This document shows positions 1 to 64,000 of a stretch of DNA of 64,000 nt, piece by piece. The stretch spans positions 192,001 to 256,000 of the forward strand of contig CAXXLZ010000002.1 of NCBI GenBank assembly GCA_963675595.2, in the 5' to 3' direction. The notes beneath the pieces are model-generated. The model worked only from the letters and a program-made list of their open reading frames with translations, was not told where the DNA came from and did not search any database. The position numbers and the translations under genes are program-made. The first letter of the stretch is position 1. Every line of letters begins with the position of its first letter. The stretch is from Thermodesulfobacteriota bacterium (lineage in GTDB: Bacteria; Desulfobacterota; Desulfarculia; JACQYL01).

Positions 1-273
1 TTGCTCAAGCACGATTGGGAAAGGGCAAAATTCGAGGCGCGGCCTATTCCCCTACGACTATGTGTAATAATACGCAACACCCGCAAGTGGATTTGCGACA
101 GACCACCAACACGAGAAGAGTGTAAGTGCCCTGACCAGACTTGACTTGACAGTGTCCCTTCGGATTTTGGTTTTGTATTGGGTGGCCGCCGCTGTCCCCT
201 CCGCCTCACCGGTCCTGAGGACTGCCAAGACAATTGGGCCGTCGACGCCCAAATGATTTAGTTTGGAGATTCT

Positions 274-3200
274 TCACCCCCACAAACTCCCCATCTCCTC
301 CTTCACCTCCCCGAATGCCCTGTTCCTCGCCTCTTTCGCTTTCCGCCCTCTTCCGCTTCCGAGCCACGTCCACAGTTTCGGCTCCTCGGCGCCGGCGATG
401 CGTTCCACCAGCGGTCCCAGCACGTAGCGCTGCAAATCGGTTTTCACCACGATCTTTTGGGCTCGGTTGCGGAAGCGCACCCCTTTAACCGCCTCCCAGG
501 GAATGGTGACGGGTTCCAGGGCCAGGTTCACGGTGAGGCCTTCCGGGGTCAGGGCCACGTAGCGTCTGCGGCGTCCGGCGGTGAGTCTGAGGGTGAGCCA
601 AAGCAGCAGGGCGGGCAGGAACAGCACCACGAGCATGAGCAGGAGTTCCAGGGCGGCCAAAAGGTAGGTCACCACCGCTTCCAGGACCCATTTGACCACG
701 GTGGGGGCTTGTACGTTCAGGGCCTGGATGTCCCTCAGCACGGGCAGAATCCACAGCTCGGTACCGAACCACAGGAACACGCCTTGCAGGAGCAGGAAGA
801 AGCCCACCTGAAGCCACAGGGTGCGCGGCGGGGTGTGCACGTACACCTTGCCGGGGGGAACCTCGAAGGGTTCCTCCTTGCCGAAGGCGCGGAACAGGCG
901 GGCCGAAAACCGTTCCATGACCATGTAGCCCGTGGGCACCACCACGAGAGTGAGAAGGGTGGCGCACCCGATGCCAGCGATGATGACCACGCCCAGGCCT
1001 TCCCACAGTTCGTCCGTGATGGTGAGGGGCACCAGGCCCCCGATGGTGGTCACCGTGGTGGAAATAATGGGGCGCAGCCGCTGCTTGCCGGCGTCGATGA
1101 CGGCCCGGTAGATTTCCATGCCCTGCTTGCGGAACCGGTTGATGCAGTCCACCAGCACGATGGCGTCGTTCACCACGATGCCGGACAAGCCCACTAGGCC
1201 CACAAAGGACATGATGGAAAAGTTGTTGCCGGTGATCCAGAGTCCGGCCACGGCCCCCACCACGCTCAAGGGCAGGGAAATCAAGATGGCGAAGGGCTGG
1301 AAAAAGGAATTGAACTGGGCCACCAGGATGGTGAGGATCAGCAGAAAGGCCACCAGGTAGGCGAGGCGCAGGCTGGCGAAGGATTCCTCGGTTTCTTCCA
1401 CGTCCCCGGCATAGTCGATGGTGTATCCCTCGGGCAGGGTGAGGCCCGCCAGCTTCTTCCTCAGTTCCTCGGTGACCTCCACGGCGGAACGATCCAGGTT
1501 CTGGGCGGTGATGCGCACCACGCGGTCCAGGTTGGAATGCCGGATCACGTTGACGCCCTCCCGAGGTTCCATCTCCGCCATGGAGGATAAATACACCAGG
1601 GACCCGTCGGCGGACCGCACCTTGACTCGATCCAGCATTTCCAGGGCTTGGCGGGACTCCCGCTGAAACCGGATGCTGACGTCGTATTCCTTGCTCGCGT
1701 CGGTTTCGTCCCGAAACTCCTTGGTTTCCAGTCCGGAAATCACGCCCCGCAGGGTGAGGGACAGGTCCTCAAGAGACACCTCCCGCACCGCGGCCTTGGC
1801 CCGGTCCACCTTGACCCGGATTTCCGGAGGCGCGTCGGAAAAGTCGTCCGCCACTTCCACGGCCCCCCGGACGGTCTTCAACGTGGCGACCACCTGCTCC
1901 GTAATCCCGCGGAGCACCGGGATGTCTTCCCCGAACACCTTCACCGTGATGGGAGCCACTCGGGGCGGACCCCATTCGATGGGTCGGAACTTGATTTCCG
2001 CGCCGGGAACCGCGGCGAACAGGGGCCGAAGCCGGGCCTGAATCTCCCGGTGACTCGCACGGCGGTACTCCTTGCCTTCCAACAGTTCGATAGTGATTTC
2101 CGCGTAATTGCTGTTGGTGCCGCTCTGCACCGAAATCTCGTAGGCGCTCTGTCCCCGGCTGCCCACGGTGGCCACCACGCGCACGGCTTCGGGCACGTGG
2201 GTGCGGATGATGTCCTCCACCCGCCGGGCGATGCCGTCCGTGACGTCGATGTCCGTGCCCGGCGGAGCTTCGACGTCGATGTACAGGTAGTCGAAATCCG
2301 CGTCGGGAAACATTTCCACTTCCACGACCTTGGTGCCCAGGAGCGTAAACGCGCCCAGGAGCAGGAGCAGGCAGAGGGCCGCCACTTTGCCGGGATGATT
2401 CAACGCTCGGATGATGATCTTCTCATACAGCCGCTTCATGCGGGCCAGGTCCCGGTCCGCCGCGCGGGGGCCGGCACCGCCGGCCGGGGTCTTGTCCTCT
2501 TTGAGCACCTTCATGAGGATGAGAGGATTGGAGATGAGGGCCACGAACAGGGAGGACAACAGGGCCACGCTGACGGTCTTGGGCATGAAGGCCATCCAGG
2601 CCCCCACGGTGCCCGACATGAGGAGCATGGGCACAAAGGCGGCCACCGTGGTCAGGGTGGCGGATATAACCGGAAGGGCGATTTCGGAGACGCCGTCCAT
2701 CACGGCCCGAATGCGGTCCTTGCCCAAACGGGCGTGGTGGTACACGTTCTCCACCACCACGATGGCGTTGTCCACCAGGATGCCGATGCACAGCACCAGG
2801 CTGAAGCGCACCATGGAGTTGTTGCTCATGCCCATGAGGAACATGACGAAGAAGGACGCGGCCAGGCTCAAGGGAATGGCCAGGGAGGTGAGGAGCGCGT
2901 TGCGAAACCCCATGGCGAAGTAGAGCACGATGATGACCAGGATGAGGCCCGACACCGCGCTGTTGGTCATGAGGTCGAAATCCTGCCGCACGAACTTGGC
3001 CTGGTCCGCGGTGACGAACGTGGTGATGCCCTCGCCGACGCTCTTTTCCAGCTCCGCCAGACGTTCCCTCACCTTGGCGGAAGTCAGCAGGATGTTGGCC
3101 CCGGGTCGTTTCTTCACCGCGATGGACACGGCCGGGCGGCCGTCCACGCGGGAATAGGTGCGGTCTTCCTCGAACCCGTCCCGGATTTCCGCCACCTCGT

Positions 3201-3963
3201 CGAGATACACCACGCGGCCCTGGTACCCGGCCACGGGAATCCTTCGGAAGTCTTGGACCTCCTCCACTTCGGTTTCGCTGCGGATCAGGTACTTGCGGCG
3301 GGATACGGTCATGTCTCCCGCGGGAATGTTCACGTCGGAACCCAAAACCGCTGCGTACAAGTCCAGGATGGTGAGGCCGAAGCGGTCCAGTTTTTCGGGC
3401 ACGGCGTAAATCTGGATTTCGCGGGTCAGTCCCCCGCTGATGACGGTTTCCTGCACTTCCGGGATGCGGTCCAGTTCGTCGGCCATGTCCTCCGCGATGC
3501 GCTTGAGGCGCAGGGGGTGCTGCTCCCCGGACACGGAAACGATCATGAGGGGGATGTCGGAAAAGTCGATCTTTTCCACCACGCTGTCTTCGGCTTCGGC
3601 CGGAAGGTCGTCCCGCGCGTCGGACACCGCGGCTTTCACGTCCTGAATCTTCCGCTCGATGTCCGCTTCCACGTCGAATTCCACCACCACCACGCTCACG
3701 TTTTCACTGCTGGTGGAGCGGATTTCATCCACGTCGTCGAGCTTGTCCAGTTCCTCCTCGATCTTGGTGGTGACCAGCTTTTCCACTTCCTCGGGCGACG
3801 CTCCGGGATACGGAGTCACCACCACGGTGACCGGCACGGTGATCTCCGGGTTACCTTCCTTGGGGATGTAGTTGTAGGCGGCCACGCCGCACACCACGGG
3901 CAGCACGATGGACAGCAGCACGAACAATCTTGCGTATTTCTTGACGAATGTGAGGTAATTCAT
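274..3963 (-). CDS. RND efflux transporter permease (AcrB/AcrD/AcrF family) with ~200-aa C-terminal extension
   Basis: 1229-aa ORF with YPGASPEEVEKLVT, GILVDNAIVVVEN, GIVVNDAIVLVD and RLRPIISTTVTT motifs and a 12-TM two-repeat pattern. Confidence 0.95.
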   Translation of the reverse strand: MNYLTFVKKYARLFVLLSIVLPVVCGVAAYNYIPKEGNPEITVPVTVVVTPYPGASPEEVEKLVTTKIEEELDKLDDVDEIRSTSSENVSVVVVEFDVEADIERKIQDVKAAVSDARDDLPAEAEDSVVEKIDFSDIPLMIVSVSGEQHPLRLKRIAEDMADELDRIPEVQETVISGGLTREIQIYAVPEKLDRFGLTILDLYAAVLGSDVNIPAGDMTVSRRKYLIRSETEVEEVQDFRRIPVAGYQGRVVYLDEVAEIRDGFEEDRTYSRVDGRPAVSIAVKKRPGANILLTSAKVRERLAELEKSVGEGITTFVTADQAKFVRQDFDLMTNSAVSGLILVIIVLYFAMGFRNALLTSLAIPLSLAASFFVMFLMGMSNNSMVRFSLVLCIGILVDNAIVVVENVYHHARLGKDRIRAVMDGVSEIALPVISATLTTVAAFVPMLLMSGTVGAWMAFMPKTVSVALLSSLFVALISNPLILMKVLKEDKTPAGGAGPRAADRDLARMKRLYEKIIIRALNHPGKVAALCLLLLLGAFTLLGTKVVEVEMFPDADFDYLYIDVEAPPGTDIDVTDGIARRVEDIIRTHVPEAVRVVATVGSRGQSAYEISVQSGTNSNYAEITIELLEGKEYRRASHREIQARLRPLFAAVPGAEIKFRPIEWGPPRVAPITVKVFGEDIPVLRGITEQVVATLKTVRGAVEVADDFSDAPPEIRVKVDRAKAAVREVSLEDLSLTLRGVISGLETKEFRDETDASKEYDVSIRFQRESRQALEMLDRVKVRSADGSLVYLSSMAEMEPREGVNVIRHSNLDRVVRITAQNLDRSAVEVTEELRKKLAGLTLPEGYTIDYAGDVEETEESFASLRLAYLVAFLLILTILVAQFNSFFQPFAILISLPLSVVGAVAGLWITGNNFSIMSFVGLVGLSGIVVNDAIVLVDCINRFRKQGMEIYRAVIDAGKQRLRPIISTTVTTIGGLVPLTITDELWEGLGVVIIAGIGCATLLTLVVVPTGYMVMERFSARLFRAFGKEEPFEVPPGKVYVHTPPRTLWLQVGFFLLLQGVFLWFGTELWILPVLRDIQALNVQAPTVVKWVLEAVVTYLLAALELLLMLVVLFLPALLLWLTLRLTAGRRRRYVALTPEGLTVNLALEPVTIPWEAVKGVRFRNRAQKIVVKTDLQRYVLGPLVERIAGAEEPKLWTWLGSGRGRKAKEARNRAFGEVKEEMGSLWG

Positions 3964-4002
3964 GGGAATCGACCGAGGTGAGAGGGATTGGTATTTGGTG
4001 TA

Positions 4003-4110
4003 TATTCACGGGGTAGGCGGGGAAACCTTTTGAAAAAGGTTTCCCCGCATCCCATCCAAAACTTCTTGAGCGGGTTGCTCGCTTTCGCGTCGCAACCAAG
4101 GTGAGGGGCC
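4003..4110. repeat. Intergenic REP/MITE-like repeat copy with hairpin
   Basis: attcacgggg...gcggggaaaccttttgaaaaaggtttccccgc hairpin...gttgctcgctttcgcgtcgcaacc; closely similar to 9989-10095. Confidence 0.7.
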
Positions 4111-4156
4111 TTCAGGAGAACGATTGCCGGACGCATCAGGAACGGCCCGCCCTCCG

Positions 4157-6454
4157 TTATTCCGAGACCTCGATCCCCACCCAGTCAAAATACAGGGAAT
4201 CACCGTCCACAGTGCCGTTCCTCTTGAGGTCCACGGCGAAGTAAAAGGCGTGAGAACCGGGAGAAAGGCCCGAAAGCTCCAGAATCTCCGTCTTGTCGAA
4301 GTTGAACAGCGGCCCCTGATGGGTGGGGGTCAAACCGGGAATCAGCCCGGCCGAACTCAGGTCCAGATGCCTGAGGGTCCCGTCGGGAGATGCGTGCACG
4401 ACCCACCAGTCGGCGTTCTGTTCCAGGTCTTTGCCTGCTGAAAAGGAAACGCTGAGCGCGACCTTCCCGTCCGAGCTTAGGAATACCGGTCCGTCCGAAT
4501 CGCCGGCCTTGATGTCGGGCGACGGGGTCGCGGCTTCGATGATGTCGGCGAGTTCGCTCCTCGCCTGCTCCCAGACGTCGGGGTCCACGGACCAGCTGAT
4601 GTCCGTCAGCACCCACGTGGGGTCGGACGGGTCGGACACCCCCACTTCCCACAGGACGCGGGGAACGATGCGATCCACGATGTCGGCGGTGCGCGCCGGG
4701 TCGGCGGCCGCCGCCTCGGTGAGATAATCCACGTCTTGAATTCCGCGCCTCCACAGCTTGAGACGCAGCGAAGCGAAAGGACCGGGCACGCCGTGGCTGT
4801 CGGCCGGATATCTCATGTCCGTGCCGGGATACAACAGCACTCCGTCGCCGTTCACGTAGTTCCAGCCCGTTTCCCCCAATTCATCGTCCACCCGGTCAAA
4901 GGACCCGTAGGTTTGCGCCTTTTGGAAAACGTTGGTTTCTCCCATGTCGCCCTGGTAATTGTCGTAGTACGTGGATTCCCAGTAGAACCAGCGGTCGATG
5001 TTCTTCTTGTAGTGGGACCAGGCGAGCACTCGCGGCGACACCCCGTCGTCCTCCACGGCGAAGCTTCCAATCGCCGGACGCGAGCCGTTGTACAGATACA
5101 GCCGTTCGGCGGGGTCCGACGCAACGGCGTCCGCGGCGTCCCGCCAGACGTCCGTGATGCCGATCCCCGCCCAGGAGGCCGTGATGTCCAAAGAAGGAAT
5201 TTCGGTCAACCGAGTGGGCAGGTCCACGGTGGCCATGGACATGAGGCGACGGCCGGGACCGGGATTTTCGTCCATCCATCGGGCCCACTGCTCGGTTTGA
5301 GCATAGTCGTCGGACTCATCGATCAAATACAGGAAGTACTCGGTATAGGCGCCGAAGTCGTGGGCGTCGAACCAGTTCACCCAAAGATCGGTTTGGGTCC
5401 ACATGTCTTGTCGAGAACCGTCCCGCCACGGCCAGGAACCGTAGGTGCCGATGGAAAAGACGTTGTTTCCGACGCCCGCGCCGGGACCGGAATACCCTCG
5501 CGATTCCGTGAAGAGCCCACCGTTCAGCCGGTCGATCCAACGATCGTCGATGTCGGCAACCTCCGCGTACCAGCCGTCGATGAGGGACACCTTGTGCCTG
5601 TGCGCCAGTTGGAAATGCACGTCCTCGAGATCGAGAGACCGGTCGTACGTGTCCGTGCCCACATCCGGATAGGGATCGCCCAAATACCGATCGTTGATGT
5701 TCTCCATGCTGTAGTACACCATGGTTTTGGCGCTCGGCAGATCCGGCAGAGCAAAATCTCGCACCGTGAGTTCAACGGGAACGGTACGCACGGACCCGTT
5801 CGCTCGGATCGTCAGGTCGCCCGAGTACAAACCGGGGTGCGACGACTTGGGGATGTAGACGTCCACCCACAGGCTCTGGTTTTGACCTTGGGAAATGTCG
5901 AAGGAGGGAACGAGTTCCAGGGGAACGGCGATTTCGGGATAGAATTTGTCGTGATCGGGACGATCCTCCCAACTTCCCGAGCCCTCCCCTTCACCGGTCC
6001 AGGGTCGCCGAAACCTTTGGGGAATATGCCGTTCATCGTAATGATCGTAAAAAATGTCGGTGCTGAGCCCTCTGATTTCCAGGTAACGAACGTAAAAAAG
6101 CTCGATGTTTCGATGCACCCAGGTGAACACCTCATCACCCGGCACGGGAATGGAACCGATGACGGCCCCGCCCGGTCCCCGCAAAGCGTCGAAGGTCGCG
6201 GAAACGTCTTCAACACGGGCCGTGGGCGCTTCCAGGATCACAACGAAGGCGACCACCTCGTTGCGCGCCCCGAAGACGCTGATCTTCTCCCCGTCCCACA
6301 CGCTGTTGAGGGTGTTTTCGGGGTGTTCCGTCGCCCGCAGTTCCTCGCGTGCGACCTTGTCTCCTCCTTCATTGGCCCATAGGACGATCTCCGCGGGTGC
6401 GGAGGACACCGACGCGAACAACAGCCCAAAGAAGAAAAAGATGATGGAACGCAT
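4157..6454 (-). CDS. Secreted DUF4091 / glycoside hydrolase family 123-like protein
   Basis: 765 aa with N-terminal signal peptide; [25 protein letters not shown] and [17 protein letters not shown] motifs; RBS AAGGAGGA 4 nt before ATG. Confidence 0.7.
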
Positions 6455-6481
6455 GCGCTCCTCCTTGACCGCACAGGCCTT

Positions 6482-8505
<2,024 letters not shown>

Positions 8506-8509
8506 AAAC

Positions 8510-8822
8510 ATTCACGGGGGAGGACTTTCGGGAAAGTCCTCCCCCAGGCCCCCTCCCAAAGCAGGTTGGACAGGCCCCACCGCCTCCGGCGGAGAGGCTG
8601 CTGAAAAATTCAGGTTTCTCACTCATTCCCAACGTTCCCTACATCTGCTGAATCGGCAAAGATGCTCCCAAGTTCGGCTTCGTCCCGGAAGGGACGGACC
8701 TCCGTTTCGCCCTTGCGAATCGCGTACGCGATTCGCAGAAGCGCAACGGGGGTCCGGGGGGCCATGGGTCCCCCGGCGGGGGGTGCGGGGGATGACGTCC
8801 CCCTGCGGCGCACCCCGTGAAT
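8510..8822. mobile_element. MITE-like element with perfect 10-bp terminal inverted repeats
   Basis: attcacgggg (8510-8519) / ccccgtgaat (8813-8822); internal perfect hairpin gggggaggactttc-gg-gaaagtcctccccc; internal blocks shared with ~10516-10600 and ~63841-63971. Confidence 0.7.
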
Positions 8823-8832
8823 CAGAACAAAA

Positions 8833-9924
8833 TCAGGAATCGGTTTGCAGACGGGGACGGGACCCGTCTTTCAAATAGTGTTGCCCCTCGATGATGAGGC
8901 GTTCGTCGGAACGCAGTCCCGACACGATGCGAATCCAATCCTCGTAGGGGCTTCCGAGAACCACCTCGCGTTCCCGGGCCACGTCCTCGGGATCCAGCAC
9001 GAACACCAGGGTCTTGCCCTTACGGTAGAGCACGGCGTTCTGCGGGACCAGGAGCGCATCCTTCATTTCCCGCCGCACAAAGCTCACTTCGGCGCTCATG
9101 CCGGCTTTGAGCCTTCCATCGGTATTGGGCAGGCGGATTTCCACTTCGAAGGTGTTGGTCTTGGGATCCGCTTCCACCGCCAACCGGTGCACCACACCCT
9201 GCAGGTCTTCTTCCGGGAAGGCGTCCACGCGCACATCCACCGTGCCTCCGGCGGTCAACGCGGTGTAGTCCCGTTCATTGACAAATATGCGAATCTCGAT
9301 GGGAGAGAGGCTCACCAGGCGGAAAAGAGGTTCGCCCGGTTCCACGTTGTCCCCGACCTCCACGAAACGCCGGGAAACCAAACCCTTTAGTGGACTTTGT
9401 ACGCGGGTTTTGGCGAGCTGTTCCTCCGCCGAGTCGAGGAGCACCCGCACGCGTTCCACTTCGGCCTGTGCCGCCAGGGCCTCCCCTTCCACGTCGTCCG
9501 CACGCTGTTGGGCCACGGCTTGCCTGGGAAGCAACTCCTTCATGCGTTCATGGCTTCTGAGGGCCGTATCCCGGCGCACCCGGGCCAGTTTGAGGGCGGA
9601 CTTCGCCTCGGCCGCGGCCAGCCGGTAGTCCGTGTCGTCGATGCTAGCGATGAGTTCGCCCTCGGACACCCGGTCTCCCATATCCTTGAGCAGGCGCTGC
9701 ACCAGCCCTCGAATCCTGGCCTCCACCGTAACGGTGGACGAGGGTTCCGTGGCGCCCACGTAACGCACCGGGATGAACACATCCTCCGGTTTCAGGATCA
9801 TGGTGCGGACCACGGGCCGCTCCTCGGCGGGTTGGGCCTGCCCCGTGGATTCCCCGTTGCAGGCGCACAAAAGGGCCGTGAGGCTCCAGACCCCAAGCAG
9901 CGTGATCAGGATTCGCCTGTACAT
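8833..9924 (-). CDS. RND efflux periplasmic adaptor subunit (membrane fusion protein), probable lipoprotein
   Basis: Signal peptide with LLCAC lipobox, biotinyl-lipoyl halves (DMGDRVSEGELIA; SPLKGLVSRRFVEVGDNV), alpha-hairpin, LKAGMSAEV; ATG at 9924 chosen as start. Confidence 0.92.
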   Translation of the reverse strand: MYRRILITLLGVWSLTALLCACNGESTGQAQPAEERPVVRTMILKPEDVFIPVRYVGATEPSSTVTVEARIRGLVQRLLKDMGDRVSEGELIASIDDTDYRLAAAEAKSALKLARVRRDTALRSHERMKELLPRQAVAQQRADDVEGEALAAQAEVERVRVLLDSAEEQLAKTRVQSPLKGLVSRRFVEVGDNVEPGEPLFRLVSLSPIEIRIFVNERDYTALTAGGTVDVRVDAFPEEDLQGVVHRLAVEADPKTNTFEVEIRLPNTDGRLKAGMSAEVSFVRREMKDALLVPQNAVLYRKGKTLVFVLDPEDVAREREVVLGSPYEDWIRIVSGLRSDERLIIEGQHYLKDGSRPRLQTDS

Positions 9925-9988
9925 GAACAGCTCCGTCCAACCTAAAACGCTCGGATGAGTGAAGAGAACAACAAGATGCGGCGTATCC

Positions 9989-10095
9989 ATTCACGAAGTA
10001 TCCGGGACAACCTTTTAGAAAAGGTTTTCCCGGCCCCTTTCCCAAACCCTTTAAGCCTGTTGCTCCCTCACGCGTCGCAACCGGGGTCGTGGGGT
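9989..10095. repeat. Intergenic REP/MITE-like repeat copy
   Basis: attcacga...ccgggacaaccttttagaaaaggttttcccgg...gttgctccctcacgcgtcgcaacc; paralogous to 4003-4110. Confidence 0.65.
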
Positions 10096-10320
10096 CTCCA
10101 TGCGCGGTTGCCGGGTCCTAACACCCGGAATCTTCGACGAGGTCGTCGCGATTTGAATGCTTTGAATCGGCAAAGAGGTTCACCGGTTCCCGGCGCCCCT
10201 ATGAACAAGCACGATACGCCTAAGCTCGCTCTCGCTTATCATTAAGTCGGTCGCTTTTCAAAAGGAATCTTCTGGAAAACCGGGAAGGGATTTTCCGGAG
10301 GGGAAAAGATGTTGGTGTTC

Positions 10321-10621
10321 ATTCACAGGGGGGACTACATCATGGGGGACACGAGGGCGGGCACTAGGGCCCGCCCCCACGAATCCCGGATTCCGATTCA
10401 GGAAGCGGATTCTCGTTGGGCGGGGCATGCCTGCAGAGGGTGTTCGGAGATCGACCGAGACTACGACGCGTCTTAGGGCTTCTCTGTATGCCTCACTGAG
10501 ATTCCTTGGCGGCGAGAGCCTCTCCGCCGGAGGCGGTGAGACCTGTCCAACATGCTTTGAGGGGGGGGGGCGGGGGAGGACTTTCCCGAAAGTCCTCCCC
10601 CGCGAACGCCTACCTGTGAAC
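10321..10621. mobile_element. MITE-like element, same family as 8510-8822
   Basis: Ends ttcacagg (10322-10329) / cctgtgaa (10613-10620); contains gggggaggactttcccgaaagtcctccccc hairpin and gcctctccgccggaggcggtg...ctgtccaac block. Confidence 0.65.
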
Positions 10622-10693
10622 AACCACAAATAACGTAAGCCTCAGTGACGGGGAAAGAAGTGCATGCCGCGGATCGGAGCTTTCGCCGACCCG

Positions 10694-12736
10694 TTAAAGA
10701 CTCGTTTCGTAGGCCAAGGACACCGATCCGAGAATAACGCCCCCGTCGCACACTCCCATAATCGCGCCCGCCCCCGTGGCATACGAGATCCATCCGAGGA
10801 TGCATCCCGAGTTCAGCAGGCTGTTGTCCAGGTCGAGACCGTCGGACACGTCCGGGTCCAGGAACGCGTGAAGCACGCCTCCCGTCATGACGACCATAAG
10901 ACAGGACCCCGTCTCATACGCCTGGACATAGCATTTGGTGGCGCCTTCCGCATCCTGCCAGATGCCGTTTTGGGGGACGCCGGCCAAGGTTGTGGAGGAT
11001 TCCCGATACTTCAAAGACACATTGGACACCAACGCCGTGCCCGCGGCCACCCAGGACAAGACCCCCTGCTCGTCATCCGTGAGTTCCAGCCGCACTTCCG
11101 CCGCTTGGCCGAAGATGTCCGACGACACGCTGAACCCGTCGCCATAGTCGGAATCCAGAAAAAGATTCAAGGTGTCGCCATAGAGAATCACCATGACGGC
11201 GGAACCGGAGGCGTATTTCTGCAGATAGAATTTCAGGGATTCGTCCTCGGACACCCAGATGCCCGAGGCGCTCAGGGACGACCCTCCCGCGGACGCTTCC
11301 AGGAGGTCCAAAGCGTCGTCCACGCGAATTCTGGGCACCGATACGGAGGAAAAACCGCGCTTTAACGGCTTTCCCGAATCCTTCAGCGCGTTGACCAGTT
11401 CGTCCACGGAAGCGTCCGGGGCTTTTTCCCGAAGTACGGCCAGAGCGCCGGCCACGTGTGGAGCCGCCATGGACGTTCCGTCCCAAGTCTGGTACCCGCC
11501 CGACGGCACGGAGGACCGGATGCTGGAACCGGGTGCAAGCAAATCCACGGTATCCGCGATATTGGAGTAGGACGCCACCTGATCCGCGTCGGTGGATGCG
11601 CCCACGGCCACCGCCGTGGAAACGCACGCGGGGTAGGAAATGGCTGCGTTGTGGCTTTCATTGCCTGAAGCCACCACAACGGCGATGCCCGCATTGTGAA
11701 GCAGGTCCATGATCGCTTTGGTTGAGTGATACCGTCCGTCGCAGTGGTCGGCGTAGGCCTCTCCTCCCAGACTCAGGTTCACCGCGGCCACATTATAGGA
11801 GTCACGCCATTTGTACACTTGTTCCAGGCCCAGGATGATGTCCGAGTACGTTGCACTGATGCATTGCGAATCGCCGTCGCAGAGGACGTCATTTTCTATG
11901 AGGGAAAAGACCTGGATGGAAATCAGGTTCGCGTCCGGGGCGACTCCGTACAACCCGCCGGTGTTGCCCGCGGCGATCCCCGCCACGTGCGTGCCGTGGC
12001 CGCAACCGTCATACCTCGTGGAACAATTTTCGCCCGCGCCGCTTCCCACCTGGGAGGACTTGCCGTTGGGACACAACGAGGTGATCCCCCACGTGGAATC
12101 ACGAGACGAAAAGCAGGCCTCCGCCAACACTTTGTCTTTCAAAAAAGGATGATTCGAGGCGACGCCGGTGTCGAGCACCGCCACGGTGAAGTTCTTCCCC
12201 GTGTATCCCAAGTCCCTGGCCGTGTCCCCTCCGATGAGCGGAACGGAGCTTTCCAGAGAAGGGCGGGCCAGACCGTCCTCTTCGATGCTCACAACACGAG
12301 GGTCGTTGGTGAGGGTGTCCAAAACCGACTCATCGGCGCTCAACGCCGAAAAAGGAATATATTCGAAACGTTTGACCCCTTCACGACTTCGAAGGGGAAG
12401 GTCCTGAAGCACGGCTTCTCCGCCTTCTCTGATGGCGCGGCGGCGAAGCTCCACCGGGTCTTCGTCGGCCGTCTGCAACGACGTGGTGGAAGCGTCGAAC
12501 TGAAAGATCAGCCGAACCGAGCCTTCCGAACGCGCTTTGGCATACAAAGAGGCCGCCTGAAGCGACTTGGCTTCATACCGCGTCAGGGAATCGGTGGTGA
12601 ACGATGCGTCCGCAAGGGCGTAATTCAGGGGGGCCGCCAAGATGAGGAGAAGAAGGACCGGACACAAAAAGCGTACCCCGTTTCTCAGGAGTCCGCCGGC
12701 AAGAATCTTTTGAGTAAAACGCAAAAGAGGAAACAT
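10694..12736 (-). CDS. S8 family (subtilisin-like) secreted serine peptidase with tandem C-terminal repeat domains
   Basis: Catalytic triad motifs VAVLDTG, HGTHVAG and GTSMAAP; signal peptide and I9-like propeptide; two GIW...Y.Q.Y..GS C-terminal repeats. Confidence 0.93.
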   Translation of the reverse strand: MFPLLRFTQKILAGGLLRNGVRFLCPVLLLLILAAPLNYALADASFTTDSLTRYEAKSLQAASLYAKARSEGSVRLIFQFDASTTSLQTADEDPVELRRRAIREGGEAVLQDLPLRSREGVKRFEYIPFSALSADESVLDTLTNDPRVVSIEEDGLARPSLESSVPLIGGDTARDLGYTGKNFTVAVLDTGVASNHPFLKDKVLAEACFSSRDSTWGITSLCPNGKSSQVGSGAGENCSTRYDGCGHGTHVAGIAAGNTGGLYGVAPDANLISIQVFSLIENDVLCDGDSQCISATYSDIILGLEQVYKWRDSYNVAAVNLSLGGEAYADHCDGRYHSTKAIMDLLHNAGIAVVVASGNESHNAAISYPACVSTAVAVGASTDADQVASYSNIADTVDLLAPGSSIRSSVPSGGYQTWDGTSMAAPHVAGALAVLREKAPDASVDELVNALKDSGKPLKRGFSSVSVPRIRVDDALDLLEASAGGSSLSASGIWVSEDESLKFYLQKYASGSAVMVILYGDTLNLFLDSDYGDGFSVSSDIFGQAAEVRLELTDDEQGVLSWVAAGTALVSNVSLKYRESSTTLAGVPQNGIWQDAEGATKCYVQAYETGSCLMVVMTGGVLHAFLDPDVSDGLDLDNSLLNSGCILGWISYATGAGAIMGVCDGGVILGSVSLAYETSL

Positions 12737-13065
12737 GACGCGATTCCTCGCTGTAAATGGGGTTGGTTGGCCAAGTCTTCGGAGGACGCCGGCGCCCACC
12801 GACGACTGTACTACATGATCATGCAATATGCTACCCCGACTCCCTTCCTCACTGCAACCCCTTTCTTTTGAGTTAAAAAAAATTCACAAACCGGTAATAC
12901 AAAAGCCCGTACAAGACGTCCGGGCCTCCCTCACCGGAGACATGGGCGTCGATCTGCGGGAAAACGGGATTGGGGAAACGCCGCCGAACGCGGCGTTCGG
13001 GTATCCGGCGGGGGCCCGCGGCGGAAAACGCAAGACCCGCCGCCGAGAAGACGGGAGATTCGCCG

Positions 13066-15315
13066 TCAGGTCAATCGCGACAAGATCATTTCCCAACGGA
13101 ACTTGGAATCACCCAGGGGAACGCGTGTCTCTCGAATGCGCACGCGCGAATAGTCTTTTTTGAGGATCACCGTGGAGCGAGGACCTCGTATGCTCGTACC
13201 CGTGAATATGGTCCCTGCGACACGGACCGCGGGAACGACTTTGGAGGACGCCGACCACTCCCGAAGGCTTTCGATATCCTCCGTAAGCTGCCCGATTTCC
13301 TCTTCACAAGCTTGGATTTCACCCTTTGCTTCGTCCACCTTTTCCGGAATCTCGGACTGCTCGTCCAACAACTTGTCCATGGACGATTCCGCCTTTTCTC
13401 CGATGGACTGCATCTTCCGGAGGTTCTCCTCGCACTCTTCCCGCTCTTTCTCCGAAAGGGGCTTCTTGCCTTCCAACCGGGCCTTCAATTTCTTGAGCTG
13501 AGCGTTGCTCTGTTCGTGAATCTGGGCCAGCTTCACCATTTCGTCGCTCGTGGCGGCAAAGCGGGTTTCCAGCGCGTCCACCGAAGCTTCCAGCTCCTGC
13601 CTGCGCTTCTTGGTTTCGACGATGCGCTCTTTCATGACCGCGATCTGTTTGTTGAGTCGCTCGTCGATCCCGATAATGAGAGTGGAAGGGTTGGACCTTT
13701 CCGAACCGATGTCAAAGGCCTGAATTCCTTCCCTGGCGCAGATGTTTGAGGAGAGCACCTTTTCTTTTTCGGCCAGGCACTTGCCGCTGGTCTCGATCTT
13801 GGAATCGATGGCTCCCTTGTAGAGCACAACATCGCCCAGAGCCTCAATTTCCGCCCGCCGGGCGAACTTGGCCGTGACCGTGCCCCCGGCGCGGATTTTT
13901 CCTCCGATAATCCCACCGCGAACGATCAAGTCTCCATCCACATCGATTTCAGCCCGCAGAACCTCTTGCACAACGAGCCGGCCGCCCCGGACTCGGAACC
14001 CGTCGCTCACCGATCCCGAAACCTCGATATGCCCGCTGAAATTCACGTGCCCGGTTTCCAGTCCCACGTCCCCGCCGATTTTGAGTTCGGGGTAGACTTG
14101 AAGCTTCCCGTCCACCGTGATGCTCGGACGCCCGTCGAACTTGGCATACACCTGGAGGCCGTCGGGAGATTTCTCCGTACCCGTCCCGCATCGAAAACGC
14201 ACCGGAGGAGGCTTGGGAACCGGGACCGGGGCTCCCGAAACATCGATCCCGGGTTCGCCTTCCTCGCCTTTGAGGATCTCCGCGATGAGCTGAGCCTTGT
14301 TCACCTGCGGGATTTCACCCCGCTCCTTGAAATCGATGCTGCCCGATTCCGTAATGCGACCCGGCTTCAAGGGGTCCGTATCGAAATGGTATTTAACCGT
14401 GTCCTCCCGAGCGGGTACCGCCGGTTTGCCTTTGGCGAGAACGAAGGACAGGCCTTTGCCGAATTCTTCCTTCAGGTACAGCCGGATGACCTCATCGGGC
14501 AAGATACCGTAACCAACGCCGGCGGTATCCAGGGCTTTCTTCACCGTCTCCAGGTCCGGAGGCGCCGTGTCGGGAGCGGGAAAAAGGGTCACCTCCATCC
14601 GGTCCGGGCCGATCTCGAGATCGAAGCCTTCGCCGCTGCTGAAAGGACGAAGCGGCCTGGTCACCAGGTCCGTCGGCGCGGGCTCCGCGGGCTCCGCAAG
14701 CTCCTCGGATAGCGGCCGGTCCTGAATCTTGAGGAGCGTTTCCCGTTGTCGAGCCGAAATCTTCCCCCATTGAACCAGTATGTCCCCGATACTCTGAACG
14801 GTCTTGGTGCGAATGAAGCCTTTTTCCTGCTGCTTGAATGCGTCATCCACATCCTGCTTCGAAACGATTCCCCCTTTTAACGCCAGCTCTCCGAAGGCTC
14901 TGTCCAGGGCCCTGGTTTCCCACATGTGCTTGACGGCTTTGAGAAACCCGTGCTGCTCCTTGGAGATCATGCTCTTTTGCAGCAGGATGACCTCCAACGA
15001 GAGGTCCCTGCCCTGAGCCTTTTCCGATTCCAGAAGAGCGGTTGCCTGAGCCATTTGTTCAGGAGTGATGAAACGAAAACGCAGCGCGAGTCTTCCGAAA
15101 ATCAGGGAATCGTCGCCTTTGAGGATTTCGTCGATGTCGCTTTCCGGAGACTCCTTCTTGGCGAGTTTCGAAGGCTGGTCCGAAGAGTGGATATCGAATT
15201 CCGTTTCGCATTTGGTGCAGCGGACTTTGCCGCCGTCGAGGTGGGCGGGAATCGCAAACCCGGTTTCGCACTTCGGGCAGCGGACGACCTTCTTGCCTTC
15301 ATTTTCCATGATCAC
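13066..15315 (-). CDS. FapA/DUF342 family protein with N-terminal zinc ribbon
   Basis: CPKC...CTKC N-terminal finger; IDFKERGEIPQV, GDVGLETGHVNFSG beta-helix and C-terminal coiled coil typical of DUF342; start 15315 (GTG) or 15309 (ATG). Confidence 0.85.
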   Translation of the reverse strand: MIMENEGKKVVRCPKCETGFAIPAHLDGGKVRCTKCETEFDIHSSDQPSKLAKKESPESDIDEILKGDDSLIFGRLALRFRFITPEQMAQATALLESEKAQGRDLSLEVILLQKSMISKEQHGFLKAVKHMWETRALDRAFGELALKGGIVSKQDVDDAFKQQEKGFIRTKTVQSIGDILVQWGKISARQRETLLKIQDRPLSEELAEPAEPAPTDLVTRPLRPFSSGEGFDLEIGPDRMEVTLFPAPDTAPPDLETVKKALDTAGVGYGILPDEVIRLYLKEEFGKGLSFVLAKGKPAVPAREDTVKYHFDTDPLKPGRITESGSIDFKERGEIPQVNKAQLIAEILKGEEGEPGIDVSGAPVPVPKPPPVRFRCGTGTEKSPDGLQVYAKFDGRPSITVDGKLQVYPELKIGGDVGLETGHVNFSGHIEVSGSVSDGFRVRGGRLVVQEVLRAEIDVDGDLIVRGGIIGGKIRAGGTVTAKFARRAEIEALGDVVLYKGAIDSKIETSGKCLAEKEKVLSSNICAREGIQAFDIGSERSNPSTLIIGIDERLNKQIAVMKERIVETKKRRQELEASVDALETRFAATSDEMVKLAQIHEQSNAQLKKLKARLEGKKPLSEKEREECEENLRKMQSIGEKAESSMDKLLDEQSEIPEKVDEAKGEIQACEEEIGQLTEDIESLREWSASSKVVPAVRVAGTIFTGTSIRGPRSTVILKKDYSRVRIRETRVPLGDSKFRWEMILSRLT

Positions 15316-15536
15316 CCGAGAGATACTTTGAGGTTGGAAGGGAAATCGATTATAACAGATAAGTCGATTTTGTGAAGGATTCTAGATGGATTTCCGACCT
15401 CCGCTTCGACCGCTCCTCCCCACAAAGACAACCCCTTGATATTTTGACCATACCTGTAAACCCCACGCCGACAAAATGCAACCCGACAATGGGACGAAAA
15501 CCGGTTCCGGCAACTTTCGGCCATCCGAGCCGGCGG

Positions 15537-15908
15537 TCACACCCGTCCCCTGTCCTCCTCTTCGCGTCGGGTCTCCTGTTCGTGAGCATTCAAGACGGTC
15601 TCAATGGAACGCTCCAACTCTTCCTTGCGCAGGGTCGAGCCTTCCAAGCGATCGACCTCACGACCGTTTCGAAACAGCAGAAAAGCGGGAACACTTTCAA
15701 TGCGATGGGCCCCGAACAGGTCCTTGTTGCCCGCGAGACTCGCCCGAACCAATTTGAGACGTCCCGCGAACCGTCTTTCCAGTCCCCGGGAATAGGCACT
15801 GAAAACCTGGCACGCGGAGCAACTCGGCATATGGAATTCCACCAAAACAGGGAGATCCGAATCCCTTACTTCGGCGTCGAAGTTCCACGACGAAACGTCC
15901 ACCGGCAT
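15537..15908 (-). CDS. Thioredoxin-family protein (CSAC active site)
   Basis: NFDAEVRDSDLPVLVEFHMPSCSAC and IESVPAFLLFRNG motifs; RBS GGAGG before ATG 15908. Confidence 0.85.
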   Translation of the reverse strand: MPVDVSSWNFDAEVRDSDLPVLVEFHMPSCSACQVFSAYSRGLERRFAGRLKLVRASLAGNKDLFGAHRIESVPAFLLFRNGREVDRLEGSTLRKEELERSIETVLNAHEQETRREEEDRGRV

Positions 15909-16384
15909 GGCTTCCTCCGGAAAGCAGTCCATCGGGATTATATACAAATAATTGTCATACTAAAGTTTCTACCCACTCCCGTATGACTTGTGTACCTATT
16001 TTGAGCCCATTGTCAACGACCGTATACGCCCGACCGGAAAATGATTTCCGATCCCCAGTCGTTCTTCCGGTGTTTGCCCTTGGACCGCGTCGGTTGAATG
16101 TGGTATATAGGCTTCGGGTTCTCTTCAGAAATCGTTTGTTCATTCTTTTCAAGAAACTCGGACCGGGATGGATGTTGCTCCCTCGCTCGTCCTGAAACCG
16201 CGGCCGATCCGACGCTCCGTTCTTGATTTCCGGTCGCAACGGCCGAACCATCCCGAATTCACCGGACAAGTTTTCTCACACCCATTCAACATCATTTGCC
16301 GATCTTTTCGAAACGAGTGTTCACGTCGGCGCTCGGAACTCACGCTTTGCCGGAAACTCCGACAACCCAAGGGGAGAAGCGGCG

Positions 16385-17194
16385 ATGACCTACGAAACGA
16401 TCCTTTGCGACCGCGAGGAAGGAGTCGGTATTGTTCGGTTGAACCGCCCGGAACGCATGAATGCCGTCACCGAACAGATGTATCTGGAACTCCGGGACGT
16501 ATTCGGGCAGGCTCTTCGGGACGACGCCGTCCGGGCGATGGTGCTTACGGGCTCCGTGCTGAAAAGGGGCGACACGCAAAAACAGGCATTCTGCGCCGGC
16601 GCCGACTTGAAGCAGCACGCCGCCGGGGAACGGACCCACGCCCAGAAAAGAGCCTATATTCTTCTGGCGCATGAAACCACCCGGGAAATTCATGAATTCT
16701 CCAAACCCGTGATCGCGGCGGTCAACGGTCCCGCGCGCGGCGCCGGCGCCGAGTTGGCCCTTTGCTGCGATTTCATCTTCATGGCGGAACAAGCAACCAT
16801 CGCGTTCCCGGAGACCGGGCTGGGCACTTTTGTCGGCGGCGGTTCCACCTATCACCTGCCCCGGCTCGTCGGCACCACCAAAGCCAAGGAATTGATCTAC
16901 ACCGGGCGCGTGTTGGACGGACTCGAAGCCGTGGAATTCGGCGTTGCCTTCCGGTGTCGCCCCATTGAAACTCTCTTGAAAGACTGTCTCGAGTTCGCAT
17001 CCACTCTATCGGGCAAAGCCCCGGTATCCATGAGGCTCGCCAAGAAATATCTCCAAAAACACGGGAATCTTGATCTCGAGACGGTCCTGGCTCTGGAAAC
17101 CGAAGCCGTTCTCACGTGTATGGACACGGAAGACTGGCACGAAGGCATCCGTGCGTTCAATGAGAAACGAAAGCCGAATTACCAAGGGAGATGA
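16385..17194 (+). CDS. Enoyl-CoA hydratase/isomerase (crotonase) family protein
   Basis: LNRPERMNA, AFCAGADL, KPVIAAVNGPARGAGAELALCCD and FPETGLG motifs. Confidence 0.93.
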   Translation: MTYETILCDREEGVGIVRLNRPERMNAVTEQMYLELRDVFGQALRDDAVRAMVLTGSVLKRGDTQKQAFCAGADLKQHAAGERTHAQKRAYILLAHETTREIHEFSKPVIAAVNGPARGAGAELALCCDFIFMAEQATIAFPETGLGTFVGGGSTYHLPRLVGTTKAKELIYTGRVLDGLEAVEFGVAFRCRPIETLLKDCLEFASTLSGKAPVSMRLAKKYLQKHGNLDLETVLALETEAVLTCMDTEDWHEGIRAFNEKRKPNYQGR

Positions 17195-17195
17195 C

Positions 17196-19343
17196 ATGAA
17201 CCTGGCCAAAGTCCTCAATGCGCGATCCGTGGCCATTATCGGAGCTTCCAAGGACGAAAGGAAAAGAGGGTTCCAGGCCATCAGGACCCTTTTGGAGGAC
17301 CATTACGAAGGGGAGATCTACCCCGTCAATCCCAAGGAAGAAAGCATCCTCGGGCTGAGATGCTACAAGAACATTCAGGAAATCGAGGCGCGCGTTGATT
17401 TGGCCCTGATCACCACGCCGGCGGAGACGGTGCCCGGAATTCTCAAAGATTGCGGCAAGAAAGGCATCGGGGGCGTGGTCATCATCGCGGGTGGGTTCGG
17501 TGAATTCGGCGAATACGGCAAAGCGCTGCAGCAACAGATCGTGGAAACCGCGGCCGAACACAAATTGAGGATTATCGGTCCCAACACCTCCGGGGTGGTG
17601 AACATGGTGAACCACCTCAATTTGGCGGGACTGCCGGACGTGCCCAAGGGAGATATCGCGCTGGTGTCTCAAAGCGGCAACGTGGCTCTTCACATGATTA
17701 CCGAAGCCAAACTGAAGAGCCAAAGAGGATTCTCCTATTACGTCGGCGTGGGAAACGAGGCGGACGTGAGGTTCGATGAATATCTCGAATTCTTCACGCG
17801 TGACCCCAACACCAAGGCCATCCTCATGTACGTGGAAGGGCTGCGCGACGGCAGGAAGTTCCTTCAGGAAGCCTACAAGACCACGACCAAGAAGCCCGTT
17901 GTCCTGCTCAAGGGCGGGCGATCCGCTAAGGGGAAGCAATCCATCGGCTCCCACACCGGAGCTTTGGCGGGACTTTCCGAGGTGGCGAGAACCGCTTTCG
18001 GAAGAGCCGGAATCATCACCGTGGAGCGGTCCGACGAATTGTTCCCCGTGGCGGAAACCCTGTCCAGCCTGCCTCCCATCCGCAACGGCAAGGTGGCCAT
18101 TCTCGCCGACGGAGGCGGGCACGCGACCATCGCCGCCGATAAGCTCACCGATTTGGGTGTCGAGATTCCCAGGCTGCACAAGAACTCCCAGAATAAGCTC
18201 AGAAGTCTTCTGCCGGCCAACGCACCGGTGGGCAACCCGGTGGACGTGGCCGGAGGTACGGACGCCGATCCCGGCGTCTTTGCCGACTGCGCCAGAGCCC
18301 TCCTCGAAGACTCCTACGTGGGCGGACTGCTCATCGCGGGACTCTTCGGCGGCTATGCAATCCGCTTCGCCGAAAAGCTGCGGTTCATCGAGGAGGACGC
18401 CGCACATCAGCTCGGGAAACTGGTGGTTCAAACGGGCAAACCCATTGTCCTTCACAGCCTCTACAACCATGCGAAACCTCACTCTCTCGAACTGCTCCGA
18501 TATTACAACATACCCGTGTTCGACTCCCTGGATATTGCCTGCAAGTGCCTCTCCTCTCTTTCCGAATACGGCCACTACCTGTCCACGTTTCCCAAGCGCA
18601 CCAACTTCGTTTTCAATTGGCGCGCCAAAGCCAAACCGGAAGCCTGTGAAATCATTCGCCGTGCAGAGGCCGAAGGCAGACGCGCACTCATGGAGCACGA
18701 GGCCAAGAGATTGTTGGGCCTGCACGGGGCTCCGGTCACCTCGGACCGCCTCGCCGCCGAGCCCGAGGAAGCCGTTCGCATCGCCCGGGACATCGGCGAA
18801 CCGGTGGCCCTCAAAATCGTTTCTCCTGATATCCTGCACAAGACCGACGCCTGCGGCGTCAGGCTTCGTCTAAGTACGGAAGAAGAGGTGCGAAGCGCCT
18901 TCTGCGAAATTATCGAAAGCGCGAAAAGTTACGACGGAAGAGCCGACATCAAGGGTTGTCTGGTTTCTCCGATGGCCTGTGACGGAGTGGAAGTCATCGT
19001 TGGGACCAAGATCGACGAGCAGTTCGGCCCGGTCGTTATGTTTGGTCTGGGCGGCATTCTGGTCGAAGTGGTCAAGGACGTCTCCTTTCGTGTGCTTCCG
19101 ATTTCCAAGAGCGCAGCCGCCAAAATGATTACGGAAATCAAGTCGGCTCCCATTCTCAACGGAGTGAGAGGCCGGGCGCCCGTGGACAAAAACGCCATCG
19201 TCCATCTGCTGCACACTGTTTCGGAAGTAATCGAAGCATACCCGGAGATTCTCGAAATGGACCTGAACCCCGTCATTGCGACGGAAAGCGGGATCACCAT
19301 CGTGGACGCCAGGATCATTCTGAAAAGTCCTGTTGCGGTTTGA
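17196..19343 (+). CDS. ADP-forming acyl-CoA synthetase (acetate-CoA ligase, fused alpha-beta)
   Basis: VAIIGAS, IIGPNTSG, SQSGN, SHTGALAG phospho-His, and C-terminal ATP-grasp (ALKIVSPDILHKTD, EMDLNPV). Confidence 0.92.
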   Translation: MNLAKVLNARSVAIIGASKDERKRGFQAIRTLLEDHYEGEIYPVNPKEESILGLRCYKNIQEIEARVDLALITTPAETVPGILKDCGKKGIGGVVIIAGGFGEFGEYGKALQQQIVETAAEHKLRIIGPNTSGVVNMVNHLNLAGLPDVPKGDIALVSQSGNVALHMITEAKLKSQRGFSYYVGVGNEADVRFDEYLEFFTRDPNTKAILMYVEGLRDGRKFLQEAYKTTTKKPVVLLKGGRSAKGKQSIGSHTGALAGLSEVARTAFGRAGIITVERSDELFPVAETLSSLPPIRNGKVAILADGGGHATIAADKLTDLGVEIPRLHKNSQNKLRSLLPANAPVGNPVDVAGGTDADPGVFADCARALLEDSYVGGLLIAGLFGGYAIRFAEKLRFIEEDAAHQLGKLVVQTGKPIVLHSLYNHAKPHSLELLRYYNIPVFDSLDIACKCLSSLSEYGHYLSTFPKRTNFVFNWRAKAKPEACEIIRRAEAEGRRALMEHEAKRLLGLHGAPVTSDRLAAEPEEAVRIARDIGEPVALKIVSPDILHKTDACGVRLRLSTEEEVRSAFCEIIESAKSYDGRADIKGCLVSPMACDGVEVIVGTKIDEQFGPVVMFGLGGILVEVVKDVSFRVLPISKSAAAKMITEIKSAPILNGVRGRAPVDKNAIVHLLHTVSEVIEAYPEILEMDLNPVIATESGITIVDARIILKSPVAV

Positions 19344-19656
19344 CGCACGTCCGCCCTCGCACGAGGACCGGTCCCCTGGGTCTCCCGTGGTCGGGCCCGC
19401 CCTCGGCGGGTCATTGCAGGAATCGCAGATCACCAAATCCCCCTTCTTTTTGAGTGGAACCGATGACGATGCGGTCACCGGTTCATATCCACAGCCCATT
19501 GAAGAAGGCCGACCAACACAGGCCGGCAAGAAAACGATGAGAAGCAGGGCGCAAATCCCTGGAAGAAAGGCGCACATGAAGTGCGCCGCAGCGACCGGGG
19601 AGAAAGCGCAACACCGCAGACCGCGTTTCCCAACAGCCTGTTGAGCGGAGAGGAAC

Positions 19657-21456
19657 ATGGATAGGCACGCCGTTCGATCCAAGATACTCGACCTGTTGAA
19701 TGTTGCACCCGCCTTGAAGGAGATTCTGCTTTCGGAAGACCCTCTCCAGGAAAAACGACGAAGGATCAGGGCTTTTCTGGCGGGCATGCTCGCCGTGACC
19801 TTTAACGACGACCCCACGATTCCACCGCTGGAGTGGGTGCTGACCAGCGACGCGATTATGGTGTTCAAGAGCATCCTCACCGAAAGAAGCGAACGTCTGG
19901 CCGAATTCAGTTTCCTTCAATACCTGGACGATTTGGTGCACACGGAACGGGAAGCCGACCCTCCCGAACCCACGCCGGACTTTCTCGCCGAGTTGGAGCA
20001 TCTCCTGAAAGGAATCATGGGAAAGACCGGGGTTTATTCCGACAAGATTCCGGCCTTTCTCCAGCGTGACGGCCGGGACGCGGCGATCCTCCGGTCGTCC
20101 GATCTCTCGAGCATGGCCCGGGAAGCCAAGAGATATCTGGATCGATACCCATGCGGACTGGAAGATGAGATTATCCGAACGCGAAGCCGCAACAAATCTC
20201 GGATATTGGAACGCTTCGACGCCACGGAATACGAATGGGAGGACTGGAAGTGGCAGGTTCGACACATCATTCGGAAGGCCGATGTCCTGAAAGATCTCGT
20301 GGGGCTCACTCCTGAGGAATACACGGCCGTGAAACTGGCCAACAAGTACAAGATCCCCTTCGGCATCACGCCCTATTACCTTTCTCTGATGGACAACGAG
20401 CCCGGTGGAGAGCAAGACCGTGCGGTACGCGCTCAGGTGATCCCCTCGCCGCACTACGTGGAAACCATGCAACAACTCCGAGAATCTTCGGAACCGTCCA
20501 TGGACTTCATGTTGGAACGCAATACTTCCCCGGTGGACGGCATTACGCGACGGTACCCCATGATCGTGATTTTGAAACCGTTTCTGACCTGCCCGCAAAT
20601 CTGCGTCTACTGCCAGCGCAATTGGGAGATCGAAGACGTCTATTCCAAACGGGCCGCCTTGTCCAAAGAGAAATTGGACAAGGCTCTTCAGTGGATTCAG
20701 GACACTCCGGAAGTCAACGAGGTCCTCGTGACCGGAGGAGACCCCTTGCTTCTATCCAATGAACGGCTGGAGAACCTTCTGTACCGGCTGAGCCAGATAC
20801 GGCACGTGGAGCGTATTCGGATCGGAACCCGCACACCGGTCACCCTGCCCCAGCGCATCACCGATTCCCTGGTCCGCGACATCAACCATTTTCACAATCC
20901 GGGAAAACGGGAAGTGCTCGTGGTCACTCATTTCGAGCATCCCTACGAGATCACGCCTCAGTCCATGGAAGCGGTGCAGAAATTCCGCCGATACGGCATG
21001 GAAGTATACAACCAACTCGTCTATACCTTTTACAATTCCAGACGTTTCGAAGCCGCGGCTCTTCGGTTGAAGCTTCGCCTGATCGGAGTCACGCCCTACT
21101 ATACGTTCAACACCAAAGGCAAAGAAGAAACCGACGACTATCGCGTACCCATCGCCCGGCTGATGCAGGAACAGAAGGAAGAGGCGAGGCTGTTGCCGGG
21201 AACCGTAAGGACCGACGAGATCGTGTTCAACGTGCCCGGCTTGGGCAAGAACTATCTACGGGCCAAGCAGCACCACGAGGTGATCTCCATATTTCCCGAC
21301 GGAAGACGCCTCTACGAATTCCATCCTTGGGAAAAAAAGCTTTTCTTGGTGGACACTTACGTATACAAGGACGTGTCCATCCACCAATACCTGGAACGCC
21401 TCGCCGCTTATGGTGAAGACCTGTCGGCCTACCGGTCCATCTGGTACTACTATTAG
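19657..21456 (+). CDS. KamA-family radical SAM aminomutase-like protein (long form)
   Basis: WKWQVRH, ITPYYLSL, ITRRYP, CPQICVYCQR, VTGGDPLLL, RIGTRTPVTLPQRIT, and VPGLGK at the PLP-lysine position. Confidence 0.88.
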   Translation: MDRHAVRSKILDLLNVAPALKEILLSEDPLQEKRRRIRAFLAGMLAVTFNDDPTIPPLEWVLTSDAIMVFKSILTERSERLAEFSFLQYLDDLVHTEREADPPEPTPDFLAELEHLLKGIMGKTGVYSDKIPAFLQRDGRDAAILRSSDLSSMAREAKRYLDRYPCGLEDEIIRTRSRNKSRILERFDATEYEWEDWKWQVRHIIRKADVLKDLVGLTPEEYTAVKLANKYKIPFGITPYYLSLMDNEPGGEQDRAVRAQVIPSPHYVETMQQLRESSEPSMDFMLERNTSPVDGITRRYPMIVILKPFLTCPQICVYCQRNWEIEDVYSKRAALSKEKLDKALQWIQDTPEVNEVLVTGGDPLLLSNERLENLLYRLSQIRHVERIRIGTRTPVTLPQRITDSLVRDINHFHNPGKREVLVVTHFEHPYEITPQSMEAVQKFRRYGMEVYNQLVYTFYNSRRFEAAALRLKLRLIGVTPYYTFNTKGKEETDDYRVPIARLMQEQKEEARLLPGTVRTDEIVFNVPGLGKNYLRAKQHHEVISIFPDGRRLYEFHPWEKKLFLVDTYVYKDVSIHQYLERLAAYGEDLSAYRSIWYYY

Positions 21457-21648
21457 GCAGTGAGGGAAGCGAATCCCCGAGACGGAGGCCGGTCTCACCC
21501 AGTCGCCCGAAACCTTTTTTTCTCGGTTCGGGTTTTCTTGTGGGCCGGCTTGACCCAAGCCCTTCTTTGAGATATATAGAACCGTTTAAGCAGACCTCGG
21601 GGAGCGCCTAAGGTTTCCCCCCAAACATCGACCCGGCCATGAAATCGA

Positions 21649-22986
21649 ATGCGGCGAAACTTCTACTTCTGGATTTATAACTTCTGCCTGCTGCTGCTCG
21701 GTCCCCCGCTGCTCGCACTCGCTCTTTTTCATCTCGTTCGACGTCCTCACCACCGCACCGGCGCCGGACAACGCCTGGGGAACATTCCCCGCGACAAAAC
21801 GCGGCGCCTCAGGGGCCGCCCTCGCATCTGGCTGCACGCCGTGTCCGTGGGCGAGGTTTCCGTGGCTCAAGCCGTGTGCAGGGCTCTTCGGCAGGCGATG
21901 CCCGAAGCCTCCCTTCTGGTTTCCTGTACGACTCCGGACGGGATGAAGAGAGCCCGAGGTACCCTCCCGCCGGAGGTCGTAACGGTGTTCTACCCGCTGG
22001 ATTTCCAACTATGCGTTCACTGGGCTTTGAAAAGGGTTCGACCGGATATCTACGTGTGCCTGGAAACCGAGTTCTGGCCCAACTTTGTCCACACGGCCCA
22101 CGCCATGGGAGCCACGGTGATTTTGGCCAACGGCCGGATCTCACCCCGTTCTTTCCGACGTTACCTCCTTCTGCGTCCTTTTTTCCGCTGGGTGCTCGGT
22201 GCGTTCGATGCCTTCCTGATGATCGGGAAACAAGATGCCGAACGGGTTCTCCGTCTGGGAGCGCCGGCCCGGAGAATCGAAACGCTCGGAAACGCCAAAT
22301 ACGATCTACTGGCGGAGCGCACGGTCGCTTCCGAGCCCGGTACCGTCCGATCCCTTCTTTCGCCGCCTCAAGACACGGTCATCCTTGTGGTGGGCAGCCT
22401 ACGCGGGCCCGAGGAGCAACCGGTGGTTCCGATTCTGTGCCGGTTGCTGTCCCGCAGGAAGAATCTCCTCGCGGTTGTGGCGCCGAGGCACGTCACCAGG
22501 GCCTCGCACATCGAGCAAGCCTTTCAAAGCCGGGGCGTGGGTGTTCAATTGTGGACGAGAATTCAAACCGGGGAAGAGCGCAGAGTGCAACGAGTCGTGA
22601 TTCTGGATACCATCGGAGAGCTGTTCCAATTCTATGGGGTGGCCGACATCGTGTTCTGTGGAGGCTCTTTGGCCCCGCTGGGCGGCCAGAACGTCATGGA
22701 ACCGGCGGCATGGGGGATTCGTCCGATTTTCGGTCCCCACATGGACGACTTCCAAGACGCCGTCAGCCGTCTGGAGTCCGAAGGGGGCGGATTTCCCATT
22801 GGGAACCCCGGAGAACTGGAAAAAATGATCGAACGGCTGCTGGACCATCCGGAGGAACGCAAGCCGGGCCGGGATCGTCCCCACGGTTCCCTTCCCGAGT
22901 CCACGCCTTCCACGCGAATCGCCCAAGCCGTTCTACAAACCTGGAAGCGAAAGGCCGGTCCTTCGCAGAACATCCGGAAAGACTGA
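21649..22986 (+). CDS. waaA: 3-deoxy-D-manno-octulosonic acid (Kdo) transferase
   Basis: IWLHAVSVGE, YPLD, ETEFWPN, NGRISPRS, GNAKYD and GGSLAPLGGQNVMEPA motifs. Confidence 0.93.
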   Translation: MRRNFYFWIYNFCLLLLGPPLLALALFHLVRRPHHRTGAGQRLGNIPRDKTRRLRGRPRIWLHAVSVGEVSVAQAVCRALRQAMPEASLLVSCTTPDGMKRARGTLPPEVVTVFYPLDFQLCVHWALKRVRPDIYVCLETEFWPNFVHTAHAMGATVILANGRISPRSFRRYLLLRPFFRWVLGAFDAFLMIGKQDAERVLRLGAPARRIETLGNAKYDLLAERTVASEPGTVRSLLSPPQDTVILVVGSLRGPEEQPVVPILCRLLSRRKNLLAVVAPRHVTRASHIEQAFQSRGVGVQLWTRIQTGEERRVQRVVILDTIGELFQFYGVADIVFCGGSLAPLGGQNVMEPAAWGIRPIFGPHMDDFQDAVSRLESEGGGFPIGNPGELEKMIERLLDHPEERKPGRDRPHGSLPESTPSTRIAQAVLQTWKRKAGPSQNIRKD

Positions 22987-23119
22987 GATGCTTTCCCACC
23001 CTTCGCAATCCCCAACGTCCGCCTCGAATTCGGCAAAACGAAGGGTTGAGATGAGGCCGGACCGTTACTAATATTTGACGAAAGGCAAACGGGCGCTTCC
23101 ATGAATCCATAGATTTCCG

Positions 23120-23151
23120 CCGGCCGGGCGCAAGGTTACCCGGCCGGTTTT
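23120..23151 (+). terminator. Strong hairpin with U-tract upstream of carA (waaA terminator or carAB attenuator)
   Basis: ccggccggg-cgcaaggtta-cccggccgg followed by tttt. Confidence 0.5.
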
Positions 23152-23218
23152 GTGTGCCCGAACTCGAAACAGGATTTACGATTTCCCCGGAACCGTCCGG
23201 GGCTGAAAGTCCGAAATT

Positions 23219-24332
23219 ATGAAAGCATATTTGGCGCTGGAAGACGGATTCGTTCTCGAGGGAGAAAGCTTCACCGGCGAAGGAGAGGCCCTGGGTGAGG
23301 TGGTATTCAACACCAGTATGACCGGTTATCAGGAGATACTCACCGATCCATCCTATCGAGGCCAGATCGTTGCCATGACCTATCCACAGGTGGGCAATTA
23401 CGGCATCAACCCGGAGGACGTAGAATCCGCAAAGATTCGCGTGGAAGGCTTTATCATCCGGGAATATCCCCCTCTGGCCAGCAACTGGCGCTCCAAGGGC
23501 AATCTGGCCGACTACCTGAAGCAGGCCGGAATCATCGGAGTGGAGGGAATCGACACCCGAGCCCTGACCAGGCATATACGCTCCCTCGGGGCCATGCGAG
23601 GCATTCTGTCCACCGACGTTTCCGATCCGGCCGCTCTGGCGGCCAAAGCCGGACAATGGCCGGGGTTGGTGGGCAACGACATGGTCCGGTTGGTGTCGGC
23701 CCCGGAGCCTTTCCGATGGCCGGAGATGACCCCCGCCCAATCCTGGACGGGTGGTAGGGAGTTCCGGGTGGTGGTCTACGACTATGGAGTCAAGTACAAC
23801 ATCCTCCGCTGCCTGGAGAAGAGAAACTGCGAAGTCATCGTGCTGCCGCCGGAAGGCTATGCGGATCTTTTCGACGAACTCGCCCCGGACGGTGTGGTTC
23901 TGAGCAACGGACCCGGTGACCCCGAGGGAATCCCCTATGCGGTGGCGGAAGTCCAAAGAGTCCTGGATCGACAACCCATTTTCGGAATCTGCATGGGCCA
24001 TCAGGTGCTGGGGCTCGCTCTCGGCGGGAAAACCTACAAGTTGAAATTCGGCCATCGTGGCGCCAACCAGCCCGTCATGGACCTGACCACCAAGAAAGTG
24101 GAGATCACTTCCCAGAACCACGGTTTCTGTGTCGAACCGGACAGTCTGGCCTCCGCCGGAGTGGAAGTCACTCACATCAATCTAAACGACCGAACGCTCG
24201 AGGGGTTCCGCCACAAGACCCTGCCGTTGTTTTCCGTGCAGTATCACCCCGAGGCCTCGCCGGGCCCGCACGATGCGGACTACCTTTTCGAGCGGTTCAT
24301 ACAAAACATGCGGAATAGAAAGTCAAAAAGCC

Positions 24333-24340
<8 letters not shown>
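23219..24340 (+). CDS. carA: Carbamoyl-phosphate synthase small subunit
   Basis: [36 protein letters not shown] and [12 protein letters not shown] motifs. Confidence 0.98.
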
Positions 24341-27557
<3,217 letters not shown>

Positions 27558-27581
27558 TCTTCAGGACCTGGAGGAGACCCC

Positions 27582-27941
27582 ATGAGAAAGGAAATCCCGT
27601 TCCAGGTTCGGCCTGCCGGTGAATTCACCCTGGACACCCGAAAGATGCAGGTCCCGGATTTCGTAGACGCTTTCTTGAGCCCCGCAGTCGATACGGTCCG
27701 GGAAATGATCCGTGATGGAAAGCTCAAATCCGTTGCCGCTGCCATTGACGCCTTCACGGATTTGGTGGACGAGGAATTTACCTACTTCCTCCGGCACAAC
27801 GAGGCCGAGACCAAGGAAGAAGTGCTGGAATGGCTCATGGAGTCGGTGGTGGGGGGATATATGAGTCACTTCCTGAAGACGGCCGCTAATAAGGCCTTTG
27901 AGGTTCCCGAAAAGCCGATGAGCGAGGGCGCGGCCGAGTAA
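27582..27941 (+). CDS. Hypothetical protein
   Basis: 119-aa ORF with GGAGGAG RBS directly after carB. Confidence 0.7.
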   Translation: MRKEIPFQVRPAGEFTLDTRKMQVPDFVDAFLSPAVDTVREMIRDGKLKSVAAAIDAFTDLVDEEFTYFLRHNEAETKEEVLEWLMESVVGGYMSHFLKTAANKAFEVPEKPMSEGAAE

Positions 27942-28113
27942 CGCTTCCCCGGACGGGATCCGGCGGAATTGCGGATCCGTCCTCCCTCGGGAGTCCGTGA
28001 TCACGAGCCCACGGTTTTCCGAGCCTCTCCTGTCCCACCCGGGACGTTTTTCGACGAGAAAGCGGGAAACGAATCCACAGCCGTCCGGCTGCGGCCTTTT
28101 TCGTGTGTATTGT

Positions 28114-29190
28114 TCAGGTTTGTACGTTGGAACAGATGGCGGAACAGATGGCGGGCAGGGTATTGGAGCCGTTGGAGCTCTCCTTGTGAAGCACCGACGG
28201 AGTAAACTTGTTGCGCACTTTTAGATGCCATTTGGAAAAGTCGAAGGGACGGGCGCTGTTGGCCAAATCGACGCACCGAAAGTCGTGAATCCGGCCTCGG
28301 TTGTATACCGTGAAATGCTGGTCGGCCACCGGCGGCAAGGTATACTTACAGGGAGAAATCTGGCCTTTCCAATTGACGAAAATATGTTCAATGGGATTGA
28401 ACAGGCAATGTCCCTCGTTTTCCGCCTGAACCAAATCAACGCCCTCTTCCCGGGCTATCTCCTCCAATTCAGTGTCGATGCGACGCATTTCTTCGTCGGG
28501 AATGTCTCCCGGTAAAACGCCCGCCTCATCGATTTCGCGAACGTGGAATCCCGGCTGCGACAGTTGGACCTGGACGGGCTTGAATTGGCCCGCCAACTCG
28601 ATATAGTCCTGAAGTCTATGCAGGGTGAATCGGTTCTTGGTAAACTGGAGCCGAATCTTGGGGAAATTCGTCCCGTGATTCAGCTTCCAGAGACAGACCC
28701 GTGCGATGTTGAAAAGCACGGTGTTGAAGCGGCGGCCGGGATGCTGGTTTTCGAATACGCGGGCATCGCCGCATCCCATACGGAACTCAAGGAGGTGCAC
28801 CAACGGCAGCAGTTCTTCAGGGAAGGGCACGATGCCGTTGGTGGAAACCACCACCCTCACTCGGGCGGTTTGTATCGCATGAAGCATTTCCGGAAAACGG
28901 GGATGCATCAGGGGCTCTCCCCAACCCCGGAAATAAATGGTCTCGAAACGGGCGGCGTGGTGGAGGATGTGATTGAAGCGGACCCGCGACATGTCCGAAT
29001 GCACCCAGGTATCTTCAAAAACCACTCGGGCGCACGGAGGACATCTCAGGTTGCATCTTGTGGTGACTTCAAGTTCTAGAACGTTTCCCCGCCGGATATC
29101 CGCCTGCAGGGGTCCTTTCGGGGTATTTGAGGTGTCCAGGATGCCTTCTTGCGAGTGCGGCTGGTTCATCAGCAACCCAAGGGCCTTCAC
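28114..29190 (-). CDS. Radical SAM protein with SPASM/twitch domain
   Basis: LEVTTRCNLRCPPC (CxxxCxxC), GWGEPLMHP, STNG and C...FVNWKGQISPC motifs; start uncertain. Confidence 0.85.
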   Translation of the reverse strand: MKALGLLMNQPHSQEGILDTSNTPKGPLQADIRRGNVLELEVTTRCNLRCPPCARVVFEDTWVHSDMSRVRFNHILHHAARFETIYFRGWGEPLMHPRFPEMLHAIQTARVRVVVSTNGIVPFPEELLPLVHLLEFRMGCGDARVFENQHPGRRFNTVLFNIARVCLWKLNHGTNFPKIRLQFTKNRFTLHRLQDYIELAGQFKPVQVQLSQPGFHVREIDEAGVLPGDIPDEEMRRIDTELEEIAREEGVDLVQAENEGHCLFNPIEHIFVNWKGQISPCKYTLPPVADQHFTVYNRGRIHDFRCVDLANSARPFDFSKWHLKVRNKFTPSVLHKESSNGSNTLPAICSAICSNVQT

Positions 29191-29498
29191 GGCCGATTTT
29201 GGATGGTACCATCGGTAACTTGATTACACTATACGCACAGAAAAACGGCGGTCAACGGAATTCGAACCGGAGCACTCCGTTGTGCGAAGCAACCGGCATG
29301 CTCCGGTCGGTAAATCCATTCGACGACGAACACGATTCCGATCCGGATCGGTTCCCGACCGACGGTCGAGTATCGACCACCACAAGAAAAAAATCAAGAA
29401 ATGCCGGAACCGTAACGTCGGTTTCCACATCATGAATCTCCGAATCGAGAGCGTCCACAGGAATCGTCTCCGACGCATGGAAGGAAATCGAGGGGAAC

Positions 29499-29768
29499 AT
29501 GAAACCGGAACAGTTGTTGGCCCTCATGGAAGAAACCGCGACCAAGGCGGGCGTCGAGGTCCGTTACGACTCTCTCGACTGCGACGACCTCCGTGTGAAG
29601 GACGGAATATGCCGATTCGGAGACCGCCTGATCCTTTTCATTCACAAGTCCCGGTCCGCCACGCAACGCGTCGAGATTATCCGTAGCGCTCTAAGGGGGC
29701 GCGACTTAACCGGAATCTATCTGAAGCCCGCCGTACGAATGTTGCTGGAAGAAAGGGAAGAGGACTGA
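29499..29768 (+). CDS. Hypothetical protein
   Basis: 89-aa ORF with GAGGGG RBS; protein-like composition (GICRFG, IYLKPAVR). Confidence 0.7.
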   Translation: MKPEQLLALMEETATKAGVEVRYDSLDCDDLRVKDGICRFGDRLILFIHKSRSATQRVEIIRSALRGRDLTGIYLKPAVRMLLEEREED

Positions 29769-30015
29769 ACTCGTGCCGCCTTCCGGCGAGAACGGACCGG
29801 CACGCGGGACAGCCCCCCAAGCCGAGGCGATTTCGGCCCAACAAATAATCGTCTATACAACCAACCGAACACACGCTATTCTATTGGGAACCCCGATCGG
29901 TATGGCGGCTACGATCGACGCCGCCGATACATACGCATTCCACATCAAGCGCCTCCGCTCCGGTGACCCGCCGTCCCGATCAAACCGTCGACTCTAAGCA
30001 AAACGGGAGGACCCA

Positions 30016-30483
30016 ATGGGTGAAGTGGTTCACACCTCACGAGTGAGCATTGTCCGCGAGAAAGGCCCGACTCGGCGAGCCATGGTGGAAGGTTTCGCCG
30101 ACCCAGTCTATTACGGAATTCACGGTGGGATTAAGCGCTTCTACAAGATCGAACCGCAGGAGGAACACGCAGCCACGCTCGACCACATCGTAGCCGCAAC
30201 TTCCGCCTGAATGATGTGCACACTGGCCGCGGAGCCGGCCGGAAAGAAAATCCGCACCCCCGAAAACGTCTACCGGGCGGATGTGGAAGGGGATATTGAA
30301 GATGTGAACGGTGTCCTGAAAATCACCCGCATCCGAGTGACCTACCACCTCAAGGTCCCGCCGGAGAAATCGCGGGATGCGGAAGACGCGTTCGCGAACT
30401 ACATCAAGTCTTGTCCCGCAGCGCAAAGCGTCATCGGCTGCATCGACATCAAAGACGAGCTCATTTTGGAGGGCGTCGCCTGA
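30016..30483 (+). CDS. OsmC-like protein, probable selenoprotein (Sec at codon 65)
   Basis: ORFs 30016-30210 and 30211-30483 are contiguous and in frame, split only by TGA 30208-30210 at the OsmC catalytic Cys position (ATSA-U-MMCTL); C-terminal CPAAQSV; SECIS-like hairpin 30223-30242. Confidence 0.85.
30223..30242 (+). promoter_or_regulatory. Candidate bacterial SECIS element
   Basis: Stem ctggccg/cggccgg (one G-U pair) with loop cggagc, starting 12 nt after the in-frame UGA. Confidence 0.6.
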
Positions 30484-30556
30484 AAACAAAGGGTTCAAGC
30501 GAGGAACGCACCCGAGCAGATCCTCGCATGAACCCTGTGGTCGAAAGCGTCCTTTC

Positions 30557-30979
30557 TCAGCGGCTTTTATTCGGAATGTTGTTCACCACCATGATTTCCG
30601 CTTCCCCATAAAACCCTACGGGCGGCTCATCGGACGTCGTGCCCACCAGTTGGAGCAAGTTGGGTTCGCCGATGACGAGGGGCAAATCCTTGATCTCCTC
30701 GATGAGGAACTTGGCCACGAAATTCCCCTGGTTATCCGCCTTCCAGGAATCGATGGCCACCCCATTGAGAAGTACGCTGTGAGCGTCCACATCGCCGTAG
30801 CTGATGTCCGTGTGTACGGTGACGACTTCCCCTTGGCTCTGCAGGTTCAGTGTATTAGGGGCCACGTCGATGAGAATTTCAAACGCGTGAGCCGCCACCG
30901 GCGCCAGAATCAGGGCCGCCGCCAAAAAGAAGGCAAAAAGTCCGTGCACGTTCCGCAAACTGCGTTTTCCGGAAAACAT
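30557..30979 (-). CDS. Secreted hypothetical protein
   Basis: ATG 30979 with AGGAG RBS; signal peptide ending VAAHA; beta-rich mature region. Confidence 0.7.
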   Translation of the reverse strand: MFSGKRSLRNVHGLFAFFLAAALILAPVAAHAFEILIDVAPNTLNLQSQGEVVTVHTDISYGDVDAHSVLLNGVAIDSWKADNQGNFVAKFLIEEIKDLPLVIGEPNLLQLVGTTSDEPPVGFYGEAEIMVVNNIPNKSR

Positions 30980-31069
30980 CACTAGATCTCCTTTTCCATT
31001 ACCGTTTCCCCCTGAAGCTTCCAGCCAGACTATGTCTACAATGTATTCAAGTATACACCCCCCAACCTG

Positions 31070-31471
31070 GAAAGGCAATGCGATATTGGGAGTTACAATC
31101 CTCGGCAACCGAACGATTCCCCTGTCGAACGCGGAATCGCCCTGGAAAACGGGGCCAACGCCGGACTCCGGGCACCCGTCATCACCGCGGCGGATTCCAA
31201 TGCCGTTCAAGGAACCGCGAGCCCTCTCTTGGCCTATGTTCAGATATATTCGGATGATTCGAACGAAGGCCAGACCTACCACGGTCAAGCGATCGTGAAT
31301 CATACCACCAATACATGGCAATATACCGGCGTGGTGACGGGACCCAACGTCACCGCCCTGGGTTTCGACGGATCGAGCAACACCTCGGAGTTCTCCTCTC
31401 CTTTCAAAGTCGATGATTTCGATGTCTTTCTCATACTTCCGGCCATAATCAAAGCGGCGAAAACCAAATGA
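31070..31471 (+). pseudogene. C-terminal fragment of a parallel beta-helix-type surface protein
   Basis: PVITAADSNAVQGTA...VQIYSDD...SNTSEFSSP motif and terminal FLILPAII; no clear start or N-terminal part, apparent frame change upstream. Confidence 0.4.
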
Positions 31472-31629
31472 GCCGAACTTTCCGGCGCTTCGGGGCGTAC
31501 GGCCGTAAGCTCTCCGTTTACAAACCAACGACGGGACGGGTACGAGTAAGAACGTGTCGGTCCGCCCCGCCTCCGGAGAATCTCGTTGACGACCCGAACG
31601 GCTTGTGATACCTGGATTTTTCAGCCCGT

Positions 31630-31706
31630 GCCCTCGTAGCTCAGGAGGATAGAGCACCAGATTCCTAATCTGGGTGCCGCAGGTTCGAGTCCTGCCGGGG
31701 GCACCA
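31630..31706 (+). tRNA. tRNA-Arg (anticodon CCT)
   Basis: Cloverleaf: acceptor GCCCTCG/CGGGGGC, D-arm GCTC/GAGC, anticodon arm CCAGA-TTCCTAA-TCTGG, T-arm GCAGG-TTCGAGT-CCTGC, encoded CCA. Confidence 0.97.
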
Positions 31707-31707
31707 A
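31658..31707 (+). repeat. attL: 50-bp direct repeat (3' part of tRNA-Arg)
   Basis: cagattcctaatctgggtgccgcaggttcgagtcctgccgggggcaccaa, identical at 60513-60562. Confidence 0.95.
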
Positions 31708-31752
31708 TAAAATCAATGAGTTAGCGAAAACAAACCGGAAGAAGCTTTTACC

Positions 31753-31774
31753 GGGTAAGCAATAGGTAAGCAAA
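31753..31774 (+). promoter_or_regulatory. Putative integrase arm-type binding sites (2x GGTAAGCA)
   Basis: gggtaagcaataggtaagcaaa just inside attL; same motif x3 at 60379-60410. Confidence 0.6.
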
Positions 31775-32358
31775 GCAGGCGATTTCGAAACAGGAAACAT
31801 CCCTCTCCCCGTCATTCCGAAACCTTCACTCTTTCCCCGACCTCAACCCCGGAAGATTGATCCATCCATGAACTAGGGTACGGATTGCGTATCCACTCTG
31901 CCGATGTCCCACGGATCGGCCGACCTTTCACGGCCCCCCCCAAAAGACTTTCTCTTTGATTCGCAAGACAAGACAACGCCCCCAAGTCCGTTCCGCTGAA
32001 TCGCGCGTCACAGGAATATCCTATGGGACCTCTCTATGCCGTCATCTTCGCCAGTGCAGATATTGCCGGCTCTTTCGGCTCATCATTCAGGGTGATTCCG
32101 CACAAGATTGCAATAACCATGCCCAAAATAGCCAAACGGGCATGAAATGTGAAAACTTTCTTTTATTGAGCGAGGTCTCGCCTTCCTCAAATTCGATTCA
32201 AATCGGAGTAAAACTGCGAAATCAAGAGATCATAGAAACACCCACGCCTTTTTGTTTTGCGATCAGGTTGCCCGAAACCTCCCCCCTAAGGATTTCCCAT
32301 ATCCACCTAACCCTGCTAAGCTCCTTTGAAAATTAACAAGCTGAAAGGCGGTGCCTGG

Positions 32359-32562
32359 ATGACCACAAATTTCTTATCAGAAGCCGAGGCGGCCCTAAAT
32401 CTCAATATTTCCCCCCGAACGCTTCAGAAGTTTCGCGTAACCGGTCGAGGGCCGATTTTCAGAAAATTCGGGCGCCGGGTCCTTTATGACGCCCAAGACT
32501 TGGCCGCCTGGGCCGACCAAGCCAAACGGCGATCCACTTCCGATCGCGGAGCCCAGGGATGA
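32359..32562 (+). CDS. Excisionase/AlpA-like helix-turn-helix DNA-binding protein
   Basis: FLSEAEAALNLNISPRTLQKFRVTGRGPIFRKFGRRVLYDAQDLAAW (HTH_17-type); ATGA overlap with the primase gene. Confidence 0.88.
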   Translation: MTTNFLSEAEAALNLNISPRTLQKFRVTGRGPIFRKFGRRVLYDAQDLAAWADQAKRRSTSDRGAQG

Positions 32563-35393
32563 ACGGAGCAGCTACGACCGAGACGCCGGCAGGCAACGCG
32601 GGTGTCCAACCGTCTATACTTGGCAGGCAGACCGGAAACGGCTGGGGCGGAAAACGCGACCTAATCGCCGACATAAAGAGTCGATCGGACTGCCGAGACA
32701 TCTTCCGTCGGTACTGGCCGGAGCATTTCCGCGAGTCCGGGAACTCGGTCTGTCCGTTTCACGATGACCGGAATCCAAGTCTATCCGTTCAGAAATATCG
32801 GGCACATTGCTTTGGTTGCTCGAAAAACTTCGATGTGATCGACCTGTACGGCGCCGGGACCGGCCTGGACATTGGGGCCAGTATTCAGGCACTCTCGCAG
32901 GAGCTGGGATTGGACAACGAGGGTGGAGGGATTCGACGGCCCAAAGTTCACCATGTTGAGCCTCCCGAAAAGAAAACGCAGGACTTCACCGAAACATTCG
33001 CCCATGCCGCGAGGGTCGAACCCCCAAAGGAAGTCGTCGTCGAATTCGAAAGGCGGGGCCTCGCCGAGGTTCTGCCGAGGCTCCGCGACGCCGGTGTGGT
33101 TGGGTTCTCCCCGGAAAAAGGGAAATACCCTCCTTCGGTCTTGTTTCCCTCCACGAGTTCGTTGGGATTGCCAGAATCATCCATCTTTGGCATCCAGCGG
33201 GTGATTCCTAAGTCTTTGGCCCAACACGGACGAGACAAATTATTTCTGCCCGGTTCGAAACAGGAACTCTTCATGTTCGGCATCGCGCCTCCCGTCGTGG
33301 TCACCGAAGGCGTCTTCGATGCCCTTTCAGTATCGGCGATCCTTCCCAACACAAGCGTGGCGGCGATATTCTCAGCTTCGAACACCAAGGCGGTCAACTG
33401 GTTCGAGAACGACCACTCACTGCCCGTCCTGTTCTTCGACCGAGACGAGGCCGGACGCAAGGCCACGGCCAAAGGCGTCGAGGTTCTCCGGGGTCGGTGT
33501 CGTATCGTGGACTGGCATCTTGCGCCGGACGGCTTCAAAGACACCAACGAGCTTTTGATGGCCCGCCACGGGGAAATCATTAAAAAAATGGTCGAAGAGG
33601 CAAAAAAACCTGAATATTCGGATAAATCAGCAAAATCGAATCCTGCGAAGGCATCTAACAAACCTTGGCCCTTCAGGACGGATGATCAAGGGGTGTGGTA
33701 CGCGCACGTCGTCGTGCGGAAGAGCATCGAGGTGACCGACTGGATCAAGGTGTGCTCCCCGCTGCGTGTCATCGCCTTGACCCGGAACTCTGACAGCGCC
33801 GACTGGGGCCGGCTCATCGAATTCACCGATCCTGACGGAGAGGTCCACCGGTGGGCCGTACCCATCAGCCTCCTGGGCGGGAACGGGGCTGAACTGCGGA
33901 AACAACTGCTTTTCCAGGGTGTGAGGCTTGGAACGGACCCCAAGGCCAAAACCGCCCTTGAGACGTACCTCACAGACTCCGATCCTGCCGACCGAATCCG
34001 CTGCGTGGACCGGATCGGTTGGCACGGGGATCGGTTCGTTTTGCCGGATCGGACCATCGGCACGGAGAGCGCCGAAGTCATCGCTCTTCAGACCCGCACC
34101 AACATGACACACCGGCTTAACGTCGCGGGAACCCTGGATGGGTGGCGCGACGAAATCGGCCGCCTTTGCGTGGGGAATTCGCGTCTGATCTTCGCGGTAT
34201 CCTGCGCATTCGCCGCGACTTTGGTCGGGGTCCTCGGCGAGGAATCCGGGGGCTTTCACTTCCGTGGCCCTTCGAGCTGCGGCAAGACCACGGCACTACG
34301 CCTCGCCGGCTCCGTCTGTGGGGGCGGCGACCATGGGTATATTTCCCAGTGGCGGGCTACTTCTAATGCCTTGGAAGCCGTGGCTTTGGCTCATTGTGAT
34401 ATTCTATTGTGTTTGGACGAAATTTCCCAGATTTCTGGGAACCAAGCAGGAGAAACAGCCTATCTTCTGGCCAACGGACAGGGAAAGGCGCGGATGCGCT
34501 CGAATGCCTCTCCAAGACCAGTGGCTCAGTGGCGAACCCTTTTCCTTTCCACGGGAGAGCTCAGCCTGGCCGACAAAGTCTCCGAATCGGGTTTGAGGGC
34601 AACCGCGGGTCAGGAGGTGCGCGTTCTGGATATACCCGCCGATGCCGGAGCCAGCATGGGGTTGTTCGAGGAGCTGCACGGTTTCCCTTCGGCTGACGCT
34701 TTCGCCCGGCACCTGAAGGAGCTGACCGGCCGGTTTTATGGAACACCGGTGCGAGCTTTTCTGGCAGAGATTACCTCTCGCCTGGACGGACTGAAACAGC
34801 AGGTTGAGACCTTCCGACGGAATTTCACCTCCAAGCACAGGCCTGAGGGCGCCGACGGCCAAGTGCTTCGCGCGCTTCAGCGATTCGGCCTGGTAGCCGC
34901 AGCCGGGGAATTGGCCTCCAACCTGAAGGTCCTTCCTTGGCCGGCAGACGCCGCCTCGAAGGCGGCCGAGGCTTGCTTCAGGGACTGGCTGGAACAGCGA
35001 GGAACCGCCGGCCCTCAGGAAATCCAGGCCGCGTTGGCCCAGATTAGACTTTTCTTGCAGTTGCACGGCGACAGCCGCTTTGTGCCGCTGCGGGGCGAAC
35101 TAGATGAGACGCTGGAAGACAGCGAGCGCTCAAAAGAAGGAAACCGTCCGACCATCAAGCGGGCCGGTTATAATTCTTTGGAACACGACGGCGTTCACCA
35201 CTTCGTTTTCCCCGAGGTCTTCCGCACCGAAGTTTGCGCCGGCTTCGATCTCAAATTCGTCTCCAAAGGGCTCATTGAGCTCGGTTTGATGACTCCGGGG
35301 GGGGACGGGAAGTCCGCCGCTAATCAATACGTCTCTGCGCTGCGGAAACCCATAAGGCTGTACCACCTCCTTCCGAAGATTTTCGAATCATGA
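32559..35393 (+). CDS. Primase-helicase: CHC2 zinc finger + TOPRIM + DUF927 helicase
   Basis: CPFHDDRNPS...HCFGC, VVTEGVFDALS, FFDRDEAG, Walker A GPSSCGKTT, LCLDEI and FLSTGE motifs. Confidence 0.9.
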   Translation: MNGAATTETPAGNAGVQPSILGRQTGNGWGGKRDLIADIKSRSDCRDIFRRYWPEHFRESGNSVCPFHDDRNPSLSVQKYRAHCFGCSKNFDVIDLYGAGTGLDIGASIQALSQELGLDNEGGGIRRPKVHHVEPPEKKTQDFTETFAHAARVEPPKEVVVEFERRGLAEVLPRLRDAGVVGFSPEKGKYPPSVLFPSTSSLGLPESSIFGIQRVIPKSLAQHGRDKLFLPGSKQELFMFGIAPPVVVTEGVFDALSVSAILPNTSVAAIFSASNTKAVNWFENDHSLPVLFFDRDEAGRKATAKGVEVLRGRCRIVDWHLAPDGFKDTNELLMARHGEIIKKMVEEAKKPEYSDKSAKSNPAKASNKPWPFRTDDQGVWYAHVVVRKSIEVTDWIKVCSPLRVIALTRNSDSADWGRLIEFTDPDGEVHRWAVPISLLGGNGAELRKQLLFQGVRLGTDPKAKTALETYLTDSDPADRIRCVDRIGWHGDRFVLPDRTIGTESAEVIALQTRTNMTHRLNVAGTLDGWRDEIGRLCVGNSRLIFAVSCAFAATLVGVLGEESGGFHFRGPSSCGKTTALRLAGSVCGGGDHGYISQWRATSNALEAVALAHCDILLCLDEISQISGNQAGETAYLLANGQGKARMRSNASPRPVAQWRTLFLSTGELSLADKVSESGLRATAGQEVRVLDIPADAGASMGLFEELHGFPSADAFARHLKELTGRFYGTPVRAFLAEITSRLDGLKQQVETFRRNFTSKHRPEGADGQVLRALQRFGLVAAAGELASNLKVLPWPADAASKAAEACFRDWLEQRGTAGPQEIQAALAQIRLFLQLHGDSRFVPLRGELDETLEDSERSKEGNRPTIKRAGYNSLEHDGVHHFVFPEVFRTEVCAGFDLKFVSKGLIELGLMTPGGDGKSAANQYVSALRKPIRLYHLLPKIFES

Positions 35394-35429
35394 GGTCGAC
35401 CATTTTGATGCCTGGGCAACTCCGTTCAT

Positions 35430-35645
35430 AAGCGGTGAAAGGCGTGCCAGTGGTGAAAGAAAACCGAATAGATCCAAATAATTCAATATCTTATATGAGG
35501 ATTTTCGGCTTTCACCTCATGAATTCCAAAGTGGAAGAAGGTGTAAGAAGTGAAAGCCTGTAATTTCAGGGACTTGGAGGCCGATCTTTCACCCTTACAC
35601 GTCTTGCACGGAATCGGAGCCAATAAGATTGGAAGCCTTACACTC
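35430..35645. promoter_or_regulatory. Putative replication origin of the element (iterons plus AT-rich core)
   Basis: About 10 exact or near copies of (G/A)GTG(A/T)AAG in both orientations around an AT-rich stretch (35461-35505), immediately after the primase-helicase gene. Confidence 0.65.
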
Positions 35646-35800
35646 AATTCGGAACCACCCCTCAAACACAGACCCGGAATCGCCGACTGCGAAAACTGCG
35701 GGGAAAAGCGGTCCATCCTCGCCCCTGTGACGAAGCGCGGTTGGAATGCCCCTTGAGGCAAACGGATAATCTCTAATAGAAGTCATCGGAGAACAAGTAT

Positions 35801-36151
35801 ATGAAAAGAGAAAACGTGATCAACAACAAGAACACCGTCAAAGTTGAAGGCGATGGACTCTCCGACTATGAAGCATTTTACCAGCACTTGTTAGAGTGGG
35901 GATTGAATCCAAGGAGGATGAAATCCGGAGACTTGAGAGCCGACTGTTTTGCTTGTGACCTCGAACCTCGGGATCATATGATCTATCAGGCGCCCAGCCA
36001 TTTGATTTTGACAAAAGGCAGGGGCAAAGACTTGTTGTTTTTCCGTTATATCGAAAACTGGCAAATCGACTATCGGATGGGTAGAGCTCGTAAGGTTCCC
36101 AAAAGTTTGCAGAAGAAATATGTACTGCTGCCGCCCATTCCCACACTCTAA
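35801..36151 (+). CDS. Hypothetical protein (AT-rich)
   Basis: 116-aa ORF with GGAG RBS; CFAC motif. Confidence 0.6.
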   Translation: MKRENVINNKNTVKVEGDGLSDYEAFYQHLLEWGLNPRRMKSGDLRADCFACDLEPRDHMIYQAPSHLILTKGRGKDLLFFRYIENWQIDYRMGRARKVPKSLQKKYVLLPPIPTL

Positions 36152-36232
36152 GGTCATGCCCCCGACGCGGCGTCACGATGGGACTTCATCCGCTCACGTC
36201 GGGGGTTATATCGAAGGAAAGGAATTTGATCC

Positions 36233-36646
36233 ATGAACGATGACGGCAGAAGTCCCCAGGTGACCGGCCATGGAGAGAAGCTATCCCGAAAGATGGAACT
36301 GGCGGTGGCCGCTTTGCTCACGCATCCCACGATTCCGGAAGCCGCCAAACACACGGGGGTCTCGGAGAAGACCCTCTGGCGATGGCTCCGAATCCGAGAA
36401 TTCAAGGAAGCCTATCGCGAGGCCCGAAGGGAGGCGGTAGGACGGGCCGTCGGGCAGGTTCAGGCGGCCATGGCGGAAGGCGTGGAAGCGCTTCGCTCCG
36501 TAATCAACGACCCGCAGTCCGGCGCCTCGGCCAGGGTTTCGGCGGCCAGGGCCGTGCTGGACATGGGGCTGAAGGCCACCGAAGTGGAAGATTTGGAAGC
36601 CCGTATCTCGGCTATCGAGAATGCCTATTTTAAGGAGAAACAATGA
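36233..36646 (+). CDS. HTH protein resembling small-terminase-like proteins of satellite elements
   Basis: LLTHPTIPEAAKHTGVSEKTLWRW HTH, helical middle region, ARVSAARAVLD and EDLEARISAIE coiled tail. Confidence 0.6.
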   Translation: MNDDGRSPQVTGHGEKLSRKMELAVAALLTHPTIPEAAKHTGVSEKTLWRWLRIREFKEAYREARREAVGRAVGQVQAAMAEGVEALRSVINDPQSGASARVSAARAVLDMGLKATEVEDLEARISAIENAYFKEKQ

Positions 36647-36879
36647 AGAACCTCGATGCCAGAATCCGTTACTTAGAGCGCGGTGAAGATCCAGGACCGG
36701 ATGTCGCCGTCCTTTTCCTTTTCAGACACGAAACGAAAGAAAAGGCGCTGATCCGATATGGGTACAAGGGCCACCAACCCGACTGCGCGTTCTTCATCAA
36801 GATCGGCGACAAGGCCGCACTGGAGGATGCAAAACGGCACAACCTCCGTTTGCCTCAAGGGGTCGAAGAGGACGACTGA
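36643..36879 (+). CDS. Hypothetical protein coupled to the upstream HTH gene
   Basis: ATGA overlap and AAGGAG RBS; MKNLDARIRYLE. Confidence 0.65.
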   Translation: MKNLDARIRYLERGEDPGPDVAVLFLFRHETKEKALIRYGYKGHQPDCAFFIKIGDKAALEDAKRHNLRLPQGVEEDD

Positions 36880-37521
36880 TTCTTTTCATCGGCCCTTTTC
36901 GTCGCGGCGATCCATAATGGAAGGCCCCACCCCGGGGGTATAGGCGTCACCCACCCCCTTGAGCCTCTCCCCGGGGGTTTGCTGTTGCACACGCACGCGA
37001 CGGCCGCCGAATTTAGGAGAGCCGCCTTTCGGTTGGATATCACTTGATTGCGAGAGCGCCGGACCATTCCTTGGATGATTTGCGGTTTCATCCGCATTCC
37101 CACGTCCCACCAGCCGGCTCCAAGCCGCAAAACAGATAGAACAAATTTCGTCAAATTTCCGGAAACCCGGATTCGATTACCGACCTATCAACGTGCCTTC
37201 CATGAAGTTTACCGATTCACTATATTTCGCTTATCTTCATCGCTTTTTGGCCAAGACATCTCTTGATTTCCCTTCCCGCTTGTGACAGATTGCCCTCATC
37301 CGAACGTTCATTTCCAATACATGAAGAAGCACCGGCAAGCCGTGTTAACGGGAACATTCCTTGCGGATCATCCTGAAGGTCTGCCTATCCCGCGCCGGCG
37401 GGACCGACCGGCGGGATTTTGCAGGCGCCGTTCTTGCGCCGGGCCTGAACCGGCGATTCAGCCACGCCATGGTCCCCGGAGCCGTTTCTTTCCAACCATT
37501 TTGTAGTACACCGGAACACTC

Positions 37522-41070
<3,549 letters not shown>

Positions 41071-41143
41071 CCGACTGTCCACTACAGAATTAATTCTCCG
41101 GCCAAAGCGGGTAGAACTGAATTTTCGAGATCCAAATAATGCC

Positions 41144-41872
41144 ATGGAAAACCAAATTCTAAAAAATAGTCAGATCATGTCTGAAGTTATCAGACAGAAT
41201 TGGGAAATGGCAAGACACCACGAATCCAATAGATGGAGATATACGTATTACTATTATGCCGCTTTCGGTGCATATGTTTTCTATGTATCCAATATTTTAT
41301 CAGAAACAGAATTTGATATCCTAAGACTGTCTAAATATAAGCTAATACTAATAGCCAGTATTTCTATTATAATATACGCCATAGGCCGCGCATCACTTTA
41401 CCATCTTGTCTATTCAAATATAGAATACAAGAATCATATTAGGGCTCTTGAATATATTTCAAGTGATCTTGGGATTAACCATGGTATTTCTTACTATAGG
41501 CTATATATAACTAAACACAAACCAAATGCAACAAATAATGAATTTCGTTGTGCCTATATGGCCTTACCTCTAATGCTTCAGATAAGAAAGATTATGCCAT
41601 TACAAAATTTGACTATGGCTGGATCAGCTTTATCATTTTTTGCGTCAATCTTTTTTATTTCTATGGCAATGATAACTTTCGTTTTCAAGAACGGTTTATT
41701 ATCATGTCCGAATAACATAATCATAGCCATGTCTATTTCTTTAATATTTTCAGTGATGAATTTATCTAATCTAATTGATTCCTGCAACCGATTTCATTCT
41801 TACGCCGAACGAGAACTTGACAATCGAGACCCACGCTCTTTGAAAGTTGACTCTAATCGTCCTAATAAATAA
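41144..41872 (+). CDS. AT-rich multi-pass membrane protein of unknown function
   Basis: 242 aa with about 4 hydrophobic segments; markedly lower GC than the flanking genes. Confidence 0.75.
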   Translation: MENQILKNSQIMSEVIRQNWEMARHHESNRWRYTYYYYAAFGAYVFYVSNILSETEFDILRLSKYKLILIASISIIIYAIGRASLYHLVYSNIEYKNHIRALEYISSDLGINHGISYYRLYITKHKPNATNNEFRCAYMALPLMLQIRKIMPLQNLTMAGSALSFFASIFFISMAMITFVFKNGLLSCPNNIIIAMSISLIFSVMNLSNLIDSCNRFHSYAERELDNRDPRSLKVDSNRPNK

Positions 41873-41944
41873 GGGGGCTTCGGTCATTTCAGGATCTGAT
41901 TTTTTCTTCCCTTCTCGTTTACAGTAACCTCTTTGGAGTGATCT

Positions 41945-44836
41945 GTGACCCACGACATCAAAGCCCCCAAGAAACTCATTGAAACGGCGTTGCCCCTTAA
42001 CGACATCAATGCCGCGGCGGTTCGGGAGAAGTCCATCCGTCACGGGCATCCGTCCACGTTGCATCTTTGGTGGGCGCGGCGTCCTTTGGCCGTGGCCCGG
42101 GCGGTGATTTTCGCCCAGATGGTGAACGATCCGGGGTATGAACGCGCTTTGGGTCGGGGCATCAACAAAAAGGAAGCCGAAAAGGAACGGGAACGCCTCT
42201 TCGAAATCATCCGGAAGCTGGTGTTGTGGGAAAACACCAACAACGAAGCGGTGCTGGGGGAGGCTCGGGCGGAGATTTGGAAGAGCTGGAGGGAGACCTG
42301 CGCCCTGAACCGAAACCATCCCAAGGCTTCCGAATGGTTCGATCCGGAACGGCTGCCTGCCTTTCACGATCCCTTTGCCGGAGGCGGCGCCCTGCCCCTG
42401 GAAGCCCAGCGGTTGGGGTTGGAAGCCTATGCTTCGGACTTGAATCCCGTGGCGGTGCTCATCAACAAGGCCATGATCGAGATTCCGCCCAAGTTTTCGG
42501 GAAGAGCGCCGGTGGGTCCCCTGCCTCAAATGGAGCGGCAGTTGCGGGTGTCCGACGACTGGAACGGCGCCGCAGGTTTGGCCGAAGACGTTCGCCGGTA
42601 CGGCCATTGGATGCGTGAGCAGGCCTATCGGCGCATCGGGCATCTGTACCCCGAGGTGGAAGTGACTCGGGACATGGCGCAGGACCGACCCGACCTGGAA
42701 CCTTTGGTGGGAAAGAAGCTCACGGTCATCGCCTGGCTTTGGGCGCGCACGGTCAAGAGTCCCAACCCGGCCTATTCCCACGTGCACGTGCCGCTGGCCT
42801 CTACTTTCATGTTGTCCACGAAGCTCGGGAAAGAGGCGTATGTGGAACCGGTGGTGGAGGGAGATCAATATCGGTTTGTGGTGAAAACCGGGGCACCACC
42901 GGATCCCGAGAAGGCCAAAAGCGGCACAAAACTCGCGCGAGGATCCCACTTTCGATGCATTGTATCCAATTCTCCCATTGAACCGAGCTATATATACCAT
43001 GCTGCCAAATCCGGTGGTTTGGGGACCAAGATGATGGCGGTGGTTCTGGAAGGAGAAAAAGGACGCCTATATTTGCCTGGCAGTCCAGAGTTGGCGGCTT
43101 CAGCAAATCAAGCTCCACCAACCTGGGTTCCTGATTTGTCTATGCCGGAGAACCCTCGATGGTTCTCTCCGCCCCTCTATGGACTGAAAAACTACGGCGA
43201 CCTCTTCACCCCGCGCCAGCTCACCGCCCTGAACACGTTTTCGGACTTGGTGTCGGAAGCCCGGGAAAAGGTGAAATCCGACGCTTTGGCCGCGGGATGG
43301 GTCGGCGACGGCCTCGGGTTGGACGCCGGCGGAAACGGCGCAACGGCCTATGCGGACGCGGTGGCGGTGTATTTGGCGTTTGCTGTGGATAAGGGGGCTA
43401 ACTACTGGTCAACGCTCTGTTCCTGGCATTCCGGACGAGACACTGTGACAAGTACCTTCGGGCGTCAGGCGCTACCAATGGTCTGGGATTTTGCGGAAGC
43501 CAACCCTTTGAGCAAATCGTCGGGGAATTTCCTTTCCGGAGTCAATCAGGCCTCCGAGCTGTTGCGGAGGAGAATACCCGCTTCATCGGGGCACGCTTAT
43601 CAAGAAGATGCAGCCTCTCAAGCAAGCAGTTTAAGCAGAATTATTTCTACGGACCCACCTTACTACGACAACATCGGCTACGCTGATTTATCGGATTTCT
43701 TTTACGTGTGGCTGCGTAGAAGCTTGAAACCCATCTTCCCCGGTCTCTTTTCAACCCTGGCGACTCCCAAAGCCGAGGAACTGGTGGCCACCCCCTATCG
43801 ACACGGGAACAAGGAGGCTGCCGAAAAGTTCTTTTTGGACGGCATGACTCAAGCCATGGAACGATTGGCGGAGCAAGCCCATCCCGCATTTTCCACGACC
43901 ATCTACTACGCTTTCAAGCAATCGGAGCTTAAGAAGCCTGGAGCCGTTTCCACCGGGTGGGAGACCTTCTTGGAGGCCGTTCTCAGGGCAGGCTTCTGTA
44001 TCGCGGGCACATGGCCGGTACGCACCGAGTTGATCGGCAACCTCAAGAAAGTTACCAATGCGTTGGCCTCCAGCATCATCCTCGTTTGTCGAAAACGGAA
44101 CGTCCAAGCCGCCACCGTCACCCGGCGGGAGTTCCTCCGAGAGCTCAATGCCGCTTTACCCGAGGCTCTGGCGGATATGACCCGGGGAGAGCACACCTCT
44201 CCGGTGGCCCCGGTGGACCTGGCCCAGGCGATCATCGGGCCGGGCATGGAGGTGTTTTCCAAGTATGCGGCGGTGCTGGAGGCGGACGGCAAACCCATGA
44301 CCGTGCGCACGGCGTTGCAGCTCATCAACCGATTTTTGGCCGAAGAAGACTTTGACCGGGACACCCAGTTCTGCCTCCACTGGTTTGAGACGCATCACTG
44401 GGCCGAAGGCCGTTTCGGCGAAGCCGACGTGCTGGCTCGCGCCAAGGGCACCAGCGTGGAGGGCGTTGCTCGGGCCGGAGTCGTCGAATCGGGCAAGGGC
44501 GCGGTGCGCCTGCTGCGCCACACGGAGTATCCTTTGGACTGGGACCCGGAAACGGACCGGCGGTGCCCCATCTGGGAAGCCCTGCACCATCTGGTGCGCA
44601 TCCTCAAGACGGACGGCGAAGCCGCCGCCGGCCGGGTGCTCGACCGCATGAAGGATCGGACCGACGCCCTGCGCCAACTGGCCTATCGGCTCTACGCCCT
44701 GAGCGAGCGCAAGAGCTGGGGGGAAGACGCCCGGACCTACAATGAACTGATCAACTCCTGGCAGGGAATGGAAACGTTGCGGGAAGACGCGCCCAAGACC
44801 GCACCCCACCGCCAGGACACTTGGCTGAAGGAGTAG
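41945..44836 (+). CDS. DUF1156 adenine-specific DNA methyltransferase
   Basis: [13 protein letters not shown]-binding DPFAGGG and catalytic [18 protein letters not shown] motifs. Confidence 0.93.
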
Positions 44837-44875
44837 CGGCTTTTTCAACGGTCTCACAAGCCCACAGGAGCCTCC

Positions 44876-47701
44876 ATGTTGAAACCCTGGCGCGAAGTCG
44901 CCGTTCCCCATGAAGACGTGCTCAAGGGCACCTTCCAGCAGGCCGAATTCGCCGCGGACCTCTCCCGGGTGCACGACGGCACCGCAACGGCCGAATACCA
45001 GAACGCCGAGCTTTTCTTTCAGCGAACCTTCATCACCGAGGGCATGCGCCTGCTTCTGGATTCCGTGGTGCGACGGCTGGCCGGTCGGGGCGGAGACCCG
45101 GTGATCCAGCTTCAGACGGCCTTCGGCGGGGGAAAGACGCATACCTTGTTGGCCGTGTATCACCTGGCCCGGGGAGAAGCTTCGGCGGGAGACCTGCCCG
45201 GCGTGGCCCCGGTGCTCAACGGCGCCGGGGTGGTGGAACTGCCGCCGGTCCGGACCGCCGTGCTGGACGGCAACAAATTTGCGCCCAATGCGCCTCGCCA
45301 AAGTGACGGCATCAAGGTCCACACCCTGTGGGGAGAACTGGCCCGGCAATTGGGCGGCGAAGCGGGCTACCAACGAGTTCGGGACGCGGATGTTTCCGGC
45401 ACTTCCCCTGGGAAGCAAATCCTTGCCGAGCTCCTGGACGATTGTTCGCCCTGCGTGGTGCTTATGGACGAACTGGTGGCCTACATACGGCAGTTCGAAG
45501 AGGGCAAGTCCCTGGCGGGCGGCACGTATGAATCCAACCTGTCCTTTGTGCAGGCCCTCACCGAGTCCTTCAAGGCCGTACCCACGGCGGTGCTACTCGC
45601 TTCCCTGCCCGAGTCGGACAAAGAGGCCGGCGGAGTTCGAGGCCACGCGGCCCTGAAAACGCTGGAGCATTATTTCGGACGCACCCAGGCCTTGTGGAAG
45701 CCCGTGGGTTCCGAGGAGGCCTTCGAGATCGTTCGGCGAAGACTGTTCTCGAAGATCGACGACCGGGCGGCGGCAGAGGCGGTGTGCCGGGCCTTTGCCG
45801 ACTACTACACGGCCCAGGGCACTGATTTTCCACAGGAAACCCAGGAGAGTCGATACTACGCGCGGCTCACGGAGGCCTATCCCATCCATCCCGAAGTGTT
45901 CGACCGGCTGTACGGCGACTGGTCTTCCCTGGACAACTTCCAACGCACCCGGGGCGTGTTGAAGCTGATGGCCAAGGTGATCCACCGGCTGTGGAAGGAC
46001 GGCAACAACGACCTCATGATTCTGCCCGGGAGTCTGCCGCTGTACGATCCGGACACCCGCAACGAGGCCATTTACTACCTGCCTCAAGGATGGGACCCGG
46101 TGTTGGAAAACGACATCGACGGCGAGCGAGCCCAAACCACGGCCATCGAGAACAAGGAAACCCGACTGGGAGCGGTGCAGGCCTGCCGGCGTGCGGCCCG
46201 GACCATCTTCCTGGGCAGTGCGCCCACCACCCCCAATCAACTGGTCCGGGGGCTGGAAATCGAGCGGGTGATTTTGGGATGCGCCGAGCCCGGCCGACAG
46301 ACCGGCGTGTTCAAGGATGCCCTCGCACGCCTGACGGACCGGCTTCATTACTTGAACAGCGCGGACCATCGGTTCTGGTTCGACACACGGCCCAATCTTC
46401 GTAGGGAAATGGAGGAACGGAAGAAGCGGTTCAAGGATGGACAGGACGTGCTGCCCGTCATCCGGGAAGGGATACAGAAGAGCCTGCCCTCCGGGGTGTT
46501 CGGGGGGGTGCACGTATTCACACCGAGCGGAGACATTCCCGACGACCAGGCGCTTCGATTGGTGGTCCTTTCTCCTGAAACTCCCTTCTCCCGCACGGAG
46601 AACCGGTTCTGGAAACCCACGGCGGAAGAGATTCTGCTGAACCGGGGCGATCAGCCTCGCCACCGACAAAACCGCCTGCTGTTCTTGGCGGCGGACTTCG
46701 ACAACGTGGGTCGCCTCAAAGACCAGGTGCGCTCCATGCTGGCGTGGAAATCCATTGTTACGGACTATCGTGAAAACCGCCTCGTGCTGGACAATCTCAT
46801 GGCGGCCCAGGCGGAAGCCGCCCTCAAGCAGGCGCTGGAGGCTTTCAAGAAAGCTCTGCGCGAGACCTACAAATGGGTCCTGGCGCCCGGTCAGGAAGCA
46901 CAACCGGGAAAAGGCGTCTCCGAAATCTTCTGGGAACACTTTCCCATCAACTCCGGAGCCGCGAATCCTGCTCTGGAAATCGAAAAGGTGCTCAAAGAGA
47001 ACGTAACGCTCATTTTGGAGTGGGCGCCCTATCACCTTTCCAAAATGATGAAGCAGTGGTTCTGGAAGGAAGGCGTTCCTGCAGTGGGCGCCTTGGAGGT
47101 GTGGCAGGCCATGTGTTCCTTTCTGTATCTGGATCGGCTCAAGGACGAAGACGTATTCCGGGCCGTACTGACGGCCGGTTCGGAAAGCAGCGATTTCTTC
47201 GGATTGGCCCAAGGGAAGGAGGGGGACAAATACCTGGGGTTTTCCCTGGGAAAGGCTACCTCACCCGTTTTGGACAATTCTCTTCTGCTCATCGAACCCG
47301 AGACCGCGGCCGCCTATGCCGATGCTGAAGCAGCCTCTAAGGAAGGCAAGACCGGGATTCCCGGCGATCCCTACCCCGAAGGAACCCCCGGGGGCGGGAC
47401 GGGAGTCCAGGAACCGGGAGCGCCGGGATACAATGGTCAGGAAGAGGACTCAGCGGGGGAGCCCCCCAAGAAGCGTTTTTACGGTTCTCTGGAAATCGAT
47501 CCGGTAAAGGCCAAGAAGCAGTTTTCCGACATGGTGGACGAAGTGCTCATGCAGTTCAGCACTCGCCCCGACGTGAAGCTTCGAATCGTGCTGGAATTGG
47601 AAGCGGAAAGCCCTTCCGGGTTTGACGGGGCCACCCAGCGCACGGTGAAGGAGAACTGCGGGGTGTTGAAGTTCAGGAATGCGGAGTTCGAGAAGGGTTG
47701 A
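44876..47701 (+). CDS. DUF499 AAA+ ATPase
   Basis: [17 protein letters not shown], Walker [10 protein letters not shown], Walker B VVLMDE, YPIHPE and FQRTRGVL motifs. Confidence 0.92.
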
Positions 47702-47774
47702 GATGCGCCTGGACGTCGCTCCGAGTTTCCGAATCGAAACCTAAGGAACCACAAGACGAATCGAGACCTTGCGC

Positions 47775-48017
47775 ATGAAAACCACGCTCTATTTTGATTA
47801 CACCCGAAGGCGACCGGATCGGGCTCGGATCAAGGAGGAATGGATCCGCTGGGTTATGAAGCATCCCGACCGGGTGGAAACACAATCCGACGGTAGGATC
47901 CGGAAGTGGGGCAGGATAGCCGAAGCGGGAAAAGTATTGAGAGTCATCCTGCTGGAAGACGGCGAAACCATCCATAATGCTTTTTTTGACCGATCCTACA
48001 AGGAGGAAAGCGAATGA
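47775..48017 (+). CDS. Small DUF4258/BrnT-like putative toxin
   Basis: 80 aa; ETQSDGRIRKW...VLRVILLEDGETIHNAFFDR; ATGA overlap with a DUF2283 gene. Confidence 0.65.
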   Translation: MKTTLYFDYTRRRPDRARIKEEWIRWVMKHPDRVETQSDGRIRKWGRIAEAGKVLRVILLEDGETIHNAFFDRSYKEESE

Positions 48018-48220
48018 AGGTCAAGTATTTCTCCGATACGGACACGGCCCATGTGGAATTCAGTGACCGGGAAGTGGCGGAGACGCGGGAGATCAGCGAG
48101 CACATCTACATCGACCTGGATGCCGGCGGCAATCTCGTGAGCATGACCATCGAACATGCCAAGGCCAACGCGGCGCTCTGGGAGTTCTCCTACCAGGAAA
48201 TGGCCCGAAGGACCGCGTAG
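48014..48220 (+). CDS. DUF2283 family protein (putative antitoxin)
   Basis: MKVKYFSDTDTAHVEF...IYIDLDAGGNLVSMTIEHA signature. Confidence 0.8.
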   Translation: MKVKYFSDTDTAHVEFSDREVAETREISEHIYIDLDAGGNLVSMTIEHAKANAALWEFSYQEMARRTA

Positions 48221-48303
48221 CTTTCGATGGATCGCCCGGTTCACCGATTCGCCTGTTGAAGCCTCTCGTTGGCTGCAATGAACCGAGTTGAAATTCGCTG
48301 GAG

Positions 48304-50736
48304 ATGAACATGCCCGACCTTGACAAGGTGATTTCTCTGGTTCTTCCCAATGGTCTGGAAAAGTCTCGATCCGGTCGACCCATTCGCGTATTGGGGATCG
48401 ATCTGGGTACCACCAACTCCACCGCTTCCACCGCTTCCTGGCGGGCGGGCGGTGCGTTTCCTCCCGAAGTCCGCTCCGTTGAAATCGTGCAACCCACTCT
48501 GCAGGGAGATTACACTCATTCTCTGTTGCCCTCGGTGGTGGCCCTCTACAACGGGCAGACCTACGTGGGGGAGGGAGCCAAACGATTGCGTTCCCGAGCC
48601 GCTGAACTGGGACTCAAGCCCTTCGAGAATCTATTCTACGAATGCAAGAACGAAATGGGGATAAAGAGGACCTATCACCGCGCCCCGGAAGGTTACCGAT
48701 CCCCGCCCGAAATCGGCGCCAAAGTCATCGACACCATGATCAAGGCCGCCGGCGAGGAGTTGGGGGCACAGCCCGATCGGGTAGTAATCACGGTTCCGGC
48801 CTCCTTTCAGACGGCCCAAAGGATGGACACGCAACAGGCGGCTCAACTGGCCGGTTTGAATATCGCCGGTGGAGACCTGTTGGACGAGCCGGTGGCTGCG
48901 TTTCTCGATTACGTGTTTACCTCGGGCGTGGATTTGGGATTGGAACGTGCCTCTTCTCGGACGGTGGTGGTGTTCGATTTCGGAGGCGGCACTTGTGACG
49001 TGGCGGTATTTCGATTGAAGCGAACCGGCACGGAACCGGGGCCTTTGGGCGTCGAGTTTCTGGCCGTTTCCCGGTACCACCGGTTGGGCGGGGGGGACAT
49101 CGATGCGGCGGTGGTTCATGAATGCCTGATTCCCGAGCTTTGCCGACAAAACCACCTCAACCCCCTGGATCTAGGGTTCGAAGACAAGAAGAAATACCTG
49201 GAACCCGCTCTTCTGGGTACCGCGGAAATGCTCAAGGAAGGCCTCTGCACGGAAATCCAACGTCTCATGAGTTTCGATAAGTATGAGGGAGCCGACAAGA
49301 CGACCATGGTGAAAACCCAGCCTGGGACCCAGGAGTGTCGGGTGGGGAACCGCAGTTACCGATTGACCGCTCCCAAGCTTTCCACCGCACAACTGGAAGA
49401 GCTTCTGGATCCCTTTCTGGACCAGGATTTACTCTATGCCCGGGAGACGGAATACCGGATGACCTGCTCCCTGTTCGCTCCGCTGCAGGATGCGTTGGAC
49501 CGTGCGGGATTGGAGCCGCGTCAAGTGGATTACTGCCTCATGGTTGGGGGTAGCAGCTTGATTCCTCAAGTGAGGGAAAGTGTCGGGGCCTATTTTTCCA
49601 AGGGTGAGCTCCTGCTTTTCGGGAGCCGGGAAGACTACAAGACGTGCATCTCACGGGGGGCGGCCATTCACGCCGTAGCGTTGGAGGCCATGGGCAGGCC
49701 CCTGGTGCAACCCATATGCCATGACGAAATCGCCATCCGAACCCAAAGCGGACGGATTGGACTGATTTCCAAAGGCAGTTTCCTGCCCTTTCCGGCGGAC
49801 GGCGGCTTCGCCTATTCCTACGAAGTCGCCGTGCCGAATACCACGACCGTCGAGCCCTGTAATGTGCGTGTGGAATTGGCAACCAAGGAAGATGACCGTC
49901 AACTCTTTTCCCAGGTATGGTCCGTACCGGGTCCGGTGACCCAGGGAACGCCCATCCGCTTGGAATATCGGATGGATGAAAACCAGGTGCTCCAGCTCAA
50001 GGCAAGGCTGGACGAGATGGATGAAGGGGAAGAGTTTTCCGCGACCCTGGAGAATCCACTGACCCACGTGGTGAACCCGAATGAAAAGCGCCTTGAGATC
50101 GACCGAACGGAAGAAGACCTGCGCACCGGAAGGATTCCAAAGACTCAGGTCCCGGAAAAGCTCGCGGAACTCTCGAAGCTCTATGCCGAGCTGAACCAGC
50201 TGGAAAAAGCGATTGATTTTATCAAACGGGCCATCGCCGCCCGCAATCCTCCGGATGTGTTTCTGCTCAACCGACTGGCCGCATACTACGGTGAACGTGG
50301 TGATTCGGAACGCCAGGAAAAGGTATATCGGGAAGCGACTCGGGTTTCTACGTGGAGCGGCTCGTGGTTCAACTTGGCCCTGGCCTTGTGGCGCCGCAAG
50401 AAGTTCTCCAAAGCACGGGAGGCCATAGACCAGGCCATTGAAATAGACCGACAGGCGCCCTACCTGGTGCTGGCCGGATTGATTGCGGGCTCACTTAAAG
50501 ACTCGGAAAAGAGCCAAGCGCTGCTTTCCGAAGCCATGGACTCGTTCGATCCGGTACCCGGTCTGGATGATTTTGAATTGGGTTGGTTTGTAAAAGGAGC
50601 GCAGACCCTTTCCGACCAAGACAAGCTGTCAGAGGGTCGGGCGGAGCAACTGAAGCGATCAAAAACAGAGGACAGGTCGACCCCGGAAGGCGAACTACCT
50701 GTGGCTACCCCTGGATTGATGAGGACGGCATCATGA
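48304..50736 (+). CDS. Hsp70-family ATPase with C-terminal TPR repeats (non-DnaK)
   Basis: GIDLGTTNS, ITVPASF, DEPVAA, FDFGGGTCDV, LGGGDID and VGGSSLIPQV motifs; the last ~200 aa are TPR-like helical repeats. Confidence 0.88.
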   Translation: MNMPDLDKVISLVLPNGLEKSRSGRPIRVLGIDLGTTNSTASTASWRAGGAFPPEVRSVEIVQPTLQGDYTHSLLPSVVALYNGQTYVGEGAKRLRSRAAELGLKPFENLFYECKNEMGIKRTYHRAPEGYRSPPEIGAKVIDTMIKAAGEELGAQPDRVVITVPASFQTAQRMDTQQAAQLAGLNIAGGDLLDEPVAAFLDYVFTSGVDLGLERASSRTVVVFDFGGGTCDVAVFRLKRTGTEPGPLGVEFLAVSRYHRLGGGDIDAAVVHECLIPELCRQNHLNPLDLGFEDKKKYLEPALLGTAEMLKEGLCTEIQRLMSFDKYEGADKTTMVKTQPGTQECRVGNRSYRLTAPKLSTAQLEELLDPFLDQDLLYARETEYRMTCSLFAPLQDALDRAGLEPRQVDYCLMVGGSSLIPQVRESVGAYFSKGELLLFGSREDYKTCISRGAAIHAVALEAMGRPLVQPICHDEIAIRTQSGRIGLISKGSFLPFPADGGFAYSYEVAVPNTTTVEPCNVRVELATKEDDRQLFSQVWSVPGPVTQGTPIRLEYRMDENQVLQLKARLDEMDEGEEFSATLENPLTHVVNPNEKRLEIDRTEEDLRTGRIPKTQVPEKLAELSKLYAELNQLEKAIDFIKRAIAARNPPDVFLLNRLAAYYGERGDSERQEKVYREATRVSTWSGSWFNLALALWRRKKFSKAREAIDQAIEIDRQAPYLVLAGLIAGSLKDSEKSQALLSEAMDSFDPVPGLDDFELGWFVKGAQTLSDQDKLSEGRAEQLKRSKTEDRSTPEGELPVATPGLMRTAS

Positions 50737-51953
50737 ATGGAGCTGTGAGTTGGTTGATCCCAAGAGAGGAATTAACCCGAGAACAGGTGCGGGCCATCGA
50801 GATGGACCCGAAGGAACACCGAGTCATTTTGGGAGGCCCCGGATCCGGAAAGACTCAGATTCTGCTGCACCGTGGTCGGTTCCTCCAGGAAGCCTTCAGG
50901 GTGGCCCCCGAGCGCTTCCGCATTTTCGTATACACCAACGCCCTGCGCACCTACATACATTCCGCACTGAACCTGCTGGACCTGCCGGATGATTCGGTTT
51001 CCACCTTGGATGCTTGGTGCGGGAAGTTCCACACCGAAAACATCGGACGCCGTCTTCCATGGAACAAGGAAGCGAAATGTCGGGATTTTGGGACGATCCG
51101 GGAGGCCGTAGTCAAGAAGATTTCTGAGAGCGGGAACAAGCCTTTTGATTTTGTCCTGGTGGACGAAGCCCAGGATTTGGACGCTACGGCTTTGAAACTG
51201 CTGAAGGCCATGTCCAACCATGTGACGGTCTGCGCGGACCACAAACAGCAACTCTACGACCACGGATCGGAGATATCCGAAATTCTCCGGACTCTCGGCG
51301 TGAAACGAAGCAACGTAACCCTGCTGGAAACCTATCGTTGCTGCCCATACATCGTCTCGCTAGCGGCCGAACTCATCGATGATCCCACGGAGCGGGAGCA
51401 ATACGTCAGACAGTTGAAAACAAGCCAGGCCGAGCGTGAGACACCTTTGCTTTACTGCGCTTCCGATGCGGAAGACGAAACACGACAGATGATCGACCTC
51501 GCACGCACCAGACTCAATAAGGGCGAACGGGTGGCGGTGCTCTTTCCTCAGAAAAGGCAGGCCTTCGGTTACGCCAAGGCTCTGGAAGAAGCGGGCATCC
51601 AGGCGGAGAATCCCAATGATCTGGACTTCACTACGGACAAGCCCAAGCTGATGCCTTACCACAGCGCCAAGGGGCTCACCTTCGACAGCGTGATCCTCCC
51701 TCGGTTGACACCGAGGTCCTTCGGAACCATGTCCACGGACCGCATCAAGCACTTGCTCTTCGTGGGCATCACCCGAGCCATCAAATGGGCGGCCATGATC
51801 ACGACGCAAAGCAACGGCTTTGCGCCTCTTGCCCGGTTGACGCCGCCCGCCGGCCTCAGATGCCTAACGGTGCGGAAACATGGGGACTCATCGGCTGCGA
51901 CCGCGAATGCAAAAGGGAACGTTGAAGACGACGATGGACTGGATATTCTTTGA
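50733..51953 (+). CDS. Minimal UvrD/SF1-type helicase-ATPase
   Basis: Q-motif LTREQ, Walker A GGPGSGKT, VDEAQD, YHSAKGLTFD and FVGITRA motifs; 406 aa; ATGA overlap with the Hsp70-TPR gene. Confidence 0.88.
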   Translation: MNGAVSWLIPREELTREQVRAIEMDPKEHRVILGGPGSGKTQILLHRGRFLQEAFRVAPERFRIFVYTNALRTYIHSALNLLDLPDDSVSTLDAWCGKFHTENIGRRLPWNKEAKCRDFGTIREAVVKKISESGNKPFDFVLVDEAQDLDATALKLLKAMSNHVTVCADHKQQLYDHGSEISEILRTLGVKRSNVTLLETYRCCPYIVSLAAELIDDPTEREQYVRQLKTSQAERETPLLYCASDAEDETRQMIDLARTRLNKGERVAVLFPQKRQAFGYAKALEEAGIQAENPNDLDFTTDKPKLMPYHSAKGLTFDSVILPRLTPRSFGTMSTDRIKHLLFVGITRAIKWAAMITTQSNGFAPLARLTPPAGLRCLTVRKHGDSSAATANAKGNVEDDDGLDIL

Positions 51954-52002
51954 TGGGTGTCGGCGCAGCGGCGATCCGATTTGGAAGGCATGCATGGAGA
52001 AC

Positions 52003-52400
52003 TTAGGTGTTCCGCTCCAGCCATTCCTGCAAATTGTCCGTTTTGATCCGCAGCATGGGGTAGTCCCTTTCCATCCAGGCCAGGGTGATTTCCTGGATGT
52101 ACAAAATGCGAGGCGGATTGTGTTCCATACTTACAAGGCCAACATGAAATGCCTTCCCCGCTCCAAAGTGCGAAGGGTGTAGCACTTGTTTCGGACGCCT
52201 GCGGGATAGTCGGCGTGATACAAATGCAGATCGAGAAGCCTTTTCCCTCCGCCTTTGGGTTCCAGCCGATCCACCCGAATGGGGGAGCAAGTGTTGTCCC
52301 CCAATTCGTCTCCCAGGAATCGACACGCATACCAGTGTTTCGGTTTTAGTGTGAAGCGGGTTGCCTTTACATCGTCGCTTGATTTCCAATTGGATATCAC
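52003..52400 (-). pseudogene. Small hypothetical gene apparently split by a frameshift near 52135
   Basis: ORF 52131-52400 (…TLERGRHFMLAL*) is continued in another frame by SMEHNPPRILYIQEITLAW… to 52003; starts 2 nt after the upstream gene's stop. Confidence 0.45.
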
Positions 52401-52402
52401 TG

Positions 52403-53458
52403 TCAGCCGCTCCAGATCATCGCTAACAACACGAGTAGGATGACGAATTGAATAATTGTGGCTACAACAAAGACGTTCTGTTGCATGAAAGTCTTGGATG
52501 TCTCTTTTATGGCTCCGATTTCAGATTCGATCTCCTCCACTTTGCGGTCGAACTTGGGTTCGATGTGCGTTTTCAGCGTGTTTTTCAGGTCGGTCAGAGC
52601 GGCATCCGTGGTGCGCTTTTGCTGCTGCAGCACTCCTGACAAGTCCCTCTGGACCGTTTCGATTCTTTGTCTTAGCTCCGGCTCCATTTCATTCTTGACA
52701 TAGGCGGTCATGCTTTCCCTGAATGCCGCGATTTGCTTTTCCTGGTTCTCCACTCTGTTTTCATACTCATCTTTGAGAGTGCTGAAATCTTTATTCAGAC
52801 CCCATACCGTTTCTTTGTATTTCTCGTCGTTTTTCCTCTGAAGGGACGAGAAGTCTCCCTGCAACTCGTTTCTATCCTTTTCGTACTTGGCCTCGATGGA
52901 TTGCTCCAATGCGGAAAATCTTCCTTGGGTTTCTCCGATCAGATCTCCAAACTTCGTTTTATAGGACCTCTCCGCCTCCAAGAGCCTTTCCATGGATCCC
53001 TCGATTTCTTCTTCGAGACGATTGGTCATAGCTTCGACCGCGGCATCCAGGCGGGCTTCCTGGTCCGCAATCCAGTCTTCCATGTCCTGCTTCGTCTGGT
53101 CTATCCATTCCGAGGTGGATTGGACGTTGGCCTCACCCTTCTCATAGACGCCCTGGACAAGGCGGTTCGCTTCCTCCAGCAACCGAGCGTAACCGCCCAT
53201 GGTATCCGTGAAGGTCGCTACCGATCCTTCGGATTTCTTCTGAAGCTGTCCGATCTTTTCGTACAATGTTTCATACGCGTCTTGATAGTCGGCAATGCTC
53301 TCCTGGACGTCGCTGCGAAGTTGCTCCAGCTCATCTCGTATTCTTCGAAGGTTGCCGACAAGTCCGGCCAAGTCCTGAGCCTCTTTGTCCAATTCGCGAA
53401 TGCGCTGTTCCGCCAAGCTTATGTCGAGAAGCGATTTCGATTCCATCGTGATCACCAT
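52403..53458 (-). CDS. Long coiled-coil protein with C-terminal transmembrane anchor
   Basis: 351 aa, heptad-rich and acidic throughout; ends VFVVATIIQFVILLVLLAMIWSG; start overlaps the RecQ-like gene stop. Confidence 0.82.
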   Translation of the reverse strand: MVITMESKSLLDISLAEQRIRELDKEAQDLAGLVGNLRRIRDELEQLRSDVQESIADYQDAYETLYEKIGQLQKKSEGSVATFTDTMGGYARLLEEANRLVQGVYEKGEANVQSTSEWIDQTKQDMEDWIADQEARLDAAVEAMTNRLEEEIEGSMERLLEAERSYKTKFGDLIGETQGRFSALEQSIEAKYEKDRNELQGDFSSLQRKNDEKYKETVWGLNKDFSTLKDEYENRVENQEKQIAAFRESMTAYVKNEMEPELRQRIETVQRDLSGVLQQQKRTTDAALTDLKNTLKTHIEPKFDRKVEEIESEIGAIKETSKTFMQQNVFVVATIIQFVILLVLLAMIWSG

Positions 53459-56400
53459 TTGGCCAGTTCGGTTTTGAGGGCTTGGTCTTTGTTCAACCTT
53501 CCGATCGTCTGACCAAACTGCTTCTGGTATAAGTTGCAGCTTAGCGACAAGGCTTCTTCGTGTTCCAGGCCGGCCTTCTCCATATCCGCAGCCATCATCC
53601 TGACAAAATCCATATCCTCGGAAGCGCCGTCGACCTTGGCATAAGTCCTGATGGCGGATGCGCCGTCAAATCGAGCATATTTCTCATAGCCCCAAGTCGA
53701 GAGTTCCAAATTCTTGTGCATAATGTTTTCTATTTCCGCAAATTGCCGGTGATATCTATGGGCTGAAGACCTGATTTCTGCATCATCTTCTCTTTGAAAC
53801 GAGTCGGCGACTCCCATATTTGCCAATGAATTGATCGGGTCGACCTCCAGCTTGGCCGCTGCATGCTGTCCAAAAGCAACCACAAAGCCTTGCTTTTCGG
53901 CTTCATCTAAAGCCCATTCGTATTCCTGAACGTCTTTGGTCTCAAAGGAGTGCTCTTCTCTGACCAAAATGTCCCTATGTTGCGCATTGTCTTTTGCCGG
54001 AACAGCGGAACTCAGGGTGAAATTCAGGTCTGGAACACAGGAATCACTATCGCAAAATCCACATTTATGTCCATCGTCCACCTGACTCATCGTTCCCAGT
54101 AGATATTGTCTCCTGCATCGATTCTTTATCCGAACATATGTCATAAGATTGAGCAAAGATTGAAGGCGCATACTGAGCACATATTTCCTGACCTCAGTGA
54201 ACAGTCTATATACCGCATTTTGTACATGAAAATCTTTCGGCGGACTATTATTGTTTGGAATATCTCCCACCAAAACTTTTCGCTGTATTTCGTTTATCGT
54301 TTCTACGTCCAATTCCTTAGATCGACCAAGTTCGCTTCTAAAAGTGGCCATCTTCATTAGTTCAGATATTAAAGAAGTAATCATTGAATAACATGTTGGT
54401 TTTTCAACAGGCATTATCAAGAAGTCTATATCCGTAAACCGACCAATGCTATTATACTTCAACTTAAAATGACTAATCAGCTTTAGTTGTTGTAGTCTAA
54501 ACAACTCATTGTTTATTCCTATCAGCAACTTATCCGCATGTGCACTGTTAGTCTTTACACTTTTGACCCAGTAGCCATCGACAGGGTTCTTCGATTTGAT
54601 CTCTTGCCACAGTTTGGTGGTCCTTTCGGCGAATTTCTCAGGGCTTGCATAATGTTCAAGGACCATTCTGAACTGTCGTGAGAAGTCGCAAGGTTCGGGT
54701 AATCCTATCTCGGGTGGACACTTCCGTTGCAGATAATATTTCCCTCTCATGCAAGGCGGAAGCAAAAAATCATCTTCTCGGGTTACCAGGCCGATCGTTT
54801 CCAGATGTTCGTCTAAGCATTTCCGGGTTGGTAGACGCACCACGAGCGAGCAATGGGAATGCTCTCCGTCCCTGCCGGCTCTCCCGACCTCCTGATAATA
54901 CCCTTCGATACTGGCGGGCATGCAGGAATGTACAATGAACCTGAGGCCTCTGTGGTCAATGCCCATTCCATAGGCTTTCGTAGCCACCAATAACGGAATG
55001 GCCTTTGCCTTGAATCGACGCTGGACTTTAAGAATATCCTTGTCCCAGTTTGGGTCGGATTTCGGTTTGCGGAAGGTATGGCCGTTGGAGCATTGGAATC
55101 CTCCTCCATCTTCAGCCGGAATATTTCGAATGGCATAGACGAACTTCCCTTCCTGTTTGCAATAAGGGCAGAAGTCTGGGGTATGGGACGCATAAATATT
55201 GAAGAACTGATTCTCGATAATACCCCTAACGTCCAGCATATTGCCTATAGCACCGACGCCGTCTTGCCAAGAGGTCTGCCCTTTAGGGTTCGCATACACA
55301 CAAAAGATAGCCCCACATCCTATACCCTCCCAATGCCCTTGACTGAAGCCGGCCCAGTCGAAATCGTGGGTATACCGGAGAGCCGTCGGAATGGCCATCG
55401 TCAAGATATCACAAATGGAATCATGACGATCATCCGGATATCTTGTCCCTGCAAGTGTGTGAACCGAAAAAGAAAGCTCGGTCCGATCAATATTTGCCTC
55501 AGCGAGCAGACTTCCACCGTCTCTGCAATCCTTCACACTAAGATTCAAAATTCCACAAATGTCTTCCTTGACGGGATCGGTCGCCGTGGCCGTCAGAGCA
55601 AGAATCGGCGTTTCAATTCCACTTTGATATGCTGAGACGTTCTTCAAGAAAAATGGTATCTGCAAATAGGCGATGCGAAAGTCATGGCCCCACTCCGATA
55701 CGCAGTGGGCCTCATCGATGCAAAGCAAACTGAGACAAACGGAAGCGGAAGCTTTTTCAAGCTTATCAGAAAAACTTAATATTTGTAGGCGTTCCGGAGC
55801 AACATAGAGGATATCTACAAAGCCATATAGGAAGTCGTCGACGGCATCCTCCTTATCACTGGAACTCATGTCATAACGGATGGATTTGACCATATTAAAG
55901 CCTTTGTTCAAGGCCAAATCCTCCACTTGGTCTCTCATGAGTGCTCTCAAGGGAGAGATGATCAGGGTACTGGAGGGCAGCAGTTTGGCCGCCAATTGGA
56001 ACGCGGCCGACTTCCCTCTGCCTGTGGGCAGGATACCCAGAATTGATTTCCCCGAGAGAACGCCGCAAATCAGCTCATACTGCCTGAGTTCCGTGTTCGG
56101 ATTCTCAGGATCATAATGGTGCCAAAGGAAGGGTATGCGCAGTAAACGTCTGGAGAAGTAGTCGATCAACGATTTACGGAAACAAACCGGAGCCGAAGTG
56201 ATTCGCGCTTTTGATCGATCAACGGTCAGCGCCCGAAATCTTGCCCGCAAGGTGGCGATATTACAGGCTTCCCTTCCGAGAATATTGGGTCTTGCGGCAA
56301 CATCCGGAGTTAACGGGATTCTGCCTTCACGAGTCAGGTCAATGATTAAGTCCGGAACCTCATCGTTGGACCGACTGCTTCCTATCTTGAAGATATTTTC

Positions 56401-57660
56401 GATGTCTTTAAGTACATGAGCGTCAGGACCTTTCTCCATCGCTTCAACATAACCGCCTGCAATCTTATCCAAGACTTCCACCTGCCCGGTGATAACACCT
56501 CCATGACCGTTAACTAAGCGAAAATCAGGAAACCGGTATTCCACACCGTATAGTTTTTGACATTGCTTTATGATCATCCGCAAGTCATACAGAGCCAAGA
56601 AATTTAGATTTGGGAGTTTGGAATTATCAATGATGGTGATTTCGCCGGATTCTTCTGTATAGTAGAGCTGCAAAAGCATGCCCATTTGAAAAGGCCTGAA
56701 CCATTTCGAGTAGCCCTTGAAAGTGTCTATAATGATTGATTGGTCCTCGCTGTTCGCATGCACCATGCCGGGTGCATCGAAGATACTGGTCTGATCGCAG
56801 CTCAGAGAGCTTTTGGGTATGACGCCCAAGATATTGTCGATAATTCGTTCCGGCTCCTGAAGGATTTGTCTTGCAGGGTATCGATATAGCTGATAGCCCA
56901 AGGATAAAATGTAATTCTGACGCTTTAATTGTCTTTCCCATTCCTCAGGCGATATCCTGTCCGGATCATGGTATTCGCGGCCGTCTACCTCGATAATGGT
57001 GCCCTTGCCGCCCGTATTTATGAAGAAATCGCCCACATAGTTGGATCCCTCGATTTTCATCTGAGGGGTGATGAAGTCAAGAGCGGATAGTCCATAGGCC
57101 GGCACGATGACGTTGATGATGAACGCTCGCTCGGCGAAGTGCGGGTCCGGGTTGTCGAGGGATGTTTCGTAATGGCCTTTTTCTTCCAACCACTGATCGA
57201 CTTGATCCAGGTCGGTAGCGGTAGGTGGCTTGAATTGGGGAGAATTGAATAACTCGATGAATTTCCGGCTGAATCTGTACCTGGGCATGTAGGAAGGACC
57301 CGCGTAGTACGCTTCCCCGACCGGTTCCGGACGACATGTTTTGGGGGAGTAGTCGGAATCCAAACAAGTGATCCTGTTTCCACGAGCTGCGATGGCAGGA
57401 TTCAAGCCGTTTCCGGAATTTCTCCCCTGTTCGAACTCCACCAAGTCGGGATTCATGTCGGCTATCGCGGCAACGATGGCAAACTCCAATTGATAGGGCA
57501 GCTGTTTTATCAGGGCCTCAGGAGCCAGATGAGGCAGGTATTCCAGACCCGTGTTCCGGGGATACTCAGAATCGTTTTCCAAAGAACTCCGAAAAAGCCT
57601 GGGGTCGATCATCCTGGCGATCAGATCGATGAATTCCCGTCGATTCATACGCGCGCCCAC
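53452..57660 (-). CDS. RecQ-like SF2 helicase fused to an N-terminal DUF559/Vsr-like endonuclease domain
   Basis: GDFFI...IIEVDGREYH...RQNYILSLGYQLYRY nuclease segment; LPTGRGKS, SPLRALMRDQ, APERL, DEAHCVSEWGHDFR, TATA, ATKAYGMGID, YYQEVGRAGRDG and CRRQ...CGFCD motifs. Confidence 0.88.
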   Translation of the reverse strand: MGARMNRREFIDLIARMIDPRLFRSSLENDSEYPRNTGLEYLPHLAPEALIKQLPYQLEFAIVAAIADMNPDLVEFEQGRNSGNGLNPAIAARGNRITCLDSDYSPKTCRPEPVGEAYYAGPSYMPRYRFSRKFIELFNSPQFKPPTATDLDQVDQWLEEKGHYETSLDNPDPHFAERAFIINVIVPAYGLSALDFITPQMKIEGSNYVGDFFINTGGKGTIIEVDGREYHDPDRISPEEWERQLKRQNYILSLGYQLYRYPARQILQEPERIIDNILGVIPKSSLSCDQTSIFDAPGMVHANSEDQSIIIDTFKGYSKWFRPFQMGMLLQLYYTEESGEITIIDNSKLPNLNFLALYDLRMIIKQCQKLYGVEYRFPDFRLVNGHGGVITGQVEVLDKIAGGYVEAMEKGPDAHVLKDIENIFKIGSSRSNDEVPDLIIDLTREGRIPLTPDVAARPNILGREACNIATLRARFRALTVDRSKARITSAPVCFRKSLIDYFSRRLLRIPFLWHHYDPENPNTELRQYELICGVLSGKSILGILPTGRGKSAAFQLAAKLLPSSTLIISPLRALMRDQVEDLALNKGFNMVKSIRYDMSSSDKEDAVDDFLYGFVDILYVAPERLQILSFSDKLEKASASVCLSLLCIDEAHCVSEWGHDFRIAYLQIPFFLKNVSAYQSGIETPILALTATATDPVKEDICGILNLSVKDCRDGGSLLAEANIDRTELSFSVHTLAGTRYPDDRHDSICDILTMAIPTALRYTHDFDWAGFSQGHWEGIGCGAIFCVYANPKGQTSWQDGVGAIGNMLDVRGIIENQFFNIYASHTPDFCPYCKQEGKFVYAIRNIPAEDGGGFQCSNGHTFRKPKSDPNWDKDILKVQRRFKAKAIPLLVATKAYGMGIDHRGLRFIVHSCMPASIEGYYQEVGRAGRDGEHSHCSLVVRLPTRKCLDEHLETIGLVTREDDFLLPPCMRGKYYLQRKCPPEIGLPEPCDFSRQFRMVLEHYASPEKFAERTTKLWQEIKSKNPVDGYWVKSVKTNSAHADKLLIGINNELFRLQQLKLISHFKLKYNSIGRFTDIDFLIMPVEKPTCYSMITSLISELMKMATFRSELGRSKELDVETINEIQRKVLVGDIPNNNSPPKDFHVQNAVYRLFTEVRKYVLSMRLQSLLNLMTYVRIKNRCRRQYLLGTMSQVDDGHKCGFCDSDSCVPDLNFTLSSAVPAKDNAQHRDILVREEHSFETKDVQEYEWALDEAEKQGFVVAFGQHAAAKLEVDPINSLANMGVADSFQREDDAEIRSSAHRYHRQFAEIENIMHKNLELSTWGYEKYARFDGASAIRTYAKVDGASEDMDFVRMMAADMEKAGLEHEEALSLSCNLYQKQFGQTIGRLNKDQALKTELAKW

Positions 57661-57860
57661 TTCCCATCAGATGGTCACAAGATTCCGTGCAGACAATTCC
57701 TCCGACGCCCGGAGTATGAGGGATATCGTCGACAGTAACCAGCAAATTCCGGAGTTTGCCGTTCCAAGTCAAGCTCAAAATAGCCGAATATTCCGTCTTG
57801 ACCCGCGAGTGGGGTTAACTGAAAAGAAACAATCCTAATTTGAAGTGATTTCATAGGCAT

Positions 57861-58877
57861 TCATGAAAGGTTTACGCGTGCATTCGGCCGATCGGTCGAC
57901 AGGAGCGCGGTGTTGATTTTTACTTCCCCAACAGCAATTCCACTTTCACCGGCGGACACTGCGTATACCTGACCATTCAGCCCGGAACCCAGTGCAGACC
58001 AATTTGCCCCGTTCCAGACCGCAGCGTTGGCCGCATCGCCGCCCCCGGCTTGAGTGAAATATCCTCCAACGTACACCTTTCCGCCGGAAGACGGTGCGAT
58101 TCCATAAACACCGCCATTCAATAAGGGGATCCATAGAAAACCATTCCAATTGGCAATGTTGGAAGCGAAACTCCACCTGCTTCGGTAAAAGCACCACCCG
58201 CATAAAGGTTCCCCGATGAATCGGTGGCTAAGGCATATACCGGACCGTTGGTTCCCACCCCCAGAGGGGTCCAAGAGGATCCGCTCCAACGGGCAATGTT
58301 ATTTGCGGAACCAGCTCCTACAGAGCTGAACGATCCTCCGGCGTAGACAGTTCCTATCTTGCTCTTGGCAAGGCTATAGACAGGTCCATTCCAGGAGGTC
58401 CCCCAATACCGACCCCTCTTTATTGAGCCACTGAGAACCGTCCCATTCGGCCAAGTTTTGGCAGATAGTGTCACCGGCCTGATAGAAAGAGCCGCCCGCC
58501 AAGATACCACCATTTCCGTCGGGGCCTATGGCCCACACCGGGCCTTCATAGACACCCCATATCCCGAAAACGTCCCACCAGCCTTCATCCATTAGGTTGG
58601 TCGGCTCGGTCAAAGAGCGGTCGTCTCGTTCCGAGGATGGACGGACCGAAACACTCGGGATACCTTCTGGCGAGATTGCACTGGTCAGTGGATCAGGATG
58701 GGGAGATTCCTGTATGGCATGCCGGGAGTAGGGATTCCGGTCGTCTTCAATGCCCTGAGCATAGGCCATGCAACTTGCACAAAGCATCAACAGCACGGGA
58801 AAAGCTCGAACTCGAAATAAGATTGCGCAAGACGGAGAGCCGCAGAGAGCCCGAGTGGATACCCACATTTTTACCAA
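57861..58877 (-). pseudogene. Frameshifted, truncated secreted beta-propeller repeat protein
   Basis: Repeats of YAGGxF...NIARWxGxxWxxLGxGxNGxVYA distributed over three frames (58374-58877, 58118-58513, 57861-58289), with a signal peptide in the first. Confidence 0.75.
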
Positions 58878-59187
58878 CTTGAATACATTTACATTCAGAA
58901 TTTTGTATTCTTAGAGCAAATAAGTATGCATAACACAAACTTTTTCGCTTTTTTACGGACAAACGAACGATTCCAAACACCGTTGCCTCGGACTGAAGCC
59001 GCCGGAGCGTCGCGTTTCGGACTTGAGAACGCATCATATCAGGGGGTTTTGTCGGATCAGGACAAACGGGAGGGATGTTTTTTCGGCTCATCGGAATTCC
59101 GTCGTGAGTGACATAACGGCAGGACTCCGCAGAGACGCTGCAAAGTTTTTCGGCAAGGACTTACTTGGTTATGGTCGATCTTCCTGA

Positions 59188-60360
59188 TCACTGAGTCGAT
59201 TTGTTGACCGACTCCATGATCTTCCGCCCTACTCTTTCGGCTGCCTGTTTCAGAGGATCGCCCGCCAAATGGGCATATCGGGCGGTGGTCTGCGGTTGGG
59301 TGTGCCCCAGCAGGGCGCCGATCATGGGCAGTGCCAAGCCGGATGCCGCCGCCACACTGGCGAAGCTGTGTCTCAGGTCGTGCAATCTCAGATCGGATAA
59401 GCCGGCTCGGGCGCGAATCCTTTGCCAGGGTCTCTGAATACTCACCAGATGCGCTCCGGGCTTTTTCCCCACAATCACGTAAGGGTTCTCCTTGAAGCGA
59501 GGAGCGGATGCCAGGACTGCCACCGCCGCTTCCGGCAAGTGGACGATTTTGCGCCCTGTCTTTGAGTCGGGGAGATTCAGGATTCCCTTTTCCAGGTCCA
59601 CGAATTCCCAACGCAGGGTCTTGATTTCAGATAAGCGGCAGCCGGTAAGCAGAAGCAGACGGACGGCAAGCGTCACGCAAGGCCACTCCTCACCTTGCTG
59701 TTCCACCTCCGTCAACGTCCGCCCCAATCTCGAAATCTCTTCCGTGGAGAGGAAACGCTCCACTTTGTTCTCTTTGAACTTCTCCACGTGTCGGCATGGA
59801 TTGGAGCCGTCGGACCGAAGCCCCCATTTTTCGGATAGATTGAACATCTTGGAGAGCAGGGCCATGGCCCTGTTTGCCTTGATCGGAGTATCCCTCAAGG
59901 AATAATGAAGCTTGGCCAGATCGGAACGATTCACATCTCCGATTCTTCTCGCGCCCAGTGCCGGCAGGACGGTAAGGCGCAGCAGCCTTTCGTCTTCCTC
60001 GACGCTGCGTTTCTTCTTCTTGATTCTGGCATGTTCGGTCAGGTAACGATTCGCCAAGTCGGCCACGGTGGGAGCATGCCGATCTTCTTGTTTTTCCTGC
60101 GCCGGGTCTTTACCTCTGTCCACGTCGGCCAACATGAGACGGGCTTCCCGCCTCGCCTCATCCGGCGTCAGCCTGCCGTAGGAACCCACGGTCAGCCGTC
60201 GGCTTCTTCCTTGGGCGTTTCTATACTGGATGAAAAAGCTCTTGGAACCGGAAGGTTTGACTCGAAGGCCGAAACCGATCAGGTCATCATCCCAAACGAA
60301 AATGTCCCTTTCGGGGTTTGCAACCAAGCTGTCAACGACTCGTTTGGTAAGTTTGGGCAT
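59188..60360 (-). CDS. int: Tyrosine recombinase/integrase with N-terminal arm-binding domain
   Basis: [12 protein letters not shown] arm domain; catalytic residues in [18 protein letters not shown] and TARYAH; adjacent to attR. Confidence 0.95.
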
Positions 60361-60378
60361 GATCCCTCCGGTGGCGTC

Positions 60379-60410
60379 GGGTAAGCAGTAGGTAAGCACG
60401 GGTAAGCAAA
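60379..60410 (+). promoter_or_regulatory. Putative integrase arm-type binding sites (3x GGTAAGCA)
   Basis: gggtaagcagtaggtaagcacgggtaagcaaa between the int start and attR. Confidence 0.6.
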
Positions 60411-60512
60411 ACTGGGGGTATACTGGGGCAAAAGAGGGGGCATGTCAAGGGCATATAACTTTTATTTTACATAAAAATATAAATTAAACGAAAACAAGGG
60501 ATCCAAAAAACT

Positions 60513-60562
60513 CAGATTCCTAATCTGGGTGCCGCAGGTTCGAGTCCTGCCGGGGGCACCAA
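60513..60562 (+). repeat. attR: duplicated 3' part of tRNA-Arg
   Basis: Identical to 31658-31707; lacks the 5' acceptor and D-arm, so it is not a complete tRNA. Confidence 0.95.
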
Positions 60563-60670
60563 ACATCGCAGAATAATGTGACTCCCCGTCTGTCGATCCT
60601 GTCGGTAGCCCGTTTCTCCGAGTGCCCTGACCACGTCCCTGCCGGACACAATCGGAAATAGCGCGCTCAC
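60563..60670 (-). pseudogene. Truncated HicA-like toxin remnant
   Basis: (V)SALFPIVSGRDVVRALGETGYRQDRQTGSHIILR matches the HicA N-terminal pattern including GSH; breaks off at the att repeat. Confidence 0.6.
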
Positions 60671-60736
60671 ACGGCTGCCTCTGCATCGTTTTTGGCGATG
60701 CAGGCCCTTGGGTTCCCCCGAAAGAGAGGTGCTGAA

Positions 60737-62116
60737 ATGCCGGCAATCAAAACCATGCGCGACCTGCTGAGGCGACTTGAGACACGCGGCGACATGGTGA
60801 GGGTGAAAAAAAGAGTATCGCCCTTGTTTGAACAGGCCGCCGTCACCAAGAAGTTCATGGATACATCCGGCCGGACGGTGCTGTTCGAGGATGTAGGCCA
60901 TGAGAATTTCAAGATGGTCGGCAACGTCTATGGGGGACGAAGAAAATTCGCTACGCTCTTCAACGTGGCTGAATCCGAAGTGCGCCGTCATTTCGAAAAG
61001 ATTTCAGAATCCAAGCCTATTGCGCCGCACATTGTCAAAAGTGCCTCCGTCCAAGAGGTTGTGCATGAAGGCAAGCCGAACGTCACGGATGTTTTGCCGG
61101 TGCCGTGGCAGTATGAGAAAGATCGGTCACAATTCATTACTGCGGGACTGATTGTTGCCCGCGACCCGGACACCGGCGTCCATAACGTTTCCTTCCAGCG
61201 CCTGATGGTGCACCGTGACCATATCCTGGGCATACAGATCGTTCCACGCATGGATCTGGATTTTATTTACAAGCACGCCCAGGCCCGGAAAAAGCCCTTA
61301 GAGGTGGCTGTGGTAATCGGCGGCAATCCTTGGTTCTTCCTGGCCGCTTCAACTCATATTCCGATAGATGCCGACGAATTTGAGTTTGCAGGCGGTCTTC
61401 AAGGGAGTCCCCTTGATCTCGTAGCCTGCAAAACGGTTGACTTGTTAGTCCCTTCAAATGCGGAAATCGTGATTGAGGGCCGGATTCCTTGGGATACGTT
61501 ATGCGACGAAGGCCCCATGGGCGAAGTTCATGGGTATTATGGCACGGAATTTCCCAAACCGATCATCGAGGTCTCAGCCATCACGCATAGACATGATCCG
61601 ATTTTTCACACCATACTAAGCGGAGCTCCCGAAGAACACTGCCCGCTTGCACTTCCCATTGAAGCCTCCATTCTTAAGGCGATGCGGCGTATTCATAAGG
61701 ACACCACGGACATCAACATCATGCCGAGCCTTTACCGCTGTGTTGCATCGGTGCGCGATCTGCCGGACTACAGTGTGGCTGAAAAGCTGCTCCGCGCCAT
61801 GTTGGGTCACCCGTGGGTGTTCCTGGCCATCCTTGTGAATGACGATATTGATATTCATAATCCGATCGACGTATTTTGGGCCGTCACTACGCGCACAAAT
61901 CCCGAGGCCGACATCTTCGTCGAGCAATTTCCGACCGACACCAAGACGGACGACCGAGGGATCCCGCCTACGCCCATTAAACGGCCGCTTGACGGTATGC
62001 GTCACCGGACGGCCGTCAATGCGGCTGTTGACGGCAAGACGATGAAGAACTTTGAGCGCAGCCGCTTGAAAAATTACGACATGCTGGATCTGGAAAAGTA
62101 TCTCGTCGGACCGTGA
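60737..62116 (+). CDS. UbiD-family (prFMN-dependent) decarboxylase
   Basis: ARDPDTGVHNVSFQR, VPSNAEIVIEG, EGPMGEVHGYY and VNDDIDIHNPIDVFWAVTTR motifs. Confidence 0.92.
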   Translation: MPAIKTMRDLLRRLETRGDMVRVKKRVSPLFEQAAVTKKFMDTSGRTVLFEDVGHENFKMVGNVYGGRRKFATLFNVAESEVRRHFEKISESKPIAPHIVKSASVQEVVHEGKPNVTDVLPVPWQYEKDRSQFITAGLIVARDPDTGVHNVSFQRLMVHRDHILGIQIVPRMDLDFIYKHAQARKKPLEVAVVIGGNPWFFLAASTHIPIDADEFEFAGGLQGSPLDLVACKTVDLLVPSNAEIVIEGRIPWDTLCDEGPMGEVHGYYGTEFPKPIIEVSAITHRHDPIFHTILSGAPEEHCPLALPIEASILKAMRRIHKDTTDINIMPSLYRCVASVRDLPDYSVAEKLLRAMLGHPWVFLAILVNDDIDIHNPIDVFWAVTTRTNPEADIFVEQFPTDTKTDDRGIPPTPIKRPLDGMRHRTAVNAAVDGKTMKNFERSRLKNYDMLDLEKYLVGP

Positions 62117-62143
62117 ACGAAACCGCATCGATATTACGTGCTT

Positions 62144-62188
62144 ATTCACGGGGCCGCCTGGGGAACCGAGTTCCCCTCCCCCCGTGAA
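62144..62188. repeat. Minimal copy of the MITE-like repeat (ends only)
   Basis: ttcacgggg (62145-62153) / ccccgtgaa (62180-62188) enclosing a ggggaac-cga-gttcccc hairpin. Confidence 0.55.
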
Positions 62189-62368
62189 CACGCACATGGT
62201 ACGGGCGCCCTCGCCTTCCCGCCAAGATGCCCGATAGGCCTCTGCTTCAGACTCACGTAAGCTGTCGCTTATGGTCGCCTCAATGCTGAAAGCATCCCAT
62301 TAGTGATGACGGAAGATCGGAGAATCGGCTCCGCAGATCAACAAAACGAGTTTAACGGAGGTAGGGAA

Positions 62369-63628
62369 ATGGAAGGAAAGCAATACGTCAAACTGGTTGA
62401 TCGGATTCTGATAGCCACTCTGCTGATTTGTCTAACCTGTATTTCGGGGCCTGTGATTGCCGCATCGGAAGCTCCCGACAGCATCAAGATAGGAGCCGCG
62501 ATGCCGGTCAGCGGGAGGTTCGCCTCGGGCGGGCATACCGTTAAACTGGGATATGAGATCGCCGTGGACTTCATCAACAAATCCGGAGGAGTTTTCGTCA
62601 AGGAATTCGACAAGAAGATCCCCTTGGAACTCATCATTCTTGATGATGAGTCCGACCCGGTCAAAACGGTGTCCAAAATGGAAACCCTCAATGAGTCGGA
62701 CAAAGTGCTTGCGTATCTTGGGGGATTCGGAAGTTCCCTCCACGCGGCCGCAGCCGGCGTGGCTGAAAAGAACAAAATCCCTTACTTGGGGGTGGCGTTC
62801 ACCTTGTACTCCATCCATCAGCAAGGCTACAAATACCTATTCTCCCCTTATCCCAAGACCCCGAATTCCGTCAAAACCCTTTTCGAAATGTTGGATACGC
62901 TGCCCCCAACGGAAAGGCCGACCAAAATGGCCATATTCCGGCTCACCACGGACTGGGGAATAGAGCAGGCCGAGGCCGTTCACAAAATGGCTCCTCCCGG
63001 GTACGAGGTGGTCATGGATGCGAGCTACCGCCCGTTGACCAAAGATTTCTCAGCGATGATTCTAAAAGCAAAAGCCACGGGCGCCGATTCGCTGTGGAGC
63101 AATCCCATTCCTCCGGACGGCATCGCCTTGGTGAGACAGTGCAAAGAGCTGAACTGGAATCCCAAATTCCTTTATGTGGTTCGGGCGGCGACTTATGACA
63201 ACTGGATCAAAGCGCTGGGCTCGGCCGGCGATTATGCCGTGTGCGACTCGCCCTACCATTGGTCCTATCCGTTCCCAGGGAACTCGGCGTTTGTGGATGA
63301 ATTCAAGAAGCGGGACAAGGTGCTTCCGGACACGACCGCCGGCGCCGGTTATGTCTGCGTGCAAATATTGGCGAATGCCATTGAAAAAATCGGCGTCCTT
63401 GACAGGGAAAAGCTCAGAGACGCCATCGCCGCCACCGATATGGAGACCATCATGGGTCCAATCCGCTTCGAGGCGGATGGTACTCCCAAAATGTACGGCC
63501 CGGACGGCGCGACTTTGCCGATTGCCGGCATGAGCCAGTGGATAGACGGGAAACAGGAGCTTGTCTGGCCCTCAAACCTGGCAACCGCTCCCTTTGCATA
63601 TCCGGCAAAACCGTTCAAGGAAAGATAA
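62369..63628 (+). CDS. Branched-chain amino acid (LivK/PBP1-type) ABC substrate-binding protein
   Basis: Signal peptide; IKIGAAMPVSGRFA, INKSGGV, LDDESDP and TIMGPIRF motifs. Confidence 0.88.
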   Translation: MEGKQYVKLVDRILIATLLICLTCISGPVIAASEAPDSIKIGAAMPVSGRFASGGHTVKLGYEIAVDFINKSGGVFVKEFDKKIPLELIILDDESDPVKTVSKMETLNESDKVLAYLGGFGSSLHAAAAGVAEKNKIPYLGVAFTLYSIHQQGYKYLFSPYPKTPNSVKTLFEMLDTLPPTERPTKMAIFRLTTDWGIEQAEAVHKMAPPGYEVVMDASYRPLTKDFSAMILKAKATGADSLWSNPIPPDGIALVRQCKELNWNPKFLYVVRAATYDNWIKALGSAGDYAVCDSPYHWSYPFPGNSAFVDEFKKRDKVLPDTTAGAGYVCVQILANAIEKIGVLDREKLRDAIAATDMETIMGPIRFEADGTPKMYGPDGATLPIAGMSQWIDGKQELVWPSNLATAPFAYPAKPFKER

Positions 63629-63704
63629 GTCTCGGCGCTTTTTCGTTGTATTCAATCACAGGATCTCCGGGGGAACAGCAGAGAAGGTGGGCCTTCGGCC
63701 GTCT

Positions 63705-63975
63705 TTTGGGCAGGCACTGTGGCCTGCCCCTACAATAGACGATTTCCTCCCCTGAGGGATTACGGCACTAGGGCCTGCCCTACAAAGCCTGGATTCCCAT
63801 TCACGGAGCGGGTTGTTGGTTTTCGTTCACAGAGGGGTCTCGGGACGAAGCCGAACTTGCCGGCGTCTTTGCCGATTCAGCAGAGGTAAGAAACGTTGAG
63901 AATCGGCTAGGAAGCCTATTGCTCCCTCAGCCTCTCCGCAGAAAGCGGTGAGGCCTGTCCAACGTGCTTTGAAAG
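63705..63975. repeat. Composite REP/MITE-like repeats (GTAG-type REP plus shared MITE blocks)
   Basis: gggcaggcactgtggcctgcccctac (reverse complement begins GTAG); ~63764-63812 resembles ~10361-10408; ~63841-63971 matches the reverse complement of ~8557-8686. Confidence 0.7.
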
Positions 63976-64000
63976 CAACTGTGTTCTTTGTCAACTGAGT

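Follow-up and report, generated by a model that had tools for sequence, protein, structure and literature searches.

What does a gene for a nuclease–RecQ-type helicase fusion do on a bacterial island, and why is it followed directly by a gene for a tail-anchored coiled-coil protein? The initial annotation of the window (the whole 64,000-nucleotide stretch analyzed here) listed the two as an unassigned cargo operon. This label holds, as PADLOC contains no model for the coiled-coil partner and matches the helicase in its core alone, and a literature search found no published description of the pair. Our best reading is that of an undescribed helicase–nuclease defense module with a membrane-tethered partner.

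A 28.9-kb integrative island in tRNA-Arg carries the pair as cargo (Table 1). Over 52–57 kb the GC content is 0.44–0.51, as compared with 0.56–0.64 in the ten preceding 1-kb windows, in agreement with the initial description of the 1402-aa gene as AT-richer. The likely start of this gene is an ATG at 57648, which affords a protein of 1398 aa; the database copy (1398 aa) also begins at this residue, M5.

Table 1. Features of the island and of the helicase–partner operon (positions in the window)
Feature	Positions	Strand	Basis
Left island boundary: 3′ half of tRNA-Arg(CCT), copy of a perfect 50-nt direct repeat	31658..31707	+	repeat
Two short overlapping ORFs: 89 aa from GTG at 52400, plus another frame whose end is at 52003	52003..52400	-	ORF calls
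Tail-anchored coiled-coil partner gene	52403..53458	-	ORF of 351 aa; 347 aa from ATG at 53446
Partner C-terminal transmembrane helix FVVATIIQFVILLVLLAMI, then 3 residues	52415..52471	-	Kyte–Doolittle
Partner conserved N-terminal stretch, ~40 residues	53324..53446	-	7 partner sequences
Nuclease–RecQ-like helicase gene	53452..57660	-	ORF of 1402 aa from GTG
C-terminal helical-repeat (TPR-like) domain, residues 1228–1402, where HRDC would sit	53455..53979	-	model
Post-motor region, residues 946–1227	53980..54825	-	alignment, Pfam, model
RecQ-type SF2 motor, residues 520–945	54826..56103	-	Pfam, solved RecQ structures
Cys/His insert CPxC ... CxxGH, residues 828–861, within the second RecA lobe	55078..55179	-	alignment
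Alpha/beta domain between nuclease and helicase, residues ~300–470	56251..56763	-	structure model
Vsr/DUF559-type PD-(D/E)XK nuclease domain, residues 172–286	56803..57147	-	Pfam, VIA, Foldseek
Tyrosine integrase of the island	59188..60399	-	Pfam Phage_integrase 3.5e-20, Arm-DNA-bind_3 1.1e-18
Right island boundary: second 50-nt repeat copy	60513..60562	+	repeat

Structure comparison confirmed the prediction, made from the motif EVDGREYH, that the helicase carries an N-terminal Vsr/DUF559-like nuclease. The domain matches Pfam DUF559 with 21.2 bits (cut-off 20.6) and MTES_1575 with 24.1 bits, which is under the cut-off of 38.2. Its fold was matched by VIA to 3r3p_B (Z 9.8), 3hrl_A (Z 9.0, 27% identity), and Vsr (1cw0_A, Z 8.2), and by Foldseek to 3hrl with probability 1.00 and a TM score of 0.70 on the target. 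Residues D211, E224, D226, and H231 are invariant in an alignment of 24 sequences. The model of the following alpha/beta domain shows strands and helices in alternation with pLDDT values mostly between 80 and 90, and its weak matches are Rossmann/methyltransferase-like (PRMT5, Z 4.4 by VIA; Foldseek E > 0.1). The RecQ core is intact, as initially read: it contains the Walker A motif PTGRGKS, DEAH at residues 649–652, and QEVGRAGRDG, matches Pfam DEAD (527–698, 3.8e-19) and Helicase_C (877–932, 9.7e-11), and is matched by solved RecQ structures at 5e-42. The Walker A and DEAH residues are invariant across the 24 aligned sequences.

Both Cys-rich inserts that had been noted are present and conserved in the same alignment. 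In the first, C831, P832, C857, and H861 are invariant and C834 occurs in at least 90% of the sequences; this insert is probably a zinc ribbon. The post-motor region contains a four-cysteine cluster (C948, C970, C981, C991), a modelled strand-and-helix module, and a four-cysteine motif resembling the RecQ zinc-binding site (C1182, C1200, C1203, C1208). All eight cysteines are invariant, and Pfam RecQ_Zn_bind scores 20.5 bits on residues 1164–1205, under its cut-off of 25. The three clusters represent three putative zinc sites. Pfam detected neither HRDC nor RQC in the protein. Instead of HRDC, and as the initial annotation had it, the C-terminus is helical: the model contains ten helices with pLDDT values of 80–96, and the TPR-type matches reach at most Z 8.9, which is below the level decisive for helical folds.

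The predicted overlap of the two genes was recovered as ATGGTGA, in which the partner ATG overlaps the helicase stop, while a second ATG located 5 nt past this stop agrees better with the starts of homologues. Such an arrangement indicates translational coupling. The fraction of charged residues in the partner is 0.34, and searches against Pfam and PADLOC returned only sub-threshold matches of the coiled-coil type. Conservation is good in the N-terminal ~40 residues only, where K4, S5, L7, A12, R15, L29, L33, R37, and D38 are invariant in seven close-family partners; this conserved N-terminal helix is a candidate docking helix. At the other end, the final 22 residues are hydrophobic, and the best 19-residue Kyte–Doolittle window (mean 2.99) stops 3 residues before the end, consistent with the single C-terminal transmembrane helix claimed initially. 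The small, apparently frameshifted gene said to follow fared less well. An 89-aa ORF does begin with GTG 2 nt past the partner stop, but neither its status as a gene nor the frameshift found support. This ORF has no Pfam match, is its own sole match among 5.8 billion proteins, and has no counterpart 3′ of the partner in loci L001, L003, L008, and L002; the region of the two short ORFs occurs as a single copy in the genome. These ORFs are probably not part of the helicase–partner unit.

The suggestion that the helicase is coupled to a downstream coiled-coil gene was borne out by a comparison of gene neighborhoods. Such a gene lies 3′ of the helicase gene in 12/12 related loci with readable downstream DNA, a small set picked by similarity and not at random, from Planctomycetota, Chloroflexota, Thermus, Deinococcus, Thermomicrobium, Cyanobacteria, and Rhodoferax. 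The partner ORF starts between -17 and +22 nt from the helicase stop in 11 of these loci (the window, L001, L085, L086, L008, L003, L002, L051, T. roseum L153, D. wulumuqiensis L155, and a 6047-nt contig on which helicase P0022 and partner P0128 are linked only by the shared MAG name and contig size, so that the gene spacing was not read there). T. thermophilus L154, the remaining locus, has a transposase gene inserted between the two. A C-terminal hydrophobic membrane helix is found in 9 of the 12 partners; those of L051 and L155 (Rhodoferax, Deinococcus) lack it, and one further partner is truncated where its contig ends. Since the Microcoleus helicase is devoid of the nuclease domain and still accompanied by a partner, cutting by the helicase polypeptide cannot be essential to every member. 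Both kinds of exception complicate the reading favored below.

The family is also distinct from housekeeping RecQ: a branch with SH-aLRT support of 99 separates it from four canonical sequences. The host genome contains no canonical recQ above the family cut-off, and its best RecQ-family match is the 1402-aa gene itself. Comparable matches occur in 0/60 relatives of the host, and 400 other genomes of the phylum of L001 contain none at E <= 1e-15. Of 1.84 billion proteins, no more than 63 representatives matched the C-terminal 463 aa (E <= 0.001). The helicase family is thus rare and patchy, in very different bacteria, and includes several seemingly decayed copies (L082, L084, and those on T. 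thermophilus plasmids, which match in two pieces). Searches of 50,697 phage records and of IMG/VR found no member, which neither helps nor harms a reading as defense. The initial annotation had named three findings that would speak against it, namely homologues usually without the coiled-coil gene, clustering with housekeeping RecQ, or an N-terminal domain without a nuclease fold; all three were looked for, and none was encountered.

How might these two proteins work? The reading we favor, though tentatively, is a self-contained two-gene module that travels as mobile-element cargo and most likely restricts invading phage, plasmid, or transforming DNA. We infer this defense role from genomic context. 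The island also carries a complete Hma system, and at other loci the genes nearby often encode SNF2/DpdE-like helicases or methyltransferases (detailed below) or belong to plasmids or prophages; L002 has an Aga Cas4-like nuclease and a CapP-like peptidase as neighbors, and L001 the remains of a prophage that include a Doc toxin. The initial annotation had suggested that the rod could recruit or activate the enzyme where DNA enters the cell. The first gene would provide a Vsr/DUF559-type endonuclease, the alpha/beta domain, a RecQ-type 3′–5′ DNA motor, and the helical-repeat C-terminus in one polypeptide; the second would provide a long charged coiled coil, anchored in the inner membrane by its C-terminal helix and lying on the cytoplasmic side. 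Docking of the partner N-terminal helix on the helicase may park this potentially genotoxic enzyme at the membrane, off the chromosome. The motor could then be loaded by DNA that crosses the envelope, or by free ends or forks of a replicating invader, and would unwind the DNA and pass it to the attached nuclease for cutting. One precedent protein is reported to lose its weak anti-T7 activity upon the exchange E1731A at a putative site of one of its domains (10.1101/2022.06.16.496414). Another precedent is RqlH, the genotoxic RecQ-like helicase discussed below with its neighbor RqlI. The likeness to Zorya is an analogy only, as the partner matches ZorA models in the coiled-coil tail alone.

We consider it very improbable that the downstream ORFs are unrelated or spurious and that the helicase acts alone, like Hhe. 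Partners of distant clades indeed have no sequence homology to the close-family partner detectable by hhalign (probabilities of 30% and 2%), and by this comparison partners outside the close family are alike in position and architecture only. However, the pairing in every locus and its close spacing in 11 of the 12, the strongly conserved first 40 residues in the close family, the common coiled-coil build at lengths of 187–391 aa, usually with a C-terminal helix, and the calling of partner proteins in independent assemblies all argue for a functional pair. A more serious alternative, though still an unlikely one, is that the pair is not autonomous and serves as the effector arm of larger, variable restriction-type systems with an SNF2/DpdE-like helicase and often a methyltransferase. 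It would then resemble the DpdE–DpdF part of Dpd, and in the window it could work with the complete Hma system of the same island (HmaA 2093, HmaB 1641, and HmaC 1456 bits). PADLOC DpdF models are the closest to the helicase core (3.9e-70), likewise in L003 and L008, and DpdD–K are reported to give the restriction phenotype, with individual roles unknown (PMC10164549). An SNF2–Mrr gene with near full-length DpdE/ZorD matches (1340 and 662 bits) lies directly upstream in L051, which also has a WYL regulator; a DpdE-like SNF2 gene (514 bits) lies two genes downstream in L154; and a large DEAD/DEAH helicase gene overlaps the start of the helicase gene in L155. Methyltransferases flank L008 (type II, with a PDC-S02-like nuclease) and L003 (a type IIG-like enzyme). 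Yet most loci have no SNF2 or methyltransferase gene next to the pair (L051, L154, L003, and L008 are the exceptions), and the coiled-coil gene is the sole neighbor common to all 12. The Hma genes lie on the opposite strand and end 4.3 kb from the operon, with an Hsp70-like and UvrD-like pair in between; the helicase scores 140 with NCBIfam DpdF, whose cut-off is 550; and no TGT-like dpdA is found among the larger ORFs of the island.

A toxin–antitoxin-like unit of the PsyrTA/RqlHI type, in which the coiled-coil protein only neutralizes a toxic nuclease–helicase for the benefit of mobile-element addiction or abortive infection, appears doubtful. PADLOC PsyrT matches the helicase at 6.5e-64, the genes are coupled and found on plasmids and islands, and RqlH, a RecQ-like helicase, is reported to be genotoxic and held in check by its neighbor RqlI (PMC4670107). 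Against this reading, the PsyrT match is confined to the helicase core (best stretch 526–709), the partner has no PsyrA match in PADLOC at E <= 0.1, and a long membrane-anchored rod is an odd shape for a simple antitoxin. Furthermore, on T. thermophilus pAA1-1b an insertion sequence splits the pair, and the helicase frame is still open. Slightly less doubtful, but also unlikely, is a device for DNA repair, recombination, or element maintenance, that is, a membrane-associated RecQ-type enzyme acting on the element's own or on damaged host DNA. Both RecQ helicases and Vsr act in DNA repair, and the host is devoid of canonical recQ; translations of the genes just upstream in L003 read as ParA/ParB-like, and L154 has an annotated ParB-family gene on its upstream side. 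This role sits badly with the absence from the host's relatives and from 400/400 genomes of another phylum, and with the lower GC content, decayed copies, and varied neighborhoods; nor is the helicase gene in fixed adjacency to an island primase or integrase. MutM near the T. roseum copy also fits repair. As a point against the defense reading, this copy lies among cytochrome oxidase genes, and L082 and L084 sit amid ordinary-looking genes.

Two minus-strand open reading frames occupy the region between 52.0 and 57.7 kb of the window. The initial annotation had placed here an AT-richer gene for a 1402-aa nuclease–RecQ fusion, the stop codon of which overlaps the start of a gene for a 351-aa coiled-coil protein. 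Both genes, which we call helicase and partner, are present as described, and the GC content of the operon region (0.44–0.51) lies below that of the preceding ten 1-kb windows (0.56–0.64). The partner's first ATG does overlap the helicase stop codon (junction sequence AAATGGTGATCACGATGGAA), and a second ATG located 5 nt past this stop provides a better fit to the starts of the homologues. A third, apparently frameshifted gene of the same annotation did not survive scrutiny. An 89-aa ORF with a GTG start begins 2 nt past the partner stop and is accompanied by a second frame. Since it matches no Pfam family, retrieves no homologue but itself (a single copy in the host genome) and has no counterpart 3′ of the partner in four other loci (L001, L003, L008 and L002), we dropped it from the unit. 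A scan for promoters and terminators found no site upstream of the operon, and its counts did not exceed those from shuffled sequence. The surrounding DNA is a 28.9-kb integrated island bounded by a perfect direct repeat.

Features of the island and its borders, in window coordinates
Feature	Position	Strand	Remarks
Island left boundary	31658-31707		3′ half of tRNA-Arg(CCT); one copy of perfect 50-nt direct repeat
Primase-helicase-like gene	32559-35393	+	DnaG-type zinc finger, Toprim, DUF927; at island's left end; probably the island's replication gene
Complete Hma system	37522-47701	+	PADLOC: HmaA 2093, HmaB 1641, HmaC 1456 bits
8xMP-like membrane ORF	41144-41872		242 aa; between hmaA and hmaB; 1-kb window at 37% GC
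Pair of Hsp70-like ATPase fused to TPR repeats and UvrD/GajB-like helicase	48304-51953	+	ATPase 810 aa, no PADLOC match; followed by UvrD/GajB-like helicase (best match 1.5e-19); unassigned pair, convergent with the operon of helicase and partner
Third gene	52003-52400	-	
Partner	52403-53458	-	351 aa
Helicase	53452-57660	-	1402 aa
Beta-propeller pieces (DUF5122/Rax2/Reg_prop-like)	57861-58877	-	Three overlapping frames just upstream of helicase gene; probably a decayed gene
Tyrosine integrase	59188-60399	-	At island's right end, beside second repeat copy
Island right boundary	60513-60562		Second copy of 50-nt direct repeat
Peripla_BP_6 binding-protein gene	62303-63628		Just outside island

The helicase had been described as an N-terminal Vsr/DUF559-like nuclease followed by an intact RecQ core, with extra Cys-rich inserts and a helical C-terminus in place of HRDC, and this architecture is borne out in all four parts. 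By Pfam analysis, residues 202–280 pass the DUF559 cut-off by a small margin (21.2 bits vs 20.6) and score under that of MTES_1575 (24.1 bits vs 38.2); most close homologues carry precomputed matches to PF04480 and/or PF18741. In a structural model of residues 5–520 (pLDDT 78.8, pTM 0.80), the stretch 168–282 matches three solved nucleases. VIA aligned it with the catalytic domain of I-Bth0305I (3r3p_B: Z 9.8, rmsd 3.9, 98 residues aligned), a DUF559 protein from Neisseria (3hrl_A: Z 9.0, rmsd 3.1, 93 aligned, 27% identity) and Vsr (1cw0_A: Z 8.2), and Foldseek found 3hrl with a probability of 1.00. These three structures define the Vsr/DUF559/DUF2726 clade of PD-(D/E)XK nucleases in Table 1 of PMC3424549. 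The N-terminal domain as modelled has a Vsr-type nuclease fold, and endonuclease activity is predicted. Candidate catalytic residues are D211, E224, D226 and H231, all invariant among 24 sequences, and a D...E-x-D/E pattern that may represent the active site can be read from the sequences of loci L003, L008, L051 and L005. The first 165 residues and the alpha/beta domain at roughly residues 300–470 obtained no assignment from Foldseek or VIA, the match lists of which were filled by the nuclease domain.

The motor matches the Pfam families DEAD (residues 527–698, 3.8e-19) and Helicase_C (877–932, 9.7e-11) as well as solved RecQ structures (5e-42), and its Walker A, DEAH and arginine-finger motifs are invariant in an alignment of 24 full-length family members. 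It is a RecA-type motor carrying RecQ motifs. Three Cys clusters are conserved in the same 24 sequences: C831/C834/C857/H861 (C834 in at least 90%, the others invariant), C948/C970/C981/C991 and C1182/C1200/C1203/C1208 (both invariant throughout). Pfam RecQ_Zn_bind matches residues 1164–1205 with 20.5 bits (cut-off 25), in a stretch that was modelled with low confidence. The motor, and probably this four-Cys zinc motif, are common to canonical RecQ, but the present helicase contains about 520 extra N-terminal and about 200 inserted residues, occupies a separate tree branch and has a patchy distribution. Neither RQC (PF09382) nor HRDC (PF00570) matched at E ≤ 0.1, whereas canonical RecQ sequences retrieved in the search of 5.8 billion proteins described below carry both. 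Owing to the second-lobe insert, the NCBIfam match falls into two parts, and the scores are 206.3 for recQ_fam (cut-off 219.8) and 231.5 for the recQ equivalog (cut-off 640.2). Because the curated cut-offs are missed and RQC and HRDC are absent, we excluded the possibility that this protein is a canonical RecQ. The C-terminal portion (residues 940–1402, pLDDT 75) was modelled with some ten terminal helices resembling TPR-type repeats; the best match to a TPR-type structure reaches Z 8.9, too low to settle the assignment of a helical fold.

The partner contains 34% charged residues, and its most hydrophobic 19-residue window (Kyte–Doolittle average 2.99) ends 3 residues short of the C-terminus, in agreement with the single C-terminal transmembrane helix that had been proposed. 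From this sequence we read the protein as a tail-anchored cytoplasmic coiled coil. Its first 40 residues are strongly conserved in the close family, which comprises the window's pair, L001, L085, L086 and a 6047-nt contig from a Rhodopirellula metagenome-assembled genome (MAG); the remainder is not. Pfam and PADLOC returned only sub-threshold matches of coiled-coil type, NCBIfam returned none, PADLOC 2.0 has no model for this protein, and the ESM Atlas gave low-recognition matches with no usable lead. A profile search found only 5 proteins, because the word index handles coiled coils poorly. When close-family partners were aligned to those of distant clades, hhalign reported probabilities of 30% and 2%. 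Outside the close family, the features shared by the partners are their position and build, rather than a proven homology. A complex prediction for helicase residues 996–1402 and partner residues 1–110, each supplied as an alignment, scored 0.00 relative to a mark of 0.32, which is evidence neither for nor against contact.

The helicase family is rare. A search of 5.8 billion proteins identified 23 full-length clusters with 38–45% identity and six shorter ones, mostly metagenomic and, where named, from Planctomycetota; more remote proteins of similar length share about 30% identity. Searching 1.84 billion proteins with the C-terminal 463 residues gave 63 representatives at E ≤ 0.001 and 13 at 1e-30. 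Among 60 relatives of the host genome none contains a comparable match, and three weaker ones (best 5.5e-12) are short DUF559-like frames. There was no match at E ≤ 1e-15 in 400 other genomes from the phylum of L001, no relative in IMG/VR, and no match at 1e-20 in 50,697 phage records. For a tree of the motor we picked 39 rows from the protein search and the loci (390 columns, quick search). In this small sample, with a root of our choice, four canonical RecQ sequences are split from the other 35 rows at an SH-aLRT of 99. Support for the window's family as a group is also 99, and this group lies within a 19-row group (support 93) that includes helicases from Thermus, Tepidiformaceae and Microcoleus. 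Tree position and patchy distribution both set the family apart from housekeeping RecQ.

A coiled-coil gene accompanies the helicase in 12 of the 12 loci with readable DNA beyond it, the window included. Nine of these partners end in a C-terminal helix, two do not and one is cut by the end of its contig. Eight loci with a truncated helicase or contig were left out of this count: the helicase is interrupted by the contig end in L005, stops at 1130 aa with 286 nt remaining in L082 and lies in two frames in L084, and L004, L081, L083, L087 and L088 are short contigs.

Partners of related helicases by locus
Locus	Source	Partner (aa)	C-terminal helix	Remarks
L001	Planctomycetaceae MAG	304		Begins 8 nt past helicase stop
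L085				Interrupted by contig end
L086		284-288		
6047-nt contig	Rhodopirellula MAG			Helicase P0022 and partner P0128 (protein entries); shared contig inferred from equal size and name
L008	Tepidiformaceae	259	yes	
L003	Thermus altitudinis	187	yes	
L002	Microcoleus	262	yes	Helicase without nuclease domain
L051	Rhodoferax	258	no	
L153	Thermomicrobium roseum megaplasmid	213	yes	
L154	Thermus thermophilus pAA1-1b	187	yes	Transposase gene between helicase and partner
L155	Deinococcus wulumuqiensis plasmid	391	no	

We compared the pair with known systems. Hhe was reportedly introduced by Gao et al. in 2020 as a single-gene defence system made of a helicase and a Vsr-type endonuclease. It combines an SF1 (Upf1/DNA2-like) motor with a C-terminal nuclease and acts as a single gene. 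In both Hhe and the present protein, one polypeptide unites a DNA helicase with a nuclease of the Vsr/DUF559/MTES_1575 type. By analogy, Hhe is the system that our pair is most like in its presumed working, with the differences that the motor is of the SF2 RecQ type, the order of the domains is opposite (N-terminal nuclease), extra Cys clusters and a helical-repeat tail are present, and the helicase always comes with its coiled-coil partner. No HheA model is found among the 25 of 31 PADLOC families listed for the helicase. The accessible text of 10.1101/2022.06.16.496414 reports that Hhe is active against lambda, T3, T7 and PhiV-1, and that the mutation E1731A in a putative site of the nuclease domain abolishes its weak activity against T7.

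PsyrTA and RqlHI also are two-gene units on mobile DNA with a non-canonical RecQ-like helicase as the first gene. The PADLOC model of PsyrT matches our helicase in three stretches (6.5e-64, 214 bits; best stretch residues 526–709, profile positions 25–204 of 689). This match is confined to the motor, whereas our helicase adds a nuclease domain and the second gene codes for a tail-anchored coiled coil. Since PsyrA is missing from the partner's 10 PADLOC matches at E ≤ 0.1, so that the second gene is not of the PsyrA/RqlI type, we can exclude that the pair is a PsyrTA system. The best PADLOC matches of the helicase are DpdF models (3.9e-70), and DpdE-like SNF2 genes adjoin some family members. 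Yet the NCBIfam DpdF score is 140 bits for a cut-off of 550, and the accessible part of PMC10164549 describes DpdF without a nuclease domain or coiled-coil partner. A Pfam scan of the island's ORFs above 150 aa, except those at 35.4–37.5 kb, revealed no dpdA, dpdB or dpdC and nothing TGT-like. Because of this low score and the absence of dpdA–C from the ORFs scanned, we also excluded that the helicase is a DpdF or part of a Dpd system. Zorya, as described in the accessible text of PMC11946911, resembles the pair in concept, in that it couples a helicase–nuclease effector to a coiled coil anchored in the membrane. However, our partner contains a single helix and lacks a MotA/ExbB domain (no Pfam match), it matches the coiled-coil tail of ZorA only (31 bits, profile positions 202–510 of 692), and the effector is RecQ-type rather than SNF2–Mrr as in ZorD. 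Since a MotAB-type protein is absent, the pair is not a Zorya system and the likeness is an analogy.

We read the two genes as most likely forming a putative module that acts against invading DNA and travels on mobile elements. The reasons for this assignment are that motor and nuclease are united in one chain, that the family is rare and patchy, that its settings are mobile and rich in defence genes, and that Hhe and RqlH/RqlI provide two precedents. The kind of effector, a helicase–nuclease in defence, is already known, and we rate the pair as a variant of it with a putative function. Bacterial immune systems repeatedly employ helicase–nuclease proteins as effectors. To our knowledge, it is mostly unknown how such effectors spare the host chromosome and find the invader, and the conserved presence of a membrane-anchored rod beside the helicase suggests location as a simple answer. 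We infer that the conserved N-terminal helix of the partner would dock on the helicase and park it at the membrane, which would keep it away from the chromosome and close to incoming DNA. In its broadest form, this idea would posit an unrecognised two-gene immune system, extending from Thermus and Deinococcus to Chloroflexota, Cyanobacteria and Planctomycetota, in which a tail-anchored coiled coil tethers a RecQ–nuclease to the inner side of the membrane, with the result that DNA is destroyed on entry because of its location and not of a modification mark; we regard this version as possible but rather doubtful. In the literature searched, exclusive of subscription journals and supplements, we found no description of the pair. 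In the broadest version, the pair may in addition hinder natural transformation in highly competent thermophiles. Since Thermus thermophilus is genetically tractable and naturally competent, and carries homologues on its plasmids, a native host is available in which any influence on DNA uptake could be measured.

Other explanations of the pairing have to be considered. One possibility is that larger SNF2/methyltransferase systems use the pair as their effector arm, as suggested by the DpdF-like motor and by DpdE-like neighbours. In Rhodoferax (L051, 3417–12974) the helicase is immediately preceded by a full-length ZorD/DpdE-like SNF2–Mrr gene (1340 bits), with a WYL regulator downstream, which may be a three-gene variant of the module; on pAA1-1b (L154, 3786–12202) a gene annotated as ParB family precedes the helicase and a DpdE-like SNF2 gene (514 bits) follows two genes downstream. 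Against this explanation, no neighbour other than the partner is common to all loci. Should the pair turn out to serve Hma-, Dpd- or DISARM-like systems as an accessory arm, it would offer a handle on their poorly understood restriction halves.

The pair may also be a toxin–antitoxin-like unit; RqlH is described in the accessible part of PMC4670107 as a genotoxic RecQ-like helicase that is restrained by its neighbour RqlI. Alternatively, the two proteins may form a repair or maintenance device. The host genome (98% complete) contains no RecQ-family match above the curated cut-off, the best one being this helicase gene itself. Finally, the pairing may be without function. The preferred reading remains that of a defence module.

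The neighbourhoods of the remaining loci are diverse. In Tepidiformaceae (L008) a type II methyltransferase and a PDC-S02-like nuclease lie upstream, and in Microcoleus (L002) an Aga Cas4-like nuclease and a CapP-like peptidase. T. altitudinis (L003) carries a type IIG-like enzyme downstream, and ORFs that resemble ParA/ParB, as read from their translations alone, upstream. The Planctomycetaceae module (L001, 4644–17745) is found in a prophage remnant beside a gene for a Doc (Fic/DOC) toxin; of the phage genes, the C-terminal part only of a lambda-type portal, a capsid, a cement protein and a head–tail joining protein were recognized. On six other T. thermophilus plasmids (H3–H8), the helicase match comes in two pieces under runs of genes annotated as "hypothetical protein", which are possibly decayed copies. 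By contrast, the T. roseum copy is located among cytochrome oxidase genes, and the helicases of L082 and L084 have ordinary-looking genes around them. A Peripla_BP_6 gene, of the kind that also occurs just outside the island, is located near the helicase in metagenome contig L082 (6287–7618). In D. wulumuqiensis (L155, 1–3975), the gene for a large DEAD/DEAH helicase extends into the start of the RecQ-like gene; this large helicase gives SngC/DruE-like matches, and its C-terminal stretch matches the ends of the PsyrT and ShosT models.
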